Notes under the pieces: model-generated
The model's database searches: none
Told to the model about the DNA's origin: nothing
The model's input: only the letters and a program-made list of their open reading frames with translations
NCBI GenBank assembly: GCA_905478165.1
Contig: CAJQHK010000004.1
Location: 27,557 to 91,556, forward strand
Direction: 5' to 3'
DNA length: 64,000 nt
DNA from: an uncultured Rickettsiales bacterium
Lineage (GTDB): Bacteria > Pseudomonadota > Alphaproteobacteria > Rickettsiales > UBA1997
Shown: one piece after another, positions 1 to 64,000 of the stretch
How the letters are laid out: each line of letters starts with the position of its first letter
How positions within the stretch are numbered: position 1 is the first letter of the stretch
Translations under genes and position numbers: made by a program

Positions 1-1
1 A

Positions 2-1006
2 CCAGATAATCATCCAGAAATTAAAAATAAAACAGGAGTTCTAGTTCTCAACCTAGGAACGCCAGATGGTTATGGTTATTTTGCGGTTAGAAAATATCTA
101 AAAGAATTTTTGTCCGATAGAAGAGTTATTGAGGTAAATCCAATTCTATGGAAATTTATTCTTAATTTCTTTATTTTACCACTACGACCCTTTGCGACTG
201 GAAAAAAATATCAACAAATCTGGATGAAGGATGTTGACGAGTCTCCTTTAAAATTTTATACAAAATCTCAAGCTAAAAAGCTGCAGAATCTAGTTACCAA
301 AAAACATCCAAATTTGATTGTTGAATATGCAATGCGTTACGGTAATCCATCTATTGAATCGAAGATTGATGATTTGATTAAAAAGGGCTGTAAAAAAATA
401 ATATTCATTCCTCTCTACCCCCAATATTGTTCTGCTACAACAGCAACTATATGCGATGAAATATATAGAGTTTTAAAGAAAACTAGATGGCAACCAGAAA
501 TTAGAATTGCAGGCCAATACCCTGATAATAAAATTTACATTAAATCTTTGGTAAGTAGCGTTAAAAATCATATTAAAACTTTAGATTTTAAGCCTGATGC
601 AATCTTATCTTCTTATCATGGAATCCCAAAAATATATTTTGAGAAAGGTGACCCTTATTCATGTTATTGTCATAAAACAAATCGCTTATTTAATGAAGAG
701 TTAGCAAGGCAAGAAATAAAAATAGAGAATCACATTAGTTTTCAATCTAGATTTGGGCCTAAAGAATGGTTAAAGCCATATACAGCTGACGTTTTAAAAG
801 AATTAGTAGATAAGGGAGTAAAAAATTTAATTGTCATAACCCCAGGCTTTGCTTCTGATTGCATAGAAACTTTAGAAGAGGTTGACATGGAATATAGAGA
901 TTTATTTTTAGAGCTTGGAGGGAAGAATTTTTCACTTATTCCTTGTTTAAATGATAGTGATAACGGAATAAAACTAATTAATGATTTATTGAAAAATAAC
1001 CTTTAG
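2..1006 (+). CDS. hemH: Ferrochelatase, 5' end cut by window edge
   Basis: Frame 2 is open from nt 2 (PDNHPEIKNKTGVLVLNLGTPDGYGYFAVRKYLKEFLSDRRVIE) and runs into the 110..1006 ORF. Ferrochelatase motifs LNLGTPD, YLxEFLSDxRVI, LYPQY and SYHGIP are present. The listed TTG at 110 is internal. Confidence 0.9.
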   Translation, partial: PDNHPEIKNKTGVLVLNLGTPDGYGYFAVRKYLKEFLSDRRVIEVNPILWKFILNFFILPLRPFATGKKYQQIWMKDVDESPLKFYTKSQAKKLQNLVTKKHPNLIVEYAMRYGNPSIESKIDDLIKKGCKKIIFIPLYPQYCSATTATICDEIYRVLKKTRWQPEIRIAGQYPDNKIYIKSLVSSVKNHIKTLDFKPDAILSSYHGIPKIYFEKGDPYSCYCHKTNRLFNEELARQEIKIENHISFQSRFGPKEWLKPYTADVLKELVDKGVKNLIVITPGFASDCIETLEEVDMEYRDLFLELGGKNFSLIPCLNDSDNGIKLINDLLKNNL

Positions 1007-1217
1007 CAAGATTAATGTTTATATAATGTTATATCAATATCTTTAAGTCTATTACAATAAGAGACTGTCCCAAATCAAACTCACAAACCCATTAATTCTT
1101 TAACCTTTTTACTTACCTAAAACAAAAATCGAGTTAGTATTCATCTAGCTTAATGGCTGTTTTATCCTCACTTTTTTGCAAATATTAAGAATTTCAGTCA
1201 CGTCCTCTCAAGTAGAA

Positions 1218-1939
1218 ATGATTTGTTTAGAAGAATTAGTATCAACTGATCACATTTACAGGAAATTCAAATAATTATGGTATTTCTCCAATATCAAGAA
1301 TGAGGTAGAAAAAATAGAAATATACTCAGATCATGAAGGGTTTGGCACTTTTAGATTATTCTTACGTCTTCTAATTAAGTTCACAGAAGATTTAAGTGAC
1401 AGAGAGTTGGAAAGATATTTAGCTGACACTAATTTGGCTAAATGGTTCTGTAAATTCGGATTGGTAGAAAAAACTCCAAATCATAGAGTCTTTACTAATG
1501 CCAGAAAAAGAATAGGAACCAAGAGGTTATCAACAATATTCAACATCCTAAAAAATCAATTAAAAACAAAAGGCTACATGAATGAGGTGTTTACCTTCAT
1601 AGATGCTTCTCACTTAATAATAAAAGCTACCCTTTAAAAAGAGAGAGATAGAGCGATTAAAGAAAAATACAAAAACTTAATAACGAAATCCTTCCAAAGT
1701 TTACTAAAGACAAGCAAGCTAATTTTGGCTGCAAGGGAGGTAATAAATTCTGGTACGGATTCAAGAAGCACACCTCCTTCGATATGCAATCAGGAATGAT
1801 AAATAAAGTAGCAATCACACAAGCAAGTACCATAGATTCAAAAGGAATGAAACATGTTACCCCAGAATCTGGAGCTGTTTACGCAGATAAAGGCTATTGC
1901 GACAAAACGCTAAAGCTGCAACTGCAAAAAATAGCCTAA
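1218..1939 (+). pseudogene. Decayed IS5/IS1182-like DDE transposase (frameshifted, stop-interrupted)
   Basis: Three pieces in different frames read as one transposase. Piece 1 is 1218-1274 (MICLEELVSTDHIYRKFK*, an N-terminal L..L.P.DH..R-type motif). Piece 2 is 1407-1637 (DRELERYLADTNLAKWFCKFGL...ARKRIG, DUF772-like). Piece 3 is 1745-1939 (KFWYGFKKHTSFDMQSGMINKVAITQASTIDSKGM...AVYADKGYCD, DDE core with the ADKGY motif). No intact ORF spans them. Confidence 0.6.
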
Positions 1940-2274
1940 ACAAGGGATAGTTGCGACCAAATCGTAAGAAAAACAGCAAAAACCACAAATATTTATAAAA
2001 ATACAGCGAATTTCTAGCAAAATTCACTGCAATTATGATAAATTAATATTTTTTAAGAAAATTTTAAGAAAAAGATAGATTTGAGGCGGGCCCGTATTAA
2101 GTTTTTTAGGAAGCATCCTGTGAATCATAGAATTTATCTTTACGGCTTTAGTCCTATTATCAGGTAAAAATATTTTACTATAATGTAGCCTCTTATCTAC
2201 AATATAGTATTATGGATAATGTTTTAATATTAAATTGATTTTATAAACTTAGTAATTATAATTGAAATCCTTTC

Positions 2275-2360
2275 GGAGGGATGGCCGAGTGGTCAATGGC
2301 AGCAGACTGTAAATCTGCCCGCGTATGCGTACGTAGGTTCAAATCCTACTCCCTCCACCA
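2275..2360 (+). tRNA. tRNA-Tyr (anticodon GTA), class II long variable arm, CCA encoded
   Basis: GGAGGGA acceptor stem pairs with TCCCTCC. Anticodon arm is GCAGA-CTGTAAA-TCTGC and T arm is GTAGG-TTCAAAT-CCTAC. The 3' end is ACCA. Confidence 0.92.
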
Positions 2361-2436
2361 TATTAGAATTTAGGTTCTGATGTTTTGCTTATTTCCTTAA
2401 ACGGAAATTTACAAATTTTATGACCAAATTAAATAA

Positions 2437-2479
2437 GGACAGGTGGCTGAGTGTATGAGCGCAGCAATCTTTCTAACTG
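2437..2479 (+). pseudogene. tRNA-Ser 5'-half pseudogene (diverged duplicate of acceptor, D and anticodon arms)
   Basis: GGACAGGTGGCTGAGTG is identical to the start of the intact tRNA-Ser 110 nt downstream. The copy then diverges (TATGAGCGCAGCAATCTTTCTAACTG versus GTCGAAAGCAGCAGTCTTGAAAACTG). It has no T arm and no 3' acceptor strand. Confidence 0.6.
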
Positions 2480-2546
2480 AAAATATAATTTCTTAGCAGT
2501 TTTCAAGTTTCTGAAATTGTTAAAATTTTATGACCAAATTAAATAA

Positions 2547-2636
2547 GGACAGGTGGCTGAGTGGTCGAAAGCAGCAGTCTTGAAAACTGCCGAGCGTGTA
2601 AGCGTTCCGTGGGTTCGAATCCCACCTTGTCCGCCA
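2547..2636 (+). tRNA. tRNA-Ser (anticodon TGA), CCA encoded
   Basis: GGACAGG acceptor stem pairs with CCTGTCC. Anticodon arm is GCAGT-CTTGAAA-ACTGC, there is a long variable arm, and the T arm is GTGGG-TTCGAAT-CCCAC. The 3' end is GCCA. Confidence 0.92.
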
Positions 2637-2774
2637 GTTTAACTGGTTCTAACTCAATCTCCACTCAGATTTTTAATATTTTATCTAGCCTCGCAAGTCA
2701 AGCTCTAGATTCTAATGGAACAAAGTCATATAATTTTTTCAAAAGATAAAAATACTACTAAACTAACAATAAAG

Positions 2775-2891
2775 AAATTACAGAAAATTGAGAATTTACT
2801 CAGCAATATGTCAAGAAAAATATTAGGATGTAAAACTCTTAATCAAGTCTGGAATGAGAAGCTAAAATTAGCATCAAATTCTTTGATTTAA
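2775..2891 (+). pseudogene. C-terminal remnant of an IS30-like transposase
   Basis: The 39-codon frame KLQKIENLLSNMSRKILGCKTLNQVWNEKLKLASNSLI* resembles the IS30-family C-terminal motif (L.NRPRK.LG.KTP.EVF). Stops lie immediately upstream and no catalytic core is present. Confidence 0.4.
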
Positions 2892-2981
2892 AATTATATG
2901 TTTTGTTATATTTTAGTACTTGAGTTTAGCTTATCAAAAAGCCTCATAATATTCCGCAAAATGTTCTTATAAATCAACTCT

Positions 2982-5438
2982 CTATGCCTTTTTTAGACTT
3001 AAACCTTGCCATATTTTTTCAGTAGTAAATGGCAATAAGGGCGCTGAAATCTCACAAATTGTTAAAATAATTGTGCACAACACATTGTAAGCATCCTTCT
3101 TATCTTGATCCATCTGCTTTTTCCAAAATCTTTCACGTGACCTCCTGATATACCAATTATTTAAAACCTCAAAAAATTTGTTAAACTCACTACAAGCCGT
3201 AACTGAGTCGTAATTATCAAGAGAATTTTCAATTTTAGTGCAACAATCCTTAAGTTTACTAAGAATGTAATTATCCATAACATTGGTTATTTGATAAGTA
3301 TCGTCAATTCTTTTAGCCTTAATTCCGTCAGAATTTGCATAGAGACAGAAAAAATTGTAAGAATTAAGTAGCGGCTTAATAGAGACCCTTGATGTTTCAA
3401 TAATTTCTTTACCATCCTTAGACATCTTTAATTCTTGACCCTTCATCACTGCTGTTGAAAGAAGGTAAAACCTCATTGCATCTGACCCAATTTTATCAAA
3501 AATTTTAATTGGATCTGGGTAATTTTGAAGTCTTTTAGATAATTTTTGTGACTTTTCATCCAAAATTGTGCCATGGCAAATTACATTTTTAAATGGTGCT
3601 CTGTCAAAAAGCGCAACCGACATGACGGTTAATGTATAGAACCAGCCACGAGTTTGAGCAATATATTCTGTTATAAAATCAGCAGGAAAGTTTTTTTCAA
3701 ACCAATCTTTATTTTCAAAAGGATAATGTTTTTGTGCAAATGGCATAGATCCTGATTCAAACCAACAATCCAAAACGTCACTAACTCTAGTATAAATTTC
3801 ACCATCCTCTTCAAATGTAATTTGATCAATAAATGGTCGGTGTAAATTATCAACTTTTTGCCCTGACGCCCTTTCAATTTCAGCAACTGATCCAAAAACT
3901 TTTATTTTACCAGACTTACTCTTCCAAACAGGAACTGGACATCCCCAGAAGCGATTTCTTGTAATCGACCAATCTCTTGCACCTTCCAACCATTTTCCAA
4001 ATTGACCCTCCTTAATATGCTCTGGAATCCAATTGATCTGCTTATTAGCTTCAATCATCCTGTCCTTTATGTCAGTAACTTTTACATACCAAGAGGAAAC
4101 AGCTTTGTAAATAAGAGGGGTGTCCGTTCTCCAGCAATGGGGATAATTATGGATATATTGCTCAGTTTTTAGCCAATTATTTGTGTATTTTAGATATTTA
4201 ATAATATCGTCATTACACTCAAAAACTTGCTTATTTTTGATTGAAAGATTTTCTAGATCATAGGTTAGATCTGTGAATTTGCCAGCTTGGTCAACTGGAC
4301 AAATCACTGGAATATCATATTTTTTACATAAAACCTGATCATCTTCACCAAAAGCAGGTGCAATATGGACAATTCCCGTTCCATCTTCCGTAGTTACAAA
4401 ATCTGCATTTAGAATTGTAAAAGAATTTTTGCTATTTTTTATTTTTTTATCATTTATAAAATATTCAAAAAGTGGCTTATATTTCAATCCTATTAGATCA
4501 AAGCCTTTGATTGTAGAAACTTTTGTGGAATCATCAAATTCCTTATATTTTTCTTTTAAATTAGAGGAGATGATAATAAATTCATCATCATTTTTAATGA
4601 TGTCATAACTGATATCCTTACCGATTGCAAGTGCCAGATTTGAAGGCAAAGTCCAGGGAGTTGTTGTCCAGACAGCTAATTTTAATTTAGAGCTCTTTAC
4701 TATAAAATCCTTACCAAAGCAATCAAAAATTGCCTTGAGACCTCCTTGAGAAGAATTATCTTCAGCATCAAGATCGATCTCAAATAAAATAGTAGCAGAT
4801 TTACTGGTTTTTTTACGATATGCATTATCCATTTTAGTTTCAAAATTTGAAACTGGAGTTTCGCATTTCCAACTGTAAGGCATAACTCGATAATCTTCAT
4901 AAAGTAAGCCCTTATCATAAAGCTGTTTAAAGGCCCAAATAACGGACTCCATATAATTAAGATCCATAGTTTTGTAACCATTTTCAAAATCAACCCACCT
5001 GCCCTGCTTATGAACATAATCTTTCCACTCAGCAGCATATTTCATTACTGATTTTTTGCATGCATCGTTGAATTTTCCTATTCCATATTCCTTTATTGCA
5101 ATTTGACCAGAAACGCCTAGCTCTTTTTCAGTTTGCATCTCAACTGGTAATCCGTGCGTATCCCAACCAAACTTTCTTTCAACTTTCCTGCCTTTCATAG
5201 TTTGAAATCTAGCAAAAGAATCCTTGATAAATCCTGTCAATAGATGTCCGTAATGTGGAAGACCGTTGGCGAATGGAGGGCCATCATAAAAGACAAAGTC
5301 AGAAGATTCCGAGCTATTATTATTGTTAACAGATTGCTCAAAAATTTTATTATCCTGCCAAAAGGAGGAGATCTCTTTTTCCATCTTGGCAAAGTTAAAA
5401 TTCTGATCTGGATCTTGATAATATTTTTCTTTGGTCAT
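2982..5438 (-). CDS. ileS: Isoleucine--tRNA ligase, type 2 (eukaryote-like); unusually short at 818 aa, C-terminal domain apparently missing
   Basis: Motifs seen are PPFANGLPHYGHLLTG (HIGH), GWDTHGLPVE, WTTTPWTLPSN (editing domain) and KLSKRLQNYPDP (KMSKS). The anticodon-binding helices end at APLLPFTTEKIWQGLSLKKA*. Confidence 0.88.
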   Translation of the reverse strand: MTKEKYYQDPDQNFNFAKMEKEISSFWQDNKIFEQSVNNNNSSESSDFVFYDGPPFANGLPHYGHLLTGFIKDSFARFQTMKGRKVERKFGWDTHGLPVEMQTEKELGVSGQIAIKEYGIGKFNDACKKSVMKYAAEWKDYVHKQGRWVDFENGYKTMDLNYMESVIWAFKQLYDKGLLYEDYRVMPYSWKCETPVSNFETKMDNAYRKKTSKSATILFEIDLDAEDNSSQGGLKAIFDCFGKDFIVKSSKLKLAVWTTTPWTLPSNLALAIGKDISYDIIKNDDEFIIISSNLKEKYKEFDDSTKVSTIKGFDLIGLKYKPLFEYFINDKKIKNSKNSFTILNADFVTTEDGTGIVHIAPAFGEDDQVLCKKYDIPVICPVDQAGKFTDLTYDLENLSIKNKQVFECNDDIIKYLKYTNNWLKTEQYIHNYPHCWRTDTPLIYKAVSSWYVKVTDIKDRMIEANKQINWIPEHIKEGQFGKWLEGARDWSITRNRFWGCPVPVWKSKSGKIKVFGSVAEIERASGQKVDNLHRPFIDQITFEEDGEIYTRVSDVLDCWFESGSMPFAQKHYPFENKDWFEKNFPADFITEYIAQTRGWFYTLTVMSVALFDRAPFKNVICHGTILDEKSQKLSKRLQNYPDPIKIFDKIGSDAMRFYLLSTAVMKGQELKMSKDGKEIIETSRVSIKPLLNSYNFFCLYANSDGIKAKRIDDTYQITNVMDNYILSKLKDCCTKIENSLDNYDSVTACSEFNKFFEVLNNWYIRRSRERFWKKQMDQDKKDAYNVLCTIILTICEISAPLLPFTTEKIWQGLSLKKA

Positions 5439-5539
5439 TTATAAGTTTTTCTTAAATAAAAATCTATTTTGAAGGAAGTGCTCAATAACTCAAGAATTAA
5501 TCCTTAGGCTCCCATCGGAACTTATGAGACTTGTTTTTA

Positions 5540-6997
5540 TTAAGATAATGATTCCTTTAATAATTCATTAACAATTTGTGGATTTGCCTTACCTTTAGTT
5601 TCTTTCATTACTTGACCAACAAAAAAACCAAATAACTTATCTTTTCCTGATTTATATTGCTCCACCTTGTCAGAATTTTGTTCTAAAATTCTAGAAATTT
5701 GCTCTTTAATTTCACCGCTATCAGTCACCTGCTTTAAACCCTTTTCTTCAACAATTCTTTCTGGCTGATCACCAGTTTCAATCATAATGTCAAGAATGTC
5801 TTTAGCAATTTTACCAGAAATCACGCTTTTCTTGATCAAAGTAAGTAAATCAGTCAACTCTTTTGCACCAAACTTTAAGTCAGAAAATTTTAAATTTAAC
5901 TTATTGACACGACCTAAAAGCTCGACATTAATCCAAGTGATCGCGGTTTTAGAGTCGTTATTTTTGATGGCCTCCTCAAAAAACTCTGAAATTACAATGT
6001 CAGAAGTTAGAATTGTAGCGTCATAATCGCTAACAGAAAATTCAGCAATGTATCTCGCCTTTTTAACATCAGGAAGTTCTGGCATAGTTTTTCTAATCTC
6101 CTCAATCATCTCATCAGAAATCACTAAAGGTAGTAAATCAGGATCAGGGAAGTAACGATAATCCATAGCATCCTCCTTTGATCTCATGGTTCTCGTTTCT
6201 CCTGTTAAGGCGTCAAAAAGACGAGTTTCTTGATTAATTTTACCGCCATTTTCTAAAATTTCTACCTGTCTATTTGATTCAAACTCAATTGCCGACATAA
6301 TGTTTCTAGTAGAATTGAGATTTTTAATCTCACACCTTGTTCCAAGCTCTTTCACCCCTTTAATTTTAACCGAAACATTGGCGTCACACCTTAAGTTACC
6401 TTTTTCCATGTCGCCGTCAGAAGAACCAAGAGATCTCACAATGGAACGAATTTTTTTAACATATTCTGCCGCTTCAAAAGGGCTAGACATGTCTGGGTCA
6501 GATACAATTTCCATCAACGGAACACCGGATCGGTTAAGATCAATTAGGCTGCATTTTGGATCTTGATCATGGATTGACTTACCAGCATCTTGCTCAAGAT
6601 GAATTCTTTCGATATTAATAGTTTTCTTTTGCCCGTCTTCCAAAACAATATCAACATGACCGCCAGATACAATTGGATCAAGAAATTGTGAAATTTGATA
6701 ACCTTGTGGTAAATCAGCATAAAAATAATTTTTACGATCAAAAATAGATTTTTTATTAATCTTAGCGTTAATACCTAAGCCTGTTTTAATAGCTAATCTT
6801 ACAGCCTCTTTATTTATAGTTGGAAGCATTCCAGGCATAGCAGCGTCAACAAAGGAAGTTTGACTGTTTTGCGGGGCCCCAAATTTAGTAGAACTTCTTG
6901 AAAATAACTTTGATTTAGTTGCAGTTTGAGCATGAATCTCACAACCAATTACCACTTCATATTGATTTTTTTTACCTGTAATTAAATATTCCGTCAT
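5540..6997 (-). CDS. gatB: Asp/Glu-tRNA(Asn/Gln) amidotransferase subunit B
   Basis: Full-length GatB pattern: [37 protein letters not shown], and a C-terminal GatB/YqeY tail ending [14 protein letters not shown]. Confidence 0.93.
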
Positions 6998-7072
6998 ATT
7001 ATATTTGTTTTTTTAGATTTTTATTATCTTATGAAATAAAAAGTAAGTTTTAAAGAAAATTTTTATAAGCCT

Positions 7073-8122
7073 CTAATATCTTCCTCCCAAAATCTCTAAA
7101 CCTTCCCTCTCATCTATATCAAACGCTATGTTCATATTTTGCACTGCCTGACCAGAAGCTCCTTTAATTAAATTATCAATTACTGACACAATAATTACCC
7201 TATTTTTAGAGCGAGCTTTTTTAACTGCAATTTTGCAAAGATTTGTACCAGAAACCTCCTTAATTGATGGAATATGATTAGAGATTTTAACAAAATATTC
7301 ATCTTCATATTTAGTTTGTAAGCAATTTATCAAATCTTTCTCAGAAATACCCTCAGCTAGATCAGCATAAATAGTAGATAAAATACCACGATTAACAGGA
7401 ATTAAATGTGGTGTAAAATCAATTTTTATATTACTTTTGGCAACAAAATTAATTTCCTGCTCAATTTCCACAGTATGACGATGACTTGCTAATGAGTAAG
7501 CTAAAATATTATCATTGGTTTCGCAAAATAAATTACCAATTTTTAAAGAACGACCTGCGCCAGTAACTCCGGACTTTGAGTCAGAAATAATATTATTTGG
7601 ACTAATTAAGTGATTATTTAAAAGTGGCAATAATGGCAACAAAACTGAAGTTGGATAACATCCAGGACAAGAAATAAGTCGAGCCTTTTTAATTCCTTCT
7701 CGATTCATCTCAGGTAAAGCATAGACCGCTTCCTTTTGAAGATTTATTGCCTGATGCTCTCCATACCATTCCCTATAATCCTCTGTACTTTTTAAACGAA
7801 AATCAGCGGCTAGATCAATTATTTTTAGAGTTTTTTTGCAATTTGTAGATAAAATATCAGAAATAATTTTTTGACTATGATTGTGAGGAAGGCAAGAAAA
7901 AATAACATCCACATCAGAAAAATCTGCCTCATTAATTTTAATTAATTTTGGTAAATCAAGGATATCTAAGTGTGGATAAATTTCAAAAAGGTGTTTACCT
8001 GCGTTAGATTCAGCAATTAAAATTTTAATATCAGCAAATTGATGATTTTGTAAAATCTTAATTAATTCCACACCAGTGTAACCTGATGCACCAATAATCG
8101 CTATTTTTAGATTATCTTTCAT
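7073..8122 (-). CDS. argC: N-acetyl-gamma-glutamyl-phosphate reductase
   Basis: N-terminal Rossmann motif IAIIGASGYTGVELIKIL, the active-site ISCPGCYPTS motif, and a C-terminal DNLIKGASGQAVQNMN. Confidence 0.88.
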   Translation of the reverse strand: MKDNLKIAIIGASGYTGVELIKILQNHQFADIKILIAESNAGKHLFEIYPHLDILDLPKLIKINEADFSDVDVIFSCLPHNHSQKIISDILSTNCKKTLKIIDLAADFRLKSTEDYREWYGEHQAINLQKEAVYALPEMNREGIKKARLISCPGCYPTSVLLPLLPLLNNHLISPNNIISDSKSGVTGAGRSLKIGNLFCETNDNILAYSLASHRHTVEIEQEINFVAKSNIKIDFTPHLIPVNRGILSTIYADLAEGISEKDLINCLQTKYEDEYFVKISNHIPSIKEVSGTNLCKIAVKKARSKNRVIIVSVIDNLIKGASGQAVQNMNIAFDIDEREGLEILGGRY

Positions 8123-8123
8123 T

Positions 8124-8678
8124 TTATTTAATTTTCATTTTTCGAAATTCTTTTGGGGCTAAAAACCTTCCCTGCCATAAGCCAATTTTATTATTTCTTG
8201 CTTGTTTTTCAAGATATTTTACTTCATCGCTTGCTTGATGAATATTGTAAATAATTGCCATACCATTCCTAACCATTTCGTAATTAATATTTTTATTACC
8301 GTCAAAACAAGTAGCTAAATAACGATTATAGATATCTTTTTTTCTGTATTTACAAGTTAGCTTAACATTTTTAACTAACTTCCTAAGGAATTTTGTTGAA
8401 ACCTCTCCGCAATCATACTGTTTTTTATTTTTATTGAAGCAGGTTTGCTTATATTCTGGCGCGTCAATTTCTAACAACCTCACCTCCTCACCATTTTTCA
8501 TTCTTAATGAATCGCCATCAATTACTTTAAAAACAGCAATAATTTCACGCCTATTATCTTCTAATATTTGATAATTTTTACTTTTTTCTACCTCTTGATT
8601 AGAAATGTCAACAACCCAAAGAATTATTAAAATTGCTATCAATGTAAGTAATAAATATTGAAGATATTTTTTATTCAT
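8124..8678 (-). CDS. Membrane-anchored thermonuclease (staphylococcal nuclease, SNase-like) family protein
   Basis: An N-terminal hydrophobic anchor is followed by VIDGDSLRM...VRLLEIDAPE...NRYLATCF...NYEMVRNGMA...EKQARNNKIGLW, the SNase fold signature. Confidence 0.75.
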   Translation of the reverse strand: MNKKYLQYLLLTLIAILIILWVVDISNQEVEKSKNYQILEDNRREIIAVFKVIDGDSLRMKNGEEVRLLEIDAPEYKQTCFNKNKKQYDCGEVSTKFLRKLVKNVKLTCKYRKKDIYNRYLATCFDGNKNINYEMVRNGMAIIYNIHQASDEVKYLEKQARNNKIGLWQGRFLAPKEFRKMKIK

Positions 8679-9816
8679 AGCTCTTTTTAAAATATAATTC
8701 TACACCCCTAGCTATCGCTTTTGATATCTTTCTTTTATAAACGTTGCTTTTCATCCTCCTCTCTTCTGCCTTATTTGTTAAATAACCAATCTCAATTAAA
8801 ACCGAAGCCATATCAGGAGCGGTCAAAACCTTAAAACCGGCAAAACGATGAGTATTTTGTAAAATATGAACTCCTCGACTTTTCATGACTTTAATTAATT
8901 CCTGAGCAAAAATAGAGGAACTGTTCATAGTATGCCTCTGCGCTAAATCAATTAAAATATCTAAAATATCACCACTAGCAGATTTTAAATTTATACCACC
9001 AATAATATCAGCCTTATTTTCCTTTTGAGCTAATTTTTCAGCCTCCTTGTCAGAGGATTTATTAGATAAGGTGTAAATTGAAAAACCCTTTGTGTCTTTT
9101 TTTTTTGAAGCATTAGCATGAAGTGATATAAATAAATCAGCATCCTTTTTACGAGCAATACCAACCCTCTTAGCCAAAGGAATAAATTTATCAGAAGACC
9201 TAGTTAGGTAAACCTTATATTTCTTTTGCGAATCTAAATATTTTTTTAAATCCAAGGCGTAGGCTAAGGTAATGTCCTTCTCCTCGACTCTTGTCCCACC
9301 AATAGCGCCAGGATCTTTTCCGCCATGACCAGCATCAATAACTATAACTGGCTTTGTTTTTGTTGCCTCCGACTTACCTGACTCATTAATAATTTTAATA
9401 ACTGTCCTGTAATATTTATCAGACATAGAAAGTTGAATCTGTTCTGAAACTGTATGAAAAATTCTAATTTTTTTCTTAGCATCGAAAACGAAACGAGAGC
9501 TTAATTTAGACTCTGAAGATCTAAAGCTAGTAAAAAATTTACTTTTACCTAATTTAAAATTGCTATAATTCTTGCTGTCATTAAAATCCATGACTAACCT
9601 TTCCGGGCCAGAGATAGAAAAACTTTTAAAGTCAGGTTTTTTCTTACTATAAATAATAATATTTACTGATTTTTTACCCTCTAAAAGGACAATAGAAGTA
9701 ATTTGATTACTCGCAAAAGAAGAGAAGCTGCAAAGAAAAGCTAAAAATATAAAAAATCTAATAAATTTTTGAAAAATAATGTTCATTAAAATTTTAGCAA
9801 TTGGCAAAATTAACAA
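8671..9816 (-). CDS. N-acetylmuramoyl-L-alanine amidase (AmiC-like, Amidase_3, with N-terminal AMIN-like region)
   Basis: Motifs are VIVIDAGHGGKDPGAIG, EKDITLAYALDLKKYL, ADLFISLHANA and GFKVLTAPDMASVLIEIGYLTN. A signal-peptide-like segment starts at the internal Met (MNIIFQKF..., nt 9786), which is a plausible true start. Confidence 0.85.
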   Translation of the reverse strand: MLILPIAKILMNIIFQKFIRFFIFLAFLCSFSSFASNQITSIVLLEGKKSVNIIIYSKKKPDFKSFSISGPERLVMDFNDSKNYSNFKLGKSKFFTSFRSSESKLSSRFVFDAKKKIRIFHTVSEQIQLSMSDKYYRTVIKIINESGKSEATKTKPVIVIDAGHGGKDPGAIGGTRVEEKDITLAYALDLKKYLDSQKKYKVYLTRSSDKFIPLAKRVGIARKKDADLFISLHANASKKKDTKGFSIYTLSNKSSDKEAEKLAQKENKADIIGGINLKSASGDILDILIDLAQRHTMNSSSIFAQELIKVMKSRGVHILQNTHRFAGFKVLTAPDMASVLIEIGYLTNKAEERRMKSNVYKRKISKAIARGVELYFKKSYE

Positions 9817-10246
9817 TAGCCCATATAAGGAAATCTTTGATCTTTATCAAAAAAGAATCAAATGGAAGATTAATATAAAAGAATTAGAAATAAAAGAAAA
9901 TAGCAAAAATCTTTCTGAAAGAATTGTTAAAGAGAAGGAGGAAAAATTATTATTAGAAAACTTACCCGATAATTATATTTTAATCTGCTTAGATTCTGGA
10001 GGGAAGATTCTGTCAACAGAAAATTTATCAAAAATCATTAATGATTATCGTGAATCGAGTATAAAAATTTGCTTTGCCATTGGTGGTGCCAGCGGTTTTG
10101 GCGAAAAAATTAAAAAAAAAGCTGACCACCTTATATCTTTTGGAAAAATTACTCTACCCCACTTAATGGCTAGGTGCGTATTAATTGAACAAATTTATCG
10201 TAGTTTTACCATATCCAGCAACCACCCCTATCACAAGGGTCACTGA
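9779..10246 (+). CDS. rlmH: 23S rRNA (pseudouridine1915-N3)-methyltransferase
   Basis: 155-aa SPOUT protein with ILAIGK, LDSGGK, FAIGGASG and the HPYHKGH C-terminus typical of RlmH. Confidence 0.88.
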   Translation: MFIKILAIGKINNSPYKEIFDLYQKRIKWKINIKELEIKENSKNLSERIVKEKEEKLLLENLPDNYILICLDSGGKILSTENLSKIINDYRESSIKICFAIGGASGFGEKIKKKADHLISFGKITLPHLMARCVLIEQIYRSFTISSNHPYHKGH

Positions 10247-10304
10247 ATTACATTATTTTCCTACTCGGTTTAGAGATTTGTAGATTAAAATCTTTCTTGT
10301 CCTG

Positions 10305-10748
10305 TTATTTATAATATTTTATTTTTTCTCTAGCTAATTCATCAGCAATATCATTATATTTATCACCGCTATGACCCTTAACCCAAAAAAATTCTACATC
10401 ATGTTTTTGCACCAAAAAATCTAACTCTTTCCAAAGATCGGAATTCTTAACTGCCTGTTTTTTAGAATTCTTCCAGCCATTTTTTTTCCAAGAAAAAATC
10501 CATTTACTTATACCATCCTTAACATAAATACTATCAGTATAAATTTCAATTTTAACATTTTTTTTGATGATTTTTAGAGCCTCAATAACAGCCCTAAGCT
10601 CCATCTTATTGTTTGTAGTCTCTAAATCGAAGCCATTAATCCTCTTCTCCTTATCTCCATAAAGCAAAATAGCGCCCCAACCCCCACTTCCAGGATTGCC
10701 ACTACAGGCACCATCAGTATAAATTTTTATTGTATTTTCTTGACTCAT
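10305..10748 (-). CDS. rnhA: Ribonuclease HI
   Basis: Motifs are IYTDGACSGNPGSGGWGA, TTNNKMELRAVIEAL, IYTDSIYV and VKGHSGDKYNDIADELA. Confidence 0.93.
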   Translation of the reverse strand: MSQENTIKIYTDGACSGNPGSGGWGAILLYGDKEKRINGFDLETTNNKMELRAVIEALKIIKKNVKIEIYTDSIYVKDGISKWIFSWKKNGWKNSKKQAVKNSDLWKELDFLVQKHDVEFFWVKGHSGDKYNDIADELAREKIKYYK

Positions 10749-10763
10749 TTATGATTATGCTAA

Positions 10764-10923
10764 TTCCCATTTATAATTGGGATATTTCTAGACGCTCCTA
10801 CAATATATTATGTAGAAAAATATTTTAAGGTTAGAATTATCAAAAAACGACAGCCCTATATTAACAGGATGTAAGGATTTTTGGTAATTAGAAGCTTAAA
10901 AGATAAAACTAGGTCATACTATT
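10764..10923 (+). repeat. Dispersed imperfect-palindrome repeat, family A, copy A1 (overlaps the dxs stop)
   Basis: It shares CCCATTTATAAT...TATGTAGAAAAATATTTTAAGGTTAGAATTATCAAAAAACGAC...TTTTTGGTAATTAGAAGCTTAAAAGATAAAACTAGGTCATA with the copies at 13331, 17521, 42371 and 45011. The left and right arms are inverted complements of each other. Confidence 0.7.
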
Positions 10924-12873
10924 AGTGACCAAATCTACAATAGAACTTACCCCAATCCCAGATTCTTCTTGCATCTTTTCAACTGACTTCTGCTCAATAA
11001 ACTTATCTGCCATGTGAAGAGGGTAAAATTTTAACTTATTTTTAAACAAAATGTCATTTTTTAAAAGAAAATCAGCAATTGTAGAGCCAAAACCACCAAT
11101 AACTCCCTCTTCAATGGTAATTAAGACATCGTGACTTGCTGCTAAATCTAATAACAGTTCTTGATCAAAAGGTTTGGCAAAAATAGCATCAGCAATAGTG
11201 ATATTAATATTGTGTTTTTCTTGTAAAATTTTATCAGCCAGAAGAGCATTATTGATAATTGATCCGAGTGATAGGATGGCAATCCGCCCGCCCTTTTTAA
11301 TAATTTTCCCCTTTCCTATTGGTAATGTTTTAATTTTTATCAATTCACCCCCCAACTTTTCAAGGGTAAGTTCCGAATTAAGGATATTTTGTAATTGATT
11401 AGAAATATTAGTGTTTCCTCTTGGAAACCTAAATGCTGAAGGATTCTTATCAATTGATAAGGATGTTTTGATTGCTCTTGCCAAATCATCACCATCCTTT
11501 GGAGCCATAAGAATAAAGTTCGGTAAATTAATAAGATAAGCAATATCAAAAGATCCTGCATGGGTTGGGCCGTCAGCACCGACAAAACCAGCCCTATCGA
11601 TTGCAAACCTAACTGGTAAATTTTGTATAGCTACATCATGTACAATTTGATCGTAAGCTCTCTGAAGAAAGGTAGAATAGATTGCTACAAAAGGTTTAAT
11701 TTTTTCACAAGCAAGACCAGCAGCAAAAGTAACCGCATGCTGTTCAGCAATTCCAACATCAAAAAATCTATTAGACTTCCTTGGAAATTCTTTTTCGAAA
11801 ATATCAAGACCGGTACCAGTTGGCATGGCTGCAGTAATTGCCACAATATCATTATCTATTTTTGCCAATTTTGTTAAAAACCCACCAAAAACTTTACTAA
11901 AAGACGGGATATCACTAGTTGGAGAGTATTTTTCTCCCGTTTTTGAGTCAAATTTTACTACCGCATGGAGAGAGTCGACGGATGACATAATTTTATTGTA
12001 ACCCCTACCCTTTTCAGTCTTAATATGAATTAAAATTGGAGTGTCAGACTTATCATTCTTAATATTTTCTAGTATAGTCACCAAAATATCTACATTGTGA
12101 CCGTCAACAGGACCGATATAATAAAAACCCATCTCTTCAAAGATATTGCCACCCATCCACCATTCCTTAGCAGCCTTTTCAAATTTTTTAGGGAATTTAG
12201 CAATGGAGTCGGGTAATTTTTTTAAAAACTTCTTAGAAATATCGCGAATTTTTAAATAAGATTTCGATGCAGCAAGACGAGAAAGATAATTGGACATAGC
12301 TCCAACGGGAGGAGAAATAGACATATCATTGTCATTTAAAATGACAATTAAACGATTATGAGCAGATCCAGAATTATTAAGTGCCTCATAAGCCATGCCA
12401 GCACTAATTGCACCATCCCCTACTACAGCAATTATATTTCTTTTTTCTTTTTTAATGTCACGAGCTAAGGCAAAACCAAGAGCTGCAGAAATAGAAGTCG
12501 AACTGTGACCAGCTCCAAAAGGGTCAAATTTACTTTCTGATCTTTTTGTAAAACCACTAATGCCACCCTCTTGCCTAATGGTAAGCATCTCTTCTCTTCT
12601 GCCGGTTAAAATTTTATGGGGATATGATTGATGACCAACATCCCAAATAATCTTGTCATCCGGAGTGTCAAATACGTAATGAAGAGAGGTGGTCAACTCA
12701 ATAACTCCAAGACCAGCACCTAAATGACCACCAGTTTTCGATACTATTTCTATTGTTTGTTGGCGAAGCTCATCCGAAACATCCTGCAACTGAGACCTTC
12801 TTAACTTTTTAAGATCTTTTGGAAACTTAAGATCATTTAATAGTTTATAATTACCAAAATTAATTCCGGTCAT
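10909..12873 (-). CDS. dxs: 1-deoxy-D-xylulose-5-phosphate synthase
   Basis: Motifs are GGHLGAGLGVIELT, the WDVGHQSYPHKILTGR motif, the GDGAISAGMAYEALNN TPP-binding motif, and DRAGFVGADGPTHAGSFD. Confidence 0.95.
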   Translation of the reverse strand: MTGINFGNYKLLNDLKFPKDLKKLRRSQLQDVSDELRQQTIEIVSKTGGHLGAGLGVIELTTSLHYVFDTPDDKIIWDVGHQSYPHKILTGRREEMLTIRQEGGISGFTKRSESKFDPFGAGHSSTSISAALGFALARDIKKEKRNIIAVVGDGAISAGMAYEALNNSGSAHNRLIVILNDNDMSISPPVGAMSNYLSRLAASKSYLKIRDISKKFLKKLPDSIAKFPKKFEKAAKEWWMGGNIFEEMGFYYIGPVDGHNVDILVTILENIKNDKSDTPILIHIKTEKGRGYNKIMSSVDSLHAVVKFDSKTGEKYSPTSDIPSFSKVFGGFLTKLAKIDNDIVAITAAMPTGTGLDIFEKEFPRKSNRFFDVGIAEQHAVTFAAGLACEKIKPFVAIYSTFLQRAYDQIVHDVAIQNLPVRFAIDRAGFVGADGPTHAGSFDIAYLINLPNFILMAPKDGDDLARAIKTSLSIDKNPSAFRFPRGNTNISNQLQNILNSELTLEKLGGELIKIKTLPIGKGKIIKKGGRIAILSLGSIINNALLADKILQEKHNINITIADAIFAKPFDQELLLDLAASHDVLITIEEGVIGGFGSTIADFLLKNDILFKNKLKFYPLHMADKFIEQKSVEKMQEESGIGVSSIVDLVTNSMT

Positions 12874-13268
12874 AAAAAATAATCAAAAAATATTGTCACG
12901 ATGAATAAATTAATTGCTATAATTATCTTAATAAAATCACCACGATGAATAGGTCTTGGATTTTTTAAAAAAACTCTGTCAACAAAGCTTCTTTCGTGGC
13001 TTACTATCTCTTTTTTTGGTGGATAGCATTTGTAGAATAAATAAATATGCCTTATATAAAAAATAATCACTAAAAATGACAAGGCAGATTGTAAAAAGGC
13101 ATTATCAAAAAAATTTACCAATGGCAAGATGATAAAGTAAGACACCCCATAAGATAAAATTACTATGTAAGATAAAGCCTTAAAACTTAATCCAGACTTT
13201 AAAAAAAAGCCAAATAGTAAAGATGTATATTGCTTAATAAGTTGTAAATTATTTTTAAAAAAACCCAT
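12870..13268 (-). CDS. Hypothetical small membrane protein
   Basis: 132-aa ORF with 3-4 hydrophobic segments. Its stop overlaps the dxs start by 4 nt, which suggests coupling. No recognisable family. Confidence 0.4.
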   Translation of the reverse strand: MGFFKNNLQLIKQYTSLLFGFFLKSGLSFKALSYIVILSYGVSYFIILPLVNFFDNAFLQSALSFLVIIFYIRHIYLFYKCYPPKKEIVSHERSFVDRVFLKNPRPIHRGDFIKIIIAINLFIVTIFFDYFL

Positions 13269-13330
13269 ATATTAATATAATTAACTTGTCTATCAAGGGA
13301 TCATATTCTTATAACGCTTCTACCTTATAA

Positions 13331-13652
13331 GACATTATATAACAAAATATTTTAAGACTAAAATTGTCAAAAAAACGACTGCCCTATATTAATGGGTACA
13401 AAGCTTTTTTGACACTTAAAATCTTAAAAAATGAAGCCAGATTACGCTATTACTTATCCAGTATTATAACAAAATTCATTTATAATGCAACTTTAGGTCA
13501 ACTAATTTTGGTTAGAAATTTATTACTAAATTTACGCTTAATATCCGAATATATTTAGCTAAATTTTATGATAATTTTTGGCCAAAACAACAAGCATAGA
13601 TGTTACATTATAGATACACTTTGGTGTTATAGGTGGGAAATTGGCATTATAT
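13331..13652 (+). repeat. Family A repeat, copy A3 (expanded, contains a second degenerate partial copy)
   Basis: AAATATTTTAAGACTAAAATTGTCAAAAAAACGACTGCCCTATATTAATGGGTACAAAGCTTTTTTGACACTTAAAATCTTAAAAAATGAAGCCAGATTA matches A1 and A2. The terminal CTTTGGTGTTATAGGTGGGAAATTGGCATTAT matches the A2 end. Confidence 0.6.
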
Positions 13653-13660
13653 GATTATTA

Positions 13661-14257
13661 CTAACTAACCTTCTCATCACCCGGTAACTGATTTTGGATA
13701 CCGCTCCACGGACTTTCGAAATCAAAATCACGAAACTCTTGAGTTAATTTTACCTTTTCATAAATAACAGCCTTCTTTTCTTCATCATACCTAACCTCCT
13801 CATAACCACTCAAGGGGAAATCTTTCCTTAAGGGAAAATGCTCAAAATTATAATCCGTAAGGATTCTTCTTAAATCTGGATGATTTTTAAACTTAATTCC
13901 ATACATATCAAAAGCCTCTCTTTCTGCCCAATTAGCAGCCTCAAAAACCTTAGAGACACTATCAATAGATTCTCCATCAGACAGAGATACTTTAATAGTT
14001 AGCCTCGTATTATATTTAAAACTCAATAAATTATAAATTACCTCAAACCTAGGGGATCTAATTCCAAGTAAATCTGCGCCGAATAAATCAATTAACATCT
14101 TAAACTTTAGATTTTCATCATCTCGTAAGAATATTAAAAAATCAACTATAGCACCCTTCTCGATAGAAATAATATCATTATAAGAGTTGTGATCTATATT
14201 TTGGATTATATCAGACTTTTTATCTTTAATATACTTTACTTGATCAGAAATATTCAT
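13661..14257 (-). CDS. nuoC: NADH-quinone oxidoreductase subunit C (isolated from other nuo genes)
   Basis: Motifs are LIDLFGAD, RFEVIYNLLS, ANWAEREAFDMYGIKFKNHPDLRRILTDY and PLRKDFPLSGY. Confidence 0.9.
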   Translation of the reverse strand: MNISDQVKYIKDKKSDIIQNIDHNSYNDIISIEKGAIVDFLIFLRDDENLKFKMLIDLFGADLLGIRSPRFEVIYNLLSFKYNTRLTIKVSLSDGESIDSVSKVFEAANWAEREAFDMYGIKFKNHPDLRRILTDYNFEHFPLRKDFPLSGYEEVRYDEEKKAVIYEKVKLTQEFRDFDFESPWSGIQNQLPGDEKVS

Positions 14258-14410
14258 ATTAACTTTTCTTAAAACCTACAATAAAAATCTGCACAAAAAT
14301 AACTTGAACAGTTTCTGAGGATTTTTTAATTTATTTTTTACAAAACCAAACTAATAGCAATGTCCACTTTAAAAACCATGTTAAAAAACTAGGCAATCTA
14401 TCTTTATTTT

Positions 14411-14530
14411 TTTTACCATTATCTACAAAAAACCTTATAAAATGTAGGCATATTCCAGTTATTTTTTATAAATGACAGGTAAAAATATTTGATATATTAT
14501 TTATTTTAAGGTGGGTTTTGGTGTTATATC
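14411..14530 (+). repeat. Dispersed repeat family B, copy B1 (overlaps the 3' end of the 14501..14938 ORF)
   Basis: About 115 bp align with 35591-35710 and, inverted, with 17436-17525. The shared core is ATATTCC(A/G)GT(T/C)ATTTTTTATAAAT(G/A)A(C/T)AGGTAAAAA(A)TATTT..ATATATTA.TTATTTTAA(G/A)GTGG. Confidence 0.7.
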
Positions 14531-14938
14531 ACCCCTACCTTGATTTTTTTTATACCTAAACTTACTCATTTCTGTCTTATTAGAATTATCTTTCTTTCTA
14601 AATTGTCGTTTATTTTGGCTCCCACCTTCTTTATAAGATGATTTTCTGTCAAACCTTCTATTCTTCCTATATTCCTTATTACTATTACTACCATCTTGAT
14701 CATCAGTTCCACTACCCCTTCTCGAACCTCTACTTTCTCTTCTTCTTTTTCTTGCTTCAGCTCTACCTTCACTCCTTCTGTCAACCTCCGACCTTCTTTC
14801 TTTTAATATAGCTTGTTTTTTCTCTTGATACTCCTTTCTTAAATTATCCAATTGCACATCATGACTAGCATGATCGTCAGCTAAAGCAGTAAAAGATAAG
14901 AATGCAGATAGTAAAAATATAAGAAATATATTTCTCAT
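14501..14938 (-). CDS. Hypothetical secreted, highly basic low-complexity protein
   Basis: A Sec-type signal peptide (MRNIFLIFLLSAFLSFTALA/DD) is followed by Arg/Lys/Ser/Glu-rich sequence (RKRRRESRGSRRGS, KNRRFDRK). No family recognised. Confidence 0.5.
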   Translation of the reverse strand: MRNIFLIFLLSAFLSFTALADDHASHDVQLDNLRKEYQEKKQAILKERRSEVDRRSEGRAEARKRRRESRGSRRGSGTDDQDGSNSNKEYRKNRRFDRKSSYKEGGSQNKRQFRKKDNSNKTEMSKFRYKKNQGRGDITPKPTLK

Positions 14939-14946
14939 AATTAAAA

Positions 14947-15816
14947 TTATTTAATTTTTCTTGGATCTGTAAAAACCAACAAAGCTGAAGAAATGTAAAT
15001 AGATGAATAAGTACCTATCAATATACCAAAAAATAAACTTACACTAAACGTCTTTAAAATTTCTCCACCAAATAATATTAAAGCCAAAAGAGCTACCAAA
15101 GTTGTTCCAGAAGTAACTATCGTCCTTCTAAATGAAGAATTAATACTTATATTGATAACTTCAGAAATAGGCATTTTTTTATATTTTTGTAAATTTTCTC
15201 TAACTCTATCATAAATCACTACGGAATCATTTATAGAATAGCCAATTACAGTCAATAATGCAGCAATAGAAGTAGAATTAAACTCCAAAGAAGTTATAGA
15301 TATAAAGCCAACAGTAATAATCACATCATGAAGTAAGGCGACAATTGACCAGATACCAAACTCTAAATCAAAACGATACCAAACATAAATTAAAACAAAA
15401 AAGCACGACAATAATAACGCTAAAATAGCAGACTTTATTAATTCTGATCCAATTTTAGGACCAACAAAATTAACTTCACGATATTCAATATTAGAAAAAT
15501 TTTGACTTAAAGAATTTTTAATTTTTTCAACTAGTTTTAGTTGGTCAGAACTTTTATCCTCTGGAATGCGAATCATAACATCCCTCTCATCAAAAGATTG
15601 AATATTAAATTTTTCTACACCGGAGTTTGAGATAACAGACCTTACCTTGGTAACGTCTACTTTTTCATTAAAACGGGCTTCTATTAATATACCCCCCGTA
15701 AAATCAATACCCAAATTAAGAAATTTCGTATAAAGACTAAGGAAGGATATGAGAACTAACGCAATCGAAAAAACAATTGCCACCTTACGATATTTAATAA
15801 AGTTAATATTTAACAT
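14947..15816 (-). CDS. secF: Protein translocase subunit SecF (no adjacent secD)
   Basis: Motifs are LGIDFTGG, FVGPKIGSEL, GYSINDSVVIYDRVREN, six TM segments, and RRTIVTSGTTL. Confidence 0.9.
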   Translation of the reverse strand: MLNINFIKYRKVAIVFSIALVLISFLSLYTKFLNLGIDFTGGILIEARFNEKVDVTKVRSVISNSGVEKFNIQSFDERDVMIRIPEDKSSDQLKLVEKIKNSLSQNFSNIEYREVNFVGPKIGSELIKSAILALLLSCFFVLIYVWYRFDLEFGIWSIVALLHDVIITVGFISITSLEFNSTSIAALLTVIGYSINDSVVIYDRVRENLQKYKKMPISEVINISINSSFRRTIVTSGTTLVALLALILFGGEILKTFSVSLFFGILIGTYSSIYISSALLVFTDPRKIK

Positions 15817-17223
15817 TTATTTACCAATCATTATTCTGTCAACCAACTCAGATATTGTTGGTATATTACCATTTTTATAAAAAGGATCTGTTGCAAATCT
15901 ATAAGCGTTATGACCAGCAAACATTAATTGGTTTTCTATATCTCTTCCAACCCTAACATCCTGTAAAGTTTTTTGAATACAAAAACTTCTTGGATCAGCC
16001 TTCTTGCCATTTGAAAAATTAGCTTCAGGATCTTGAGTCCAATTACTAAAGCGACACTGACTTAGGCAGCCCATACAATCAACCTGATCTTGAATAATTT
16101 GTTCAGATTTTTTCTTGGCAACAAAGATAACAGTATCATCAGGTGTTTTCATTAACTCATCAAATCCATCATCTTTCCACTTTAAAGCTTTTAATTTATC
16201 TTCTTTTTTTACATAGATCAATCTCTTCCTTGGTCCAAATTCTAAGGAATCAGTGAAATCATCATCAGATTTTGACTTAAACTCAACTTGCCTACCTTCA
16301 ATATCTTTCAACTCTCTAATAAAATCATTCTCTACGGCTGAAGAATAAAAACCTGTTGGGCTAAATCTGTTAAGATATACATCTCCATCCTTTAAGCTGA
16401 AAAACTTTTTTTTCCACGAATCAGATACGGGATATTCCTTAGTTAAGATCGGTCTAGTACCAAATTGAAAAACTACAGGACCAATATCTGGATTATCAAG
16501 GTAATATTCATATTCTTTAATATTCCAAACCCCCCCAGCAACAACTATAGGAACGTTATTCAGACCTACAGAGTTCATAAATTTTCTTATCTCAACAACC
16601 CTTGGATAAGAATCTTGGGGCACATTTGGGTCTTCAGAATTAGATAGACCATTATGACCTCCTGCACGCCAAGGACATTCATAAACTACTCCACCAAGTA
16701 ATGTTGCCATGTTTTTATAACTCCTTTTCCAAAGAGCTCTAAAAGCCCTCATTGAGGAAACAATAGGATAATAATAAACATTATATTTGGCAGCAATTTC
16801 GGCCAATCGATAAGGCATTCCAGCACCACAAGTTACGCCATGAATTAGTTTATTAGCCTTAGAAAGGATGCCGTGAAGTATTTCCTCGGCGCCACCCATT
16901 TCCCACAAAACATTAATATGAATCCGGCCATTACCACCAGAAATATCATTAGCTATTTTAGCTTGAGCAATACCTCCATTAATACCATAATCAATCAATT
17001 CCCTATGTCTTTCTGACCTAGTTCTGCCACGATAAATCACCGGAACTAAATTGCCATTTTCATCATAATAATCAGCATTCACACCAGAAAAAGTACCTAC
17101 GGCACCAGATTTTGCAAAATGTCCAGCGGTTATACCGTTAGTTACTCCAACTCCTTTTCCGCCCTCTATTATCGGTAAACATTCCTTATTTGATATAATG
17201 TGAGGAGTAATTTTTTTTAACAA
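15817..17223 (-). CDS. Nitronate monooxygenase / 2-nitropropane dioxygenase family flavoprotein, long form (468 aa); TTG start
   Basis: Motifs are PIIEGGKGVGVTNGITAGHFAKSGAVGTFSG, GVTCGAGMP and VVAGGVWN (a TIM-barrel FMN-binding pattern of the NMO/FabK superfamily), with a C-terminal extension containing a CMGCLSQC motif. Confidence 0.6.
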   Translation of the reverse strand: MLKKITPHIISNKECLPIIEGGKGVGVTNGITAGHFAKSGAVGTFSGVNADYYDENGNLVPVIYRGRTRSERHRELIDYGINGGIAQAKIANDISGGNGRIHINVLWEMGGAEEILHGILSKANKLIHGVTCGAGMPYRLAEIAAKYNVYYYPIVSSMRAFRALWKRSYKNMATLLGGVVYECPWRAGGHNGLSNSEDPNVPQDSYPRVVEIRKFMNSVGLNNVPIVVAGGVWNIKEYEYYLDNPDIGPVVFQFGTRPILTKEYPVSDSWKKKFFSLKDGDVYLNRFSPTGFYSSAVENDFIRELKDIEGRQVEFKSKSDDDFTDSLEFGPRKRLIYVKKEDKLKALKWKDDGFDELMKTPDDTVIFVAKKKSEQIIQDQVDCMGCLSQCRFSNWTQDPEANFSNGKKADPRSFCIQKTLQDVRVGRDIENQLMFAGHNAYRFATDPFYKNGNIPTISELVDRIMIGK

Positions 17224-17435
17224 AATTAATAATTTGAATTAAACTAACTCATTCAACAAAAAAACCTTTGACCAATCTTAATTTTACAATAGGATCTTGC
17301 TAAATAGAAACGAGACTACAAAAGTTTTATCTTAATTTGATAAATTTGAGATGCAACGAAAACATGTATCACAATTAATATTCATGTAAAAAAACAAATC
17401 TTGCTACCACATTTTTACAGAGTCTTAAACATAAC

Positions 17436-17525
17436 ATAGCCGTACCAATCCCCTTAAAATAAGCAATATATCAAAATTTTTCTATCTATCATTTAAAGAA
17501 ATGACTGGAATATGAGTGCCCACTC
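17436..17525 (-). repeat. Family B repeat, copy B3 (inverted orientation)
   Basis: The reverse complement GGCACTCATATTCCAGTCATTTCTTTAAATGATAGATAGAAAAATTTTGATATATTGCTTATTTTAAGGGGATTGG aligns with B1 and B2. Confidence 0.6.
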
Positions 17526-17650
17526 TAACAGGTTGTAAGGCTTTTTGATGATTTTGGGATAAAAAGATAAAAAAACTACCTTAACTTGTGTATTTTAAGG
17601 TTGGAAATTGCTACTGGACCTTAAAATTATCATAAACGACAACTACGTCA
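17521..17650 (+). repeat. Family A repeat, copy A4 (circularly permuted: right arm precedes left arm)
   Basis: TAACAGGTTGTAAGGCTTTTTGATGATTTTGGGATAAAAAGATAAAAAAACTA (the A right half) is followed by TATTTTAAGGTTGGAAATTG...TTAAAATTATCATAAACGACAAC (the A left half). Confidence 0.5.
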
Positions 17651-17661
17651 TTCTTATAGAT

Positions 17662-18810
17662 TTATAATGAAAATTTATTGTCAACCCTCTCCCAACTAAA
17701 CAAACCTCTTTTAGGGTCATAATTTCTACCAAAATGACCGTAGGTTGCTGTTGGTAAATAAATTGGCTTGTTTAACTGAAGTAACCCCCTAATACCACGT
17801 GGCGTGAGGTCAATATTTTTACTAATTAAGTTTACAATTTCACCCTCGGGAACCACAGAAGTTCCGAATGAATTAATATAAATAGATATAGGTTCTGCGA
17901 CTCCAATAGCATAAGACAATTGAATTAAACATTTTTTTGCTAAATTTGCCGCCACAATATTTTTAGCCAAATATCTTGCAATATATGCTCCAGAACGATC
18001 AACCTTAGTATAGTCTTTACCAGAAAAGGCGCCGCCACCATGAGCAGCTGCACCACCATATGTATCAACAACAATTTTTCTACCAGTTAGCCCGACGTCA
18101 CCCTCTGGACCGCCAACAATGAATTTTCCAGTTGGGTTAAAAAGAAATTTTGTTCTTTCGGTTACAAATTTCTTTGGAATAGTTTTTAAAATTATCGGCT
18201 TAACTTGAGCGATAATATCAGAAATATCCATAGATTCTTGGTGCTGAATGGACAATAATACGGTGTCAACATAATTGATATCACCATTACCTCCATAAGC
18301 TAATGTTACCTGACTCTTAGCATCAGGACCAAACCCTGAAATCTTTCCACCCTTTTGATCCTCATAAATCTTGCGCAAAATTTTGTGAGAATACATTAAA
18401 CTAGCAGGCATCAACTCCTCAGTCTCTTCACAAGCATAACCAAACATAATTCCCTGATCACCAGCACCCTCGCTATCTCTACCAGCTCTATCTACGCCAA
18501 GAGCAATATCTTCCGATTGCTTATTAAACAAGAATTCAATGGCAATTTTATCATAGCTAAATTTACCAACAATATATCCAATATCCTTAATTAAGATTCT
18601 AATCCTATTTTCAATATCTTTATAATCCGGTACAAAATTAGAGCGAATTTCACCAGCGATTATAATTTTAAAAGGAGTAACGAAACTCTCCGCCGCTACC
18701 CTAGAATTAACATCCTTCTCAAAAAAATAATCTAATATTAAGTCTGAAATTTGATCGGCAATCTTATCTGGGTGACCAGCCGATACAGATTCACTAGTAA
18801 ATAAGTACAT
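17662..18810 (-). CDS. metK: S-adenosylmethionine synthase
   Basis: Motifs are FTSESVSAGHPDKIADQISD, GAGDQGIMFGYA, GGPEGDVGLTGRKIVVDTYGG and HGGGAFSGKDYTKVDRSGAY. Confidence 0.95.
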   Translation of the reverse strand: MYLFTSESVSAGHPDKIADQISDLILDYFFEKDVNSRVAAESFVTPFKIIIAGEIRSNFVPDYKDIENRIRILIKDIGYIVGKFSYDKIAIEFLFNKQSEDIALGVDRAGRDSEGAGDQGIMFGYACEETEELMPASLMYSHKILRKIYEDQKGGKISGFGPDAKSQVTLAYGGNGDINYVDTVLLSIQHQESMDISDIIAQVKPIILKTIPKKFVTERTKFLFNPTGKFIVGGPEGDVGLTGRKIVVDTYGGAAAHGGGAFSGKDYTKVDRSGAYIARYLAKNIVAANLAKKCLIQLSYAIGVAEPISIYINSFGTSVVPEGEIVNLISKNIDLTPRGIRGLLQLNKPIYLPTATYGHFGRNYDPKRGLFSWERVDNKFSL

Positions 18811-18857
18811 TTGTAATAAAATAAATTAGGTTATTTATTCTTAAATAATAATGGCTA

Positions 18858-26390: not shown

Positions 26391-28171
26391 AACATTTTTG
26401 TCAAAGCTTTAATATTAAATATATCTAATGCTGAGGCAATAATTTTAGCACTTGCCATTAAAAGATAGATTCTAGCCTTAGTTAAGGATTCGTTATCTTT
26501 AATGATAAATCTGAGGCTGTCATCTTCAATTCCAGCATTCCATAAAAAGTGAATTTGCGAAGCTAATTCTTGCAAATAAAAAGCAATCCTATGAGGTTCA
26601 AAATTAGAAACCGACATTTCTATTACTCTTGGATAAAGAATTATTTTTTTAACGAGCAAAATTTCAGCCGGATGAGTTAATTTTGACAAGATATCGGTAT
26701 CTATATCATCTTCGAAAATATTTGACAAATGAGGAATTGACTCCGTCAAATTCCTCATTACTGAATGACATCTAGTGTGAGCATATTGTACATAAAAAAC
26801 TGGATTATCTTTAGATTGCTTGATTACCTCCTCTAAGTCAAAATTGATTTCCATATCATTTTTTCTACTCATCATCATAAACCTCAAAATATCAATTCCT
26901 ACCTCCTCAATTACATCTGTCGCCATAATAAAATTATTAGCTCTTTTTGACATCTTCAGAGATTCTCCATTTTTAAGAAACTTCACCATTTGACAAAGTA
27001 TTATTTTAATCTCAACCTTATCGTCAGTAATTGCTTTAGCTGCAGCTGTTAACCTCTTAACATAACCAGAATGATCAAAGCCTAATGGTAAAATCATTTG
27101 CTCAGCACCTCTTTGGAATTTATTTAAACAATACGCAATATCAGCAGCAAAATAAGTATAAGAACCATCGGATTTTTGCAATACTCGATCCATATCATCG
27201 CCAAAACTAGTTGATTTAAATAATAATTGCTCCTTTTGGGAGTTTTTATTTTGGGAATTATCTTGTTTAGAATTTTCTACTTTCTTACCTTTTGGAGCCT
27301 CAATCACGCCTCTATAAATAAGATTCTTTTGTTTTAAAATTTTTATTGCCTCAGTAATTTTGTCCTTTTCATGTAATTCTTTTTTTTCAGAAAATAAAAT
27401 ATCATGCTTTATTCCCATCTTGGATAAATTATCAGTAATCAATTTTATCATCTCATCAAGAACCAGATCTCGAATAATATTAAAATACTCACCCTCTTCT
27501 TTGTTAATTAGATTGTCTTGGTATTGATCCTTTATGGTTTTGGCAATTGGGATTAAATAATCACCAGGATATAAACCATCTAAAAAGACAATTTCCTGAC
27601 CAAACAGCTCCAGATATCTTAAATAAACTGATTTAACTAAATTATTTATCTGACTTCCAGCATCATTAATATAATATTCTTTAGTGACGTCAAATCCAGT
27701 TTTTTGCAAAAGACTCGCTAATATATCGCCATATATTGCGCCCCTAGCATGACCAATATGCATTGGTCCAGTGGGGTTAGGAGAGGCGTATTCAATATTA
27801 ATTTTTTTATTATCACCAATCTGAGGAAGAGAGACTTGGTCTTTTTTCAGTATATCTGATAAAAATTCCTGCAAAATATTAAATTTTAGAAAAATATTAA
27901 TAAATCCAGGCCCAGCGATTTCAATTTGATTAACTTTATTATTATTTTTAATTTCCAAAATAATCAAGGCAGCTAAGTCTCTAGGATTTTTCTTAAAATC
28001 CTTAGCAAAAATCATAGCAATATTAGTCGCTACATCGCCATTTTTTTCGTCCTTACAAGGCTCAACAGTAAAGATATCTAACTTGCTATTGTCAATTTCA
28101 ATGTCTAATTTTTGAGATAATTTATGTATTATTTCTTTAAATTCATTCTTAAAAATATTAAATATATTCAT
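26387..28171 (-). CDS. argS: Arginine--tRNA ligase
   Basis: Motifs are ASPNPTGPMHIGHARGAIYGD (HIGH) and a DALR anticodon-binding C-terminus (EPHRIAFYLQELAS). Confidence 0.94.
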   Translation of the reverse strand: MNIFNIFKNEFKEIIHKLSQKLDIEIDNSKLDIFTVEPCKDEKNGDVATNIAMIFAKDFKKNPRDLAALIILEIKNNNKVNQIEIAGPGFINIFLKFNILQEFLSDILKKDQVSLPQIGDNKKINIEYASPNPTGPMHIGHARGAIYGDILASLLQKTGFDVTKEYYINDAGSQINNLVKSVYLRYLELFGQEIVFLDGLYPGDYLIPIAKTIKDQYQDNLINKEEGEYFNIIRDLVLDEMIKLITDNLSKMGIKHDILFSEKKELHEKDKITEAIKILKQKNLIYRGVIEAPKGKKVENSKQDNSQNKNSQKEQLLFKSTSFGDDMDRVLQKSDGSYTYFAADIAYCLNKFQRGAEQMILPLGFDHSGYVKRLTAAAKAITDDKVEIKIILCQMVKFLKNGESLKMSKRANNFIMATDVIEEVGIDILRFMMMSRKNDMEINFDLEEVIKQSKDNPVFYVQYAHTRCHSVMRNLTESIPHLSNIFEDDIDTDILSKLTHPAEILLVKKIILYPRVIEMSVSNFEPHRIAFYLQELASQIHFLWNAGIEDDSLRFIIKDNESLTKARIYLLMASAKIIASALDIFNIKALTKML

Positions 28172-28236
28172 TTTGCGTCAATTCCATTAAAAAATATTTT
28201 TTATTAGCTACACCAACACCCATTTGATAATTGGCA

Positions 28237-28695
28237 TTATTTATCGGAACTAGCATTATCTTCAATTGTCCTAATATTTCTTTGCAGATTGTTACGATCT
28301 ATTATAGGGTATGATTTTCTCATCTCAGTTGAGACGTCGAATTGATCGACACTAGGTATTTTAATATCAGAAAAATTAACTCTACTTACAGGGTATGATT
28401 CTGGAAAATTATACCCCAAATAGATAGGGAAATAAATTCTAGCATTTCGATCATAGCTACCATATCTAAATTGCTTTATATCAAGTGATGTTCTGGTATT
28501 ATGCTGATCAAAAAGTACCTTTTTAGCATTAGCATCATTGTCTTTAATTCTTCTTTTTACATCAGACAAGCCTCCTCCATGTTGCTCTAAAAAAGCTTGA
28601 TTAGGATTTTTTGAACCTCCTCTAGAGCAAGATATAGCAAGGAATAAGATAGTAAATAGAAATATTTTATAGAAACTAATCATAAATATAGTCAC
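28237..28695 (-). CDS. Hypothetical lipoprotein
   Basis: A lipobox-like LAISC follows a hydrophobic leader. The ORF overlaps the 3' end of the PilB/GspE gene. No family recognised. Confidence 0.45.
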   Translation of the reverse strand: MTIFMISFYKIFLFTILFLAISCSRGGSKNPNQAFLEQHGGGLSDVKRRIKDNDANAKKVLFDQHNTRTSLDIKQFRYGSYDRNARIYFPIYLGYNFPESYPVSRVNFSDIKIPSVDQFDVSTEMRKSYPIIDRNNLQRNIRTIEDNASSDK

Positions 28696-30394
28696 TCATA
28701 TCAATAACCTTAGAAACTTCGTCAAGGGTGGTTAAGCCTTGAGCAATCTTTAAAATAGCGTCATCAGCCATAGACATTAATCCTACCTTCTTAATATAAT
28801 TCATAAATTCATTTCTAGAGGCTTTTCTTAAAATCATATCGTCGACATTTTTATCAAAAGGTAAAATTTCCATTATTGGAGTTCTTCCATAATATCTAGT
28901 ATTATCACATCTTTTGCAACCCTTGGAATCTCCAACATTAGTGACTTTAGGATATCTTTTTAAGACCCTTTTTTCCAAGTCATTTAATGGTCTTGTAATT
29001 TTACAATTATCACATAATTTACGAGCTAACCTCTGAGCTATAACGCCGCTAACTGTGCCCGCAAGAAGGTAGGGCGGAATTCCAATATTTTCAAGCCTAG
29101 CAATAGCAGACAAAGCATCATTTGTATGTAAACTAGTAAATACTTGATGACCAGTCATTGCAGATTGAATAGCTGCAACCGCCGTTTCCTTGTTACGAAC
29201 CTCACCAATAAGAATTACATCCGGATCCTGCCTTATAATTGACTCAATACCTTTGCCAAAACTCATACCAACATCTTCCTTAATATTTGACTGACGAATT
29301 AGAGGAATATGATATTCCACCGGATTCTCCAAAGTCATAATATTCTTATCAATAGCGTTAATTTCATTTAAAATAGTATAAAGAGTAGTCGTCTTACCAG
29401 AACCTGTAGGACCAGTAACCATAATTACGCCACTTGGTTTTTTAATCAACTTATGAAGTAATTTTAGATTATAATTATTCAGACCAATCTCTTTTAAAGA
29501 TAGTATAGATTGACTTTCATCTAAAATCCTCATTACAATATTTTCACCATTTACAGTTGGCTGAGAAGAGACCCTGAAATCAATTTTTCTACCCAAAATT
29601 TCAGTCTCAATACGACCATCTTGAGGCTTCCTTGACTCAGCAATATTCATATCAGAAATAATCTTTAGCCTCACTGCAATAGCTCTCCAATGATCTTTAT
29701 GAATACTCCTGATTTGCATCATTTTACCATCAACTCTATATCTAATTCTAAGGAAAAAATTTTCCGGTTCAAAATGAATATCAGAGGCCCTCTTGTGAAC
29801 TGCATCGGTCAAAATGGCATTAACCAAACGCACCATTGGACTAGAATGGTTATTTTCCATTCCACCATCATCAATTAAAACCTCCCCACCCTCAACTTCT
29901 CTTAAAATGCCATCAATTGACATTTCATAATCATAATATTGATCGATGGTTCTTAAAATATCGGCAGTTGGGGCATATACCGGCTTAATACGATAATCAG
30001 AAGGAAATGATTTTCTAACCCTATCCATACCAACGATATCAAAGACATCAGACATGGCAATTGTGACATTTTTTTGATCAAGGAACAATGGAATAAGATT
30101 ATTATCGACGCAAACAGATTTTGCTATTACCTTTGTCAAATCAGGATCAATAATGCAAGATTTAAGGTTAAACTTCTTAACGCCGGTTGCCTGATTAAGG
30201 ACTTCACCAAGAGCTTTTTCAGTTATAAAGCCCATAGCCACCAAGATAGCGCCTGTAGTTTTAGTATTTCTTAATCTTTCTTGCTCTTTTTTGGCAATTT
30301 CTAATTGATCACTAGATATAACCCTCTCCTTTAGGAGTTGCTGACCTATGTCAAAAGAATCTGTGTCACTACTATAAGATCTATCTTCAATCAT
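28676..30394 (-). CDS. Type II secretion / type IV pilus assembly ATPase (GspE/PilB family), orphan
   Basis: There is an N-terminal T2SSE_N/MshEN-like domain. Motifs are Walker A GPTGSGKTTTLY, the Asp box, Walker B ILIGEVR, the His box and a tetracysteine CDNC...CKRC cluster. Confidence 0.85.
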   Translation of the reverse strand: MIEDRSYSSDTDSFDIGQQLLKERVISSDQLEIAKKEQERLRNTKTTGAILVAMGFITEKALGEVLNQATGVKKFNLKSCIIDPDLTKVIAKSVCVDNNLIPLFLDQKNVTIAMSDVFDIVGMDRVRKSFPSDYRIKPVYAPTADILRTIDQYYDYEMSIDGILREVEGGEVLIDDGGMENNHSSPMVRLVNAILTDAVHKRASDIHFEPENFFLRIRYRVDGKMMQIRSIHKDHWRAIAVRLKIISDMNIAESRKPQDGRIETEILGRKIDFRVSSQPTVNGENIVMRILDESQSILSLKEIGLNNYNLKLLHKLIKKPSGVIMVTGPTGSGKTTTLYTILNEINAIDKNIMTLENPVEYHIPLIRQSNIKEDVGMSFGKGIESIIRQDPDVILIGEVRNKETAVAAIQSAMTGHQVFTSLHTNDALSAIARLENIGIPPYLLAGTVSGVIAQRLARKLCDNCKITRPLNDLEKRVLKRYPKVTNVGDSKGCKRCDNTRYYGRTPIMEILPFDKNVDDMILRKASRNEFMNYIKKVGLMSMADDAILKIAQGLTTLDEVSKVIDMSDYIYD

Positions 30395-30644
30395 TTATAA
30401 AAATTATAAGAAAATAATAATCAACTTAGAAAATATAAATTATCAAAATCTAATTTCAAACTAAATTTATTAAAAAGTTGACAGAAAAATGATTTAACAG
30501 ATAATATCAACCTTAGCATTAAAAAGTCTATGATAAAATATTAAACAACCCAATGAAGTCACTGAAAAATCTAGTAATATGATTTTAGAAGTTTTTGAGG
30601 GTTAGTAAAATAACTTTAGATAATTTAAAAAAGAAAATTAAATA

Positions 30645-32036
30645 ATGACAGAAATTAGAACTAGATTTGCCCCTTCACCAACTGGTGATTTGCATATTGG
30701 AGGAGCTAGAACCGCACTCTTTAATTATCTTTTTAGTAAAAATAATAATGGTAAATTTCTTCTTAGAATCGAAGACACCGATAAAAAAAGATCCAACCAA
30801 GAAGCGATAGACATAATCTTAAATGGCTTAACATGGCTTGAGTTAAATTTTGATGAAGAAATTATTTTTCAATCACAAAATATTAAAAACCATCAAAATG
30901 CAGTAAAAAAATTATTAGACTTAAATAAAGCTTATTATTGCTATACTACAAAAGAAGAGTTGGAAGAAAGCCGGCAAAAATCACAAAAAGAAGGTAAGTA
31001 TTTTCGCTTTCAAAGCCCCTATCGTAACAAAATATGGAGCGAATATGAAGCAAAACCTTTGAATAAGCCGGTTGTAAGAATTAGATCAGAAAAAAATGGG
31101 TTTTCAATTATTAAAGACCTCATTCAAGGAGAGATAAAAATTGCTAATGAAGAAGTTAATGATTTTATTATTTTACGGGAAGATGGTACTCCAACCTATA
31201 ATTTATCAGTAGTTATTGATGATTTTGATATGAAGATATCTCATATTATTCGCGGAGACGATCATTTGACCAACTCATTTGCTCAAAAATTAATTTACGA
31301 TTCTTTAGGATTAACATTGCCAGAATTTGCTCATATTCCACTTATTCATGGCTCTGATGGTGCCAAAATGTCCAAAAGACATGGTGCTACCAATATCTTA
31401 GCTTACGAGGATATGGGATATTTACCAGAAGCAATGAGAAATTACCTCTTAAAACTTGGTTGGTCATATCAAGATATTGATATTATTAATGATATTGACG
31501 CTCAAAAAATATTTAACTTAAAAAATATTGGAAAATCACCCTCAAGGTTTGATTTTGCAAAATTAGATAATATTAATAAATATTATCTCAAAAATAAAAC
31601 AGAAGCCCAATTATTTGATTTAATAAAAAATGAACTCGGCGATGTTAATAAGGGGAGTCAAGAGAAAATCACTAAAGCCTTAAAATTTATCAAAGAAAAG
31701 GCGGTAAAAATACCAGATCTTATTGAGCCAGCAAAAATATATATTGATAATTATCGAAAAGAAATCTCTGAAAATGATTTAGAAAAACTTAAAAATAAAA
31801 AAGATTTAATACCTTTAATAAAAAGCGTCTTAGAAAAAATTGATAATTGGAATTTAGAAGAGATTAAATCCAGATTAAATAATTTTTGTCAGGAAAATAA
31901 TCTAAAAATTAAGGATTTCGGACCTGCAATAAGAATTATCTTAACTTTCTCATCGAAATCTGCCGGCGGAATTTTTGATGTTATCAACATTTTAGAGAAA
32001 GAGGAGGTTTTAAAAAGGATTAAATTTCTTACATAG
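30645..32036 (+). CDS. gltX: Glutamate--tRNA ligase
   Basis: Motifs are RFAPSPTGDLHIGGARTALFNY (HIGH) and KMSKRHG (KMSKS). Confidence 0.94.
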   Translation: MTEIRTRFAPSPTGDLHIGGARTALFNYLFSKNNNGKFLLRIEDTDKKRSNQEAIDIILNGLTWLELNFDEEIIFQSQNIKNHQNAVKKLLDLNKAYYCYTTKEELEESRQKSQKEGKYFRFQSPYRNKIWSEYEAKPLNKPVVRIRSEKNGFSIIKDLIQGEIKIANEEVNDFIILREDGTPTYNLSVVIDDFDMKISHIIRGDDHLTNSFAQKLIYDSLGLTLPEFAHIPLIHGSDGAKMSKRHGATNILAYEDMGYLPEAMRNYLLKLGWSYQDIDIINDIDAQKIFNLKNIGKSPSRFDFAKLDNINKYYLKNKTEAQLFDLIKNELGDVNKGSQEKITKALKFIKEKAVKIPDLIEPAKIYIDNYRKEISENDLEKLKNKKDLIPLIKSVLEKIDNWNLEEIKSRLNNFCQENNLKIKDFGPAIRIILTFSSKSAGGIFDVINILEKEEVLKRIKFLT

Positions 32037-32231
32037 CTTCTTTCTACCTACATTAAGGGTAATTAGAATTGCAAAGCAGTTACGGTGAGACAAATAAAAC
32101 ATACTCAGTTCTAAATTTAACAGATAAGACTGAGCTTACTTTCCTACTCCGCCAAGTCTCTACGCTCATGGACTCATACATTTTTAGATGGAGTTTTGCT
32201 TGAATTTAATTCTCAGTTTCAAAAAGATACA

Positions 32232-33488
32232 TTAAAGCTTAATAATAGACTTCCCCATTGCCTCTACCAATATTTCTGGTACCCTTACTGAGCCATCCTG
32301 ATTTTGATAATTTTCTAAAATAGCAACAATCGTCCTTCCAACCGCCAAAGACGAGCCATTCAAAGTGTGGACAAAGATTGGTTTTTTAGAATTTGGACTA
32401 CGATATTTAGCATTCATTCTCCTAGATTGAAAATCTCCACAATTAGAGCAGCTTGAAATTTCGCGATATTTGCCCTGCCCTGGTAACCAAACCTCAAGAT
32501 CGTAAGTTTTTTGCGCAGAAAATCCCATATCTCCGGAACATAATAGCATTTTGCGATAAGGTATTTTTAATTTTTGCAGAATGTGCGTAGCAATGTCAGT
32601 CATCCTTTCCTGCTCCCGTAAAGATTCCTCTTCAGTAACTATAGATATTAATTCTACTTTTTTAAATTGATGTTGCCTTATCATCCCCCTTGTATCTTTT
32701 CCGGCAGAACCAGCTTCACTTCTAAAGCACGGTGTGCAAGCTGTGAATCTTAATGGCAGATCTTCTTCTAATAAGGTTTTATCTTGCACCAAATTAACTA
32801 AAGATACTTCTGCGGTTGGAATAAGCCAATAGCCATTAGTGGTTTTAAAAGCTTCTTCAGAAAATTTTGGTAACTGACCTGATCCAAACATAGCATTGTC
32901 ACGAACTAGATTCGGTGGCGAAATTTCAATATAGTCATGCTCAATAGCAATATCTATCATGAAATTTGATAAAACACGCTCTAATTTAGCTAAATCTGCT
33001 GATAGGGTTGAAAATCTAGATCCAGAAATAATAGAAGATTGATCGAAATCAAGCATTTTTAGATTTTCACCAATTTCAAAATGTTCTTTTGGATCAAAGT
33101 CGAATTTTAATATATCACCCCATTTTTCAATCTCAATATTTTCTTCTTCACCCTTACCAAATGGCACGTTTTCTTCTGGAATATTAGGAAGTTCTGACAA
33201 TATTTTTTGCAACTCATCCTCAAATTCATTATAATTATTGGCAAGATTAGCGTTGACTTCCTTGGACGCTATCATTAAGTCATCAATATTTTGATTACTC
33301 CTTTTAGCTATAGAAATTCTCTTAGCTAGATCATTTCTTTGATTTTGAAGATTTTGGATTTCTTCAATTTTTTTGCGCCTTTGATCATCAATTTTTAATA
33401 ATTCTACCGATCTAACCTTATTAGATCTAGATCTCATTGCTTGATCAAATTTTTCTGAATTTTTCCTAATCCATTTAATATCCAACAT
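32232..33488 (-). CDS. serS: Serine--tRNA ligase
   Basis: An N-terminal coiled-coil arm is followed by class II motifs FRSEAGSAGKDTRGMIRQHQF and GSSLAVGRTIVAILENYQ. Confidence 0.95.
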   Translation of the reverse strand: MLDIKWIRKNSEKFDQAMRSRSNKVRSVELLKIDDQRRKKIEEIQNLQNQRNDLAKRISIAKRSNQNIDDLMIASKEVNANLANNYNEFEDELQKILSELPNIPEENVPFGKGEEENIEIEKWGDILKFDFDPKEHFEIGENLKMLDFDQSSIISGSRFSTLSADLAKLERVLSNFMIDIAIEHDYIEISPPNLVRDNAMFGSGQLPKFSEEAFKTTNGYWLIPTAEVSLVNLVQDKTLLEEDLPLRFTACTPCFRSEAGSAGKDTRGMIRQHQFKKVELISIVTEEESLREQERMTDIATHILQKLKIPYRKMLLCSGDMGFSAQKTYDLEVWLPGQGKYREISSCSNCGDFQSRRMNAKYRSPNSKKPIFVHTLNGSSLAVGRTIVAILENYQNQDGSVRVPEILVEAMGKSIIKL

Positions 33489-33589
33489 GGTCGTTACTTA
33501 ATTTATATTTCTTGATTTTTATCTTACTGATGCCATAATTATAATAACATTAATTTATCCACTAATTAATCAATAAAATCAATATTAAA

Positions 33590-34027
33590 ATGACAATCAA
33601 TAAAGTAATTTTAGTCGGTAATTTAGGTAATGATCCAGAAATAAGATCAACTTCTGATGGTAGAGAAATAGCAAACTTTTCCCTTGCAACTAGTGAATCT
33701 TGGAAAGATAAAAATACTGGCGAAAGAAAAAGTAAGGCAGAGTGGCACAGAGTCGTAATCTTTTCTCAAGGTTTAGTTGGTATTGTTAAAAATTATTTAA
33801 AAAAGGGTACAAAAATCTATATTGAGGGTCAATTACAAACTAGAAAATGGACTGACAATTCTGGTATTGAAAAATATACAACTGAAATTGTATTGCAAAA
33901 TTTTAACTCTACATTATCCATCTTAGATAGTAAGCAATCTAGCTCAGATACAGGCAATAATTTCAATGATAATAATCAGGATCAAAATTCTACTGACGAT
34001 ATCATCGATGATGACATTCCATTTTAA
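33590..34027 (+). CDS. ssb: Single-stranded DNA-binding protein
   Basis: Motifs are NKVILVGNLGNDPEIR and AEWHRVVIF, with an acidic tail ending DDDIPF. Confidence 0.95.
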   Translation: MTINKVILVGNLGNDPEIRSTSDGREIANFSLATSESWKDKNTGERKSKAEWHRVVIFSQGLVGIVKNYLKKGTKIYIEGQLQTRKWTDNSGIEKYTTEIVLQNFNSTLSILDSKQSSSDTGNNFNDNNQDQNSTDDIIDDDIPF

Positions 34028-34039
34028 GTATTAATTTTC

Positions 34040-34870
34040 ATGAGGTGGTGTATAGCAATATCAATATTTCTTTTAATATCGAGCAAGACTTTGGCAAATG
34101 AGGCCCTGTCAAATCAAAAAATAATTGGCGACATCGAAAGACACTTATTTTTTGACAAGGAAACCAATAAAGTTACTACCACTGAATCAACCTACGACGG
34201 AGGAAATACTATTTTTGACGAAGATGTTGAAGAATTTAAGTCAAAATTCGATATTATAGCAATTGACGCCAATTTTGATACAGTATCTGAAGAAAAGAAA
34301 AAATTAGCCCATAATACCAGCCTCATTGGACATTACGAAATTGCTGTAAAATTATATAAAGAAATTTTAGCAAAAGATAAATTTAATGATAGTGCAAAAT
34401 TTGGCTTAGCATTTTCTTACCAAAATCTTCACCAATATTCTGAAGCCAAGGATTTATATTATGATTTACTAAAAACTAGTAAAAAAATAAATAAGGACCA
34501 GGTTATTAACAACTTACTGTCAATAATAACAGAAGAAAACCCGAAGGAAGCTATATTTTTTCTAACTAAATTATCTGCTCAGCACCCAAATTCTGCTATC
34601 TTAATTGCTAAATCAGCCCTAACTTATGAAAAAATTAATAAACCCAAAAAGGCAATTGAATTAATGAAGAAAGCGCTGTTTTTAGATCCTGGTAATTTTC
34701 AATATCAATATAATTTAGCTATAATGCTCGATAAAGATAAAAATTATCAAGATGCTAAAAGTCTTTATAATAAAATATTATCAAAATTATCAAGATCCGA
34801 AAGTGAAAAACTAGACATCTCTTTAGATGTTATATATAAGAGAGTGGAGTACTTAGAAAGGGCCATTTAA
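34040..34870 (+). CDS. Secreted tetratricopeptide (TPR) repeat protein
   Basis: A signal peptide is followed by repeated A..Y...L motifs (HYEIAVKLYKEIL, YSEAKDLYYDLL, PKKAIELMKKALFLDP, YQDAKSLYNKIL). Confidence 0.6.
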   Translation: MRWCIAISIFLLISSKTLANEALSNQKIIGDIERHLFFDKETNKVTTTESTYDGGNTIFDEDVEEFKSKFDIIAIDANFDTVSEEKKKLAHNTSLIGHYEIAVKLYKEILAKDKFNDSAKFGLAFSYQNLHQYSEAKDLYYDLLKTSKKINKDQVINNLLSIITEENPKEAIFFLTKLSAQHPNSAILIAKSALTYEKINKPKKAIELMKKALFLDPGNFQYQYNLAIMLDKDKNYQDAKSLYNKILSKLSRSESEKLDISLDVIYKRVEYLERAI

Positions 34871-34907
34871 AACTTTATATATACCAAAGACAATTTTCCA
34901 AAATAAA

Positions 34908-35363
34908 CTACTGACGCAATATTTCTTTCCCTAACATTAGTAACAGACTCCTTAACTCCTTATCTTCAATATTGCAAAGGTGATTACTTAATGATTCATC
35001 TTCTTCTAAACTAGTATCTTCAATATTTAAATTCTTTAATTTTATATTTTTTGGTTTTTGTATAAACTTAATATTGTCAATTATCTTATAGCCATAATAA
35101 ATTGTAATTTTCTCTGCTATATCGTCAATCTCAGAAGATAGTAAGAAAGAAATTGTAGGATTATAAACCTCAATATAAAGAGTTTTTTTACCATCTCTGT
35201 TAACTTTTAAATCTTGAATGTAAGAAAAGTTACAATATTTATCACCAATAATTTTTTTCCAACTTCTTCTTAAATTGTAAAGAATGTTAAAATTCTTCTT
35301 TTTTTTCTTAAGGATAATTGGATTAATATTTGATAGGATATTAGATTCTAAAGATTTAAACAT
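34908..35363 (-). CDS. DUF721 (DciA-like) family protein
   Basis: 151-aa protein with a WKKIIGDKY...L.I.V.NP....LL pattern reminiscent of alphaproteobacterial DUF721 proteins. The similarity is weak and judged by eye. Confidence 0.4.
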   Translation of the reverse strand: MFKSLESNILSNINPIILKKKKKNFNILYNLRRSWKKIIGDKYCNFSYIQDLKVNRDGKKTLYIEVYNPTISFLLSSEIDDIAEKITIYYGYKIIDNIKFIQKPKNIKLKNLNIEDTSLEEDESLSNHLCNIEDKELRSLLLMLGKEILRQ

Positions 35364-35590
35364 TTGGTTATCATTTTATTTTAACTACAAGATAATAGGC
35401 AGATTTAGATTTACCAATAAAATTAGCTATTTTTTGTAAAGATTACTTTTCAACAAATCTCATATGATAAATTATTTACCCATCTTTAAATGTTAAATGT
35501 TTAAAATTCCTCCTATTCGTAATCATATTAATTTTATTAAATTTTAAAAAATAATAAAAATTACATCACATTGTTCGAATAGAATCTATA

Positions 35591-35710
35591 ATTTACCATC
35601 AAAAGGTAAAAGGCTTATAACATATGGATATATTCCGGTCATTTTTTATAAATAATAGGTAAAAAATATTTTAATATATTACTTATTTTAAAGTGGATTT
35701 TGACATGATG
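35591..35710 (+). repeat. Family B repeat, copy B2 (overlaps the uvrC 3' end)
   Basis: It aligns over about 115 bp with B1 (14411-14530), including the segment that encodes the last codons and stop of uvrC. Confidence 0.7.
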
Positions 35711-37611
35711 TTAAAATCAAAAATTTGCTTAGCAACCTTGTTGCCTAAATTTTTTACCCTCTTTAAATCCTCTAATGAAGCCTCCTTAATGGAATTAAGG
35801 TCTCCAAAGTGATTTAGTAATAATTTTTTACGAGCAGCGCCAACATTTGGAATTTCATCAAGCTCAGACTTAAACATGGATTTTTTTCTTTTAGCAACAT
35901 GAGTACCAATTGCAAAGCGATGAGCCTCGTCACGAAGATTTTGCAAATAATAAGAAATAGCAGAATTTTTAGGTAAATTAAAATGATGATATTCATTATC
36001 TTGAATTATGTGATAATCTTCTAGACCAGAATTTCTACCAGACCCTTTCGACATACACAAAAAAGGAATTTTAATATTTTGTTTATCAAAAACCTCTTCT
36101 ACCGCTGATAATTGACCTTTTCCACCGTCGATAATTATTAAATTTGGTAAATTTCCCTCTTCATGACTATCAAAATCCTTAAATCTTCTGTAAAACACTT
36201 GTTTTAAAAAATTGGTATCATCTTTTTTTGATAATTCTTCTAACTTTATATTAAATTTACGATAATTACTCTTTACAAAGCCATTTTCAGAAGCAAAGAC
36301 CATAGCGCCAACGACATTTGTGCCAGAAGTATGGCTATTGTCATAAATTTCTATCCTATTTGGGATATGTTTAATTTTTAAAAGAACTTTTAGCTGCAGT
36401 AGTAAATCTGCGATCTTGGTGTCACTTGCGATTTTTTTATCAATTTCTTCCTGTAAAAAGAGTAAATTATCATTAATTAATTGTAATTTCTTACCTTTTT
36501 TAGGATACAATATCTTGACATATCTCCTTCCTCCGAGAGGATTGTGCCTTTCTTGTATTTGAGAAATGCCTACTGAACTAAACTCATTAACGTCTTTATT
36601 GCCATTAAAAGAAGTCTCTAAATTGGATAATAAATTATAGATATCCTCCCTACCCTCTAAATCTATATTGCTAATAATGTTTTTTGGAATTTCATGATTT
36701 TGATAGAACTGACCAATAAAAGCAAAAATAATATCAAAATCGGAGTCATCGAGGTTTATGTTAAAAAAATAAGTTTTATTGCCATAATTATGGCCAAAAC
36801 GATAGAAGGAAATATTAATTGCAACGATATCAGCCTTTCTCATAAATAAAATCATATCCATCTGCCCTATTTCAGCGATACTTATATTCTGCTTAGCCTG
36901 AATGATACTTAAAGACTTGATTCTATCTCGAATTTTTGCCGCCTTCTCAAATTCCAATTCTTCACTATATTTTTTCATTTTCTTAGATAATTCTTCTTGC
37001 AAGTTAGAATTCTTACCCTTTAAAAAATTAATTGCCATTTCTGTCAATTTTTGATATTCTTTTTTCGATATTAAATCGACACATGGTGCGCTACATCTCT
37101 TAATTTCATATTCAAGACAAGGTCTTTTTCGAGATCTAAATTCAGCATCTGAACAGCTCCTAAGTAAAAAAGTCTTCTTTAAGGACTCCATTGACTGACC
37201 AACGGCGTAAATATTAGCAAAAGGTCCAAAATGGTAAGATTTATTATCTTTTAAACCGCGATATTTAAAAATTTTTGGAAAATCTTCATTTTTAGAAATA
37301 GAAATATAAGGAAAAGACTTAGAGTCTTTAAGTAGAATATTATATTTTGGTTTATATTTTTTAATTAAATTACATTCTAAAAGTAAAGCCTCAATTTCGT
37401 TATTAGTTAGAATCATTTCTAGCTTTTCAGCATTTAAGGTCATCTTAGTGATTCTGGTAGTAAGATTTTTGGTATCCAGATAATTTTTAAGACGATTATA
37501 TAGATTTTTTGCCTTACCGATATAAAGAATTTGATCATTTTTGCCAAAAAATTGATAAATTCCAGGTTTTTTAGGAGCTTCTTTGATTCTTTCTCTTAAA
37601 TATTTTTGCAT
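35683..37611 (-). CDS. uvrC: Excinuclease ABC subunit C
   Basis: Features are a GIY-YIG N-terminus (PGIYQFFGKNDQILYIGKAKNLYNR), a UVR domain (ELEFEKAAKIRDRI), an RNase H-like endonuclease domain and a C-terminal HhH. Confidence 0.94.
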   Translation of the reverse strand: MQKYLRERIKEAPKKPGIYQFFGKNDQILYIGKAKNLYNRLKNYLDTKNLTTRITKMTLNAEKLEMILTNNEIEALLLECNLIKKYKPKYNILLKDSKSFPYISISKNEDFPKIFKYRGLKDNKSYHFGPFANIYAVGQSMESLKKTFLLRSCSDAEFRSRKRPCLEYEIKRCSAPCVDLISKKEYQKLTEMAINFLKGKNSNLQEELSKKMKKYSEELEFEKAAKIRDRIKSLSIIQAKQNISIAEIGQMDMILFMRKADIVAINISFYRFGHNYGNKTYFFNINLDDSDFDIIFAFIGQFYQNHEIPKNIISNIDLEGREDIYNLLSNLETSFNGNKDVNEFSSVGISQIQERHNPLGGRRYVKILYPKKGKKLQLINDNLLFLQEEIDKKIASDTKIADLLLQLKVLLKIKHIPNRIEIYDNSHTSGTNVVGAMVFASENGFVKSNYRKFNIKLEELSKKDDTNFLKQVFYRRFKDFDSHEEGNLPNLIIIDGGKGQLSAVEEVFDKQNIKIPFLCMSKGSGRNSGLEDYHIIQDNEYHHFNLPKNSAISYYLQNLRDEAHRFAIGTHVAKRKKSMFKSELDEIPNVGAARKKLLLNHFGDLNSIKEASLEDLKRVKNLGNKVAKQIFDFNIMSKSTLK

Positions 37612-37660
37612 TATAAGTGGGCTTTATAGCATTTCACTGAATAGTTAATAATTATATTTT

Positions 37661-39304
37661 CTAATTTTTAAATCTATTCGTAACTTGATACCTCCGATCT
37701 CCATCAAAAGACATTTTAGAGATTTTTGGACCAATTACCGATTGCCGCCTTTTAAATTCATTATTATAAAATAATTTTACCACTTTTTTAACAATTTCAG
37801 GATTAAAATTTTTACTAATTACCTGCTCTTCAGACATTTGTTCTTCAATTATTAGGTATAAAATTTGATCTAGAATACTATAATCTGGCAAAGAATCAGA
37901 ATCTTTCTGAGACTCCCTGAGTTCAGCGGTAGGCTCTTTTATAATAATATTTTCTGGAATAATATTATCTTTTTGCAACTTAGAGATTATGGGAATATTT
38001 TTATTTCGCCATTTTGATAATTTATAAAGTTCTGTTTTATAGATATCTTTTATTGGGTTATATGCCCCATTCATGTCACCATAAAGAGTAGCGTATCCGG
38101 TTGCTAATTCAGATTTATTTCCAGTTGACAATAGTAAATTACCAAATTTATTAGAAACAGCCATCAATAATAAGCCTCTAATACGTGATTGAATATTTTC
38201 TTCTGTAAAATCGGCATCTTTGCCACCAAAAATTGACTGTAGACTAGATTCCACCTCATTAAAAATATCTTGAATTGGAATCTGCTCTAAATTTATACTT
38301 AAATTATCAGAAAGATTCTTGGCATCAATAAAACTTTGGCTAGAATTATATTTAGAAGGTAAAGCTATCAGCCTTACATTCTTAATCCCCAAAGCATCAG
38401 CGGCAATAGTTGCAACCAAAGCAGAATCAATACCTCCAGAAAGGCCGATAACCACATTTTGAAAATCATTCTTAGAAACATAGTCTCTTAATCCCAAGAT
38501 TAGGGCGCTATAAATTCTCTCCTCCTCTGACATAAAAAATTCACCACTACTATCGATATCAGAATAATCATCAATCTCAATTAAGGCAGAATCCTCCTCA
38601 AACTCCTTCAAAGATAATACTAACTCATTATCTTTGCCGATTACAAAAGAGGAGCCATCAAAAATTAAAGAATCATTGCCTCCTACCTGATTGAGATAAA
38701 TAATATTTTTTTGTAAATTCTGATTAAATTTTTTAACTCTATCGATTCTTGTTAGCAATTTATTATGTTCAAAGGGTGAAGAGTTGATAGAAATTATTAG
38801 ATCAATTTCTTGCTCAATTAATAAAAATGAATTCTTTAAATTCCAAATATCTTCACAAATAAGAACTGCTATATTTAGACCTCTGAATTTTATATTTTTT
38901 AGATTATTGGATGCTGTAAAATATCTCTTTTCGTCAAAAACGCCGTGATTTGGAAGTTCTTTTTTATGAAACAGCTCTTTTATGAAACCATTCTCAATTA
39001 AAATAGCCGAATTAAATAATGCTGCAGATCCATATTTATCAAATATTCTAACAGGAGACCCAATTAATATTGCAGCTTTCTTACTTTTGGTGTGGTCAGC
39101 TAGTAATTTAATTTTACCTTCTATTTTATCCAAAAAATAACCTTTTAGCAGTAAATCTTCTGGAGGATAGCCAGAAATAGCTAATTCTGAAAATATTACT
39201 AAATCTGAGGAATTTTGATGTTTTGAGTAAAAATCAATAATTTTTTTACAGTTTTTATCTAAATCACCAATAGTAAAATTAAGTTGTGCTAATTGTATAT
39301 GCAT
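37661..39304 (-). CDS. nadE: Glutamine-dependent NAD+ synthetase
   Basis: An N-terminal CN-hydrolase domain (IFSELAISGYPPEDL, ICEDIW) is followed by a C-terminal NAD synthase domain (GLSGGIDSALVA). Confidence 0.92.
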   Translation of the reverse strand: MHIQLAQLNFTIGDLDKNCKKIIDFYSKHQNSSDLVIFSELAISGYPPEDLLLKGYFLDKIEGKIKLLADHTKSKKAAILIGSPVRIFDKYGSAALFNSAILIENGFIKELFHKKELPNHGVFDEKRYFTASNNLKNIKFRGLNIAVLICEDIWNLKNSFLLIEQEIDLIISINSSPFEHNKLLTRIDRVKKFNQNLQKNIIYLNQVGGNDSLIFDGSSFVIGKDNELVLSLKEFEEDSALIEIDDYSDIDSSGEFFMSEEERIYSALILGLRDYVSKNDFQNVVIGLSGGIDSALVATIAADALGIKNVRLIALPSKYNSSQSFIDAKNLSDNLSINLEQIPIQDIFNEVESSLQSIFGGKDADFTEENIQSRIRGLLLMAVSNKFGNLLLSTGNKSELATGYATLYGDMNGAYNPIKDIYKTELYKLSKWRNKNIPIISKLQKDNIIPENIIIKEPTAELRESQKDSDSLPDYSILDQILYLIIEEQMSEEQVISKNFNPEIVKKVVKLFYNNEFKRRQSVIGPKISKMSFDGDRRYQVTNRFKN

Positions 39305-39316
39305 TATTTAATGATT

Positions 39317-40477
39317 CTAAAACTCTTTAAAATAAGAAAACATTGTGTAAAAAGATCTGTACTCAATATTATTTTCTTTAGCGCCTATCCTACTGACTCC
39401 GACCTTCATATTATCACTAATTCTATATCCAATATTATATTCTATATATTTATCAGAAATTTTATTACCAGTTTCGGTGATATTTTTTTGAAAATGAGAT
39501 GTGGAAAAACTCCAACTATTGTAATTAAAATAGATTGAGGCGATCTGATGCAATGAATCGACACCCCTCCCACCATTCACGTTATTAGTTTTTACGATCT
39601 CATAAGATGGTATGATAGATGTGTTTCTGCCTATATTAAATAAATATTCAAAATTAGAGATATAGCCACTCTCCTCAGATAGATCGCTACTATTAACATC
39701 TATTTTTTTATAAGCAAAATGATAAGATAAATCCTGTAAATACAAAAAATTCTTACCAGACAATTTAACAACATAAGAAGATAGACTACCAGTATTTCCA
39801 GAAACCTTATAGAGTCTTTTATTTTTACCCCTCTTGTTGATAGCGCTATTACTTAGATCGGTATTATCGTTAAAAAACGGATAAAATGACAACTCACTAT
39901 TCTCAAATAAGGCTGTAATACCAACGCCTATCTTTTCTCTAATTTGATAATCTCTACCAAAAAATACTGTAAATATAGATGATCTTTTTTTCTTATTCCA
40001 AGAATTGCCAAAATGAGGATTGTACTTTCCTACAAAAAATATTAGATCTTCATTTTTAAAACTTAACTTCAACTCTTCAATAAACAAAGACTCGTCATCG
40101 ACAGAGATTTGGCGATCTTCCAGAGATATTATTGGATTATATACTTTCCTATTTAAATAATGATTTTTACCGGTTTTACGAGACTGCCAAAGGGTCTCAA
40201 CAGACCAATTACGATTAATACTAAGTTTTAAATCAGACTGGGATTCTAATATAGAATTATATTTTTTTATATTCTTATTGTCCTTACTAGACAATTTATC
40301 AATTCCTAAGTTAATCACTAAATCACCAGATATTTTAGGATATGAGTCGTTAGAATAGCTATTTAAAGAAAAAAAACACAAAACTAACCCTAACATTAAA
40401 TAGCTAACCACAAAAATAATGTTGGAAAGAAAATCATTACTATCACTTCTAAAGTTACGCTTATTATTTAAAGTCAT
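39317..40477 (-). CDS. Hypothetical outer-membrane beta-barrel protein
   Basis: It has an N-terminal hydrophobic leader, alternating-residue strands rich in Y/S/N/G, and a terminal aromatic residue (..MFSYFKEF) typical of BAM substrates. Confidence 0.5.
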   Translation of the reverse strand: MTLNNKRNFRSDSNDFLSNIIFVVSYLMLGLVLCFFSLNSYSNDSYPKISGDLVINLGIDKLSSKDNKNIKKYNSILESQSDLKLSINRNWSVETLWQSRKTGKNHYLNRKVYNPIISLEDRQISVDDESLFIEELKLSFKNEDLIFFVGKYNPHFGNSWNKKKRSSIFTVFFGRDYQIREKIGVGITALFENSELSFYPFFNDNTDLSNSAINKRGKNKRLYKVSGNTGSLSSYVVKLSGKNFLYLQDLSYHFAYKKIDVNSSDLSEESGYISNFEYLFNIGRNTSIIPSYEIVKTNNVNGGRGVDSLHQIASIYFNYNSWSFSTSHFQKNITETGNKISDKYIEYNIGYRISDNMKVGVSRIGAKENNIEYRSFYTMFSYFKEF

Positions 40478-40537
40478 TCTAAAATATATTTATAGTTTAA
40501 TTATGAGGCTAATGTAGTCATAACATTATAATGATTA

Positions 40538-42316
40538 CTATCCTTCGTTAATTTTTACCGGCAAAACTGTTGTTACTTCAGTACCTCTACCTTCTATACT
40601 CTGAATTAGAACCTCACCACCATGTAATTTAATAAAATATTTAGTAAGGTATAAGCCTATTCCAGTTCCTGATATCTTTAAAGTATTCTTAGCTCTAAAA
40701 AATTTTTTACCCACTTTCTTTAATTCATCCTTCGGTATTCCCATACCACTATCTACCACCTTAATTAAAACTTTACCTTCTACTTTAGTTCCCAAAATTT
40801 TAACAACAGAATTTTCTGGAGAATATTTAACAGCATTACCTATAATATTAGTAAGGCAATGATCCAGCATTTTTTCATCCGCAAGATACTCGTCTGGCAA
40901 CTTATCAATATTGACCTGAATATCAATATTTTTCTTTACATAGATTTCTTTATTTTGTTCTATTATATTGTAAATAAGATCTTTAATTGAAACAGATTCT
41001 ATGTTTGGATCTAAATCTCCATCACTCATTGCAATCTGAGAAAGATCAAGGGTGCTGCTAATTAAATTGTGTAACCTTAAAATTGCATTTTTAATTTTTA
41101 ACAGATCTACTCCCCCCTTTTCAACAGTTAGTGTATTACCCCTCAACCTTCTTAATAAAATTTCTCTAGAAGAGTCAATGATTTGTAAAGGTGTTTTAAA
41201 TTCGTGCGAAGCCATGGCAATAAATTCATTTTGAATCATGCGCATTTTTTTCTCCTCATTCAATGAACTCTTAAGAGCTATGCTTTTTTTCAACAATTCT
41301 CTGTTAGATTCCATAACCTTGTCAAGATATATTGATTTTTGAATAGCAACAGATAGTTGATTTGATATTGTACTTATTATTTCAACCTCCTCATTGTTCC
41401 ATTTTTTAATACTGCCCTGATGCAAAAATAAACCCATATTTAAATTATCATCAATTGGAGTCGATAAGCAAAATTGTGAAGCAATGCGAAACTTGCTACA
41501 GATATCTTTTATATCATAAAATACCTCATCATGATTAACGTCCTCGACTATTACATTTTCCGTCTCCTTGGACACAAAGAGTTTAGGAAATACACTATTA
41601 TGGAAATTAAAATACCTCTTAACTACCTTAAATCTATCATTTACATCAGGGCAATTTACGATGGAAGGAATATCGTCACCACAAAATTCACAAATTAGAT
41701 TAACATCCTGACCATTAAACTGACATAAAATTGCCCTATCAATCTTAAAATTATTACACAAAGCCTTTAATGCCTTATAAGATATTTCACTAATAGGCTC
41801 ATCCCTTAACATCAGGTCACTTGAGACTCTAAGTAATTTTTCACTTCTCAAGACTCTTTCTAAATTGTGAACTAAACCCCTATGCCCTAATGAAGTTTTT
41901 TTACTTGAAATTTCGACAGAATTACCGCTAGAAGAAAGGGAAAATAAGCAATACTTACTATTATATTTAGATATGGAGTCAAAATTAACTTCAAACCTTT
42001 CTGGCTGATCATTGATGTTATAAAAATCTAAAAAAAAATTTAATTTTGATAATTTTACAATATTTTTAGAAATATTGTTATATTCAGCGATATGAGTTAG
42101 ATTATCATCATCATGATCTAATATAGAGTCAAAACCTTCACCAATAATATTGTCAGGATCATAGCCAAAATAGTCAGTAAACTTTTGACTTAGGTATATG
42201 ATTTCAATAAAGTATGGGTTGTCATTATTGATTCTGCACAATAAGCATATTTTTTTATTCTGCTCAACCTCTTTAAATAAATCTTGTTCTAAAATATCAC
42301 GATTCTCACTATCCAT
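40538..42316 (-). CDS. Cytoplasmic sensor histidine kinase (PAS-like and GAF-like N-terminus, HisKA, HATPase_c)
   Basis: H-box MASHEFKTPLQII, N-box NIIGNAVKYSP, G1 DSGMGIP and G2 GTGIGLYL are present. No TM segments are seen and no adjacent response regulator. Confidence 0.85.
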   Translation of the reverse strand: MDSENRDILEQDLFKEVEQNKKICLLCRINNDNPYFIEIIYLSQKFTDYFGYDPDNIIGEGFDSILDHDDDNLTHIAEYNNISKNIVKLSKLNFFLDFYNINDQPERFEVNFDSISKYNSKYCLFSLSSSGNSVEISSKKTSLGHRGLVHNLERVLRSEKLLRVSSDLMLRDEPISEISYKALKALCNNFKIDRAILCQFNGQDVNLICEFCGDDIPSIVNCPDVNDRFKVVKRYFNFHNSVFPKLFVSKETENVIVEDVNHDEVFYDIKDICSKFRIASQFCLSTPIDDNLNMGLFLHQGSIKKWNNEEVEIISTISNQLSVAIQKSIYLDKVMESNRELLKKSIALKSSLNEEKKMRMIQNEFIAMASHEFKTPLQIIDSSREILLRRLRGNTLTVEKGGVDLLKIKNAILRLHNLISSTLDLSQIAMSDGDLDPNIESVSIKDLIYNIIEQNKEIYVKKNIDIQVNIDKLPDEYLADEKMLDHCLTNIIGNAVKYSPENSVVKILGTKVEGKVLIKVVDSGMGIPKDELKKVGKKFFRAKNTLKISGTGIGLYLTKYFIKLHGGEVLIQSIEGRGTEVTTVLPVKINEG

Positions 42317-42370
42317 TGATAAATTTTTTTAATGTTAATTTAGTATTTCTCGTGATAATTGTATTGCAGC

Positions 42371-42540
42371 ATTTCCCATTTATAATGCATTATGTAGAAA
42401 AAATATTTTCATGTTAAAATTGTCAAAAAACGACCGCCATATGTTAATGGGTATAAGTCTTTTTGGTAGTTATAAGCTTAAAAGAAGAAGCTAGATCATA
42501 ATATTGTTTACTCGGTGTTATAGATAAGAAATGGTGTTAC
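42371..42540 (+). repeat. Family A repeat, copy A2 (abuts or overlaps the stop of the 42537..43745 gene)
   Basis: ATTTCCCATTTATAATGCATTATGTAGAAAAAATATTTTCATGTTAAAATTGTCAAAAAACGACCGCCATATGTTAATGGGTATAAGTCTTTTTGGTAGTTATAAGCTTAAAAGAAGAAGCTAGATCATA...CTCGGTGTTATAGATAAGAAATGGTGTTA aligns with A1 and A3. Confidence 0.7.
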
Positions 42541-43745
42541 CTCCTCATATTATAAAATAAATCTAAAATTGTAAATCTATTTCTAATTAAGTTAGCATTT
42601 TTTACAGCTTCCAAATATATATCTTCACTTAAACCAATATCGCAATATTTTTGAGGTAAGGAAAAGTGATTTGATATTTGTAATATCTTATCATGAGACA
42701 TAAAGTTCCTAGAAAGCTTCGAGGTTAAGCTTTGAAAATCCTTTAGCTTACTATTAATTATCTTAGATCTCTCTTGATTAATAATTTTACTACTAAATTC
42801 ACTCCAAAAATATATAGCTAAATCCTCATTAAATATTTTTTTAAAATAGTTAAAATTAATGTCCGAAACCTTGGTTTGAAAATTTAATAAATTCAAAAAC
42901 TCTTCCTGCATTTTAGCTATAATCAGGCTAGTAATAGCAATTTGCTCACCATGCAAAGATTTTTCCATTATTTTTGGATATTTAATTTCTAAATAATGAG
43001 CTATCAGATGTTCAGATTGACTTGCTGGATAACTTCCCCCTGAAATTGCCATAGAAATACCAGAGTTAATAAGAATTTTAGCTAATAAAGTAATGAACTC
43101 CTTATCATTAATTTTACCATCATAATTTAATAATTTTTGATATAGATTGCTGACCAAATCAAAAGCTTCTACATTATAATGAGTATCAAGAAGTAGGTGA
43201 GATAAAAGCCAGTCAAATCTGCAAGTTGAAATACAGATACTGTCACCTATTCCAGCACGAATCATTCTTTCTGGAGAATTGATTAAAAGATCAAGATCAA
43301 AATAAATTGCAATTGGTAAATGTGCCAAAAGAGAATTTTTTCTACCAGAGGTAATTATTGAAGCATTTTTAGAAGCGTAGCCATTCATGGATACAGCGCT
43401 GGCAAAAATAATATATGGAATATTATTTCTATAGCTAGAAATCTTACACAAATCATTGATAGTACCAGAACCAAAGCCAACAGTAGCTTTTTTATTACAA
43501 GATTTGGTGATAATTTTTGCAATAGACTCTTCGTCAGGCTTTGGATTATCTAAGATTACTAGATCAATATTTAATGGAAGAAGATTTTTAATTTGAGGAT
43601 AGATATTTTGATCAGTAACAATCAAAATATCCTCTAAATCTAAATTAAATTTTTTAAGAATTTGGGTAAAATTAACGATCAAATTATGATCAATGATTAT
43701 CTCATTAATTGTAATTTGATGTTTTTCTAAAAGATTATTAAACAA
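42537..43745 (-). CDS. Iron-containing alcohol dehydrogenase superfamily protein (Fe-ADH_2; glycerol-1-phosphate dehydrogenase AraM/EgsA-like)
   Basis: VGFGSGTINDLCKISS...PYIIFASAVSMNGYASKNASI matches the G1PDH-type GGG..D.aK...P.i.vPT.aS.DG..S motif. Putative metal ligands lie in GIGDSICIS, SEHLIAHYLE and HGEQIA. Confidence 0.55.
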   Translation of the reverse strand: MFNNLLEKHQITINEIIIDHNLIVNFTQILKKFNLDLEDILIVTDQNIYPQIKNLLPLNIDLVILDNPKPDEESIAKIITKSCNKKATVGFGSGTINDLCKISSYRNNIPYIIFASAVSMNGYASKNASIITSGRKNSLLAHLPIAIYFDLDLLINSPERMIRAGIGDSICISTCRFDWLLSHLLLDTHYNVEAFDLVSNLYQKLLNYDGKINDKEFITLLAKILINSGISMAISGGSYPASQSEHLIAHYLEIKYPKIMEKSLHGEQIAITSLIIAKMQEEFLNLLNFQTKVSDINFNYFKKIFNEDLAIYFWSEFSSKIINQERSKIINSKLKDFQSLTSKLSRNFMSHDKILQISNHFSLPQKYCDIGLSEDIYLEAVKNANLIRNRFTILDLFYNMRR

Positions 43746-43754
43746 TTATTAAGT

Positions 43755-44954
43755 TTAGAAATTTTTCTTTAAACCAAAAGAAAAGATGTTAACTTGAGTT
43801 CTATATTTAACACTTAACCCTTTATTATCAACATTAACATTTTCATAAAATTGATGTACATAAGATGCGTCTAGAGATAAATCATTACCAAAATCATAAT
43901 TAATACCCGTACTTAACCAATAGACATCACCAGTTGGAACGTCAGCAGTTCTGTATTGATCATCAGGGGCGTTGGTCTCAAAAGCGGTGCCAAACCTCAC
44001 CAATAACTCGTCATTATATTGATAATCACCACCTAAACTATACATAAAAGTATCGTGCCAATTATAGGTGAGAGGGAAAAGAGATTCGTTAGTTCCTGAA
44101 TCCTTAAGATCAAACTCTTTTTGTCTTGACCATCTAGTCCAAACAATGTCAGACATCAAGTTAAGCTTGTCATTTAGATCATATTTAGCCCCTATTATAG
44201 CCGATTCAGGAGTGGAAATTTTAAGCACACCATCATTATACTTATTAGATGCTGGCACTTGAAATGTGCCATTTAATTCATACTTAACTTTAGAATTATA
44301 ACTCAATCCTAAATCTAATTTTTTAGTTAAATCATAATTTAAACCCAAACTGTAACCATAACCCCAATCAGAACCCTTATATTTTGCTGTGTTGACGTAA
44401 TATTTGTGAATTAAGGATTTGGTAAATTGCATTTTTTGAGCATTAACGCCAAATCCAAGAGATAATTCATCAGTTAATTTTTGAGATATATTAACTCCTA
44501 AATTAATAGTTTTAATCTCAGTGTCATTGGTCAATTTAACACCAGGCCAATCACTGTTATATTCAGTTGCAAGACCAAAAGGTGAATTTACTAAAAATCC
44601 AATAGTGGTTTTTTCAGCAATTGGAGATGAAAAATAAAATGATGGGATAATGGGGTTAATACCCGCATCACCAACTTCACCAGATGCGCTATTTGGATCG
44701 CCACCCATAGTTTCATTCTCTGGATCAATATCTACATCTAAATAAGCAACAGAAGCAATAAATTGCTTTTTATCAAATTTTGATAAAATTGCAGGATTTA
44801 TATACATATTACTAATATCATGAGCGCCAGTTGCAGATCCAGCATACGAAGTTGCCAGTGCCGAACTTGATGTCGAGTTAGTTGAGTAGCCTGCAGCTAA
44901 TGCATTAGAAGAAATTAAGGCCAAAGAAGCTATAAGAAGCGCTTTATTTTTCAT
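43755..44954 (-). CDS. fadL: Outer-membrane hydrophobic-compound transporter, FadL/OMPP1/TodX family
   Basis: A signal peptide is followed by AAGYSTNSTSSSALATSYAGSATGAHDISNMYINPAIL (the FadL N-terminal hatch signature). The protein has a beta-barrel pattern and ends in F. Confidence 0.8.
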   Translation of the reverse strand: MKNKALLIASLALISSNALAAGYSTNSTSSSALATSYAGSATGAHDISNMYINPAILSKFDKKQFIASVAYLDVDIDPENETMGGDPNSASGEVGDAGINPIIPSFYFSSPIAEKTTIGFLVNSPFGLATEYNSDWPGVKLTNDTEIKTINLGVNISQKLTDELSLGFGVNAQKMQFTKSLIHKYYVNTAKYKGSDWGYGYSLGLNYDLTKKLDLGLSYNSKVKYELNGTFQVPASNKYNDGVLKISTPESAIIGAKYDLNDKLNLMSDIVWTRWSRQKEFDLKDSGTNESLFPLTYNWHDTFMYSLGGDYQYNDELLVRFGTAFETNAPDDQYRTADVPTGDVYWLSTGINYDFGNDLSLDASYVHQFYENVNVDNKGLSVKYRTQVNIFSFGLKKNF

Positions 44955-45010
44955 AATAGTTAAATTTAATTATAGTGTCGTTTAATATCAATTCACATAT
45001 AAGAAATAAC

Positions 45011-45106
45011 ATAATCTGGATTTATCTTTTAAGTCTGTAATTACCAAAAAGTTTTTTAGCAATTTTAACCTTAAAATATTTTGCCACATAATGCATTACG
45101 GATAGG
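45011..45106 (-). repeat. Family A repeat, copy A5 (inverted, central loop deleted)
   Basis: The reverse complement AATGCATTATGTGGCAAAATATTTTAAGGTTAAAATTGCTAAAAAACTTTTTGGTAATTACAGACTTAAAAGATAAATCCAGATTAT joins both A arms directly, without the loop. Confidence 0.65.
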
Positions 45107-45606
45107 AATTGACATAATATTCCAAAAACTACACAATGTCAATATAGTTATCAACTCAAACTTATCAAGTATTTTGTTATTAATAGTAACAAATCCAATA
45201 AAAATCTTTTCTCAACCGTTATTGCTAATTAATGATCTTACAAAAATTCTTAAAAACTGTAAAAAACTAATATCAATTCCTACCTTTAAATATACAAGTT
45301 AAAACAGCTTTTTTCTTTTAGATTTTGCTTTTAGTCACAATCATGTTTTAAGTTATTTATGAATTAAAAACAAAATCTAAAAAAACAGTAAGAGTTGACG
45401 CCACTTCTTTACAACTCATCAATGAGGGGATAACAACCTTATTTCAGCACCTTTTGCATTACAAATTACACAATCTATCTAAAATTTTGATAATTTTATT
45501 ATTGAGTCCATATTGTACCCCTTAACAATATAATCATCTATATCATCATTGATAATCTTCACTGTGATATCCTTACTATCATTGAGGAAAGAAGCAATAA
45601 TTGGCA

Positions 45607-46275
45607 TTAGATATAATCCTTATATTGATGAGTACCTCTCATCACAATATTAAAAGTACAGATTTTACGAGAATTAGGATTAAACATGTCAGACAATCTT
45701 ACTGTAGAAGTTAAAGCTTTCCTATCATCAGGATTATAAGATAAATATTGTGAATCCATTTTATTCCTTGGGTGATCCTCAAAATAGAGTTCAGTTTTTA
45801 AATATCCAAACCTTTTGTGATAAATATTCATATTGATATGCGGACTCCTACCGAAATAAAAACCAGGAACTATTGTAATAAAACGATAATTACCAAGATT
45901 GTCAGTTATGGACACTCCAGACATATTAAAATTCTTATCAATATTTTTGTCATTACTTGCCAATAAACTATGGTACTTACCTTTGGAATTTGTTTGCCAA
46001 ATCTTTATAATTGCACCCGTTATTGGTACACCAAAAGAGTCCGTGATTTTACCTTGTAAATATACTATCTCACCAAAAGCTAAATAAAATGAACCTGTTT
46101 TTTTTATCAAATTATTAGTTTGATTAAAAACCTTCGGCATAGAAAAATTATTTAAAAATAATCTCGATGGCGTTGGCTCCCTACTATTAAAAGAATTACT
46201 AAAATCATCAGCAAGTCCAATATTAGTGGCAAAAAATATAACAGTAATTAATTTTATAAGTATCCTAACTAACAT
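45607..46275 (-). CDS. Secreted intradiol ring-cleavage dioxygenase family protein (PcaH-like fold)
   Basis: A signal peptide is followed by LQGKITDSFGVPITGAIIKIWQTNSKGKYH...GNYRFITIVPGFYFGRSPHINMNIY...TELYFEDHP, which parallels the protocatechuate dioxygenase beta-subunit core. The usual H-x-H iron-ligand pair reads H-I-N here. Confidence 0.7.
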   Translation of the reverse strand: MLVRILIKLITVIFFATNIGLADDFSNSFNSREPTPSRLFLNNFSMPKVFNQTNNLIKKTGSFYLAFGEIVYLQGKITDSFGVPITGAIIKIWQTNSKGKYHSLLASNDKNIDKNFNMSGVSITDNLGNYRFITIVPGFYFGRSPHINMNIYHKRFGYLKTELYFEDHPRNKMDSQYLSYNPDDRKALTSTVRLSDMFNPNSRKICTFNIVMRGTHQYKDYI

Positions 46276-46305
46276 TAATAATTATTAATAAAATAGTTTT
46301 CAGCA

Positions 46306-47475
46306 TCAAACTCTTTCACTGGCCATTAATAAATCCTTGTCCTTCAATGTGCTACCATATCTTTTTCTAGTCATAGCCAATATGATCCCAAAAGACATTG
46401 ACATAGCAATTAAGGAGGACCCTCCATAACTAATAAAAGGTAGTGTGATTCCTTTGGTAGGCAATATTGCTAAACCAACCCCAATATTTATAATAATCTG
46501 TGCCGCAAACTGAATTACTAATCCACTAACAGTCAAATAAGCGAAACAACCCTTCGTCACGTCGTTTTTTCTTACGACTCTAGTAATTAAATATATAAAT
46601 ATAAATATAAATATGCTAGAAATTATTACCCCAAACTCCTCAGCAACAACAGAAAATATAAAATCTGAATGAGAATCTGGAATGTGTTTTTTTACTAAGC
46701 CATTTCCAGGTCCGGTACCAAAAAAACCTCCATTAATATAAGCATCAATCGACCTGTCGACCTGATAGTCATTGCCAATATCAAAAAATTTGTCAACCCT
46801 ACCCCTAACATGTGGCAGAAAAATATAGGCCGATATTATGCCAAAAATTCCAAAAATAGAAATGGCAAAAATAGCAATCCATGACAAGCCACATAAAAAC
46901 AATTGAGCAGACCACAACAAAATGACTAAAAAACTCATACCAAAATCTGGCTGTCTAATTAACAGCAAGACTAATAGTAAGCAAGAAATACTAGAAACAA
47001 TGTATTTAAAATAAAACTTAGTATGATTTAACCTGTCAAGTAAGAAAGCATTGAAAATTACGAAAATTACTTTTGCGAATTCCGATGGTTGCAAAGTAAA
47101 TCCAAATAATGATAACCACCTTTTAGAGCCTTTTATTTCGCTGCCAAACATCAAGGTTAGAATTAGCATTAAAATGATGGCAAAAAATAAAAATGGCGCC
47201 ATTAACTTTATATGATTTACCCTAAGATAAGAAAAAAAGACTAGTAAAAATACAGAGCCGCACAAGAAAATAAGATGCTTTTTGAAAAAAAATAATTGTG
47301 AAACTTCAATTCTTTTGGCGATAGATGGACTAGAAGTAAAGTTCATAAAAAGGCCAAATAATATTAAAAATAACACCAACCCCAAAATTACTTTATCGGT
47401 TTTTAGCCACCAAATTTTAATAAAATTAAGCTTATCTCTTTTAAATAAAGATTGATGATGTATTTTCCAATCCAT
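46306..47475 (-). CDS. ftsW: SEDS-family peptidoglycan glycosyltransferase (FtsW/RodA)
   Basis: About ten TM segments are present. Motifs are LQPSEFAKV, QPDFGM, SDFIFSVVAEEFG and LPFISYGGSS. Confidence 0.8.
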   Translation of the reverse strand: MDWKIHHQSLFKRDKLNFIKIWWLKTDKVILGLVLFLILFGLFMNFTSSPSIAKRIEVSQLFFFKKHLIFLCGSVFLLVFFSYLRVNHIKLMAPFLFFAIILMLILTLMFGSEIKGSKRWLSLFGFTLQPSEFAKVIFVIFNAFLLDRLNHTKFYFKYIVSSISCLLLVLLLIRQPDFGMSFLVILLWSAQLFLCGLSWIAIFAISIFGIFGIISAYIFLPHVRGRVDKFFDIGNDYQVDRSIDAYINGGFFGTGPGNGLVKKHIPDSHSDFIFSVVAEEFGVIISSIFIFIFIYLITRVVRKNDVTKGCFAYLTVSGLVIQFAAQIIINIGVGLAILPTKGITLPFISYGGSSLIAMSMSFGIILAMTRKRYGSTLKDKDLLMASERV

Positions 47476-47491
47476 TTTCTAATTATTTTTC

Positions 47492-47968
47492 TTAGTAATT
47501 TTTTTTAGAAATAACCTCGTGCTCCACGATCTCATCCCTAAAAGTTTCTTGAAATAAAAAATCTACATTCCAAGTAATCAATAAAGCTCCGAGCAAAGGC
47601 TCGATAACCACCAAAAATCTTATATCACCCTCCGGATATATATCTCCAAAACCAAGTGATATATAGGAGGTAAGAGATAAATACATTAAATCAAAAAAAA
47701 TATGCTGTAAATTTCCAAGTAAATTACTACTATGATTATACATCATATATAACTCAAAACAAATAGCAAAAAGCCATATGATAGCTATATGAATAATAAG
47801 AAGAACAAACATAAAGCAGATAATCCTAATATTTTTAGAAATTAGTTTTGATATATATTTTTTGGTAAAATACAATACTTCAAACTGTATCAGGACAGCT
47901 GTAACGACGATAAGAGTATTGACCAAAAATAAAGTAAGCATCAGAATAAAAAAATTATGGAACCTCAA
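47492..47968 (-). CDS. Small two-TM-type ion (potassium-like) channel protein
   Basis: A pore-helix and filter-like YLSLTSYISLGFGDIYPEG (GFGD in place of GYGD) is flanked by TM helices. Confidence 0.6.
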   Translation of the reverse strand: MRFHNFFILMLTLFLVNTLIVVTAVLIQFEVLYFTKKYISKLISKNIRIICFMFVLLIIHIAIIWLFAICFELYMMYNHSSNLLGNLQHIFFDLMYLSLTSYISLGFGDIYPEGDIRFLVVIEPLLGALLITWNVDFLFQETFRDEIVEHEVISKKNY

Positions 47969-50900
47969 AAAATAGACTACAACAATCTTTCTAAAAAGTT
48001 AATAAAAGAATCATCTAATTTACAAAAAAATGCCTCAAATCCCAATAACTCTTACTTTGTCTTAGCTTCTGCTGGATCAGGTAAAACTAAAATATTGACA
48101 GACAGAGTCCTAAGAATTTTACTTTCCGGCGTTCGGGCGTCAAAAATTTTATGCCTAACCTTTACAAAAATTGCCTCACTCGAAATGAGAGAGAGAATTT
48201 TTAAAGAACTATCCTCTTGGTGCATCATGAAGGACGAGGAATTAAAGAGTAAATTAGAAAATTTAACAGACGAAAAATTTAATTCTACAAAGTTACAAGA
48301 AGCAAAAATAATTTTTATTAAAATTCTAGATGATACCGAATCTTTAAAAATTGAAACAATACATTCATTTTGCAATAATCTAGTTAAAAAATTTCCAATT
48401 GAAGCGGGAATTCAGCCAAATTTTACCATTATTGACGATTCCCTATCAACAAAATTATTAAAACAATCTAAAAAAGAGCTCTTAAAAAAGGCTATAACTG
48501 ATAATGATCTGGGACAGAAAATTAGTAATATCGCCAGAAATTCAGGAGATCTAGGTCTTGTTGATATAATTTCAGATATAATATATAAAAGAGAAATATT
48601 TTTTCACCTAAAAAATAGCTTTATAAGTATCGAAAATTTACAGGAAAGTATTTTTGAAATTATAGGTTCCAAACCTAATCAAAATGAAGATAATTTATAC
48701 CAAAATTTCTTTGATTTTAGTAACAATGACCAGAATCTTTTAGATTTGTGTCAAAAATTACAAGATTTTCCTCAAAAAACCAATCAAAATTCAGAAAAAT
48801 TCATTAAAAAATACCTCTTAAATAAAAATTATCTAAATTTCTTACAATATCGCGATATTTTCCTAAAAAAAGATAGTTTAGATCCTAAATTAATAAACAA
48901 AATTATTACAAAGAAGGTTTCCGAAGAATCTCCTCTCTATGAGGAAGTTTTAATTTTTGAACAAAATAGAATTTTGGAGTTTTTAGAGGAGTTAAACTCT
49001 TTTAAAATTGCTAATCAAACTAGTAATATTATTTTTATTGCTAATGAAATTTTAGAAATTTATGAAAATCTTAAAGCTAAAAATGCTTACTTAGATTATC
49101 AAGATCTTATTATTAAGACCAACAACCTTCTACAAAATAGCGAGAATGCCGACTGGGTCAGATATAAATTAGATAATCTTTATGATCATATTTTAGTTGA
49201 TGAGTCTCAAGACACCAATCATTTACAATGGTATGTAATCTCACTTATTTCTGAAGATTTTTTTAGTGGAAATCAAGAAAATAATCGTACAATTTTTGCT
49301 GTTGGTGATGAAAAGCAATCAATTTATGGATTTCAGGGTGCGGAGCCAAATATTTTCAGCGATATCTTTTTTTGTTATCAAGATAAATTCAAAAATATTG
49401 AAAAAAAATTAGAAAAAATTACTTTGAACAATTCCTTTCGCTCTACAAATGCTATTCTGGAAGCGGTAGATTCAATTTTTTCAGACGAATCCTATGCTAA
49501 AAAAATTAGTAAATTATCAAAAGTAGAGCATCAAGCAATTAGATCAGATGCTGGAAAAGTTGAAATCTGGCCAATTATTAAATCAGATCCAGCAGAAGAA
49601 GAATCGTCTTGGGAATTGAATTTTACCAAAAAAACACTCTCTTCAAAAGAAATTTTGGCAGTTAAGATTGCTAAAGAAATTAAAAAATTAATAGAAAATA
49701 AAAAAATCATTATTGATAAAAAAGGACAAAAAAGACTTTTAGAATATCGTGATATTATGATTTTGGTTAAAAATCGCACTAATGATCTTGGAAATTTGAT
49801 CAGGAAATATCTAATAGAAAGAGATGTTCCGGTTGCAAGTCCTGATAAAATTAGCTTAACTAAAAATCTTTTAATACAGGATTTTATCTCACTATGTAAA
49901 TTTATTTTATTAGAGGATGATGATCTGAATTTAGCCTGCCTGCTTAAATCTTGTTTTGTCAAAATTTCTGAAGATAAATTATTCAATTTATGTAACATAA
50001 AAAATCAACACAATATTAGCTTAATCACTGTTGTGGAGCGAGAGAATTATAAAATATATCAATTTTTACAAGAAATTAAGAAAAAATATTATTTACACCA
50101 CAATGACATCGCTGGATTTCTAGTTAAAATATCTAATGATACTGATATTTTGAACAATATTAAAAAAGAATTTGGAGTTATTTCTCTTGATTTAATTAAT
50201 CAATTCATCTCTTTTGCCACTAAATACCAACAACAAGAAGGAACTTCTTTGCAAGAATTTATTTATCAAATTAGCCAATCAAACTTTAACATAAAATTAG
50301 AAAATAGCGGAATCTTTAATGAAGTACGAATCATGACTATTCATGGTGCCAAAGGTTTGGAAGCTCCCATTGTTTTTCTTCCTGATACTGCTCATGGTAG
50401 TAACTCTATTTTTGGGTCTGGACCAAGAGAGAATATCATTTGGCATCAAAACAAAATTCCAATTGCAAAATTTTCTAAAAAAGATCAGAACCAATTTTTA
50501 AAAGAAATTATAAATCAAAAATCAGAAGAGACTTATGATGAATATCTAAGACTTCTTTATGTGGCAATGACTAGAGCCGAGAATGAACTCTATATTTGCG
50601 GTTTTAGTAACAAAAATATATCAGAAAACTCTTGGTATAACTTAATTTCAAAAGCAATTTCTAGTAAAGCTGTAAAAAAAGATTTTATTGATGAAGAATT
50701 AGGTCTAGATGATCAAAAACTAGTCTTTTCTGATAAATTTAATCAAAATTTAGACATTTTTCATCAAAAAGATCCTCAAATAACAAAAAACAAAGAAAGT
50801 TTACCTGCATTTTTAACAAAAAATGTTAAAAACATAGAGGATAATGAAATTATTTACCCTTCAAAAATTCAAGATGATTTTGATAATTTTAAGGATAATT

Positions 50901-51376
50901 TAGAAAGAAATACTAAAAAATCAGTAAATATTGGAAATATTTCTCATAAAATATTAGAATTTTTACCAAACCTAACTCAAAACCCAATAGAATCTATTAA
51001 AATTACCAAAGAATACCTCAAAAACCAGATTATTTCTGAAAAAGAAAGAGAGATTATCCTAAAAAATATTAAAAATATTGTAGACAATTCAGATTTTAAC
51101 TTTTTATTTAGTAAAAATGCACGCTCAGAAGTTTCAATTAGCGCCAATATTAATGGAAAAATTATCTCCGCTCAGATTGATCGTTTAATTTTGGATGAAA
51201 ATCATATTACCATAATCGACTATAAGACTAATTTTACTACAAATCTTAATTTATATCGCGACCAAATAAATTTATATCGCAAAATTATTGCCAAAATCTA
51301 TCCAAATAAAAAAATTACTACTATCATCATTTGGACATATTATGGAAAGATTGAAATAGTGCCAGAATTTATTTAA
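47957..51376 (+). CDS. addA: Double-strand break repair helicase-nuclease AddA (alphaproteobacterial type)
   Basis: UvrD-like motifs are ASAGSGKTKILTDRV, ILCLTFTKIASLEM, ILVDESQDTN, FAVGDEKQSIYGFQGA, TIHGAKGLEAPIVFL and LLYVAMTRAENELY. A C-terminal PD-(D/E)XK motif (IDRLILDE..ITIIDYKTN) is also present. Confidence 0.88.
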   Translation: MEPQKIDYNNLSKKLIKESSNLQKNASNPNNSYFVLASAGSGKTKILTDRVLRILLSGVRASKILCLTFTKIASLEMRERIFKELSSWCIMKDEELKSKLENLTDEKFNSTKLQEAKIIFIKILDDTESLKIETIHSFCNNLVKKFPIEAGIQPNFTIIDDSLSTKLLKQSKKELLKKAITDNDLGQKISNIARNSGDLGLVDIISDIIYKREIFFHLKNSFISIENLQESIFEIIGSKPNQNEDNLYQNFFDFSNNDQNLLDLCQKLQDFPQKTNQNSEKFIKKYLLNKNYLNFLQYRDIFLKKDSLDPKLINKIITKKVSEESPLYEEVLIFEQNRILEFLEELNSFKIANQTSNIIFIANEILEIYENLKAKNAYLDYQDLIIKTNNLLQNSENADWVRYKLDNLYDHILVDESQDTNHLQWYVISLISEDFFSGNQENNRTIFAVGDEKQSIYGFQGAEPNIFSDIFFCYQDKFKNIEKKLEKITLNNSFRSTNAILEAVDSIFSDESYAKKISKLSKVEHQAIRSDAGKVEIWPIIKSDPAEEESSWELNFTKKTLSSKEILAVKIAKEIKKLIENKKIIIDKKGQKRLLEYRDIMILVKNRTNDLGNLIRKYLIERDVPVASPDKISLTKNLLIQDFISLCKFILLEDDDLNLACLLKSCFVKISEDKLFNLCNIKNQHNISLITVVERENYKIYQFLQEIKKKYYLHHNDIAGFLVKISNDTDILNNIKKEFGVISLDLINQFISFATKYQQQEGTSLQEFIYQISQSNFNIKLENSGIFNEVRIMTIHGAKGLEAPIVFLPDTAHGSNSIFGSGPRENIIWHQNKIPIAKFSKKDQNQFLKEIINQKSEETYDEYLRLLYVAMTRAENELYICGFSNKNISENSWYNLISKAISSKAVKKDFIDEELGLDDQKLVFSDKFNQNLDIFHQKDPQITKNKESLPAFLTKNVKNIEDNEIIYPSKIQDDFDNFKDNLERNTKKSVNIGNISHKILEFLPNLTQNPIESIKITKEYLKNQIISEKEREIILKNIKNIVDNSDFNFLFSKNARSEVSISANINGKIISAQIDRLILDENHITIIDYKTNFTTNLNLYRDQINLYRKIIAKIYPNKKITTIIIWTYYGKIEIVPEFI

Positions 51377-52012
51377 AAACAAACACTTACCCTAAAAACT
51401 GTATCAATAGCCCAAAAACCTAGTATTTCAATAACTTTACAGCTCACTTTTTAACTAATACACCTCAAAATTATGTCATTAAAGCATAAGGAGATTGTAA
51501 CATTAAACAAGTTAGTTGATCAAAACCATAATTACCACAAATCTAAAGAATTGTAGGATTTGTTAGAAATTATACCAATTCCCATCTTTAAAGGATATAA
51601 AATATTTAAACCATTACGACGTCTCTCTTTGACCCATTTCATAAAAAATTTAAGTAATAGGCGTTAGAGGGTTCATTAAAAACGAACCTTACTTCTAAAC
51701 GAGTTTGATTTATTTTGCAATAATTCCTCCTCCATTACTCAAGGGGACTATACGCATAGATCTATGGCTATTTTAGTAATTAACTGATCTGATTCTAATA
51801 CTAAATTCTGAATAATAATTTGTGTATTGTCTTTTTGGACACGGTTTTAATTTTTAATTATTAAAGTACGAATTTTAACTATCCCAAAAAGTATGTCTAC
51901 ATCAGAATAAACAACGTCAATTTTTCAGATATATCTGTAGATCATGATAATCCAACTGATAATATGATTTTGACATTATGAAACTATTGAAATGTATCTA
52001 AAATATTTGTGT

Positions 52013-52339
52013 CTATCTAGAATCTGCTGTCACCCTACCATTATAAGAACTTGGTGGTTTATAGTACCTATCAGTGTCATAATATTGATAATAATTAGGC
52101 TGAGGAAATTCGTAAGGGTTTGAATAATATCTTGATCCAGGAGTGACAACTGAAGTAGTAGCAGGAGTAGGATAAGATGATTGCGGTTGGTAAGGCTGAG
52201 AATAAGGTGTGGCAGATGGATATCTTGGGTTCATATATGAACCAGGGTTCTCAGAAACAATGCAAGCATTTAGTAGGAATATACTCAACAAAACACAGAT
52301 TCTTACAACAAATGTATATATATTAATCACATTAAACAA
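52013..52339 (-). CDS. Hypothetical Pro/Tyr/Ser-rich small lipoprotein (TTG start)
   Basis: A lipobox-like LLNAC follows a hydrophobic leader. The remainder is low-complexity (YPSATPYSQPYQPQSSYPTPATT, PQPNYYQYYDTDRYYKPP). Confidence 0.4.
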   Translation of the reverse strand: MFNVINIYTFVVRICVLLSIFLLNACIVSENPGSYMNPRYPSATPYSQPYQPQSSYPTPATTSVVTPGSRYYSNPYEFPQPNYYQYYDTDRYYKPPSSYNGRVTADSR

Positions 52340-52815
52340 ATTAATATCGACCCCAGACTTAATTTTACTATCAATCTTGACTTAAAGGGAGGTTCTTACG
52401 AAAACTTTTACTACAATAACATAACTAACTGTAATATTTATAATTTTATATTTTTACCTTAATCATAACTACAGCAATCCTTAAATTGTTACAATTTTAA
52501 TTAATAAATAAAATATTTCGACCCCAACAATATAAGTTGCAAAATAACACAATCTCTGCTATCAATAAGAATCGACATGATAATAATTTCTACATTACAT
52601 TCTATATTAATAAATTCAAGAGTTTTTTTTAAAATACACTTGAAAACAATAATTTTAAAAAATTAATTAGACAAGTTATACTTAAGCTTATATCGTTTTA
52701 GGCAGAATATACTCTTATATTTTATTAAAAATTATGGAGTTTAGATATCATTATTGATAATTAATTAATTACTTAATTTTATTGAAATAACTTTATAAAT
52801 AAATCAGACAATCAG

Positions 52816-53637
52816 ATGAAAAAAATTAAACTAGGTAATTTAGAAATTGGTAACGAACTACCCTTCACCTTAATTGCAGGACCTTGCCAAACTGAAAGCC
52901 GAGATCATTCGATGATGATGGCTGAAAAAATTAAAGAAATTACTGATAAATTAAATATTAATTTTATCTACAAATCTTCTTTTGACAAAGCAAATCGCAG
53001 CTCAATGTCTGGCAAGAGAGGGCTAGGACTTGAAAATACTCTGCCAATTTTTGAAGAAGTTAAGAAAACTTTTAATTGCCCAATTTTAACTGACGTTCAC
53101 AATGAAGAGCAATGTGACTTAGTTAAAGACTCAGTTGATATTTTGCAAATTCCGGCATTTTTATGTCGTCAAACCGACCTCTTAATTGCAGCGGCAAAAA
53201 CTAATAAAGTCATTAATGTTAAAAAGGGGCAATTTCTGGCGCCTTGGGACATGAATAATGTAGTGAAAAAATTAGAAGATTCTGGTAGTGAAAAAATCTT
53301 ACTAACTGAAAGGGGTGCTAGTTTTGGCTATAATACTCTAGTTTCCGACATGAGATCCTTACCAATTATGGCAAAAACTGGATATCCTGTTATTTTTGAC
53401 GCTACTCACTCAGTACAACAGCCTGGTGGATTAGGAGGCGCTTCTGGAGGACAAAGAGAATTTGTTGAGCATTTAGCAAGGGCAGCTGTAGCAGTTGGAG
53501 TTGCAGGACTCTTTGTTGAAACCCACCAAGATCCAGATAACGCACCATCTGACGGACCCTGCATGCTAAAATTAGAAAATTTGGAAGAGTTTTTAACTAT
53601 AATTAAAAGATTTGATAAAATAACAAAATCAAATTAA
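52816..53637 (+). CDS. kdsA: 3-deoxy-8-phosphooctulonate (KDO-8-P) synthase
   Basis: Motifs are [55 protein letters not shown] and the [14 protein letters not shown] motif. Confidence 0.95.
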
Positions 53638-53798
53638 AAATTACTTTATATGATGGAAGTTCTAAAATATCTAATATCTTTAACATTCATAATAATAATA
53701 ATATTTTATGTATTACCTTTATTTTTTTAGCACAAAATTTCTCTAAGAAAAACTTAAAATACTTAGGTTAGTTTTGTTTTTTTTAGAAAAAAATATTT

Positions 53799-56700
53799 TC
53801 AAAACTTCTTTTCTATTTCTAACCTTAGGAATTCTACCTCCTTCTTGAATAGTTCTTCAATCTTCTTGTCAAAATTATTATCATCTGGTAATTTGTTGTT
53901 TCTGGCTAAATCATTAATTTCTGATAAATATTTAAATAATTTAGAACTTCTTATTGCCCTAGAAGATCCCTTTAATTTATGAATAGATTTCTGTAAATCA
54001 TTGACCTTTGATTTGTCATTTTTTATTTCTTCAATAATATTTTTACCATCACTCTCAAAAACATCAGCAATCTCTGTAGCTTCAGATTTATTAGAAAATA
54101 AAGAGGTGAAATCCCCCTCCAATACATCATTATTGCTGCTATTACTCTTATTCTTGCCACTTTGTGACAGAATATCTATACTGAATCTGTAATCTACCCA
54201 GAATTTTGATAATCTAATTAAATCTTTAGGGTTGCTACCTTTTAACATATAATCGTCAATACCGCTGTTCAACAAACTCATGACAAACTTCTTATCACCA
54301 TCTCCAGATAAAGCTATGATTGGGACTTTACAACTAGCATCATTTTTATCATTGTAGTTAGACTCAATTTTTCTAACTTCTTTTGCGGCATCAATACCAC
54401 CAACCTTACCCATATTAATATCGGTAATAATTAAATGATATTTGGTCGGGTCCAACTGAAATAATTTTACTATATCCTTGCCATCACTGCATTGAAATAC
54501 ATTAGCACCCGCATTGGAAACTTTTTTAGCGATAAGAAATAAATTTATGGCCTGATCATCAGCAACGATAACATTGAGACCTTTTAAAGTTGTATTATTG
54601 ACAACAATATCTTGGCGATGAATACTCTTGGAGGGTATGTAATAATTTAAAACCCACTTAGATATATTTCTAGCAATGAATCTTAAATCTTTTGGCTTTA
54701 TATAATAGGCGTTGCATCCCGCAGTTAGGGCCTGATTAGCAATAGCCTTATCTTCCCTAGAGCTATAAGCTAGAATTGGCAACGCATCCTTAGATATACC
54801 GAGATCATTTCTAATTTTTCTTGTCAATTCTACGCCACTCATTAAAGGCATTTCAATATCAGTTAAAATCAAGTCAAACTGATCACCACACTCTTCCTTG
54901 GATTTAATCAATTCAAAAGCTTCAATTGGATAAATTATGATAGTAATATTAAAATTAGGACATTTATTTCTTAAATCCCTAGCTAGAATTTCTATGTTAG
55001 TCCTAATATCATCGACTAAAAGAATATTTTTCTTAGGATTCTTACTTAAAGATCTCTCTAATTCATATGCACCCTCTTCAGATTTGTTAGATTTTTTTAT
55101 CTTATCTTCAAAATCTAAAATCTTATTGACACCCTCCCTCTTTTCATTATCTGATAAAATTGGAAATAATAAACTAAATTTGGTAAATTCATCAATTTTA
55201 CTTTCGCAAATTATAGCACCACCAAAATTATTCATCATTCTGTTGCAAAAATCTAAACCAACTCCAGTTCCACCCTTTTTATCTAGTGTAAAATATGATT
55301 GAAATATTTTAGTAATTACCTCCTCCTTAATTCCTGGACCAGTATCGGTCACACTAACTACGTTATATTTACCAACTTCGAGCTCTATACCTGCATCACG
55401 GACTGAATCAGAAACATTAAATTTTTTGAGCAACTTTTTATTAAAAGTTTTTTCTTTCTCAAAGGAAATGGTGATATTTGAACTTGGATATTGATCAAGA
55501 TAAAATAAGGCATTTTTAACTAAATTAAAAATTATATATTTAAATCCAGTATCATTTGCAAAAATTATAAAATCATTTTCATTATCAATATTTTTAACTG
55601 ATATAGATTCCAAATCAGATTGACCTGCTGTTACACTCCTATCATCATATAAGTTAATAATAATTTTCTCCTTTTCTTCATTATTTTTATATCCGTAAAG
55701 AGAAGCTGTATCTAAAATTAATTGCTTAGCAGAATAATAACCAAAATCCTCTCTAGTAAACTTCTTGCCACCCAGTTCATGCAAAGTTATATCGATAATA
55801 TTACTAGCTAAATCTATCGTTTTATTAATTTGACCCTTAAAATTAGCAATCTTTATACTTGATTCATCTATTATTTCTTTAAACTTACTATCCCTATACA
55901 CAATCTTTTGTAAGTTCGGATCATGACTAATATTATCCTTTATCGATACCAAATTTTCAGTTGTGAGTCTTATCGCTCCAAGAGGATTACGAAGCTCGTG
56001 AGCAATTGAGCCCGCAAGAGCTATTAAAGCAGACTCCTTCTCTCTTAGAAAGTGTAGATGTAGACGTACCCTCTCTAGTGCGATACCAACCTTGATGACC
56101 AAATCATCAAAAACCTCCATATCCTCATAATAAAAATAATTGCTTTTATTAGGACGAGATTTTAAGGTAATAAAGCCCATTTTCTTGTTGTGAAAAGTAA
56201 GAGGTATATAACCCTCAAACTCTCCATCTGTCATGATTAGTTTTAATTTTTCATAAGCCTCATTAAGTTTAATTGACAATAATATTTTGTTGCTATTGAA
56301 CTCTTTTGTTAATTTTTTTAATGTCTTAAAAGCGATATCTTCACCAAAATACCTAGAAAAACCTAGATTATCTTTGTTTGCAAAAATCCCAAGATCATCA
56401 GAAATATAAAATGATTTTATTTCTACCTGCATATCACCTCCTATGATAGATTTAATCTTACTAAGCAATATATCTATGCTTACTACATCAAGAACCTCAT
56501 TATTAATTTTTTTCATGATATTTTTCTTATCATACCTAACGCCAAAGCCAAAATTTATACCTAAAGATTTAAAACCTTTTGTTAAAATATGGTATAACTC
56601 AAGCGATATAAAAAAATATATTATAGTTAGTAATGATATTAAGATTGTGTTATCAACATTACCTAACCTCGTGTATACCTCAGACAAAACTACGTAAGAT

Positions 56701-57395
56701 AAGAATAGAATTAAAAAAGAAAACACCTTAATAAAGACCTTGCTAAAAATAAATATATCAGAAATACGATGTATTACCATTGAATATGTAATAACAATGC
56801 AATACATAGCTATCAGAATAGTTGCAAACGGATATAACTCTATTTCAAAATATGGAAAACAAGTTGTAAAGCCGCCTGCCCAACCTATGGCAAAGCCATA
56901 AAAAATCAGTTTATTTTTATAATAATTTTTAATAGATTTGTGTATTATAACGAAACTGAACAAAACAACCGATACCATATATATAAAAAATATATACCAT
57001 AATGGCGTGATATTCGGTGCAAAATTAAACTCTAAAAAAGGAGATACACCCTCAACCATAATAGGAGTAAACATAAGGATAACAAGAATTGCAACCAGTG
57101 TATTTTCTACCATCTGACAAGGTCTACTTATTTCAAATCTAGTTAAAAATCTTGCAGTCTTGAAAAATAAATATGGTATTAGAACCAAAGAAGCTAAAGT
57201 AACCTTCGAATATAATAGAGCGTGTTCTTCTGATTTTGAAATCAAATGTAATCCGTAAGAAAAACTCCAAACACACAAATTAATATTAAACATAGCAAAA
57301 CTGCTATACTTTCTATCAGAAAAAATTAAAAATATTGCTAACAAGAAGCAGGTAGCAAAAGTTACAAAAAAAGAAAATAGAACAAAATCTGTCAT
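53799..57395 (-). CDS. Polytopic hybrid sensor histidine kinase (multi-TM sensor, GAF-like, HisKA, HATPase_c, REC, REC, HPt)
   Basis: Residues 1-275 form about 8-9 hydrophobic helices with minimal loops. H-box is AGSIAHELRNPLGAI (H466), N-box NLVKNAL, G1 DTGPGI and G2 GGTGVGL. REC1 is ILLVDD...LILTDIEMPLMSG...YYIKP. REC2 is VIVADD...LIITDINMGKVGG...DYMLKG. The HPt reads QKSIHKLKGSSRAI (H1139). Confidence 0.88.
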   Translation of the reverse strand: MTDFVLFSFFVTFATCFLLAIFLIFSDRKYSSFAMFNINLCVWSFSYGLHLISKSEEHALLYSKVTLASLVLIPYLFFKTARFLTRFEISRPCQMVENTLVAILVILMFTPIMVEGVSPFLEFNFAPNITPLWYIFFIYMVSVVLFSFVIIHKSIKNYYKNKLIFYGFAIGWAGGFTTCFPYFEIELYPFATILIAMYCIVITYSMVIHRISDIFIFSKVFIKVFSFLILFLSYVVLSEVYTRLGNVDNTILISLLTIIYFFISLELYHILTKGFKSLGINFGFGVRYDKKNIMKKINNEVLDVVSIDILLSKIKSIIGGDMQVEIKSFYISDDLGIFANKDNLGFSRYFGEDIAFKTLKKLTKEFNSNKILLSIKLNEAYEKLKLIMTDGEFEGYIPLTFHNKKMGFITLKSRPNKSNYFYYEDMEVFDDLVIKVGIALERVRLHLHFLREKESALIALAGSIAHELRNPLGAIRLTTENLVSIKDNISHDPNLQKIVYRDSKFKEIIDESSIKIANFKGQINKTIDLASNIIDITLHELGGKKFTREDFGYYSAKQLILDTASLYGYKNNEEKEKIIINLYDDRSVTAGQSDLESISVKNIDNENDFIIFANDTGFKYIIFNLVKNALFYLDQYPSSNITISFEKEKTFNKKLLKKFNVSDSVRDAGIELEVGKYNVVSVTDTGPGIKEEVITKIFQSYFTLDKKGGTGVGLDFCNRMMNNFGGAIICESKIDEFTKFSLLFPILSDNEKREGVNKILDFEDKIKKSNKSEEGAYELERSLSKNPKKNILLVDDIRTNIEILARDLRNKCPNFNITIIIYPIEAFELIKSKEECGDQFDLILTDIEMPLMSGVELTRKIRNDLGISKDALPILAYSSREDKAIANQALTAGCNAYYIKPKDLRFIARNISKWVLNYYIPSKSIHRQDIVVNNTTLKGLNVIVADDQAINLFLIAKKVSNAGANVFQCSDGKDIVKLFQLDPTKYHLIITDINMGKVGGIDAAKEVRKIESNYNDKNDASCKVPIIALSGDGDKKFVMSLLNSGIDDYMLKGSNPKDLIRLSKFWVDYRFSIDILSQSGKNKSNSSNNDVLEGDFTSLFSNKSEATEIADVFESDGKNIIEEIKNDKSKVNDLQKSIHKLKGSSRAIRSSKLFKYLSEINDLARNNKLPDDNNFDKKIEELFKKEVEFLRLEIEKKF

Positions 57396-57404
57396 GACCT
57401 TTTA

Positions 57405-58118
57405 TTAGATATTGAGGTTAGATGGAAATATTATACTAAACACCATATCATCAAAAAAATATGAGTAGCACTTATATTGTGGAAAATTCCTAAAATAACA
57501 AATATAATAATGATCCTTACGAATTAATTCAGATATTTCGTATATTTTTAAATTTGTCATTAATCCAGTTTTAAGCGCTTTAGATAAAGATTCTTTTGCA
57601 GTCCATAACAAAGTAGCCATTGAATCATTATGGGAAAAATTATTAACTTCAGACTGAGATAGCTGACTCTTTATTTCTTCAAGACTGCCTAGACGAATTT
57701 TTTCTAAATCTACCGCTAATGGAGTAAAGTCAAAAAAGGCTACAGCTATCGCCATATCATTTTTATGACTTATAGAAATCTGAATCCCACTTATATTAAC
57801 GCCGCTTACAACAGGTTGTCCAAAAATACCATTTAAAATAGAAAAGCCCTTTAGGTCTTTGATTTTAACTAAATGAGATATCGCTCTCTTTGCCGCTATA
57901 CGACCAAGTAGATACGCGTCCTTCTGATACATATTTGATAAAGACACGTAGAAATTCTTTTCCTCTTTACTTAAATACCTATCTGCATTAAACAATTCCT
58001 TGTTCAAAGAGTTAGATTTACTAATTACACAATTATATTGTTTATCTAAATAATTTAATTGAAACTCAACACAACTAGCGTCAGAAGGTTCATTTAAAAA
58101 ATCTAAAATAAGCAACAT
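57405..58118 (-). CDS. 4'-phosphopantetheinyl transferase, Sfp type
   Basis: QISISHKNDMAIAVAF and LLWTAKESLSKALKTG (the W/F-x-x-KE-S/A-x-x-K motif) are present, and the 237-aa size fits. The start lies 13 nt after the PKS stop. Confidence 0.8.
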   Translation of the reverse strand: MLLILDFLNEPSDASCVEFQLNYLDKQYNCVISKSNSLNKELFNADRYLSKEEKNFYVSLSNMYQKDAYLLGRIAAKRAISHLVKIKDLKGFSILNGIFGQPVVSGVNISGIQISISHKNDMAIAVAFFDFTPLAVDLEKIRLGSLEEIKSQLSQSEVNNFSHNDSMATLLWTAKESLSKALKTGLMTNLKIYEISELIRKDHYYICYFRNFPQYKCYSYFFDDMVFSIIFPSNLNI

Positions 58119-58131
58119 AAAGGACTTTATT

Positions 58132-61100
58132 TTATAATTTAATCAATGAAATTGAATCTTCGATTTTACTAACAATAAACTCTTTATTTCTACTTAAAAA
58201 CCAATGATCTCCATGAAGCTCATGAAAACTAAAATTATTATCAGTCTGATCTTCCCATTGCTTCAACTCATCTAATAAAACAACATCATCTTCTTTTGCT
58301 CCAAAAGCTAAAATTGGAATACTTAATTTCTCTTCATCCTTATATTGATAAGTCATAATTACCTCCATATCCCTCTTCATCACTGGTATTATACTACGCA
58401 AAAAATCTTCATCATCAATATACGATACTGTTGATATAATCTTATCGATAGTATTCTCTTTTCTAGCTGTCTCCTTTATTGATTCCCTGCCTCTCCATTT
58501 TTTTGTTAATTGTGGAGCTATAGACCCTGTGACAATAAGCTTTTTGATATTTTGATATTCAGTAATATTATTTCGTCTCATATATTTTATTACTTCATAA
58601 AGAGTAACTCCTCCCCAGCTATGACCCCAAAATATTGATGGGCCATCGATTTCTGGAATTATCTGTTTAGATAAATCTTCGACTAATTTATCCACATTGC
58701 TATAGTAATACCCTTCGTCCAAACGATTCTCTCTACCCGGCATTTGTAAGGCGATGATTTCAGTATTCTTTGGAGGATTGAAGATAAAATGACTAAAAAT
58801 TGATGCACCAGCACCCACAGGATGTAGGCAAAAAATTTTTATTTTTACATTGTCATCCTCTTTTCTTCTTCTGACAAACCATTTGTCGCTACTTACCACA
58901 ATATCATCATCTCCATCTATTCCCGACTTATCTAATCCTACATTATCGCTATCTTTCTTAAGCATGGATATTATCTCTGTAGCCAGTTCTGTTAGACTGG
59001 GACCTTTTGCCAGCCTCATTAAAAACAAATTTATTTCAATATTTAATTGAATCCAGCTTCTAAATTGATTAAGCATCAAAGAGTCTAATCCAATGGTCGT
59101 AATAGAATTATTCAAAGAAATATCTTCACCAGAAACTCCCAAAATATCTGCAACACTATTTGCCAACAATTCCGATACCTTTTCAACCTTCCAATCAATA
59201 TCGTCAGATGCTATTATTTTCTGTAAAATACCATCCAAATTATTACTCTTACTAAATGAGTCCTTCTTTATAACAGCGCTAAACATAAATCTATCCTTTA
59301 CAGATTTATAAGTTTTAACAAAATTACTCCACTTCATTGACGATATCATTAAATAGTCAAAATTAGAATTTAAAAGTTCTTCTAATTTTAGATCAATATC
59401 ACTCCTGTTTATTACGACCGTACCTAACGCTCTATATATAGAATCAACATTTTTCTTACTATCTTTTGTCATTCCCGCATAATCACCACCGATAAGGCCA
59501 AAACACGCAGAATGACAAGCTAAACCATTGCTATTCCTGTAAATTGACAAGTAATTTAAAAAGCTGTTTGCTGATGAATAGTTGCTTTGTCCGCCTATTC
59601 CAATAAATGAGGAGACTGAGGATATTAGTAAAAATAGATCTAACTCAGTATCTAAAGTTGCTCTGTGTAAATTCCAAGCTCCTAATGCTTTTGGATCATA
59701 GACTTTGAAGAATCTTTCTTTAGTCATATTTGGATATGAAGAATCGTCTAATATACCGGCAGAATGAATTACTCCCCTCAATGGCGGCATATTATTTTTA
59801 ATGTAAGAAATTACCCTGTTGATATCTTCCTCTTTCGAGACATCTCCCTTTACATCTTGCCAATTAATATTAGCACCTAAATTTTGTAATTTTAATATTA
59901 TTTTATTATCTCTTTCATATTTTGGTCCTGACCTACTAACTAAAGCAAAATTTCTTGCACCCCTTTCAAACATCCACTCAGCAAGAGTTAGGCCAAGACC
60001 GCTGGCGCCACCACTTATTAAATAGGTTGCATCATTTTTAAATGACAATTCTTGGTTTGTGTCCATTTTTTGCTCAATTGCTACTAATTTTCTGGCAAAC
60101 CTACCATAATCTCTAATTGCAATTTCTGTTTCATAAGGGACCTTCTCTTCCTTGTTTATTTCTTTAATTAAATGACTGACATTATCTTCTAATTTTTGAC
60201 AGCCAAGATCAATCATCCTAACTTGATGATCAGGATGTTCATTCATAAATACCCGACCCATACCATAAAGCGAACCTTGTAAAAAATTTATATTCTTATC
60301 CTTTTCCTTATCAACTTGATCAGCATTTTTAGTAATCTGATAAATATATATTTCTTGATTTTCTATTTTTAATATCTCTTGAGATAGATAGAGGTTTGAT
60401 AGAAATAAATTCTGCGACTCTATCTGAAAAGCTTTACTATCACTGGTATCATCAATTATTGAGTCCACTGACCAAAGATTAATAATTTTAGAAAGTTTTA
60501 TATTTTTATTTTTTAAACTCAAAAATAGCTCAATAAAATTATCTTTGGAGGTTGGGTTGATTCTGTAGTGATTGCTGAATTCATTCTGGAAAGAAGTTCC
60601 TTTATCTATAGTGATAATATTATATCCAGCTTCTGATAACTCCTTTGATAATGGAGTTGACAAACCTTCATCAGAAAGAATGGCGATATTGATTTTATTG
60701 TTTTTAGTAACATCTGCGCTTGCGATCTTAGTTTTAACATGTGACTCAAACCATTGATATTTATAAAGACCTCTATCTGCATTATCTTCTTGGATATCCA
60801 GGCAGCTCTTGTTTATATTTTTTGTTATAGATACTATCTGACTATCGGAATCATAAGTCACGACATCAGAAACTATATTTTTACTATCAATTGAGTGTAA
60901 TTTTACATAACTCCATAATGTAGATTGTTGATCCTTATATTTAGTAAATTTACCAAAACTTTGTGGTAAATAAATATTGTCACCACCAGCAAAAAGAGAT
61001 GCATGTAAACAAGAATCAGATAAATTTGGAATTATATTATATTGATCAGCAATATACTCATCTTCTTGTGACAGTTCAACTCTGGCCAATATCTCGCCAT

Positions 61101-64000
61101 CATCATTTTGCCACATCTCTTTAATTAATCTAAAATGATATCCGTAATTAAGACCCTTACTTTTTAATTTAGAGTAAAATTCATCGACAGAAATCTTTTT
61201 ATCAATCCTATTTTTTAGATCTTTTAATTTATCATAATTGTTAGCATCATTAGCGGTGCTATCACATGATATTTTGCCACTACTATTTGATTGCCAGTTT
61301 TGACTATCGCCTTTTTTACTAAATATCTGATAAAGACCGGACTCAAGATTAATTTCTATTTTTGCTTCAACTTGCTCCTCCTTATCTGACAAAAACAATG
61401 CCTTTTTAAATTCAAGATTTTCTATATGAGAAAATTTATCACCGTAAAACTTTTTACCAACAGCAATCGCAATTTCTGCATGAGCGGTTGCGGGCAAAAC
61501 CATAACTCCGCCAATTTTATGGTCAGCAAGGAATATTTCTTTCTTCGGACTTAAATCTAAATCAATAATTTTTAGATTTTTATCCAAACTACTTTCAATA
61601 ACCGTTTTAATAAATGGGTGAATTCTCTTTTTTAATCTTGATTCTTTATGATCTTCACTCTCATACCAGTATTCCTTGTGATCCCAGCTATAGGTTGGTA
61701 ATTTAATTGAAGTTGGGTTTTGGTTTTTATCTACAAGTAAATTTAAAAATTGTGTTCTATTTGTTGCTACGTGAACTTTGGCAGCTGCTGACAAAATGTC
61801 ATTAATTTCATAATCTATATTAGCTTCAAAGCTTTTGATGTTTCTGGAAAGTGAGGAAATTATATAGCCATCTTTTTTTGCTAAAGATAACATATCATTA
61901 ACGCCAGCACCTAAGATTGGGTGTGGAGCGATTTCAATAAAATAATTAAATCCATCTGCAATCATTTTTTCTATTGCTGAGATAAAATAAACTGTATCTC
62001 TAACATTTTTATACCAATATTCATTAGTTAAATGTAAACCACTCTCTTGAAGTCCTGTAACAGTTGAATATAAAGAGATTGCTGATTTTTGAGGCTTAAG
62101 ATCCTTAAGACTTTCAATCATATCATCTCTTGTCATATCCATATAATGACTATGGAATGGTACATTTATCTTTAGGAATCTACTAAATATATCTTTTTCT
62201 TCCAATTCTTTAGCAATGATTTCTAAAGGCTCTGCATCTCCTGATAAAACTGTTGCTTCTGGCCCATTGACAGCTGCAATCGAAACTTTTCTTTGATATT
62301 TTTGTATAATTTGTATAGATTTAGAAAGTGGTAATCCTATGGCTAGCATCTTACCTTTTCCAGAAGCTTTATCCTGCTCTTTTGATCTATTGTAAATTAC
62401 ATCTACTGCCTGCTCTAAAGTAAGAGATCCTGCGCCATAAGCTGCAGCTACCTCACCTATTGAATGACCAACAATTCCATCTGGATTAATTCCCAGATAT
62501 TTCCAAATCTCAATGAGACCTATTTGTACGGCCATTATTGCTGGCTGAGCTATTCTTGTCTCAGAAACTCTAGAATCTTCTTTGTTTTTTTTCATCTCTG
62601 TTAGTAGAGAATAGCCAGAAATTTTATTAAAAATCTTATCAATCTTAGTGATAATTTCGGAAAATATTTTTGATTTTTCCAACAATTGCCTGCCCATAGC
62701 ATACCATTGAGGACCTTGCCCAGAACAGATAAATGCTATTTTTAACTTTTCATTTTTTTTAGTTTTTCCTGTTATGATTTGCTGATTTCGTGTATCAGAA
62801 ATATATAGGGACAATTTCTTGATTAAATCTTCTTTTGAGTTACAGATTATTATAAGTTTTTCTTCAAAGTTTGATCTGTTATTAATAACGGAATAACAAA
62901 TATCTATCAAATTATTTTTACCATCTCTGGTAAAATTAAGATATTTTTCTGCTAATTTTTTTAAAGAATTTTTAGATTTCGCTGATAATGAAAAAATGTA
63001 AGGGAAATTATCATTACTATCTTCTGATTTAGATTTTTGTTCTGACTTAGAATTACTAACATACTCCTCCAAAACAATATGAGAGTTGGTACCTCCAGCA
63101 CCGAATGAATTAACACCAGCAATTGCCTTTCTATCTTTTTTACCAGGCCATTTGGTTAATTTGGTTGGAACTTTTAATTTCCATTCATCAAATTTAATCT
63201 TAGGATTTGGAGTGTTAAAATGTAAGTTTTGTGGAATTTGCTTATTCTTAATGCAAAGAGCTAATTTAGTAAGACCTGCAATGCCAGCGACAGCTTCGGT
63301 ATGACCAATATTACTCTTAATTGAACCAATAATTAAAGGATTTTGAGGATCTCTATCCTTAGCAAACACATTACCAAAAGCTGCACATTCCTTAGGGTCA
63401 CCAACCACGGTTCCAGTTCCATGAGCTTCAATAAAATCAACATCCTTAGGATTAATAGAGGCGCCAGAGTAAACCTCTTCAAGCATCTGTTGTTGAGCAA
63501 ATTCATTTGGTACAGTCATACCATCTTCAGTATAACCATCAAAATTTACTACAGCATTTTTAATTACTGCATAAATATTATCACCATCCTTTTCAGCTTG
63601 ATCTAGCGGCTTCAAAATTACAACTCCAGCACCTTCACCCCTAACATAACCATTACCAGCAGCATCAAAGCTTTTACAATAACCATCAGGACTTAAGAAT
63701 CCACCCTTTGATAATCCAACAAAATGCTCATGACTAGACATAATGTTAACACCTCCAGCAATTGCCATATCAGCATCTCCAATCCAAATATTATTACAGG
63801 CAATCTGCACAGCAACAAGGGAGGAGGAGCAGGCGGTATCAACAGATAAAACTGGGCCCTTTAAATTAAATTGATAAGCAATTCTAGCAGGAACTGTCAC
63901 ATCGGAACTTCCCATTAAGCTATGAGCATTAATATGATCTATATCATCTCCAGCATATTTTTTTCCTTCATCGCCTAAAAATATACCAGTTATTACCGCT
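58132..64000 (-). CDS. Type I polyketide synthase, KS-AT-DH-KR-ACP-TE; N-terminus lies beyond the window edge
   Basis: The frame stays open upstream of the listed Met to nt 64000 (AVITGIFLGDEGKKYAGDDIDHINAHSLMGSS...). KS (about 63061-64000): DTACSSSL (Cys codon 63829-63831), EAHGTGT, KSNIGHTE. AT (about 61846-62739): FICSGQGPQW, GHSIGE (Ser codon 62461-62463), VPFHS. DH (about 60796-61623): HKIGGVMVLP (H-x3-G-x4-P). KR (about 59476-60693): GGASGLG, HSAGILDD, SNYSSAN. ACP (about 58966-59193): GLDSL. TE (58135-58848): GHSWGG (Ser codon 58618-58620), HGDHWF. Confidence 0.9.
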   Translation of the reverse strand, partial: AVITGIFLGDEGKKYAGDDIDHINAHSLMGSSDVTVPARIAYQFNLKGPVLSVDTACSSSLVAVQIACNNIWIGDADMAIAGGVNIMSSHEHFVGLSKGGFLSPDGYCKSFDAAGNGYVRGEGAGVVILKPLDQAEKDGDNIYAVIKNAVVNFDGYTEDGMTVPNEFAQQQMLEEVYSGASINPKDVDFIEAHGTGTVVGDPKECAAFGNVFAKDRDPQNPLIIGSIKSNIGHTEAVAGIAGLTKLALCIKNKQIPQNLHFNTPNPKIKFDEWKLKVPTKLTKWPGKKDRKAIAGVNSFGAGGTNSHIVLEEYVSNSKSEQKSKSEDSNDNFPYIFSLSAKSKNSLKKLAEKYLNFTRDGKNNLIDICYSVINNRSNFEEKLIIICNSKEDLIKKLSLYISDTRNQQIITGKTKKNEKLKIAFICSGQGPQWYAMGRQLLEKSKIFSEIITKIDKIFNKISGYSLLTEMKKNKEDSRVSETRIAQPAIMAVQIGLIEIWKYLGINPDGIVGHSIGEVAAAYGAGSLTLEQAVDVIYNRSKEQDKASGKGKMLAIGLPLSKSIQIIQKYQRKVSIAAVNGPEATVLSGDAEPLEIIAKELEEKDIFSRFLKINVPFHSHYMDMTRDDMIESLKDLKPQKSAISLYSTVTGLQESGLHLTNEYWYKNVRDTVYFISAIEKMIADGFNYFIEIAPHPILGAGVNDMLSLAKKDGYIISSLSRNIKSFEANIDYEINDILSAAAKVHVATNRTQFLNLLVDKNQNPTSIKLPTYSWDHKEYWYESEDHKESRLKKRIHPFIKTVIESSLDKNLKIIDLDLSPKKEIFLADHKIGGVMVLPATAHAEIAIAVGKKFYGDKFSHIENLEFKKALFLSDKEEQVEAKIEINLESGLYQIFSKKGDSQNWQSNSSGKISCDSTANDANNYDKLKDLKNRIDKKISVDEFYSKLKSKGLNYGYHFRLIKEMWQNDDGEILARVELSQEDEYIADQYNIIPNLSDSCLHASLFAGGDNIYLPQSFGKFTKYKDQQSTLWSYVKLHSIDSKNIVSDVVTYDSDSQIVSITKNINKSCLDIQEDNADRGLYKYQWFESHVKTKIASADVTKNNKINIAILSDEGLSTPLSKELSEAGYNIITIDKGTSFQNEFSNHYRINPTSKDNFIELFLSLKNKNIKLSKIINLWSVDSIIDDTSDSKAFQIESQNLFLSNLYLSQEILKIENQEIYIYQITKNADQVDKEKDKNINFLQGSLYGMGRVFMNEHPDHQVRMIDLGCQKLEDNVSHLIKEINKEEKVPYETEIAIRDYGRFARKLVAIEQKMDTNQELSFKNDATYLISGGASGLGLTLAEWMFERGARNFALVSRSGPKYERDNKIILKLQNLGANINWQDVKGDVSKEEDINRVISYIKNNMPPLRGVIHSAGILDDSSYPNMTKERFFKVYDPKALGAWNLHRATLDTELDLFLLISSVSSFIGIGGQSNYSSANSFLNYLSIYRNSNGLACHSACFGLIGGDYAGMTKDSKKNVDSIYRALGTVVINRSDIDLKLEELLNSNFDYLMISSMKWSNFVKTYKSVKDRFMFSAVIKKDSFSKSNNLDGILQKIIASDDIDWKVEKVSELLANSVADILGVSGEDISLNNSITTIGLDSLMLNQFRSWIQLNIEINLFLMRLAKGPSLTELATEIISMLKKDSDNVGLDKSGIDGDDDIVVSSDKWFVRRRKEDDNVKIKIFCLHPVGAGASIFSHFIFNPPKNTEIIALQMPGRENRLDEGYYYSNVDKLVEDLSKQIIPEIDGPSIFWGHSWGGVTLYEVIKYMRRNNITEYQNIKKLIVTGSIAPQLTKKWRGRESIKETARKENTIDKIISTVSYIDDEDFLRSIIPVMKRDMEVIMTYQYKDEEKLSIPILAFGAKEDDVVLLDELKQWEDQTDNNFSFHELHGDHWFLSRNKEFIVSKIEDSISLIKL

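Follow-up and report, generated by a model that had tools for sequence, protein, structure and literature searches.

The Correia elements of Neisseria and the ERIC elements of enterobacteria are MITEs of 100-200 bp, non-coding and imperfectly palindromic over their whole length (PMC10969869). Like the repeat that we describe here as family A, they carry ~25-bp terminal inverted repeats and a short duplicated target, lie in spacers at gene ends, where they are often clustered or nested, can form a hairpin when co-transcribed and exist as subfamilies and internal-deletion variants (PMC10969869). Family A differs from them in that it shows no sequence similarity to either, has an apparent 3-bp TWA target instead of TA, resides in an uncultured marine alphaproteobacterium and consists mostly of old copies. 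Also, unlike Correia and ERIC, family A has no demonstrated IHF site, promoter activity or RNase processing. The Rickettsia palindromic elements (RPE-1 to RPE-10) resemble family A in being ~150-bp palindromes with one unusually open frame and contact with coding ends, in a host that carries, as ours does, a Rickettsiales label (PMC10969869); unlike them, family A showed no in-frame insertion inside a protein in the search described below, and its host is of a free-living-like kind outside the genus Rickettsia. REP and BIME sequences are likewise intergenic, palindromic and multicopy, but they are built of 20-40-nt units without terminal inverted repeats or target duplications. Finally, Tourist-like MITEs and the IS5 and PIF-Harbinger transposases are associated with 3-bp TNA/TWA duplications. 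Tourist-like MITEs share with family A the short length, the terminal inverted repeats and the TAA/TTA direct repeats; family A is unlike the Tourist/IS5 group in that no transposase of the IS5 family, nor any other matching one, was found with it and in that its ends begin with TACC, and not with the GA or GG typical of the terminal repeats of IS5 groups.

The window, that is, the whole stretch of 64,000 nucleotides that was analysed, is ~89% coding. It has 19 intergenic gaps of at least 100 bp, and 8 of these hold members of the superfamily formed by family A and a sister subfamily B. Their neighbours are housekeeping genes (rnhA, dxs, nuoC, metK, fadL, a histidine kinase gene and a G1P-dehydrogenase-like gene). 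Exact copies of the proteins of the window occur in many seawater metagenomes, Tara included, and identical or related proteins are labelled “Rickettsiales bacterium” at NCBI. The gene content of the lineage is alphaproteobacterial (NDUFS4-type and NDUFA12-type subunits, VirB3), and the host resembles a free-living organism (ilvB, dxs, a PKS) outside the genus Rickettsia. A sister MAG (JBLHPX01) and related JGI contigs are ~93-94% identical in DNA to the window. Since the GenBank title of this MAG reads “MAG: Ulvibacter sp.”, a flavobacterial host was considered, and it was rejected on account of the “Rickettsiales bacterium” proteins and of the alphaproteobacterial gene content; the “Ulvibacter sp.” label is probably a mislabel. 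The individual loci of JBLHPX01 (L005-L032) share 93-94% of their positions with the window, and one of its proteins is identical to a “Rickettsiales bacterium” deposit.

The first-pass annotation of the window had listed five dispersed copies of the repeat. Using a profile built from the copies, we obtained four strong matches in the window (A1, A2a, A4 and A5; nhmmer, E 1e-25 to 1e-43), while the remaining copy, A3, turned out to be a member of subfamily B. In a repeat scan family A formed the top direct-repeat groups (D1-D3), to which A5 was joined via inverted repeats (I1-I3), and the window copies were only 60-68% identical pairwise. A1 (10782-10957, plus strand; E 8e-41) shows clear homology at 10790-10927, and both of its terminal repeats are degraded. 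A solo left-terminal-repeat-like sequence, TAATTCCCATTTATAATTGGGA (10761-10782, plus strand), closely precedes the rnhA start and is distinct from the degraded end of A1 itself; it includes an exact TTCCCATTTATAAT at 10764-10777. In the sister MAG, the distance from this solo terminal repeat to A1 is greater by ~118 nt (L013, 2198-2320, compared with 10780-10786 of the window), owing either to a further element there or to the loss of sequence in the lineage of the window.

What had been taken for an expanded second copy is instead a pair of elements. A2a (13307-13466, profile match to 13473, plus strand; E 3e-36) has a right terminal repeat that is cut short at the start of A2b (13467-13646, plus strand), and the latter has terminal repeats of its own (TAACAAAATTCATTTATAATGC ... 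TATAGGTGGGAAATTGGCA), its own TTA/TTA flanks and an interior that differs from that of A2a. A2b appears to have inserted at a TTA inside the right terminal repeat of A2a. A4 (42367-42536, profile match 42361-42542, plus strand; E 3e-43) is a full-length element of 170 bp with both terminal repeats. A5 (44979-45114, profile match to 45120, minus strand; E 2e-25) has a degraded right end. Its arms had been described as joined without a loop, and ~29 central nt are indeed absent, a deletion that is common to its ortholog in the sister species. In addition to these copies, there is a left-arm fragment at 17582-17640 (plus strand; nhmmer match to model positions 46-76, with a ~20-nt internal insertion) and a weakly matching left-arm-like fragment, TTAACTTGTATATTTAAAGGTAGGAATTG, at 45260-45310 (minus strand), which resembles the arm at 17582-17610.

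In agreement with the first-pass annotation, which had placed the copies in intergenic spacers next to gene ends, all of them lie in spacers or overlap the ends of genes. The stop codon of dxs (TAG, 10909-10911, minus strand) and at least its last four codons are within the clear homology of A1, and the G1P-dehydrogenase-like gene, on the minus strand, has the right-hand flanking TTA of A4 (42537-42539) as its stop codon. In one related locus (L055) the element fills the entire PDT-MFS spacer and overlaps both genes, and in another (L063) its left end is truncated by the Hda stop codon. At L030 (6776-7504), the called start and the first 53 codons of a lipoprotein-like ORF are located inside a stop-free copy of the element, and the signal peptide starts right at the right end of the element.

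Alignment of the window copies with those of related genomes revealed a full unit of 168-173 bp, TACC...GGTA, that is an imperfect palindrome over its whole length. Public-collection copies were picked by an exact match to the left arm, so that the conservation of the left arm looks inflated in this alignment. From left to right, the element consists of a left terminal repeat, TACCATTTCCCATTTATAATGCATTAT(A/G)TAG; a left arm, AAAATATTTTAAGGTTAAAATTGTCAAAAAACGAC; a small central hairpin, CCCTAT..ATAGGG; a right arm, CTTTTTGGTAATTAGAAGCTTAAAAGA; a spacer that includes CTAGATCAT; and a right terminal repeat, ...CCAGTATTATAGGTGGGAAATGGTA. The ends are ~25-bp terminal inverted repeats, TACCATTTCCCATTTATAATGC on the left and ...TATAGGTGGGAAATGGTA on the right, which may also be written as TACCATTTCCCATTTATAAT and its complement, and a GTAG or ATAG motif directly follows the left one. 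The core sequences quoted in the first-pass annotation are present as given, but they comprise only the inner arms of this larger 168-173-bp element. Among 16 copies, 80% of the aligned cells of the arms pair, compared with 41-52% (~48%) after a shift of the partner column by 1-3 positions, which upholds the earlier description of the arms as imperfect reverse complements. The outer helix 1 comprises 21 pairs, with 71% of the cells paired in the same number of copies, degraded ones included. At the right ends of several copies a TACC-like sequence comes next, resembling a new left end; tandem or end-targeted insertion is one reading of this arrangement.

The copy A3 had been interpreted as having permuted halves. 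It corresponds to a full-length member of subfamily B (17432-17590, plus strand; B profile E 9e-37, A profile E 1e-4), followed by the separate left-arm fragment at 17582-17640. The right half of this B member is A-like, with a weak A-profile match at ~17455-17571, and the element aligns end to end in a three-way alignment with the other two B members of the window, B1 (14355-14535, minus strand; B profile E 7e-37) and B2 (35573-35713, minus strand; B profile E 2e-30), both of which belong to the repeat families D5/D10. The B profile also picks up family A copies (E 1e-5 to 1e-3), and the A profile matches B1 weakly over model positions 9-165. On the basis of these reciprocal matches, we regard A and B as sister subfamilies of similar length. 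Subfamily B is a dispersed repeat of ~150-180 bp that was also seen in related contigs (L046, 1010-1148; L048, 5626-5725). A, B and A2b-like elements form a small superfamily in a marine alphaproteobacterial lineage.

We then compared the outer 3 nt on both sides of the element with the ends fixed at TACC and GGTA, ends that had been picked after inspecting the sequences. Identical 3-bp TWA direct repeats were found at five of nine independent loci, and two more loci agreed at two of the three positions. The perfect pairs were TAA/TAA in L009 and L032, and TTA/TTA in L048, L054 and A2b (13464-13466 and 13647-13649). Two positions agreed at the locus represented by A4 (TTG at 42364-42366, TTA at 42537-42539) and L007 (CTA/TTA), and at the one represented by L030 and L033 (TTA/TTG), and a single position agreed in L036 (TAA/TTG) and L055 (TAA/TGT). 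All five perfect pairs were direct and none was inverted (p ~0.03), a result that favours a duplicated TWA target over three extra bases of the terminal repeats, while the TWA at the flanks might still be a conserved terminal trinucleotide. Duplications of TA or of 4 bp, and longer terminal repeats, fitted the flanks worse than TWA. The three polymorphic loci, which were deletions or too diverged to read, provided no clean pair of filled and empty sites, so the TWA duplication rests on the flank comparison.

A degenerate left-arm scan of a genome collection identified eight copies, all of them in the MAG JBLHPX01, and a metagenome scan identified six further loci. Altogether, related contigs contain at least 15 further distinct copies, and at least 20 distinct loci are known to carry the element. 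The first-pass annotation had reasoned that its repeat family would fall if a wider search found no further copies and if the arms were complementary at chance level, or if the repeats were fragments of a known IS terminal region. Instead, more copies were found in related genomes and the arms pair beyond chance. A1 has an ortholog in the sister MAG (L013, 88% identical), A4 has orthologs in L007, L042 and L044 (those in L007 and L042 are 87% identical to it), and the ortholog of A5 (L042, 8631-8776) has the same central deletion. Given that these orthologs are found in a sister species ~93% identical in DNA, the insertions of A1, A4 and A5 predate the species split.

Other spacers differ between relatives in the presence of the element. 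The spacer between a thioesterase gene and a 332-aa gene is 57 nt long and devoid of the element in an outgroup (77% amino-acid identity), contains a full copy in the sister MAG and retains a 43-nt one-end stump in the window species. Similarly, the ALS/GST spacer holds a full copy in the MAG and a 24-nt remnant in the window species, the remnant being a chimera in which the left terminal repeat is joined to the right flank with its TACC. A full copy with TTA/TTA flanks also occurs on one contig of a more distant lineage (ALS 85% identical), and in a pair of contigs of that lineage with the same ALS protein the right arm is gone by a 68-nt deletion. Every polymorphism that could be polarised was a deletion, never a new insertion. 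In the ADH/HK spacer, where A4 sits in the window, a relative (L039, 7201-7384; 76% protein identity) carries two units of another palindromic repeat, GGAACCTCTGAAAAAACTAAAA / TTTTAGTTTTTTCAGAGGTTCC. These spacer comparisons among relatives indicate that the lineage gathers palindromic spacer elements and sheds them by deletion.

A sign of recent activity was found at L054, a contig of 649 bp in which an IS481-family transposase ORF is broken at a TTA codon (codon 86) by two head-to-tail copies of the element. The two copies, separated by TTA, differ at one position (99% identity), and this near-identity implies that the family was active recently somewhere. The pair may be a genuine tandem or a loop created by assembly; in both cases, that organism has near-identical copies. 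Over its first 22 nt, L054 weakly resembles the terminal repeat of the element, a likeness that may be due to chance. The transposase of this locus is unlikely to be the parent of family A, because its ORF is interrupted by the element and not bounded by it. The ends of IS481 elements (TGT...) and their duplications also differ from those of family A.

Taken together, these results make it probable that family A is a MITE, that is, a non-autonomous DNA transposon that duplicates TWA. The element, at 168-173 bp, falls within the size range of MITEs (~50-500 bp) and lacks a transposase gene, the longest ORF on the copies being 64 aa; it has terminal inverted repeats, its target-site duplications are TAA/TAA or TTA/TTA at five of nine loci, with ends picked post hoc, and its copies are dispersed and variably present among relatives. 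Further support comes from A2b, which shares the ends and not the interior, and from subfamily B, which is distantly related over its whole length. The first-pass annotation had proposed a non-coding, hairpin-forming element of the REP, MITE or RPE type, in which it did not recognise any described family. The MITE part of that reading fits the terminal repeats, the TWA flanks and the subfamilies with shared ends, whereas REP is at odds with size and anatomy. We also considered an attC site or an integron cassette, and discarded it as both the core sites and the genomic context are absent.

With respect to its novelty, family A is a real and apparently undescribed repeat family. No family was matched in Rfam at either gathering or permissive thresholds, tRNAs being the only matches in the window; over A4 the best E value was 1.8, and four related loci gave no match. 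A blastn search of a plasmid collection, which presumably includes Rickettsia plasmids, returned only chance-level similarity (E ≥0.5), and a pattern scan of viral contigs gave 0 matches. Large automated catalogues of MITEs exist (PMC11602168), and they may already hold family A unnamed.

According to the mechanism that we propose, a transposase acting in trans would recognise the terminal repeats and insert copies at TWA (TAA or TTA) in AT-rich spacers, and each insertion would duplicate the 3-bp target. The transposase has probably been lost from this genome. We found none among the scanned ORFs of the window (most of those of at least 80 aa) nor in the fetched loci, with the exception of the disrupted IS481 of L054, and an autonomous partner with the same terminal repeats was found in neither the window nor the fetched loci. 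Since TWA duplications are typical of IS5 and PIF-Harbinger-type enzymes, the length and sequence of the duplication alone give a lead towards a transposase of this type. The burst of insertions is old, preceding the split from the sister species in the case of A1, A4 and A5. The copies have drifted nearly neutrally afterwards and are being eroded by deletions of one arm or of most of the element. Effects on genes are incidental: spacers are filled, stop codons are donated (dxs and the G1P-dehydrogenase-like gene) and, in related loci, gene starts are overlapped. Any co-transcribed copy would be expected to fold into a long hairpin.

Such a hairpin could alternatively be the reason why the element is kept, as a selected RNA-level structure (a hairpin that stabilises or terminates transcripts, a target of RNase III or a small RNA) involved in gene regulation. 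We consider this explanation improbable, although the position of the copies, exactly between genes and at gene ends, would suit it. The folding predicted in the first-pass annotation held for A1, A2a and A5 (z ~ -3.4 compared with shuffles), but not for A4, whose left arm is mutated and whose fold does not stand out significantly from shuffles (z -1.4 to -1.7). The strongest value was that of a related copy, L030 (z -4.25), and in the best-preserved copies one orientation folds ~10 kcal/mol better than the other, via G-U pairs. Against these indications, G-U pairs barely exceeded A-C mismatches when all copies were counted (80 versus 65), a slight excess that we found unconvincing as a sign of selection on RNA. 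The covariation that the first-pass annotation had put forward as a test of the structure was also at the level of shuffles: compensatory changes affected 13 pairs compared with 11.3 in column shuffles, and 128 of 500 shuffles reached the observed value. RNAalifold recovered the inner stem only, with a covariation term of -1.09.

Divergence and context were also unfavourable to a selected RNA. Orthologous elements are 87-88% identical, and the genes on either side of them are 86-89% identical at their third codon positions; purifying selection on the element sequence is not apparent. Related strains tolerate losing one arm or the complete element, and the copies point either way relative to the genes beside them, towards a gene start at ~5 of 11 loci. 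Read in the minus orientation, the consensus contains TTAACC-16 nt-TATAAT directed out of the left end, and this end faces the start of a downstream gene in three of the four window copies; however, scans for sigma-70 promoters and terminators in and around the elements returned matches at background frequency, with no canonical terminator inside the elements, and no Rfam family covers them. A Bacteroidetes-type promoter in the left arm was also considered, and it was dropped once the host proved to be alphaproteobacterial and not flavobacterial.

A kinship with the Rickettsia palindromic elements, with an open frame that spreads in-frame in a marine Rickettsiales-like lineage, seems similarly doubtful. 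In its favour, NCBI labels the proteins of the host “Rickettsiales bacterium”, a palindrome of ~170 bp is close to the ~150 bp of RPEs (PMC10969869), and the copies overlap gene termini. Moreover, one frame contains 0 stops in three related copies (L030, L033 and L006) and one or two in several others, compared with three to nine in the other frames, and it encodes a conserved peptide, ..FPFIMHYIAKYFKVKIVKKRLPYINRVQGFLAIRSLKDEARS... The first-pass annotation had stated that reading frames are not conserved between copies. This is true in part: the frame runs through without a stop in the three related copies just named, and about half of the copies have a stop at one and the same codon of it. 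By our own estimate, the chance that one ancestral AT-rich sequence of 60 codons has an open frame among six is ~0.04.

We searched 1.84 billion representative proteins with a peptide profile built from window pieces only, and eight proteins matched. Six of them were ORFs of 37-64 aa called on copies of the element. Another was the L030 lipoprotein ORF, which overlaps at its N-terminus and whose called start is within the element. The last one, P0378, is a fusion in which 86 residues from the N-terminus of an IS481-family transposase (NF033577, E 2e-17) are followed by element sequence. None of the eight had the element inserted in-frame inside a protein. As the stop is shared, a chance of ~0.04 is not small and the peptide is never internal to a protein, we treat the element as non-coding, in line with the first-pass annotation. 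The lack of similarity in the plasmid collection is a further point against a relationship with RPEs. A more specific version, in which family A would be a marine free-living counterpart of RPEs that is selected to keep one frame open, lands harmlessly at or inside gene ends and donates stops, starts, terminal peptides and a hairpin in polycistronic transcripts, has in our opinion a slender chance of being correct; if true, it would connect a transposase that duplicates TWA with the way in which RPEs arose and move.

The weakest explanation, that the repeats are solo ends of a known IS or REP/BIME units handled by a RAYT, is very unlikely, because the solo terminal-repeat-like sequences (10761-10782 and the L046 remnant) and the GTAG/ATAG that follows the left terminal repeat are outweighed by the joint occurrence of both ends and a conserved 120-bp interior at no fewer than 15 loci, by a ~170-bp unit far bigger than a REP unit of 20-40 nt, by the absence of IS and RAYT genes in the window and fetched loci, of Y1-transposases among the window ORFs and of any plasmid-borne IS match, and by the fact that the only transposase seen (IS481 family) has the element within its ORF and not at its borders.

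Family A, as a MITE, is an ordinary kind of selfish DNA, and its presence explains most of the unusually long spacers of a compact genome. In some genuine genes the stop or start codon is located within element-derived sequence, and public gene calls already include ORFs on the copies, for which reason masking is advised. The insertions and deletions provide markers for an abundant uncultured lineage of marine alphaproteobacteria, and the stepwise loss of single arms in related strains offers a natural record of the decay of long palindromes. Should a relationship with RPEs or a fitting transposase be found, it would bear on the spread of palindromic repeats in Rickettsiales.

Several other features of the window and its relatives were observed during the analysis. 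Three unusually long regions (1007-2274, 51377-52012 and 52340-52815) have no ORF of at least 80 aa and no A/B match, and Rfam gave no match in them at gathering score. A 92-nt hairpin segment at 45318-45403, TTTTAGATTTTG ... CAAAATCTAAAA, flanked by AAAGAAG and AAAGAAA, is absent from the sister contig L042; it is possibly a further mobile palindrome of small size. In the same sister contig (7504-8424), a 306-aa response-regulator gene is located between a dioxygenase-like gene and fadL; only its last ~190 nt or so remain in the window (45404-45608), from which we deduce that ~855 nt were deleted there. Upstream of the tRNA-Ser(TGA) gene, 2413-2479 is an 87% identical duplicate of 2523-2589, covering the upstream region and the first ~43 nt of the tRNA. 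Located 110 nt upstream of the real gene, the duplicate looks like a truncated pseudo-tRNA, and neither ARAGORN nor Rfam calls a tRNA in it. The G1P-dehydrogenase-like gene next to A4 (42537-43745, minus strand) encodes a bacterial glycerol-1-phosphate dehydrogenase homolog (EgsA/Fe-ADH_2) that is conserved across the marine lineage. Finally, a type I polyketide synthase with the domain order KS-AT-DH-KR-ACP-TE is encoded at 57405-63915 (minus strand); it comprises at least 1927 aa, extends past the window end and has a 4'-phosphopantetheinyl transferase gene beside it, an unexpected finding in a genome labelled as Rickettsiales.

What the first reader, a model, noticed from the sequence alone, without database searches (positions are those of the whole stretch)
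35683..35710. Repeat elements supply the last codons and stop codons of several genes
The family B segment AAA(C/T)CCAC(C/T)TTAAAATAA gives uvrC its terminal ..SKSTLK* (35683-35710). It also gives the unrelated 145-aa ORF its terminal ..PKPTLK* (14501-14530). The family A terminus (AACTAGGTCATA in A1, compared with AGCTAGATCATA in A2) covers the last codons (..SMT*) and the stop of dxs (10909-10923). The TAATGCCAATT motif provides the TAA of the genes ending at 28237 and 45607. Thus at least five CDS in the window end inside repeat-derived sequence. This parallels Rickettsia palindromic elements, which are known to insert in frame into protein-coding genes. Here the insertions appear to target or remodel 3' termini.
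Basis: partly seen in the sequence, partly recalled or inferred. Interest (0 to 1): 0.6.

Follow-up and report, generated by a model that had tools for sequence, protein, structure and literature searches.

The report
Mobile repeat ends cap gene ends
The repeats at the ends of uvrC, dxs and other genes are copies of one small non-autonomous transposon (an IS630-type MITE) whose stop-rich ends have replaced or abut the last codons of these genes; this is a real but already familiar kind of event.

Summary
The last 23 nt of uvrC (35683-35705) and of the 145-aa ORF (14501-14523), stop included, are the same repeat segment in the same reading frame. The last ~16 nt of dxs lie inside another copy. 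TAATGCCAATT overlaps the stops at 28237 and 45607.

The interpretation needs revising. "Family A", "family B" and the TAATGCCAATT motif are all one family, with at least 11 copies or remnants in 64 kb. It is a ~160-170-nt palindromic MITE. Its terminal inverted repeat is TACCAATTCCCAYYTWTAA, and it is flanked by a 3-bp duplication, TTA or TAA: 34 of 46 complete elements from other genomes carry identical flanks. Two ~1.1-kb elements with the same ends and flanks encode IS630-family transposases.

UvrC orthologues without the element end where the repeat begins.

The Fe-ADH gene (42537), the 152-aa gene (28237) and the dioxygenase-domain gene (45607) stop on the TAA triplet that abuts the repeat end.

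A wider sample gives no sign that stop codons are targeted (0 of 36 gene-facing ends). The likelier cause is a TWA target preference plus survival of harmless insertions.

These are not Rickettsia palindromic elements. MITEs that overlap gene 3' ends are already documented, for example in Coxiella. This is a new member of a known kind.

The parts
35683..35705 (-). Last 7 codons plus TAA of uvrC (..[M]SKSTLK*). This is the terminal inverted repeat of copy B2 read in frame.
   Evidence: UvrC orthologues without the element stop at ..IFN[YF]F... The 93% relative L009 has the cleaner end A|TTA|TACCAAAATCCACC.
35566..35705 (+). Copy B2. The inner and far end are decayed and the far inverted repeat is not recognisable. 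The flanking triplet at 35706-35708 is TCA (gene sense), TTA in the 93% relative.
   Evidence: nhmmer E 5e-24 with the window-derived model and 6e-5 with an independent model built from other genomes. Flanks.
14355..14523 (+). Copy B1, full length at 169 nt. Flanks are TAA on the left and TTA on the right. Positions 14501-14523 are the last 7 codons plus TAA of the 145-aa ORF (..[T]PKPTLK*).
   Evidence: Independent model positions 2-169, E 1e-10.. The ORF is an orphan with only a same-species match.
10758..10925 (-). Copy A1. It fills the whole dxs-rnhA spacer. The left inverted repeat TGCTAATTCCCAT is preceded by TTA. The other end lacks about 30-45 nt including its inverted repeat, and is fused to dxs. 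Positions 10909-10925 give dxs its ..(T)NSMT* tail.
   Evidence: Dxs orthologue tails differ after ..S[IV][IV].L[IV].
13312..13463 (-). Copy A2. TTA lies before the left inverted repeat. The far end is replaced or abutted by the next copy.
13467..13646 (-). Diverged copy X, in tandem with A2 and flanked TTA/TTA. Its end GGTGGGAAATTGGCA|TTA contains the first TAATGCCAATT site (13639-13649).
   Evidence: Independent model positions 5-158, E 1.5e-5..
17443..17613 (-). Copy B3, full length at 171 nt and intergenic between metK and the next gene. It carries the same CCCCTTAAAATAA end with no gene reading into it.
28211..28239 (.). Probable 26-nt remnant made of the two inverted repeats only (CACCAACACCCAT / TGATAATTGGCA). 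The adjoining TTA at 28237-28239 is, on the - strand, the TAA stop of the 152-aa gene.
   Evidence: Mini-elements of 41-60 nt made of inverted repeats only exist in other genomes. This is the weakest assignment.
42367..42539 (-). Copy A3, 170 nt (42367-42536). The flanking TTA at 42537-42539 is, on the - strand, the TAA stop of the Fe-ADH gene.
   Evidence: Independent model positions 2-167, E 3e-18.. The L007 orthologue has no matching copy here and ends ..LFII*, against ..LFYNMRR* in the window.
44986..45114 (+). Copy A5, 129 nt, with the central hairpin deleted and identical TAA/TAA flanks.
45271..45330 (+). Partial copy of another subfamily: TAA|TATCAATTCCTACCTTTAAATATACAAGTTAAAACAG.
   Evidence: 88% identical to the end of the L025 element..
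45599..45609 (-). Third TAATGCCAATT site. It is an inverted-repeat remnant (TGCCAATT) abutting the TAA stop of the dioxygenase-domain gene (45607-45609).
   Evidence: It shares the 13-mer TAATGCCAATTAT with the 28229 site.
51573..51634 (+). Solo element end with a perfect inverted repeat: TTA|TACCAATTCCCATCTTTAAAGG.

Best explanation
The repeats are copies of one miniature inverted-repeat transposable element (MITE). A full copy is typically 159-170 nt (157-173 nt among the complete copies recovered) and largely palindromic. Its terminal inverted repeat is TACCAATTCCCAYYTWTAA, and a central hairpin lies between an A-run and a T-run.

The element is mobilised in trans by an IS630-family transposase. 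It inserts at TWA (TTA or TAA) and duplicates those three bases. In this compact, 30%-GC Rickettsiales-like genome, the insertions that survive lie between genes, and many sit right at gene ends.

- Insertion a few bases before the native stop (uvrC, 145-aa ORF): the gene reads into the inverted repeat and ends at the first in-frame TAA, 7 codons in.
- Element abutting the stop (Fe-ADH gene, 152-aa gene, dioxygenase-domain gene): the TAA triplet next to the inverted repeat serves as the stop.
- dxs: a copy that lost its outer ~30-45 nt is fused to the gene and provides the last ~5 codons and TAG.

Shown: family unity, inverted repeats, target duplication, shared ends with IS630-type elements, and gene/element junctions.

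Inferred: trans-mobilisation (no transposase lies in the window), the order of events at each gene, and that the pattern comes from target preference plus selection rather than from a function.
For: One family:
- The B profile hits the A loci on the opposite strand, and all 7 copies align end to end.
- A model built only from 31 complete elements of other genomes finds 9 window copies, with E from 3e-18 to 3e-4.

Inverted repeats and target duplication:
- The extended alignment of 11 non-orthologous copies shows the inverted repeats.
- At 111 unique element ends from metagenomes, position -3 is T in 94, -2 is A or T in 95, and -1 is A in 90.
- Of 46 unique complete elements, 34 have identical 3-nt flanks. 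The counts are 0 for 4 nt and 1 for 2 nt.
- Window copies A5 (TAA/TAA) and X (TTA/TTA) fit this.

Autonomous partners:
- L234:108-1202 (TAA/TAA) and L186:416-1512 (TTA/TTA) carry the same ends.
- They encode DDE_3 and HTH_33 domains and match NCBIfam transpos_IS630.

Gene junctions:
- UvrC orthologues at 73-79% identity end ..IFN[YF]F(H/SN/..)*, whereas the window has ..IFDFNIMSKSTLK*.
- The 77% relative has a convergent gene 18 nt after the uvrC stop, and neither relative locus (L007, L008) contains a full-length copy.
- The Fe-ADH orthologue without the element ends 3 codons earlier.
- The same inverted-repeat sequence, TAA included, is present in the non-coding copy B3.
- In other genomes, six ORFs of at least 80 codons also end inside the inverted repeat. 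Five of them end ..TNSH[LF]*.

Precedent:
- Coxiella QMITE1/2 overlap the 3' ends of ubiB, pntAA, mutT, nagZ, recN and ruvB, and supply 33 C-terminal residues of EnhC (PMC5896051).
- Orientia has IS630-family ISs with cognate MITEs (PMC2575882).
Against: - No IS630 transposase lies in the 64-kb window, and none was shown in this genome.
- IS630/Tc1-mariner elements are described as inserting at, and duplicating, TA (PMC2229807 for RUP/IS630-Spn1). The clear 3-bp TWA duplication here does not fit that.
- Several window copies have mismatched or decayed flanks: B1 TAA/TTA, B3 CCG/CTG, A3 TTG/TTA.
- The remnants at 28211-28236 and 45599-45606 are short.
- The dxs fusion requires an extra deletion step that is not documented.
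- No clean filled-versus-empty allele pair was recovered.
Confidence: 0.85

Rival explanations
1. The copies are kept because they work as portable gene-end modules. The central hairpin, flanked by an A-run and a T-run, would act as a bidirectional intrinsic terminator or an mRNA-stabilising 3' hairpin, and the stop-rich ends would prevent read-through. On this view the association with gene ends is functional (a co-opted transposon), not just tolerated.
For: - In the distinct central sequences tested, a hairpin lies directly before TTTTTT or TTTTCTTC.
- The stem sequence differs between subfamilies (AGCTGT/ACAGCT, ATGTACAT/ATGTACAT, CCCTAT/ATAGGG). Energies range from -2 to -21 kcal/mol, with a median z of -1.7.
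- The 130-nt cores of A1 and A2 fold better than shuffles (z -2.6 to -4.0).
- At least 11 copies occupy a large share of the intergenic regions. Six of them touch a gene's stop.
Against: - The window's own hairpins are weak (-2.6 to -6.5 kcal/mol, z -0.5 to -1.6).
- Copy A5 has lost the hairpin altogether.
- The consensus terminator scan does not call the hairpin at the centre of any copy.
- RNAalifold finds no consensus structure.
- No full-length copy was found in 25 kb of the 73-77% relatives, including two orthologous sites.
- In other genomes the element also truncates transposase and kinase genes, as a selfish element would.
Confidence: 0.1
2. One reading: these are Rickettsia-palindromic-element-like repeats, with no transposase of their own, that insert in frame into coding sequence and here specifically target or remodel 3' termini.
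For: - The host is Rickettsiales-like (best named UvrC and Dxs hits).
- The elements are palindromic.
- Three genes have element-encoded tails.
- RPEs are known inside protein-coding genes: 53 of 526 in R. bellii (PMC1458961).
Against: - The element has defined inverted repeats, a 3-bp target duplication and IS630-type partners.
- No copy is internal and in frame. All are intergenic or at the extreme 3' end.
- Stop codons are not used as targets in the wider sample (0 of 36).
- Where the element lies inside genes in other genomes, it truncates them.
Confidence: 0.04
3. The shared tail ..K[SP]TLK* is a selected C-terminal peptide signal, such as a sorting or degradation tag, and the nucleotide similarity follows from that.
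For: Two unrelated proteins carry the same last four residues in the same frame, and the 93% relative keeps ..PKSTLK*.
Against: - The nucleotide similarity continues more than 100 nt beyond the stop.
- The same sequence occurs in the non-coding copy B3.
- UvrC orthologues lack the tail.
- The other reading frame of the same inverted repeat gives ..TNSH[LF]* in truncated genes elsewhere.
Confidence: 0.01

Closest known systems
IS630-family-derived bacterial MITEs: RUP of Streptococcus pneumoniae (IS630-Spn1), and mISOt2a/b of Orientia tsutsugamushi (ISOt2)
   Same: Short, non-coding, multi-copy and mostly intergenic. The inverted repeats match those of an IS630-family insertion sequence presumed to mobilise them in trans. 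RUP also has stops in all frames (PMC2229807). Orientia shows that such IS/MITE pairs exist in Rickettsiales (PMC2575882).
   Different: The flanking duplication here is 3 bp (TTA or TAA), not the TA reported for RUP/IS630-Spn1. The inverted-repeat sequence is different as far as I can tell, but it was not compared with ISfinder. The hosts are uncultured aquatic AT-rich bacteria.
Coxiella burnetii QMITE1 / QMITE2
   Same: MITEs whose ends overlap the 3' ends of functional genes by 1-50 bp (ubiB, pntAA, mutT, nagZ, kdgK, ogt, recN, ruvB). In the Dugway strain they supply the C-terminal 33 residues of EnhC, with the stop occurring immediately downstream of the insertion (PMC5896051). This is the same phenomenon the finding describes.
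   Different: Unrelated elements with different sizes and direct repeats (2-3 nt or 7-11 nt of variable sequence). No IS630 partner is reported, and the host is a gammaproteobacterium.
Rickettsia palindromic elements (RPE)
   Same: Palindromic repeats of 100-150 bp that are abundant in a Rickettsiales genome and can contribute residues to proteins (PMC1458961).
   Different: To my knowledge, RPEs sit in frame inside genes and lack defined inverted repeats, target duplications or a known transposase. Here the copies are intergenic or 3'-terminal and have all three transposon hallmarks. Sequence relatedness could not be tested.
Tourist-like MITEs / PIF-Harbinger and IS5-group elements
   Same: A 3-bp TWA (TTA/TAA) target duplication (my own knowledge of these families).
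   Different: The transposases found between the same inverted repeats here are IS630-type (DDE_3, transpos_IS630), not IS5/PIF-type.

Membership tests
MITE (non-autonomous DNA transposon) | Short (under ~300 bp) with no coding capacity of its own | tested here: met
   Complete copies are 157-173 nt, with minis of 41-60 nt. The ends carry stops within 9 codons in two frames of the consensus end, and within 7 codons in the third frame of the B-type end.
MITE (non-autonomous DNA transposon) | Terminal inverted repeats | tested here: met
   TACCAATTCCCAY... at one end and ...RTGGGAATTGGTA at the other, in window copies and in 46 complete elements elsewhere.
MITE (non-autonomous DNA transposon) | Target-site duplication flanking each copy | tested here: met
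   34 of 46 unique complete elements have identical 3-nt flanks (TTA or TAA). The counts are 0 for 4 nt and 1 for 2 nt, and shifted controls give 1 and 0. Window A5 is TAA/TAA and X is TTA/TTA.
MITE (non-autonomous DNA transposon) | Many dispersed copies, with presence/absence differences between relatives | tested here: met
   At least 11 copies or remnants in 64 kb. No full-length copy in 25 kb of the 73-77% relatives, only a ~60-nt inverted-repeat-only mini in L008. The orthologous A3 site in L007 shows no matching copy and holds a different 16-nt inverted repeat. The uvrC site is abutted by a convergent gene. Copies are conserved at orthologous sites in the 93% relative.
IS630-family-derived element | Inverted repeats shared with an autonomous IS that encodes an IS630-type DDE transposase | tested here: met
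   L234:108-1202 and L186:416-1512 have the same ends and TWA flanks. Their ORFs hit Pfam DDE_3 and HTH_33 and NCBIfam transpos_IS630. The host of these contigs is unknown, and no transposase is in the window.
IS630-family-derived element | Insertion at, and duplication of, a TA dinucleotide | tested here: not met
   The duplication is 3 bp, T-W-A. A 2-nt duplication fits 1 of 46 elements. TA as the IS630-Spn1/RUP target comes from PMC2229807.
Rickettsia palindromic elements | Sequence similarity to RPE-1 to RPE-10 models | not testable with these tools
   No RPE library is available. Rfam finds nothing in 10700-14600 at E<=1.
Rickettsia palindromic elements | In-frame insertion inside protein-coding genes without disrupting them | tested here: not met
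   All window copies are intergenic or overlap only the last 5-7 codons. In other genomes, internal insertions truncate the ORF.
REP/BIME elements | Imperfect palindromes of ~20-40 nt, often in alternating arrays, linked to a RAYT tyrosine transposase (PMC2817692) | tested here: not met
   The units are 160-170 nt with inverted repeats and a target duplication, and the partner is a DDE transposase.
Intrinsic (rho-independent) terminator | Stable G+C-containing hairpin directly followed by a U-run | tested here: inconclusive
   The hairpin plus T-run is present in nearly all the distinct central sequences tested. It is weak in the window copies, is not called at the centre of any copy by the consensus scan, and has no alifold consensus.

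The most novel reading that the evidence does not exclude
This could be a previously undescribed branch of IS630-type elements that duplicates TWA rather than TA. Its MITE derivatives would carry a conserved bidirectional terminator-like hairpin plus stop-rich ends. In streamlined aquatic Rickettsiales-like genomes they would then have been co-opted as portable gene-end cassettes (stop codon plus terminator). That would explain why whole intergenic spacers, such as dxs-rnhA, consist of the element.
Probability: 0.12. Interest if true: 0.5.

Novelty: new member of a known kind. Interest (0 to 1): 0.3.

Why it matters
For annotation, five or six gene ends in this window are chimeric or abut transposon DNA. 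C-terminal residues such as ..MSKSTLK (UvrC) and ..NSMT (Dxs) should therefore not be read as native or conserved. Two "families" and a "motif" collapse into one element.

For genome biology, it shows a MITE making up roughly a fifth of the intergenic DNA (an estimate, assuming about 88% coding density) in a compact genome of an uncultured aquatic Rickettsiales-like lineage. The same ends are also present in many marine and freshwater metagenomes.

The one unusual point is an IS630-type transposase paired with a 3-bp TWA duplication. It is worth checking against ISfinder. Otherwise the phenomenon is well precedented.

Tried and rejected
1. Treating A and B as separate families was rejected. 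The profiles cross-hit and the copies align end to end.
2. Treating TAATGCCAATT as an independent motif was rejected. The three sites share no flanking similarity. The site at 13639 is the end of a full copy, and the motif equals TAA plus the inverted-repeat start with one change.
3. My own hypothesis that the element targets TAA stop codons came from the three window genes whose stop abuts the inverted repeat. It was rejected as a general rule: 0 of 36 gene-facing ends in other genomes do this.
4. Promoter and terminator consensus scans gave promoter-like hits at chance level. No terminator was called at the hairpin in any copy's centre.
5. RNAalifold on 14 diverse copies gave no consensus structure.
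6. Rfam gave only three tRNAs at the gathering threshold and nothing in the repeats at E<=1.
7. My first genome contigs pattern was too loose. Only two relevant genomes were recovered, and the window's own species was not among them.
8. A homologue search for the 145-aa ORF gave only a same-species hit, so its native C-terminus cannot be judged.
9. The apparent similarity between the native uvrC and dxs coding sequence upstream of the junctions and the element was judged to be chance, because those residues are conserved in orthologues.
10. Comparing the A3 site with L007 was not a clean empty-site test. That spacer holds a different palindrome.

Full report
**Setting.** The window is 30% G+C and nearly all genes lie on the - strand. 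UvrC and Dxs have their best named matches in MAGs labelled Rickettsiales or Rickettsiaceae. The identical UvrC, with the same gene order around it, is found on contigs from six independent marine and lake metagenome assemblies, and the repeat after uvrC matches at the same position in all six. The repeats are therefore not assembly artefacts.

**Checking the observation.**
- The 18-mer AAAYCCACYTTAAAATAA occurs twice (0.17 expected), at the 3' ends of uvrC (35683..37611-) and of a 145-aa ORF (14501..14938-). It gives ..SKSTLK* and ..PKPTLK*.
- The two loci stay 80% identical for about 110 nt past the stop.
- dxs (10909..12873-) ends ..TNSMT* with TAG, inside a stretch shared with other copies.
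- TAATGCCAATT occurs three times exactly (0.13 expected). Two of the sites overlap the TAA stops at 28237 and 45607.

**One family, not three.** Profile searches found more copies: 44986-45114 on the other strand, and 17443-17613. The B profile also hit the A loci in reverse orientation. All seven copies align over their full length, with B in gene sense corresponding to A in antisense.

I then added non-orthologous copies from a 93-94% identical relative. These are contigs of MAG JBLHPX01, labelled "Ulvibacter sp.", a label I doubt. Extending the flanks showed that the element is longer than either "family". It ends in inverted repeats: TACCAATTCCCAY.. at one end and ..RTGGGAATTGGTA at the other.

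A model built only from 31 complete elements of other genomes recovers nine window copies. Three of them are full length: 42367-42536, 17443-17613 and 14355-14523.

TAATGCCAATT is the flanking TAA plus the inverted-repeat start (TGCCAATT against TACCAATT).
- The site at 13639 is the end of a full diverged copy, 13467-13646.
- The site at 28229 belongs to a 26-nt remnant made of inverted repeats only.
- The site at 45599 is a short remnant.

**It is a transposon.** A scan of metagenome contigs for the inverted repeat, without its flank, returned 118 loci.
- At 111 unique ends, the three preceding bases are T (94), A or T (95) and A (90).
- Of 46 unique complete elements, 34 have identical 3-nt flanks, TTA or TAA. 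The counts are 0 for 4 nt and 1 for 2 nt.
- Lengths cluster at 159 and 168-169 nt, with minis of 41-60 nt.
- Two elements of about 1.1 kb carry the same ends and the same kind of flanks: L234 (TAA/TAA) and L186 (TTA/TTA). Both encode IS630-family transposases (Pfam DDE_3 and HTH_33, NCBIfam transpos_IS630).
- The window contains no transposase.

The repeat is therefore a MITE that shares its ends with IS630-type insertion sequences. The 3-bp TWA duplication differs from the TA reported for IS630-Spn1/RUP (PMC2229807).

**What happened at each gene.**
- *uvrC.* Orthologues at 73-79% identity end ..KIFN[YF]F followed by 1-6 variable residues. The window has ..QIFDFNIMSKSTLK*, and the 93% relative has ..NIIPKSTLK* with the clean junction A|TTA|TACCAAAATCCACC. 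The gene runs 23 nt into the inverted repeat. In the 77% relative a convergent gene starts 18 nt after the uvrC stop, and no full-length copy is present in that locus.
- *145-aa ORF.* The junction and reading frame are the same. The ORF is an orphan, so its native end is unknown.
- *dxs.* The native sequence runs through ..GIGVSSIVDLV, which is conserved in orthologues. The last ~5 codons and TAG match positions ~31-46 of the element. That copy lacks its outer end, so a deletion must have fused it to the gene. Orthologue tails are variable and of similar length, which makes this the least certain case.
- *Fe-ADH gene (42537).* The TAA stop is the triplet abutting the inverted repeat of copy A3. 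The orthologue in the 77% relative, where no matching copy is found, ends 3 codons earlier (..LFII* against ..LFYNMRR*). An extra T shifts the frame in the window lineage.
- *152-aa gene (28237) and dioxygenase-domain gene (45607).* The stop is the TAA next to an inverted-repeat remnant.

**Is there targeting of gene ends?** No. Among 36 element ends from other genomes that face an ORF of at least 80 codons, none uses the stop codon as its target triplet. Thirty-one lie 4-142 nt downstream of the stop, and five ORFs end inside the element.

With slightly different criteria, six ORFs end inside the element. Five of those end ..TNSH[LF]*. The set includes truncated transposase and histidine-kinase genes, so these are disruptions rather than remodelled tails.

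The window pattern is best explained by three factors. The element prefers TWA targets. The genome is AT-rich, with short spacers and TAA stops. Only harmless insertions survive. The inverted repeat has an in-frame stop within 9 codons in two frames of the consensus end, and within 7 codons in the third frame of the B-type end. Any gene that reads into it is therefore capped quickly.

**Possible function.** The element's centre is a hairpin between an A-run and a T-run. The stem sequence differs between subfamilies while the layout is kept. Energies range from -2 to -21 kcal/mol, with a median z of -1.7.

This looks like a bidirectional intrinsic terminator, but the support is weak:
- The window copies fold poorly.
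- One copy has lost the hairpin.
- The consensus scan does not call the hairpin at the centre of any copy.
- RNAalifold finds no consensus structure.

I treat a terminator or co-option role as a minority possibility.

**Comparison with known systems.**
- The closest by mechanism are IS630-derived MITEs: RUP (PMC2229807), and the mISOt2 elements of the Rickettsiales member Orientia (PMC2575882).
- The closest by effect are the Coxiella QMITEs. They overlap many gene 3' ends and supply the EnhC tail (PMC5896051).
- Rickettsia palindromic elements share only palindromy and host order. They are known inside genes (PMC1458961). Here no copy is internal and in frame, and the transposon hallmarks are present.

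**Verdict.** The only unusual feature is the TWA duplication paired with an IS630-type transposase.

Noticed in passing
window 24851-24973: A G+C-rich island in an intergenic region. An outer stem (CCACCCCCACCAAA / TTTGGTGGGGGT) encloses four hairpins, including a perfect 24-nt inverted repeat (24877-24900 / 24926-24949). There is no Rfam family, only sub-threshold hairpin hits. It could be an undescribed structured RNA or another palindromic element.
   Followed up: partly
window 2413-2479 versus 2523-2589: The 5' part of tRNA-Ser(tga), plus 24 nt upstream of it, is duplicated 110 nt upstream at 87% identity. The copy is truncated and is not called as a tRNA. It may be the scar of an integration at the tRNA gene.
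   Followed up: no
window 2700-2738; L009:2098-2205: A second, unrelated palindromic repeat family. One arm (CTAGATTCTAATGGAACAAAGTCATATAATTTTT) lies just 3' of tRNA-Ser in the window. In the 93% relative, both arms form a near-perfect palindrome of about 105 nt downstream of uvrC.
   Followed up: no
L024, L025, L029, L045, L074 (GenBank JBLHPX01): A MAG labelled 'Ulvibacter sp.' (a flavobacterium) holds contigs 93-94% identical to this Rickettsiales-like window and of similar G+C content. The taxonomic label or the binning looks wrong.
   Followed up: partly
L074:2198-2320 versus window 10780-10786: In the 93% relative, the dxs-rnhA copy carries an extra 118-nt insertion between its left inverted repeat and its body. 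The origin of the insert is unknown.
   Followed up: no
L009:1950-2024 versus window 35600-35680: The uvrC copy in the 93% relative lacks about 50 nt of the element interior. The missing stretch is bounded by AATATAT direct repeats, which suggests slippage deletion within copies.
   Followed up: partly
L007:5231-5414: The 77% relative has a different 16-nt inverted repeat (GGAACCTCTGAAAAAC ... GTTTTTTCAGAGGTTCC) in the Fe-ADH/histidine-kinase spacer, where the window has copy A3. Different palindromic elements occupy the same spacer in related genomes.
   Followed up: no
L186:416-1512: An IS630-family element with the same AT-rich inverted repeats sits in a G+C-rich contig. This element group therefore spans hosts of very different base composition.
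   Followed up: no
metagenome loci L125-L242, position -4 relative to the inverted repeat: The base before the TWA duplication is almost never T (6 of 111). This suggests a longer target preference (VTWA).
   Followed up: no

Follow-up and report, generated by a model that had tools for sequence, protein, structure and literature searches.

Pairs of an autoinducer synthase and a sensor kinase are known for AHLs, alpha-hydroxyketones, DSF, 3-OH fatty-acid esters and peptides. Among the sensors, LuxN (LuxM/LuxN system of Vibrio) combines a hybrid kinase with an N-out membrane sensor of nine helices, and RpfC is likewise a hybrid kinase, to which REC and HPt domains are fused; DSF is a 2-enoic acid. 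Signalling dialects inside one species are well documented for peptide systems, and comQXPA of Bacillus is a polymorphic pherotype locus. We know of no autoinducer pair that consists of a type I polyketide synthase (PKS) with its own phosphopantetheinyl transferase (PPTase), and the Rickettsiales are regarded as poor in secondary metabolism and signalling. The alpha-hydroxyketone systems are CqsA/CqsS of Vibrio and LqsA/LqsS of Legionella (PMC3376566, PMC3285556); PhcB/PhcS of Ralstonia combines a fatty-acid-derived signal with a membrane histidine kinase encoded beside the synthase (PMC8578825), and agrBDCA of staphylococci is a polymorphic pherotype locus (PMC10482373).

The window analysed here, a 64-kb stretch of DNA (64,000 nucleotides) from an uncultured Rickettsiales bacterium, carries a minus-strand trio of a type I PKS (58132..64000, stop at 58132, the other end still open where the window ends), an Sfp-type PPTase and a hybrid sensor histidine kinase (HK); all positions given below within the trio are on the minus strand. 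The PKS stop and the PPTase start are 13 nt apart (58119..58131) and the PPTase stop and the HK start 9 nt apart (57396..57404), with AAAGG right ahead of the ATG, while kdsA (52816-53637, plus strand; Pfam DAHP_synth_1) is convergent to the trio. The ORF list and Pfam agree with the initial annotation on this layout, and the Pfam domains agree with it on the gene identities, namely a type I PKS of more than 1950 aa, an Sfp-type PPTase and a 1198-aa polytopic hybrid kinase. The sizes of the two gaps suggest that PKS, PPTase and HK may be co-transcribed. A promoter and terminator scan of the locus gave the same counts as shuffled sequence and was uninformative in this AT-rich DNA. Extension past position 64000, as had been proposed, was possible with L001, a metagenome contig that matches the window at 99.8% identity; it provided the missing end of the PKS and placed fumC upstream of it on the same strand. 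Tailoring, transporter and resistance genes, described earlier as lacking downstream, were found on neither side of the trio in the window and L001. The GC content of the trio region (0.29-0.34) lies within that of the window (0.265-0.339), and no integrase or transposase flanks the locus in the window, L001, L005, L016 or L014; a mobile element or fresh horizontal insert was thus ruled out, in line with the initial annotation. The 64-kb window contains no other HK, REC or HPt ORF, and an output response regulator is likewise absent from it.

The PKS has 1955 aa inside the window, its first 132 codons lying beyond it, and 2087 aa at full length (L001). It is a single module, KS-AT-DH-psiKR-KR-ACP-TE, without an ER or a loading domain; the KS begins at about aa 18 in L001. 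The KS (63217..63996, cut by the window edge; Pfam ketoacyl-synt and Ketoacyl-synt_C) has its Cys in DTACSSS and its His residues in HGTGT and NIGHTE. It is followed by the AT (61801..62733; Acyl_transf_1, 242 bits; GHSIGE, VPFHSH), which looks malonyl-type from its motifs, the DH (60820..61620; PKS_DH_N, PS-DH; HKIGGVMVLP, DSCLH), the structural psiKR upstream of the KR (60328-60675), the KR itself (59494..60030; KR 179 bits, Beta-ketacyl_N; GGASGLG, LDD motif, YSSAN), the ACP (58978..59169; PP-binding; GLDSL) and a C-terminal type I thioesterase (TE, 58153..58839; Thioesterase 71 bits; GHSWGG, GDHWF). KS, AT, DH, KR, ACP and TE thus stand on one polypeptide with all Pfam matches above their cut-offs, and with the motifs that define a type I PKS (KS Cys-His-His, AT GHSxG, DH HxxxGxxxxP, KR Rossmann and Tyr, ACP DSL, TE GxSxG and His). 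The window protein and all alleles described below keep their active-site motifs intact, with the sole exception of L007, in which D replaces G in the DH motif. A broken PKS frame in L015 is an assembly artefact and not a pseudogene, as the 99.7%-identical Illumina contig L017 has the intact ORF. A word-indexed protein search with the DH-to-TE region returned one family member and generic PKSs, and no extra allele or product-informative relative; an out-of-family match, P0271, is named FtdB by its source and is 27% identical. Sequence searches of the PDB turned up nothing more specific than generic domains of modular PKSs and FAS and receiver domains.

The PPTase (57405..58118, 237 aa) carries the motif WTAKESLSK and matches Pfam ACPS at 38.6 bits (cut-off 25), with a weak match to 4PPT_N. 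Its match to the ACPS superfamily, a length close to the ~230 aa of the two-lobed enzymes and the W/F-x-x-K-E-S/A motif identify it as Sfp-type; its best NCBIfam match, AusB, is far under the cut-off of that family.

The HK (53799..57395, 1198 aa; Pfam and homologue alignment) begins with a membrane sensor (aa 1-281, 56553..57395) of nine predicted helices with short loops only, a count taken from an AlphaFold model with a pLDDT of 78. The topology read from the sequence is N-out/C-in and agrees with the positive-inside rule, and HisKA_7TM (PF16927) matches the region at 27.0 bits, slightly below its gathering cut-off of 28.6. A cytoplasmic GAF-like alpha/beta domain follows (aa 290-432, 56100..56528), ending in an invariant YFYYEDME..GIALERVRLH; a fold search of the PDB matched it to GAF domains, those of PDE5A and a dual-sensor HK, and Pfam GAF_2 matches a paralogue weakly. 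The fold search also gave a generic seven-helix-bundle likeness with TM-scores of 0.2-0.3, to which we attach no meaning. The kinase half consists of a DHp/HisKA domain (55836..56048; H-box SLAGSIAHELRNPL; phospho-His H466, codon 55998-56000), a catalytic ATP-binding HATPase_c domain (55161..55547; Pfam), two receiver domains (REC 1, 54666..55028, with DD795/796, D846 and K900; REC 2, 54213..54572, with DD946/947, D992 and K1052) and a C-terminal HPt domain (53802..54098, H1139 in HKLKG), the phosphorelay residues being invariant in an alignment with 12 homologues. Pfam Hpt was recorded on homologues P0005-P0012, and the HPt domain of the window was seen by alignment. H-box His, HATPase_c, receiver Asp pocket and HPt His together form the H1-D1-H2 series of a hybrid kinase.

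A profile search with the sensor found 5059 relatives, 210 of them at <1e-30, so that the class of nine helices plus GAF-like domain is widespread; a word-indexed search with the same profile gave only two irrelevant proteins. To our knowledge, no member of this class has a known ligand, and our literature search found none described for HisKA_7TM sensors. The modelled design, nine helices without a sizeable extracytoplasmic domain, suits a hydrophobic ligand. Among the NCBIfam families, LuxN scores highest on the HK (NF041945; 179.8 bits, next family 122), a match that covers only the kinase and REC parts and stays far below the LuxN equivalog cut-off of 1550. Two homologues (P0008, P0009) are named CqsS by their sources, and no true Vibrio or Legionella CqsS/LqsS is among the 120 matches listed.

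A synteny search, suggested in the initial annotation, found the PKS-PPTase-HK trio in at least six lineages (window/L001, L005, L016/L018, L014, L017/L015 and the P0009 contig), each with different flanking genes and with HK identity between lineages down to 35-36%. The carriers are marine Rickettsiales-like bacteria. PPTase-HK and PKS-HK junctions measure 0-11 nt, and PKS-PPTase junctions go from a short overlap up to 80 nt (L005). In L007 the gene order is PKS-HK-PPTase, and L019 is a jointly decayed remnant in which PKS and HK fragments abut without any ORF left. The kdsA neighbourhood was found in no other trio lineage. Of the refuting observations named in the initial annotation, none was made where sequence allowed a check. 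A scan of JGI metagenomes added no further allele, and in GTDB the module was found in two species representatives only. Overall, there is strong support for a functional coupling between synthase and kinase, and on balance we consider the three genes to be, probably, one co-inherited signalling module.

Within one species, the trio proved to be a mosaic. L005, L016 and L013 belong to a single species, sister to that of the window, and are 98-100% identical at the nucleotide level in the flanks, in KS-AT and from the kinase to the HPt. Identity is 45-79% in DH-ACP, returns to 89-100% in the TE and is 45-67% in the PKS tail, PPTase and HK aa 1-432. The PKS DH-to-ACP region, the PPTase and the sensor exist as discrete alleles in one species, 31-67% identical, and three sensor types, 42-44% identical to each other, sit on a common 99%-identical kinase core. 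Synonymous divergence follows the same borders, with low dS in the kinase (0.005), KS-AT (0.020) and TE (0.139) and high dS in DH-ACP (1.24) and the sensor (1.28). The window equivalent of the first hypervariable block (PKS DH through ACP) is approximately 58846..61659, transferred via protein alignment; in the sister species, the KS-AT of these alleles is 99-100% identical. The second block (the last ~30 PKS codons, the whole PPTase and HK aa 1-432) corresponds to approximately 56100..58220, from the L016/L005 comparison. What varies is thus the signal-production genes and the sensor half, and what is conserved is the kinase half and the flanks, which is the layout of a pherotype locus.

The alleles are real. 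Independent samples repeat them, L006 being identical to L005 at 100% and L012 and L018 to L016 at 99.5-99.8%. L005, L012, L013 and L016 stem from the samples ERR3341572, SRR21474781, SRR34116686 and Tara. The contigs L006, L012 and L013 each begin where the conserved TE block ends on its 3' side, as would be expected if one sample contained several alleles. The alleles also look functional, judged by intact catalytic motifs and a dN/dS within a sensor type of 0.18-0.19, indicating purifying selection within types. Sensor identity is bimodal, with 35-47% between types whatever the species distance and 67%, 83% and 100% within types, and between L016 and L014 dS is 0.49 for both sensor and PPTase and 1.04 for the kinase core. 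Going by these values, the sensor types do not track species relationships. Positive selection alone, speeding up sensor evolution, was rejected as a cause since dS is saturated too, which points to old alleles. For the same reason, the variable blocks demonstrate old alleles and recombination, and diversifying selection not directly.

Types of the ACP region and of the PPTase co-vary (a/a, c/c', w/w) despite the conserved TE between them, an indirect sign that the PPTase may act on the ACP of the adjacent PKS, and the c/C cassette is inherited together in L016, L018 and L014; the linkage between block 1 and block 2 was read from three long contigs that hold two haplotypes only (L005; L016 and L018). 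L013 agrees with L005 in 100% of the 3' end of the PKS and across most of the PPTase but differs in its sensor, pairing PPTase type a with sensor type A on a contig without the rest of the PKS. A change of sensor thus does not require a change of the PPTase, and possibly none of the PKS. The earlier proposal that the PKS makes a signal read by the kinase is borne out as to coupling, by synteny, by kinase relatives beside other synthases (see below) and by the hypervariable blocks; strict co-variation of synthase and sensor is not established, because L013 replaces the sensor alone.

From these data we propose the following mechanism. The dedicated Sfp-type PPTase would turn the PKS ACP into its holo form, and the PKS, with a B-type KR, an active DH and a hydrolytic TE and without ER and loading domain, would release a small lipophilic carboxylic acid. 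This product class is predicted from domain content, and could be a 2-enoic acid formed by a single extension of a fatty-acyl starter, or a conjugated polyenoic acid if the module iterates like the KS-AT-DH-KR-ACP modules of PTM synthases. The product would enter the membrane and bind within the nine-helix bundle of the HK, the GAF-like domain would relay the change to the kinase core, and the phosphoryl group would pass from H466 to D846 (with or without D992), H1139 and an unlinked response regulator. The identity of PKS product and HK ligand is suggested by the gene arrangement and the alleles, which support a self-made lipophilic polyketide signal but do not prove it. Recombination has shuffled anciently diverged types of the PKS DH-to-ACP region, the PPTase and the sensor at joints that are themselves conserved, namely where AT meets DH, in the TE, and where the GAF-like domain ends ahead of the H-box; different types may differ in signal specificity. 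Taken together, we tentatively propose that marine Rickettsiales-like bacteria use polyketide cell-to-cell (or confinement-sensing) signalling that is split into dialects, maintained by balancing selection and exchanged as cassettes at the conserved joints, a reading that we hold possible rather than probable.

The relatives of the HK bear on the alternatives. Full-length homologues with the same architecture (31-32% identity over ~1200 aa) occur in L020 and L021. In L021 the homologue adjoins a PfaA-like PKS, ahead of which lies the gene of a FadL-type outer-membrane channel; in L020 an SDR gene stops 3 nt ahead of the HK start and a divergent AfsA-domain gene is adjacent; and P0008, a shorter relative, overlaps an NAD_binding_4 acyl-reductase-like gene. 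L021 also carries tandem truncated ORFs composed of a sensor plus H-box, which could be a stored library of sensor cassettes.

An alternative explanation is that the HK senses an unrelated cue (a host or environmental lipid, or the membrane state) and merely gates production of a host-directed, defensive or competitive polyketide, the sensor variation tracking hosts or niches. The replacement of the L013 sensor while the PPTase, and possibly the PKS, stayed unchanged would fit such an arrangement, as would the frequency of sensors with nine helices and a GAF-like domain in kinases without an adjacent synthase. The PKS alleles also predict no product difference from their motifs, since we found no qualitative, product-predicting motif difference among the diverged DH, KR and ACP alleles. 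However, the HK has no DNA-binding output and no regulator is found in the module or in the 64-kb window, and a dedicated on-switch would need no such tight coupling. Sensing of an unrelated cue also leaves unexplained why this HK family stands beside three unrelated kinds of small-molecule synthase, and why PKS DH-ACP and PPTase are hypervariable in the same strains, and we therefore regard it as unlikely.

Less probable still, and in our view rather improbable, is that the PKS product is a lipid of the envelope or membrane and the HK an intramembrane feedback sensor of lipid abundance or of the bilayer, serving homeostasis and not cell-to-cell signalling. The sensor is indeed nearly all membrane-embedded, the logic of the PKS is fatty-acid-synthase-like, with a PfaA-like PKS beside the L021 relative, and kdsA, an LPS-pathway gene, neighbours the trio in the window. 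This kdsA neighbourhood is conserved in no other lineage, however, and the C-terminal hydrolytic TE frees an acid without transferring the chain to a lipid scaffold, in a module that comes with no acyltransferase or lipid-assembly gene. Discrete alleles as little as 31-67% identical in one species would be unexpected for a housekeeping lipid sensor, and the AfsA-plus-SDR neighbours of the L020 homologue suggest a diffusible compound of the butyrolactone type. Fortuitous adjacency, with variable blocks that were imported neutrally from other species or arose as chimeras in assembly, is close to refuted: although the data are all metagenome assemblies, with one contig each behind the L013 allele and block 1 of L005, at least six lineages carry the trio, with differing flanks, one rearranged order, HK identity down to 35% and joint decay in L019, both main haplotypes were recovered independently, three alleles occupy one locus whose ~20 kb flanks show no other import, and the breakpoints fall at domain boundaries with frames and motifs intact and a dN/dS of ~0.2.

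If the trio is a signal pair read by its own kinase, it would represent a new signal class in an unexpected bacterial group; our literature search found no PKS-kinase module described in Rickettsiales and no autoinducer pair of type I PKS and PPTase. If the dialect reading is true, the locus would be the first pherotype system with a variable signal made by a megasynthase rather than an encoded peptide, and would extend to non-peptide chemistry the kind of partitioning known from peptide signals. The AT/DH boundary, the flanks of the TE and the end of the GAF-like domain by the H-box are tolerated recombination points and possible sites for PKS and kinase engineering. The module is directly testable, with three genes, no accessory enzymes and several natural alleles.

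Compared with the described systems, the likeness to CqsA/CqsS and LqsA/LqsS drawn in the initial annotation holds as an analogy. As in these systems, a synthase gene adjoins a polytopic kinase without a large periplasmic domain, and their ligand is hydrophobic, fatty-acid-derived and membrane-bound; similar to CqsS, the phosphorelay runs via a receiver domain. The synthases, however, are unrelated, CqsA and LqsA being PLP-dependent acyl-CoA transferases and the synthase here a type I PKS with a PPTase, and no aminotransferase-family gene occurs at the trio locus (window, L001). CqsS and LqsS lead from 6 TM helices straight to the kinase, whereas the HK has nine helices and a GAF-like domain of ~140 aa, with two REC domains and an HPt fused; the one link to these families is a weak similarity of the kinase cores. 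The nine-helix N-out topology of LuxN matches the one predicted here, but LuxN lacks a GAF-like domain, relies on a separate HPt protein (LuxU) and responds to an AHL signal.

RpfF/RpfC of the DSF system (Xanthomonas) and PhcB/PhcS likewise have fatty-acid-derived signals and a membrane kinase gene beside the synthase gene, and DSF, as a 2-enoic acid, belongs to the product class predicted here for one KS-KR-DH-TE round. They differ in that RpfF is a crotonase and PhcB a methyltransferase, in their unrelated sensors (RpfC with 5 TM) and in having no dedicated PPTase. PTM synthases (FtdB/HSAF type) have the same catalytic set, KS-AT-DH-KR-ACP, and make conjugated polyenoyl chains iteratively, but are fused to an NRPS module and not to a TE, and make antibiotics, not signals. 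With the agr and comQXP loci, the trio shares hypervariable signal-production genes and sensor half, conserved kinase half and flanks, and types that are discrete, old and cross-species. The signals of those loci are ribosomal peptides, whereas the 9-13 nt gaps of the trio are too small for a peptide gene; here the producer is a megasynthase, and the variable region is divided by a conserved TE.

We confirmed by ORF and Pfam re-analysis the gene content and coordinates given for the trio by the initial annotation. ORF calling placed three genes on the minus strand: a hybrid sensor kinase (HK) of 1198 aa at 53799-57395, a 237-aa member of the ACPS/4'-phosphopantetheinyl transferase superfamily (PPTase) at 57405-58118, and a type I polyketide synthase (PKS) with its stop at 58132 and a frame open up to the window edge, the gaps being 9 nt (PPTase-HK) and 13 nt (PKS-PPTase). 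Downstream, kdsA is convergent. The PKS carries KS (cut), AT, DH, KR, ACP and type I thioesterase (TE) domains, while HK carries HisKA, HATPase_c, two receiver domains (REC), a HisKA_7TM-like membrane region (27.0 bits, slightly below the 28.6 cut-off) and, from the alignment of homologues, a C-terminal HPt domain whose His is invariant. The missing PKS end was supplied by contig L001 (99.8% identical to the window): the full protein has 2087 aa, its KS starts at about residue 18 with no loading domain in the full-length sequence, and fumC lies upstream. The PKS catalytic motifs are complete, the KR has an LDD motif and an ER domain is absent. Three more contigs from other samples showed the same arrangement at 99.8-99.9% identity. 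As had also been claimed, the module does not differ in composition, its GC content being that of the remaining window, and the 64 kb hold no two-component genes besides HK. The only Rfam/ARAGORN matches in the window were tRNA-Tyr(GTA), tRNA-Ser(TGA) and tRNA-Leu(GAG), at 2275-2636 and 20702-20789, and the surroundings of the module yielded no regulatory RNA. The 1.4-kb addA-kdsA gap, otherwise poor in ORFs, contains a 108-aa ORF (52013-52339, minus strand) with a signal peptide, a lipobox-like LLNAC motif and a Pro/Tyr/Gln-rich tail, which is probably a small lipoprotein.

In the AlphaFold model of HK (pLDDT 78), nine long helices joined by short loops, plus a single small beta-hairpin, are followed by an alpha/beta domain, which matched GAF domains in a fold search, and then by the DHp helix. 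Loops read from the sequence obey the positive-inside rule in an N-out/C-in orientation. As this predicted sensor has no sizeable extracytoplasmic domain, any ligand must bind inside the membrane, as in LuxN, CqsS and AgrC, and such a design would favour a hydrophobic ligand. The top NCBIfam match of HK was LuxN (180 bits, against a cut-off of 1550; next family 122), and two HK homologues are named CqsS by their sources, hints that concern the kinase core only.

Following HK homologues back to their contigs, we found the trio again in L005 (HK 55% identical to that of the window), L017/L015 (53%), L014 (50%) and the contig of kinase P0009 (35%), and in the order PKS-HK-PPTase in L007 (36%). 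The flanks change with each lineage (fumC/kdsA; aspartokinase/rotamase; unknown/Pyr_redox_2; ABC-F/thioredoxin). Wherever HK adjoins the PPTase or the PKS, the junction measures 0-11 nt; between PKS and PPTase it varies from a slight overlap to 80 nt (in L005). In L019, a 2.2-kb contig (Ga0075480_10061180), a recO-like gene is followed at 824-2174 by a PKS KS fragment abutting HK fragments, with no ORF of at least 40 aa on the strand carrying them; here the module is deleted and has decayed jointly, PKS with HK. Within the GTDB collection, the sensor is encoded in only two species representatives, both titled 'MAG: Rickettsiales bacterium'. The PKS of L015 (3007-9998; JAYQKE010000014.1, a pilon-polished MAG) is split into four ORFs, but we rejected a pseudogene because the ORF is unbroken in L017, an Illumina contig of 99.7% identity, and the frameshifts are thus assembly errors. 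On the P0009 contig (JGI 3300059473), a convergent gene directly after the trio encodes a 733-aa stand-alone Acyl_transf_1 protein, which may be a lineage-specific additional acyltransferase.

Three contig families, L005 (= L006), L016 (= L012 = L018) and L013, have one genomic background in common, that of a sister species. Nucleotide identity between L005 and L016, computed in 150-nt windows, is 98-100% over the upstream genes and the PKS KS-AT, drops to 45-79% past the AT/DH boundary up to and including the ACP (block 1), climbs back to 89-100% for some 600 nt of TE, falls to 45-67% over the PKS tail, the entire PPTase and HK residues 1-432 (block 2), and is 93-100% from just ahead of the H-box for more than 10 kb. 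At the protein level, DH (45% identity), the ACP region (33%), PPTase (31-33%) and the sensor (44%) stand against KS, AT, DHp-CA, both REC and HPt (98-100%). Synonymous divergence is likewise low for the kinase (0.005), KS-AT (0.020) and TE (0.139) and high for DH-ACP (1.24) and the sensor (1.28), which indicates old alleles set in a near-clonal background; fast-evolving sequence as the source of the variable blocks was rejected on the same pattern. The haplotypes were recovered independently (L006, 100%; L012, 99.5%; L018, 99.8%), the phasing of block 1 with block 2 covering two haplotypes only. L013 equals L005 at 100% over the 3' end of the PKS gene and the greater part of the PPTase, has a third sensor type, 42% identical to either other, and returns to 94-100% beyond it. 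A sensor can hence be exchanged while the PPTase, and possibly also the PKS, stays the same, and co-variation of synthase and receptor may not be strict. L006, L012 and L013, from different samples, each start (position 1, equivalent to L005:9076-9106) no more than 30 nt from where the conserved TE block ends on its 3' side, which suggests assembly graph branching with several alleles per sample. With such a mosaic within one species, natural variants offer a direct test of the signal-receptor hypothesis.

Sensor identity is bimodal: 35-47% between types regardless of species distance, even inside one species, and higher inside types (window/L013, 67%; L016/L014, 83%; L017/P0005, 100%). L016 and L014, from different species, have DH-ACP, PPTase and sensor types in common (68-87% identity), whereas their kinase cores are merely 54% identical, with a dS of 0.49 for the sensor and for the PPTase and 1.04 for the kinase core. 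The ACP-region type co-varies with the PPTase type (a/a, c/c', w/w) across the intervening conserved TE, which would fit co-adaptation of carrier protein and transferase. Inside a sensor type, dN/dS is 0.18-0.19, i.e. purifying selection. Catalytic motifs are kept in every PKS allele, and the motif comparison revealed no differences predicting different chemistry.

A sensor profile search returned thousands of kinases with the same membrane-plus-GAF-like sensor, and full-length hybrid-kinase relatives have the same architecture at 31-32% identity across about 1200 residues. In L021, the kinase neighbours a 2395-aa PfaA-like PKS that has a terminal hot-dog thioesterase and lies behind a gene for a FadL/Toluene_X outer-membrane channel; in L020, an SDR ketoreductase-like gene, adjoined by a divergent gene with an AfsA (A-factor/butyrolactone synthase) hot-dog domain, stops 3 nt ahead of HK; and P0008, a shorter relative, overlaps an NAD_binding_4 acyl-reductase-like gene. 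The receptor scaffold stays constant here beside changing small-molecule synthases, as is expected of signal-synthase/receptor modules. Downstream of its PKS and kinase, L021 (13442-20461; JGI 3300033182, Ga0369852_1088887) also has three truncated ORFs of sensor plus H-box (236, 512 and 509 aa), each stopping about 40-45 residues past the phospho-His, and then another complete kinase (1049 aa). The sensors are mutually 27-55% identical. The arrangement resembles a tandem library of sensor cassettes with common conserved H-box DNA, close to the point where L005/L016 identity resumes. L008 and L022, related symbiont-like contigs with common hisS-ccmC-ferredoxin-HAD synteny, have a stand-alone Hpt gene (112-113 aa) in this neighbourhood (L008:12800-14489; L022:21440-21781), and in L008 a FadL/Toluene_X channel adjoins the shorter homologue; these could be extra relay or signal-uptake parts.

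The proposal that the PKS makes a lipophilic signal perceived by HK stands in part: functional coupling of PKS and HK is strongly supported, and the PKS product is the putative ligand of HK. The mechanism that we slightly favour as a whole is sensing of a self-made lipophilic acid. The PPTase would prime the ACP, and the PKS, in a single round on a fatty-acyl starter or iteratively, would yield a 2-enoic or conjugated polyenoic acid released by the TE, a class suggested by the KS-AT-DH-KR(B-type)-ACP-TE domain logic without ER and consistent with the polyene-type PKS of L021. The nine-helix bundle would sense this acid in the membrane and signal through the GAF-like domain and kinase to H466, D846 (with or without D992), H1139 and a response regulator not linked to the module. 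The discrete types would act as specificity groups, and the conserved joints (AT/DH, TE and the end of the GAF-like domain beside the H-box) as recombination anchors. An alternative explanation is that HK gates polyketide production on another cue, which we consider unlikely; that HK is a feedback sensor of an envelope lipid is more doubtful still. Both account for the tight linkage, but poorly for three unrelated synthase kinds with one kinase family and for synthase parts hypervariable along with the sensor. Fortuitous adjacency, raised in the initial annotation, can be dismissed given the trio's presence in several lineages with differing flanks, and chance or artefact altogether is highly improbable.

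Searches of the literature brought up neither a PKS-kinase module in Rickettsiales nor a ligand for HisKA_7TM sensors. CqsA/CqsS, LqsA/LqsS, LuxM/LuxN, RpfF/RpfC and PhcB/PhcS place a synthase beside a membrane kinase reading a fatty-acid-like signal (PMC3376566, PMC3285556, PMC8578825), a layout and mode of action that the present module would share. The module belongs to none of the compared systems, as its synthase class, sensor fold and fused two-REC-plus-HPt relay differ and HK misses the LuxN equivalog threshold. Its population structure resembles that of comQXP and of agr, whose hypervariable region takes in agrB, agrD and the portion of agrC that encodes the sensor (PMC10482373).

Follow-up and report, generated by a model that had tools for sequence, protein, structure and literature searches.

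What does a polyketide synthase (PKS) of type I make in a planktonic alphaproteobacterium, and is the synthase that runs off the edge of the DNA analysed here a complete enzyme or the end of a longer assembly line? The gene lies at the end of the stretch of 64,000 nucleotides under study (the window), where 1955 codons (58132..63999, minus strand) are open and free of stops from the stop codon at 58132-58134 up to the window edge. Since this 5.9-kb open frame lies in DNA of 30 % G+C and comes with the Pfam E-values given below and in Table 1, the gene is real and not a product of chance. A 133-kb marine scaffold carries a full-length protein of 2089 residues (P0001, L001 10001-16270) that is 100 % identical to the PKS of the window. 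With this protein as reference, the window encodes the last 1955 residues (135-2089) and lacks 134 N-terminal codons; the ATG at position 63915 is the first in-frame ATG of the visible frame only and not the gene start. The initial annotation, made from the window alone, had the visible part begin inside the KS. Indeed, the PF00109 match spans profile positions 118-252 only, and the N-terminal part of the KS therefore falls outside the window.

The gene has been preserved intact. Among the cluster members listed are nine full-length variants, 99-100 % identical; numerous contigs of ENA, NCBI, Tara, Logan and JGI carry such variants, and a Tara 0.22-0.45 um fraction contains a related protein cluster. 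The host, labelled Rickettsiales or Pelagibacterales, is an uncultured alphaproteobacterium of marine origin. Because a 6.3-kb PKS gene is maintained at 99-100 % identity over many ocean samples in a planktonic organism of 30 % G+C, the enzyme likely matters to it. In the nanopore MAG loci L002 and L004 the PKS is broken into several ORFs, which we treated as homopolymer sequencing error and not as pseudogenes.

Table 1. Features of the PKS gene and of the two genes downstream of it, in window coordinates (residue numbers refer to P0001).
Feature	Position	Strand	Basis
Type I PKS gene, 5' end outside window	58132..64000	minus	open frame and identical full-length protein
KS, visible part (residues 135-450)	63052..63999	minus	PF00109, PF02801
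KS Cys191, DTACSSS	63820-63840	minus	motif
KS His327, EAHGTGT	63409-63429	minus	motif
KS His367, NIGHTE	63295-63312	minus	motif
AT (residues 554-860)	61822..62742	minus	PF00698 Acyl_transf_1, E 1e-71
AT GHSIGE	62452-62469	minus	motif; AT also has Arg672
AT VPFHS	62149-62163	minus	motif
DH (residues 926-1205)	60787..61626	minus	PF21089 + PF14765
DH His961 in HxxxGxxxxP, HKIGGVMVLP	61492-61521	minus	motif
DH Asp1129 in DxxxH, LSDSCLHA	61000-61023	minus	motif
KR structural (pseudo-KR) subdomain (residues 1206-1449)	60055..60786	minus	PF21394, E 5e-11
Catalytic KR (residues 1450-1640)	59482..60054	minus	PF08659, E 1e-52
KR Rossmann motif GGASGLG	59992-60012	minus	motif
KR LDD motif, HSAGILDD	59743-59766	minus	motif
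KR SNYSSAN	59566-59586	minus	motif
ACP (residues 1736-1815)	58957..59196	minus	PF00550
ACP Ser1774 in GLDSL, phosphopantetheine-accepting	59077-59091	minus	motif
C-terminal TE, type-II-like (residues 1851-2089)	58135..58851	minus	PF00975, E 2e-19
TE Ser1928, GHSWGG	58609-58626	minus	motif
TE His2066, HGDHWF	58198-58215	minus	motif; Asp2038 = third catalytic residue
Sfp-type 4'-phosphopantetheinyl transferase (PPTase), 237 aa	57405..58118	minus	PF01648 + PF17837
Hybrid sensor histidine kinase, 1198 aa	53799..57395	minus	HisKA_7TM, HisKA, HATPase_c, Response_reg x2

Analysis with Pfam yields the domain order KS-AT-DH-psiKR/KR-ACP-TE, as first proposed, and detects no ER or methyltransferase family in the visible PKS; all the catalytic motifs quoted by the initial annotation were located (Table 1). 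The KS matches ketoacyl-synt N (E 1e-42), Ketoacyl-synt_C (2e-36) and KAsynt_C_assoc, the DH matches PKS_DH_N (2e-14) and PS-DH (2e-22), and the ACP matches PP-binding (1e-7). The protein was compared with 110 homologues of common architecture (1900-2500 aa), and the catalytic residues are invariant or nearly so: those of the KS in 107-110 of the 110, the DH His, Pro and Asp as well as the DS of the ACP motif in all of them. A Cys-His-His KS, an AT with GHSxG in cis and an ACP with DSL, all on one polypeptide, make this a cis-AT type I PKS; the best NCBIfam match is PKS_plus_SDR (1134 bits, under its cut-off of 1740). The malonyl specificity suggested earlier for the AT is favoured by GHSIGE, the conserved Arg and the Phe of the xxFH motif, VPFH being the consensus throughout the family, and the AT is predicted to be malonyl-specific. 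A KS of FAS or PUFA type would have spoken against the original interpretation; the KS scores best with those of cis-AT PKSs (CurL 413 bits, PikAI 370 bits, compared with about 263 bits for animal FAS). Identity with the PUFA synthase PfaA was rejected, the TIGR02813 model giving 416.6 bits, far under its cut-off of 1010, and the ACP being single, not tandem. As far as sequence can tell, grouping with modular cis-AT KSs (CurL, PikAI, DEBS) does not separate iterative from single-use enzymes.

The spacer between DH and catalytic KR, originally taken to be a KR structural subdomain of about 300 aa, is such a subdomain, but its length is about 245 aa. An AlphaFold model of residues 1206-1640 (pLDDT 81) matches whole KR didomains (DEBS KR1, 2fr0, and macrolactin KR, 5d2e; E 1e-22 to 1e-24) over about 430-446 aligned columns, and at the level of this model the psiKR/KR fold is confirmed. 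The catalytic KR residues are Lys1571, Tyr1608 and Asn1612. Around the catalytic Tyr the sequence reads FIGIGGQSNYSSAN; position -8 is Ile and position -1 is Asn. We agree with the B-type assignment of this KR because it has the LDD motif (its last Asp conserved in 104/110 homologues), lacks the A-type Trp at -8 and has Asn at -1.

As for the C-terminal TE, all 11 of its PDB matches were reported as TEII-class: 6vap, TesA (6fvj), RifR (3fla), human TE2 (4xjv), RedJ (3qmv), SrfD, a DEBS-RifR fusion and three chains labelled just "thioesterase" are among them, whereas no DEBS-type or Pik-type macrocyclising TE occurs in these 11. Because the TE is type-II-like, release is probably hydrolytic. 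Of the two products envisaged before, a free acid or a lactone, the TEII-like TE favours the former, and the lactone is judged less likely.

The closest context for these features is a large family of synthases, roughly 8000 homologues and mostly from Bacteroidota, with the order KS-AT-DH-ER-KR-ACP-TE. In the members that bear it, the ER is inserted exactly after the position of residue 1449, directly behind the pseudo-KR; the window PKS has no residues at this point, and an ER with its GGVG NADPH motif is absent. Among the 110 homologues the NADPH motif is intact in 69 and degenerate in 28; in the other 13 the ER is missing or reduced to a stub. Forms without an ER fall in at least 3-4 places on the family tree, and the clade of the window PKS comprises members with a degenerate ER (P0005, P0006), with a stub (P0008) and with none (P0001-4). 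Sequence comparison indicates that the ER has repeatedly decayed or been deleted in this family, and this recurrence marks the ER-less state as a functional variant that has arisen several times from an iterative enzyme of the FAS-like kind. From such a series of active, dead, truncated and absent ERs one could learn how the reductive programme of iterative synthases evolves. The Bacteroidota single-module synthases (Flammeovirga, Reichenbachiella, Catalinimonas, Xanthocytophaga) are full-length homologues, 40-70 % identical, and agree with the window PKS in domain order and in the signatures of AT (VPFH) and TE (GDHWF); a PPTase usually adjoins them too. Unlike the window PKS, most of them keep the ER, and their neighbouring sensors are TM+GAF proteins or an MCP. 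They are annotated as "type I polyketide synthase" or "SDR family oxidoreductase". In Yersinia, a distant member (37 % identity) is preceded by a loading module of the AprA-like type, which suggests that members of the family can also act as non-iterative terminal modules. Neither a functionally characterised member nor a report of the gene cassette described below was found in the literature searched; a large clade of monomodular KSs without characterised members has been noted in metagenomes (PMC10308959).

The most informative context of the PKS is provided by two downstream genes that the initial annotation did not use. The PPTase gene follows 13 nt after the PKS stop, and the kinase gene 9 nt after the PPTase; in L001, PKS and PPTase together occupy 10001-16997. 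The kinase begins with about 7-8 TM helices (aa 1-277, from hydropathy), followed by a GAF-like region (about 290-450) and the HisKA/HATPase core (460-745); behind these lie two REC domains (about 790-915 and 942-1061) and a tail that resembles Hpt and contains HKLKGSS (about 1125-1190). Its orthologues give Pfam Hpt and weak GAF matches, and it is orthologous over its full length to the kinase adjoining P0009. A PPTase adjoins the PKS homologue in L002, L005-L011, L013, L014 and L016-L019, and the cassette of PKS, PPTase and 7TM kinase is present in at least 9 loci with differing flanks. The kinase is orthologous, with 38-44 % identity in the sensor part, in window/L001, L002, L005/6, L007, L009 and L016, whose flanks are unrelated; in L007 the order is PKS-HK-PPTase. 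The adjacency of synthase and membrane sensor kinase is thus conserved across rearranged loci, and a reciprocal scan starting from the sensor found PKS-PPTase upstream in 3/5 loci. In L021 only a remnant of the PKS is left, KS residues about 28-96 running out of frame into the TE tail GDHWFLSRNK; codons 357 and 414 of the kinase are in-frame stops, and a PPTase was not detected: PKS and kinase have decayed jointly. On the other hand, L004, a homologous locus of the nearest MAG, lacks both PPTase and kinase beside its PKS, and L020 carries the sensor but shows no PKS over 7.4 kb upstream. The close sensor family is very small: among 1.84 billion representatives HMMER gives 19 clusters at E<=1e-30, next to 233 distant relatives of the sensor. 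Homology of the 7TM sensor to the TM+GAF neighbours in Bacteroidota was considered and rejected, BLASTP and hhalign both being negative, and by sequence the latter are analogous, not orthologous, sensors. A correlation of sensor neighbours with ER loss was likewise rejected, the ER-intact P0036 also having a TM+GAF neighbour. The single-sequence AlphaFold model of the sensor (pLDDT 41) is too poor to use, and promoter and terminator scans in the A+T-rich DNA of the window stayed at chance level.

Taken together, we favour, with a probability of roughly 60 %, a PKS that works iteratively and reduces partially, and whose product, an unsaturated or hydroxy fatty acid, is functionally tied to the kinase; the iteration, the product structure and the nature and direction of the kinase link are what we infer here. 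The PPTase would bring the ACP into its holo form at Ser1774, and malonyl units would be loaded by the AT and condensed by Cys191/His327/His367 of the KS. The B-type KR would then give a D-3-hydroxyacyl intermediate and His961/Asp1129 of the DH a trans-2-enoyl intermediate, whose double bond would be retained, as the PKS has no ER. The single module would be used repeatedly, until the TEII-like hydrolase (Ser1928/Asp2038/His2066) frees a conjugated-unsaturated or partly hydroxylated fatty acid, which would be the ligand of the adjacent kinase, or the output that the kinase controls. No FAAL, loading ACP or second PKS was found in the cassette, and de novo iterative use is therefore favoured. 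A mono-modular type I PKS is an ordinary enzyme type, and all testable parts of the original interpretation of this PKS held. The cassette of three genes should express easily in a heterologous host.

The same domains could be used only once. As the PKS lacks a loading domain, its KS must be primed directly, and it could be an elongase that joins a fatty acyl-ACP or acyl-CoA to one malonyl unit, giving a DSF-like trans-2-enoic or 3-hydroxy acid read by the kinase. The Yersinia relative, which is probably single-use because a separate loading module precedes it, would agree with this, as would an analogy to RpfF/RpfC and CqsA/CqsS, since the PKS adjoins a hybrid kinase that is polytopic and equipped with REC and Hpt. 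However, FAAL, acyl-CoA ligase and loading ACP are absent from all cassettes examined, the PKS has no homology to RpfF or CqsA, and the majority of relatives, with an active ER, would merely add C2 to a saturated acid, an odd task for an enzyme of 2400 aa. We therefore regard a single round as unlikely. A reductase acting in trans, LovB/LovC-like or the FabI/FabK/FabV of the host, is more doubtful still; it would allow fully reducing synthesis of an ordinary saturated fatty acid and leave the missing ER without chemical consequence. Fungal HR-PKSs offer a precedent for a dead ER complemented by a trans ER (LovB/LovC), and ER-dead members are common in the present family. Against this, neither the cassette nor the surroundings of any homologue examined contain a gene for a reductase. 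A candidate PfaD-like trans-ER at 15817-17223 was rejected: the NMO match is weak and not PfaD-like, has no NCBIfam support, and the ORF adjoins secF. Moreover, the ER has been lost repeatedly and completely, which suggests that the unreduced product was selected.

An aromatic product of the 6-methylsalicylate or naphthoate type is highly improbable. Bacterial enzymes of the ChlB1, NcsB and AziB type have the same domain list, KS-AT-DH-KR-ACP, and such partially reducing iterative PKSs match the window PKS when compared by domain list alone. But a canonical ER separates psiKR from KR in its closest relatives, which are therefore FAS-like fully reducing enzymes, the DH His/Asp dyad is complete, the KR didomain belongs to the modular type, a fused TE is atypical of the 6-MSAS/naphthoate class, and no tailoring or aromatic-handling genes were found nearby. 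Finally, a PKS ORF that crosses the window edge could be the final module of a multimodular line that starts outside the window, as the initial annotation had left open, but the DNA upstream of the identical copy rules this out almost completely, since only 134 residues are missing, the KS begins at about residue 19 of P0001 with just 18 residues and no docking or ACP region ahead of it, the upstream genes in L001 are fumC (fumarase), a hypothetical gene, argG and SOD, and the orthologous loci L005, L007, L009 and L016 have no further PKS genes either. The PKS is a lone, self-contained module with no loading domain and no partner modules.

Returning to the iterative, partially reducing synthase, its link to the kinase may be plain regulation, because regulators commonly adjoin biosynthetic genes. 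It is also possible, at odds clearly against, that the cassette is a self-contained lipid signalling module, in which a diffusible unsaturated fatty acid would be sensed in the membrane by the co-inherited 7TM/GAF-like kinase. If so, small free-living marine alphaproteobacteria, which to our knowledge are not known for quorum-sensing-like systems or PKS genes, would have a polyketide-based signal between cells or of cell state, and the analogous pairs of PKS and membrane sensor in Bacteroidota (TM+GAF, MCP, SpoIIE/SiaC partner switch) would be products of independent assembly. The strict linkage of PKS and kinase together with their joint decay leads to a testable hypothesis, that of a new lipid signal or a regulated lipid in abundant marine bacteria.

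Several known systems resemble the PKS or its cassette in part. The PTM synthases invoked initially (IkaA/HSAF type, KS-AT-DH-KR-ACP-C-A-T-TE) have the same reductive set, also in lone modules, and use it iteratively for polyenes. That part of the comparison stands, but as an analogy only: the window PKS has no NRPS part, PF00975 alone following the ACP with no condensation or AMP-binding domain found by Pfam, and it ends in a TEII-like hydrolase, not a Dieckmann-type TE. MAS and MAS-like PKSs (KS-AT-DH-ER-KR-ACP), Dictyostelium Pks16 and animal FAS are single-module iterative enzymes of similar layout (whole-protein scores of 618 bits for MAS and 604 bits for Pks16). In contrast to the window PKS, all have an ER, MAS takes a FAAL-supplied fatty-acyl primer and lacks a TE, and the KS of animal FAS is clearly more distant than that of CurL. 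The enediyne PKSs (SgcE/CalE8) unite KS-AT-ACP-KR-DH-PPTase on one protein, whereas here the order differs and the PPTase is a separate gene. SwfA and SupA from sponge symbionts and WcbR/RkpA are lone bacterial type I modules thought to be iterative (PMC3908369). SwfA (KS-AT-DH-ER-KR-ACP) has HATGT, GHSSGE and IAFH and the partners SwfB/SwfC (PMC3908369), whereas in the window PKS the motifs read HGTGT, GHSIGE and VPFH, the TE is fused, and the partners are PPTase and kinase. As regards the kinase, its core has LuxN as best NCBIfam match (180 bits, far under cut-off), and its sensor family (HisKA_7TM and GAF-like) differs from those of the RpfF-RpfC (DSF), CqsA-CqsS (CAI-1), LqsA-LqsS and LuxM-LuxN systems, to whose synthases the PKS is unrelated. 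Like the cassette, each of these systems places its synthase gene beside a polytopic hybrid kinase with REC (Hpt).

The PKS frame stays open, without a stop, over 1955 codons up to the window edge, and the gene therefore extends upstream; position 63915 in the ORF listing is only the first in-frame ATG and not the gene start. The full-length form is P0001, a protein of 2089 aa from a 133-kb scaffold (locus L001) of the coastal Mediterranean metagenome SOLA22-1, which is 100% identical to the window-encoded part, so that the window lacks just 134 of its residues; its N-terminus reads MKMNNHTVKSIKKSSVKKFPIAIIGMG and its KS starts at about residue 19. The initial annotation, made from the sequence alone, had the visible part begin within the KS, and the Pfam match to the KS N-domain is indeed confined to the profile positions listed in the table. 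Every motif quoted there for the PKS domains was located at window coordinates, and neither an enoyl reductase (ER; ADH_zinc_N-type) nor a methyltransferase family was matched by Pfam in the window PKS, in agreement with the absence it had reported.

Coordinates and domain assignments of the features discussed
Feature	Sequence	Coordinates	Strand	Assignment
PKS frame	window	63999 to 58132	-	
KS	window PKS		-	Pfam: C-terminal half of KS N-domain (profile 118-252), Ketoacyl-synt_C, KS-AT linker families
AT	window PKS		-	Pfam: Acyl_transf_1, E 1e-71
DH	window PKS		-	Pfam: PKS_DH_N and PS-DH
psiKR region	window PKS		-	Pfam: PF21394
KR	window PKS		-	Pfam: KR, E 1e-52
ACP	window PKS		-	Pfam: PP-binding
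TE	window PKS		-	Pfam: Thioesterase PF00975, C-terminal, last in order
Hybrid histidine kinase	window	53799-57395		
Kinase sensor	window kinase			HisKA_7TM region, 7-8 hydrophobic helices
Kinase GAF-like region	window kinase			weak GAF matches, seen in orthologues
Kinase core	window kinase			HisKA/HATPase, then two receiver domains
Kinase tail	window kinase			Hpt-like, HKLKGSS; Pfam Hpt found in orthologues
tRNA genes	window	2275-2357, 2547-2633, 20705-20789		
FadL	window	43755-44954		
Second histidine kinase	window	40538-42316		
402-aa protein	window	42537-43745	-	Fe-ADH_2
Fusion protein	window	20805-21776	-	Amidase_2, C-terminal NDUFS4-like
615-aa protein	window	22898-24745	-	
386-aa protein	window	39317-40477	-	
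Secretion ATPase	window	28676-30394	-	T2SSE and MshEN domain
Kinase orthologue with FadL	L020	4139-8915		
Decayed cassette	L021 (metagenome contig Ga0257114_1000448)	9709-13474		
PKS copy	L002 (MAG JAYQKE01)	9986-16242		
PKS copy	L004 (MAG JAYQKE01)	9986-16262		
Partner-switching neighbourhood	L013 (Catalinimonas alkaloidigena)	14278-18508		
Two-protein PKS line	L015 (Yersinia kristensenii)	1-13179		

An alignment of 110 homologues of 1900–2500 aa reveals that the KS Cys/His/His, the AT GHSxGE and Arg, the DH His...Pro and Asp, the KR Gly-rich motif with Lys/Tyr/Asn, the ACP Asp-Ser and the TE Ser/Asp/His show little or no variation. The AT motif VPFH, earlier read as nearer to the malonyl type, is the family consensus (Val-Pro in 101–105 and Phe in 97 of the 110) and no oddity of the window PKS; taken with GHSIGE, ETRIAQPA and the conserved Arg, it speaks for malonyl-CoA, judging from published specificity motifs. 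The assignment of the KR to the B-type is retained, since LDD is present, the A-type Trp is absent and an Asn precedes the catalytic Tyr. The spacer between DH and KR had been taken for a KR structural subdomain of about 300 aa; its length is about 245 aa, whereas its nature stands, because the ER of ER-containing relatives (~320–390 residues) is inserted exactly after residue 1449 of P0001 and because an AlphaFold model of residues 1206–1640 (pLDDT 81), built from nine aligned family members without ER, aligns with complete KR didomains, among others macrolactin KR 5d2e, DEBS KR1 2fr0, Lsd14 and TylKR1, over ~430–446 columns (E 1e-24 to 1e-19).

The enzyme is a cis-AT type I PKS and belongs to a mono-modular family without characterised function. 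Its KS, for which a FAS or PUFA affinity had been named as a point to check, is not of that type: the best scores are those of the cis-AT PKS KSs CurL (413 bits), PikAI (370) and Pks13 (364), followed by DEBS (about 325) and MAS (about 318), with animal FAS clearly lower (about 263) and the PfaA model at 417 bits vs a cut-off of 1010, scores that do not tell iterative and modular KSs apart. All 11 PDB relatives of the TE, including 6vap, M. tuberculosis TesA, RifR, human TE2, RedJ and SrfD, are type II thioesterases (TEII) or chains labelled merely 'thioesterase', and they include no TE domain of the DEBS or Pik type; this kinship points to hydrolytic release as a free acid over lactonisation.

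The protein search yielded about 8000 homologues. The best 120 of these are mostly ~2400-aa proteins of the order KS-AT-DH-ER-KR-ACP-TE, from Bacteroidota (Cytophagales, Flavobacteriales) and, in some cases, Planctomycetota and Yersinia; their source-database names point to no function. The ER is wholly absent in 12 of the 110 aligned sequences and reduced to an N-terminal stub in one (P0008); its NADPH motif HxxxGG[VLT]G is preserved in 69 sequences, has degenerated in 28 and is missing from the remaining 13. ER-less proteins occupy at least three to four separate places in a neighbour-joining tree. The clade of the window PKS comprises the ER-less P0001–P0004, P0007, P0009 and P0010, the ER-bearing P0005 and P0006 with degenerate motif, and P0008, sister to P0001–P0004; an ER-less Bacteroidota clade (P0050–P0062) is sister to P0019 and P0028, both also degenerate. 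The sister placement of proteins with a degenerate ER and clades without one suggests that the ER was repeatedly inactivated and then deleted, and enzymes without an ER appear to be a selected form of a FAS-like iterative synthase and no accident. Identities to close relatives (KS 87%, AT 80%, TE 79%, KR 65–74%, psiKR about 56%, DH 44–66%) follow the usual order, and the gene is maintained, as full-length variants from many samples in the 90% cluster are 99–100% identical.

The Sfp-type PPTase (237 aa) starts 13 nt past the PKS stop and the hybrid histidine kinase (1198 aa) 9 nt past the PPTase; the following gene, kdsA, is convergent. The trio recurs with an orthologous kinase (38–44% identity in the sensor part, 36% over the full length) at L002, from a MAG titled 'Rickettsiales bacterium' (PKS 85%), at L005/L006 from Tara (65%), L007 (50%, gene order PKS-kinase-PPTase), L009 (54%, ER-bearing) and L016 (53%), with different flanking genes at each locus. 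Reciprocally, scanning metagenome contigs with the sensor-domain alignment returned five loci, three of which (L017, L018, L019) have PKS and PPTase directly upstream of the kinase; at L020 there is no PKS within 7.4 kb upstream of the kinase, in which the contig ends. In the decayed cassette of L021, the codons for KS residues ~28–96 run directly into those of the TE tail GDHWFLSRNK with a frame shift of one base, which implies that about 5.9 kb was deleted within the PKS; the PPTase is not detectable there, and two in-frame stops interrupt the kinase, at codons 357 and 414, one of them within the conserved GFITLKSRP motif. Among 1.84 billion representative proteins, a full HMMER scan found only 19 clusters of sensor relatives at E≤1e-30 (233 at E≤1e-10), the same order as the count of PKS-linked lineages seen. 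The reciprocal loci, the joint decay and the small sensor family show, on comparative grounds, that PKS, PPTase and kinase behave as one functional unit, in which the kinase may sense the product or control its synthesis.

In Bacteroidota the PKS-PPTase pair often has signalling proteins of other kinds beside it: at L008, L010, L013 and L022 the PKS adjoins a ~470-aa protein that combines TM, GAF and coiled-coil regions, after which L013 has a partner-switching module (SpoIIE phosphatase, DUF6272, SiaC), and a divergent MCP-like protein is found at L014; no signalling neighbour stands beside the pair at L011 (Flammeovirga). Homology of these sensors to the 7TM kinase was rejected, the sequences being unrelated, as was a tie to ER status, which their presence does not track. 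The two very similar PKS copies of MAG JAYQKE01 are each split into several ORFs, L002 with PPTase and kinase, L004 with neither and hemB following; the breaks are probably nanopore homopolymer errors, and the copies possibly a strain mixture or misassembly and not true paralogues.

The window is ordinary chromosome (27–34% G+C) with genes for aminoacyl-tRNA synthetases, gatB, asd, dxs, metK, uvrC, nadE, secF, nuoC, an addA-type helicase, kdsA, fadL and three tRNAs. GatB has unnamed relatives at 86–89% and MAG proteins labelled Pelagibacterales or Rickettsiales at about 70%; the nearest PKS-bearing genome is titled 'MAG: Rickettsiales bacterium', and the related cluster at 65% PKS identity stems from a Tara surface sample (0.22–0.45 μm). 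The host is thus an uncultured marine alphaproteobacterium, probably of small size and free-living. FadL lies near a second histidine kinase, about 9 kb from the cassette, and at L020 the kinase orthologue adjoins a second hybrid kinase and an outer-membrane fatty-acid channel of the FadL type; this proximity may reflect a link with the sensing or uptake of fatty acids. Directly adjoining fadL in the window, the Fe-ADH_2 protein has NAD(P)-dependent glycerol-1-phosphate dehydrogenase as best NCBIfam match (E 7e-50, below cut-off); homologues of this enzyme are unusual among bacteria. Elsewhere, an N-acetylmuramoyl-L-alanine amidase and a domain like the complex I 18-kDa subunit form an odd fusion in one ORF, a type II/IV secretion ATPase lies amid housekeeping genes, and neither Pfam nor NCBIfam gives a match for the proteins of 615 and 386 aa.

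We favour, with a probability of about 0.6, a stand-alone, iterative, partially reducing PKS. Once its own PPTase has activated it, the single module would be used repeatedly to turn malonyl-CoA into an acyl chain that is unsaturated or hydroxylated in part, the TEII-like hydrolase would free this chain, and the acid would be tied functionally to the neighbouring 7TM hybrid kinase. An elongase acting in a single round, with a DSF-like 2-enoic acid as product, is an unlikely reading of the same module; that a trans-acting ER complements the ER-less PKS is more doubtful still, and an aromatic enzyme of the 6-MSAS type is highly improbable. Distant family members can be terminal modules, since the Yersinia homologue follows a PKS with an AprA-like loading region (AprA_N, Methyltransf_36) as second and terminal module of a two-protein line. 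For the window PKS a longer line is rejected and the lone module upheld, because the genes upstream at L001 (fumarase C, a 138-aa hypothetical protein, argininosuccinate synthase, Fe/Mn superoxide dismutase and further genes) are unrelated to PKS and P0001 has no loading AT, ACP, GNAT or docking region ahead of its KS.

The stand-alone PKS differs in defining features from PTM synthases, PUFA synthases, enediyne PKSs, fully reducing FAS-like PKSs and SwfA, and its TE from macrocyclising TEs. Mono-modular bacterial PKSs without assigned function are already recognised (SupA, SwfA, WcbR; PMC3908369), as is a metagenomic clade of uncharacterised monomodular KSs (PMC10308959); the present one is worth pursuing for its conserved synthase-PPTase-sensor cassette and its occurrence in a Pelagibacterales/Rickettsiales-like planktonic lineage.
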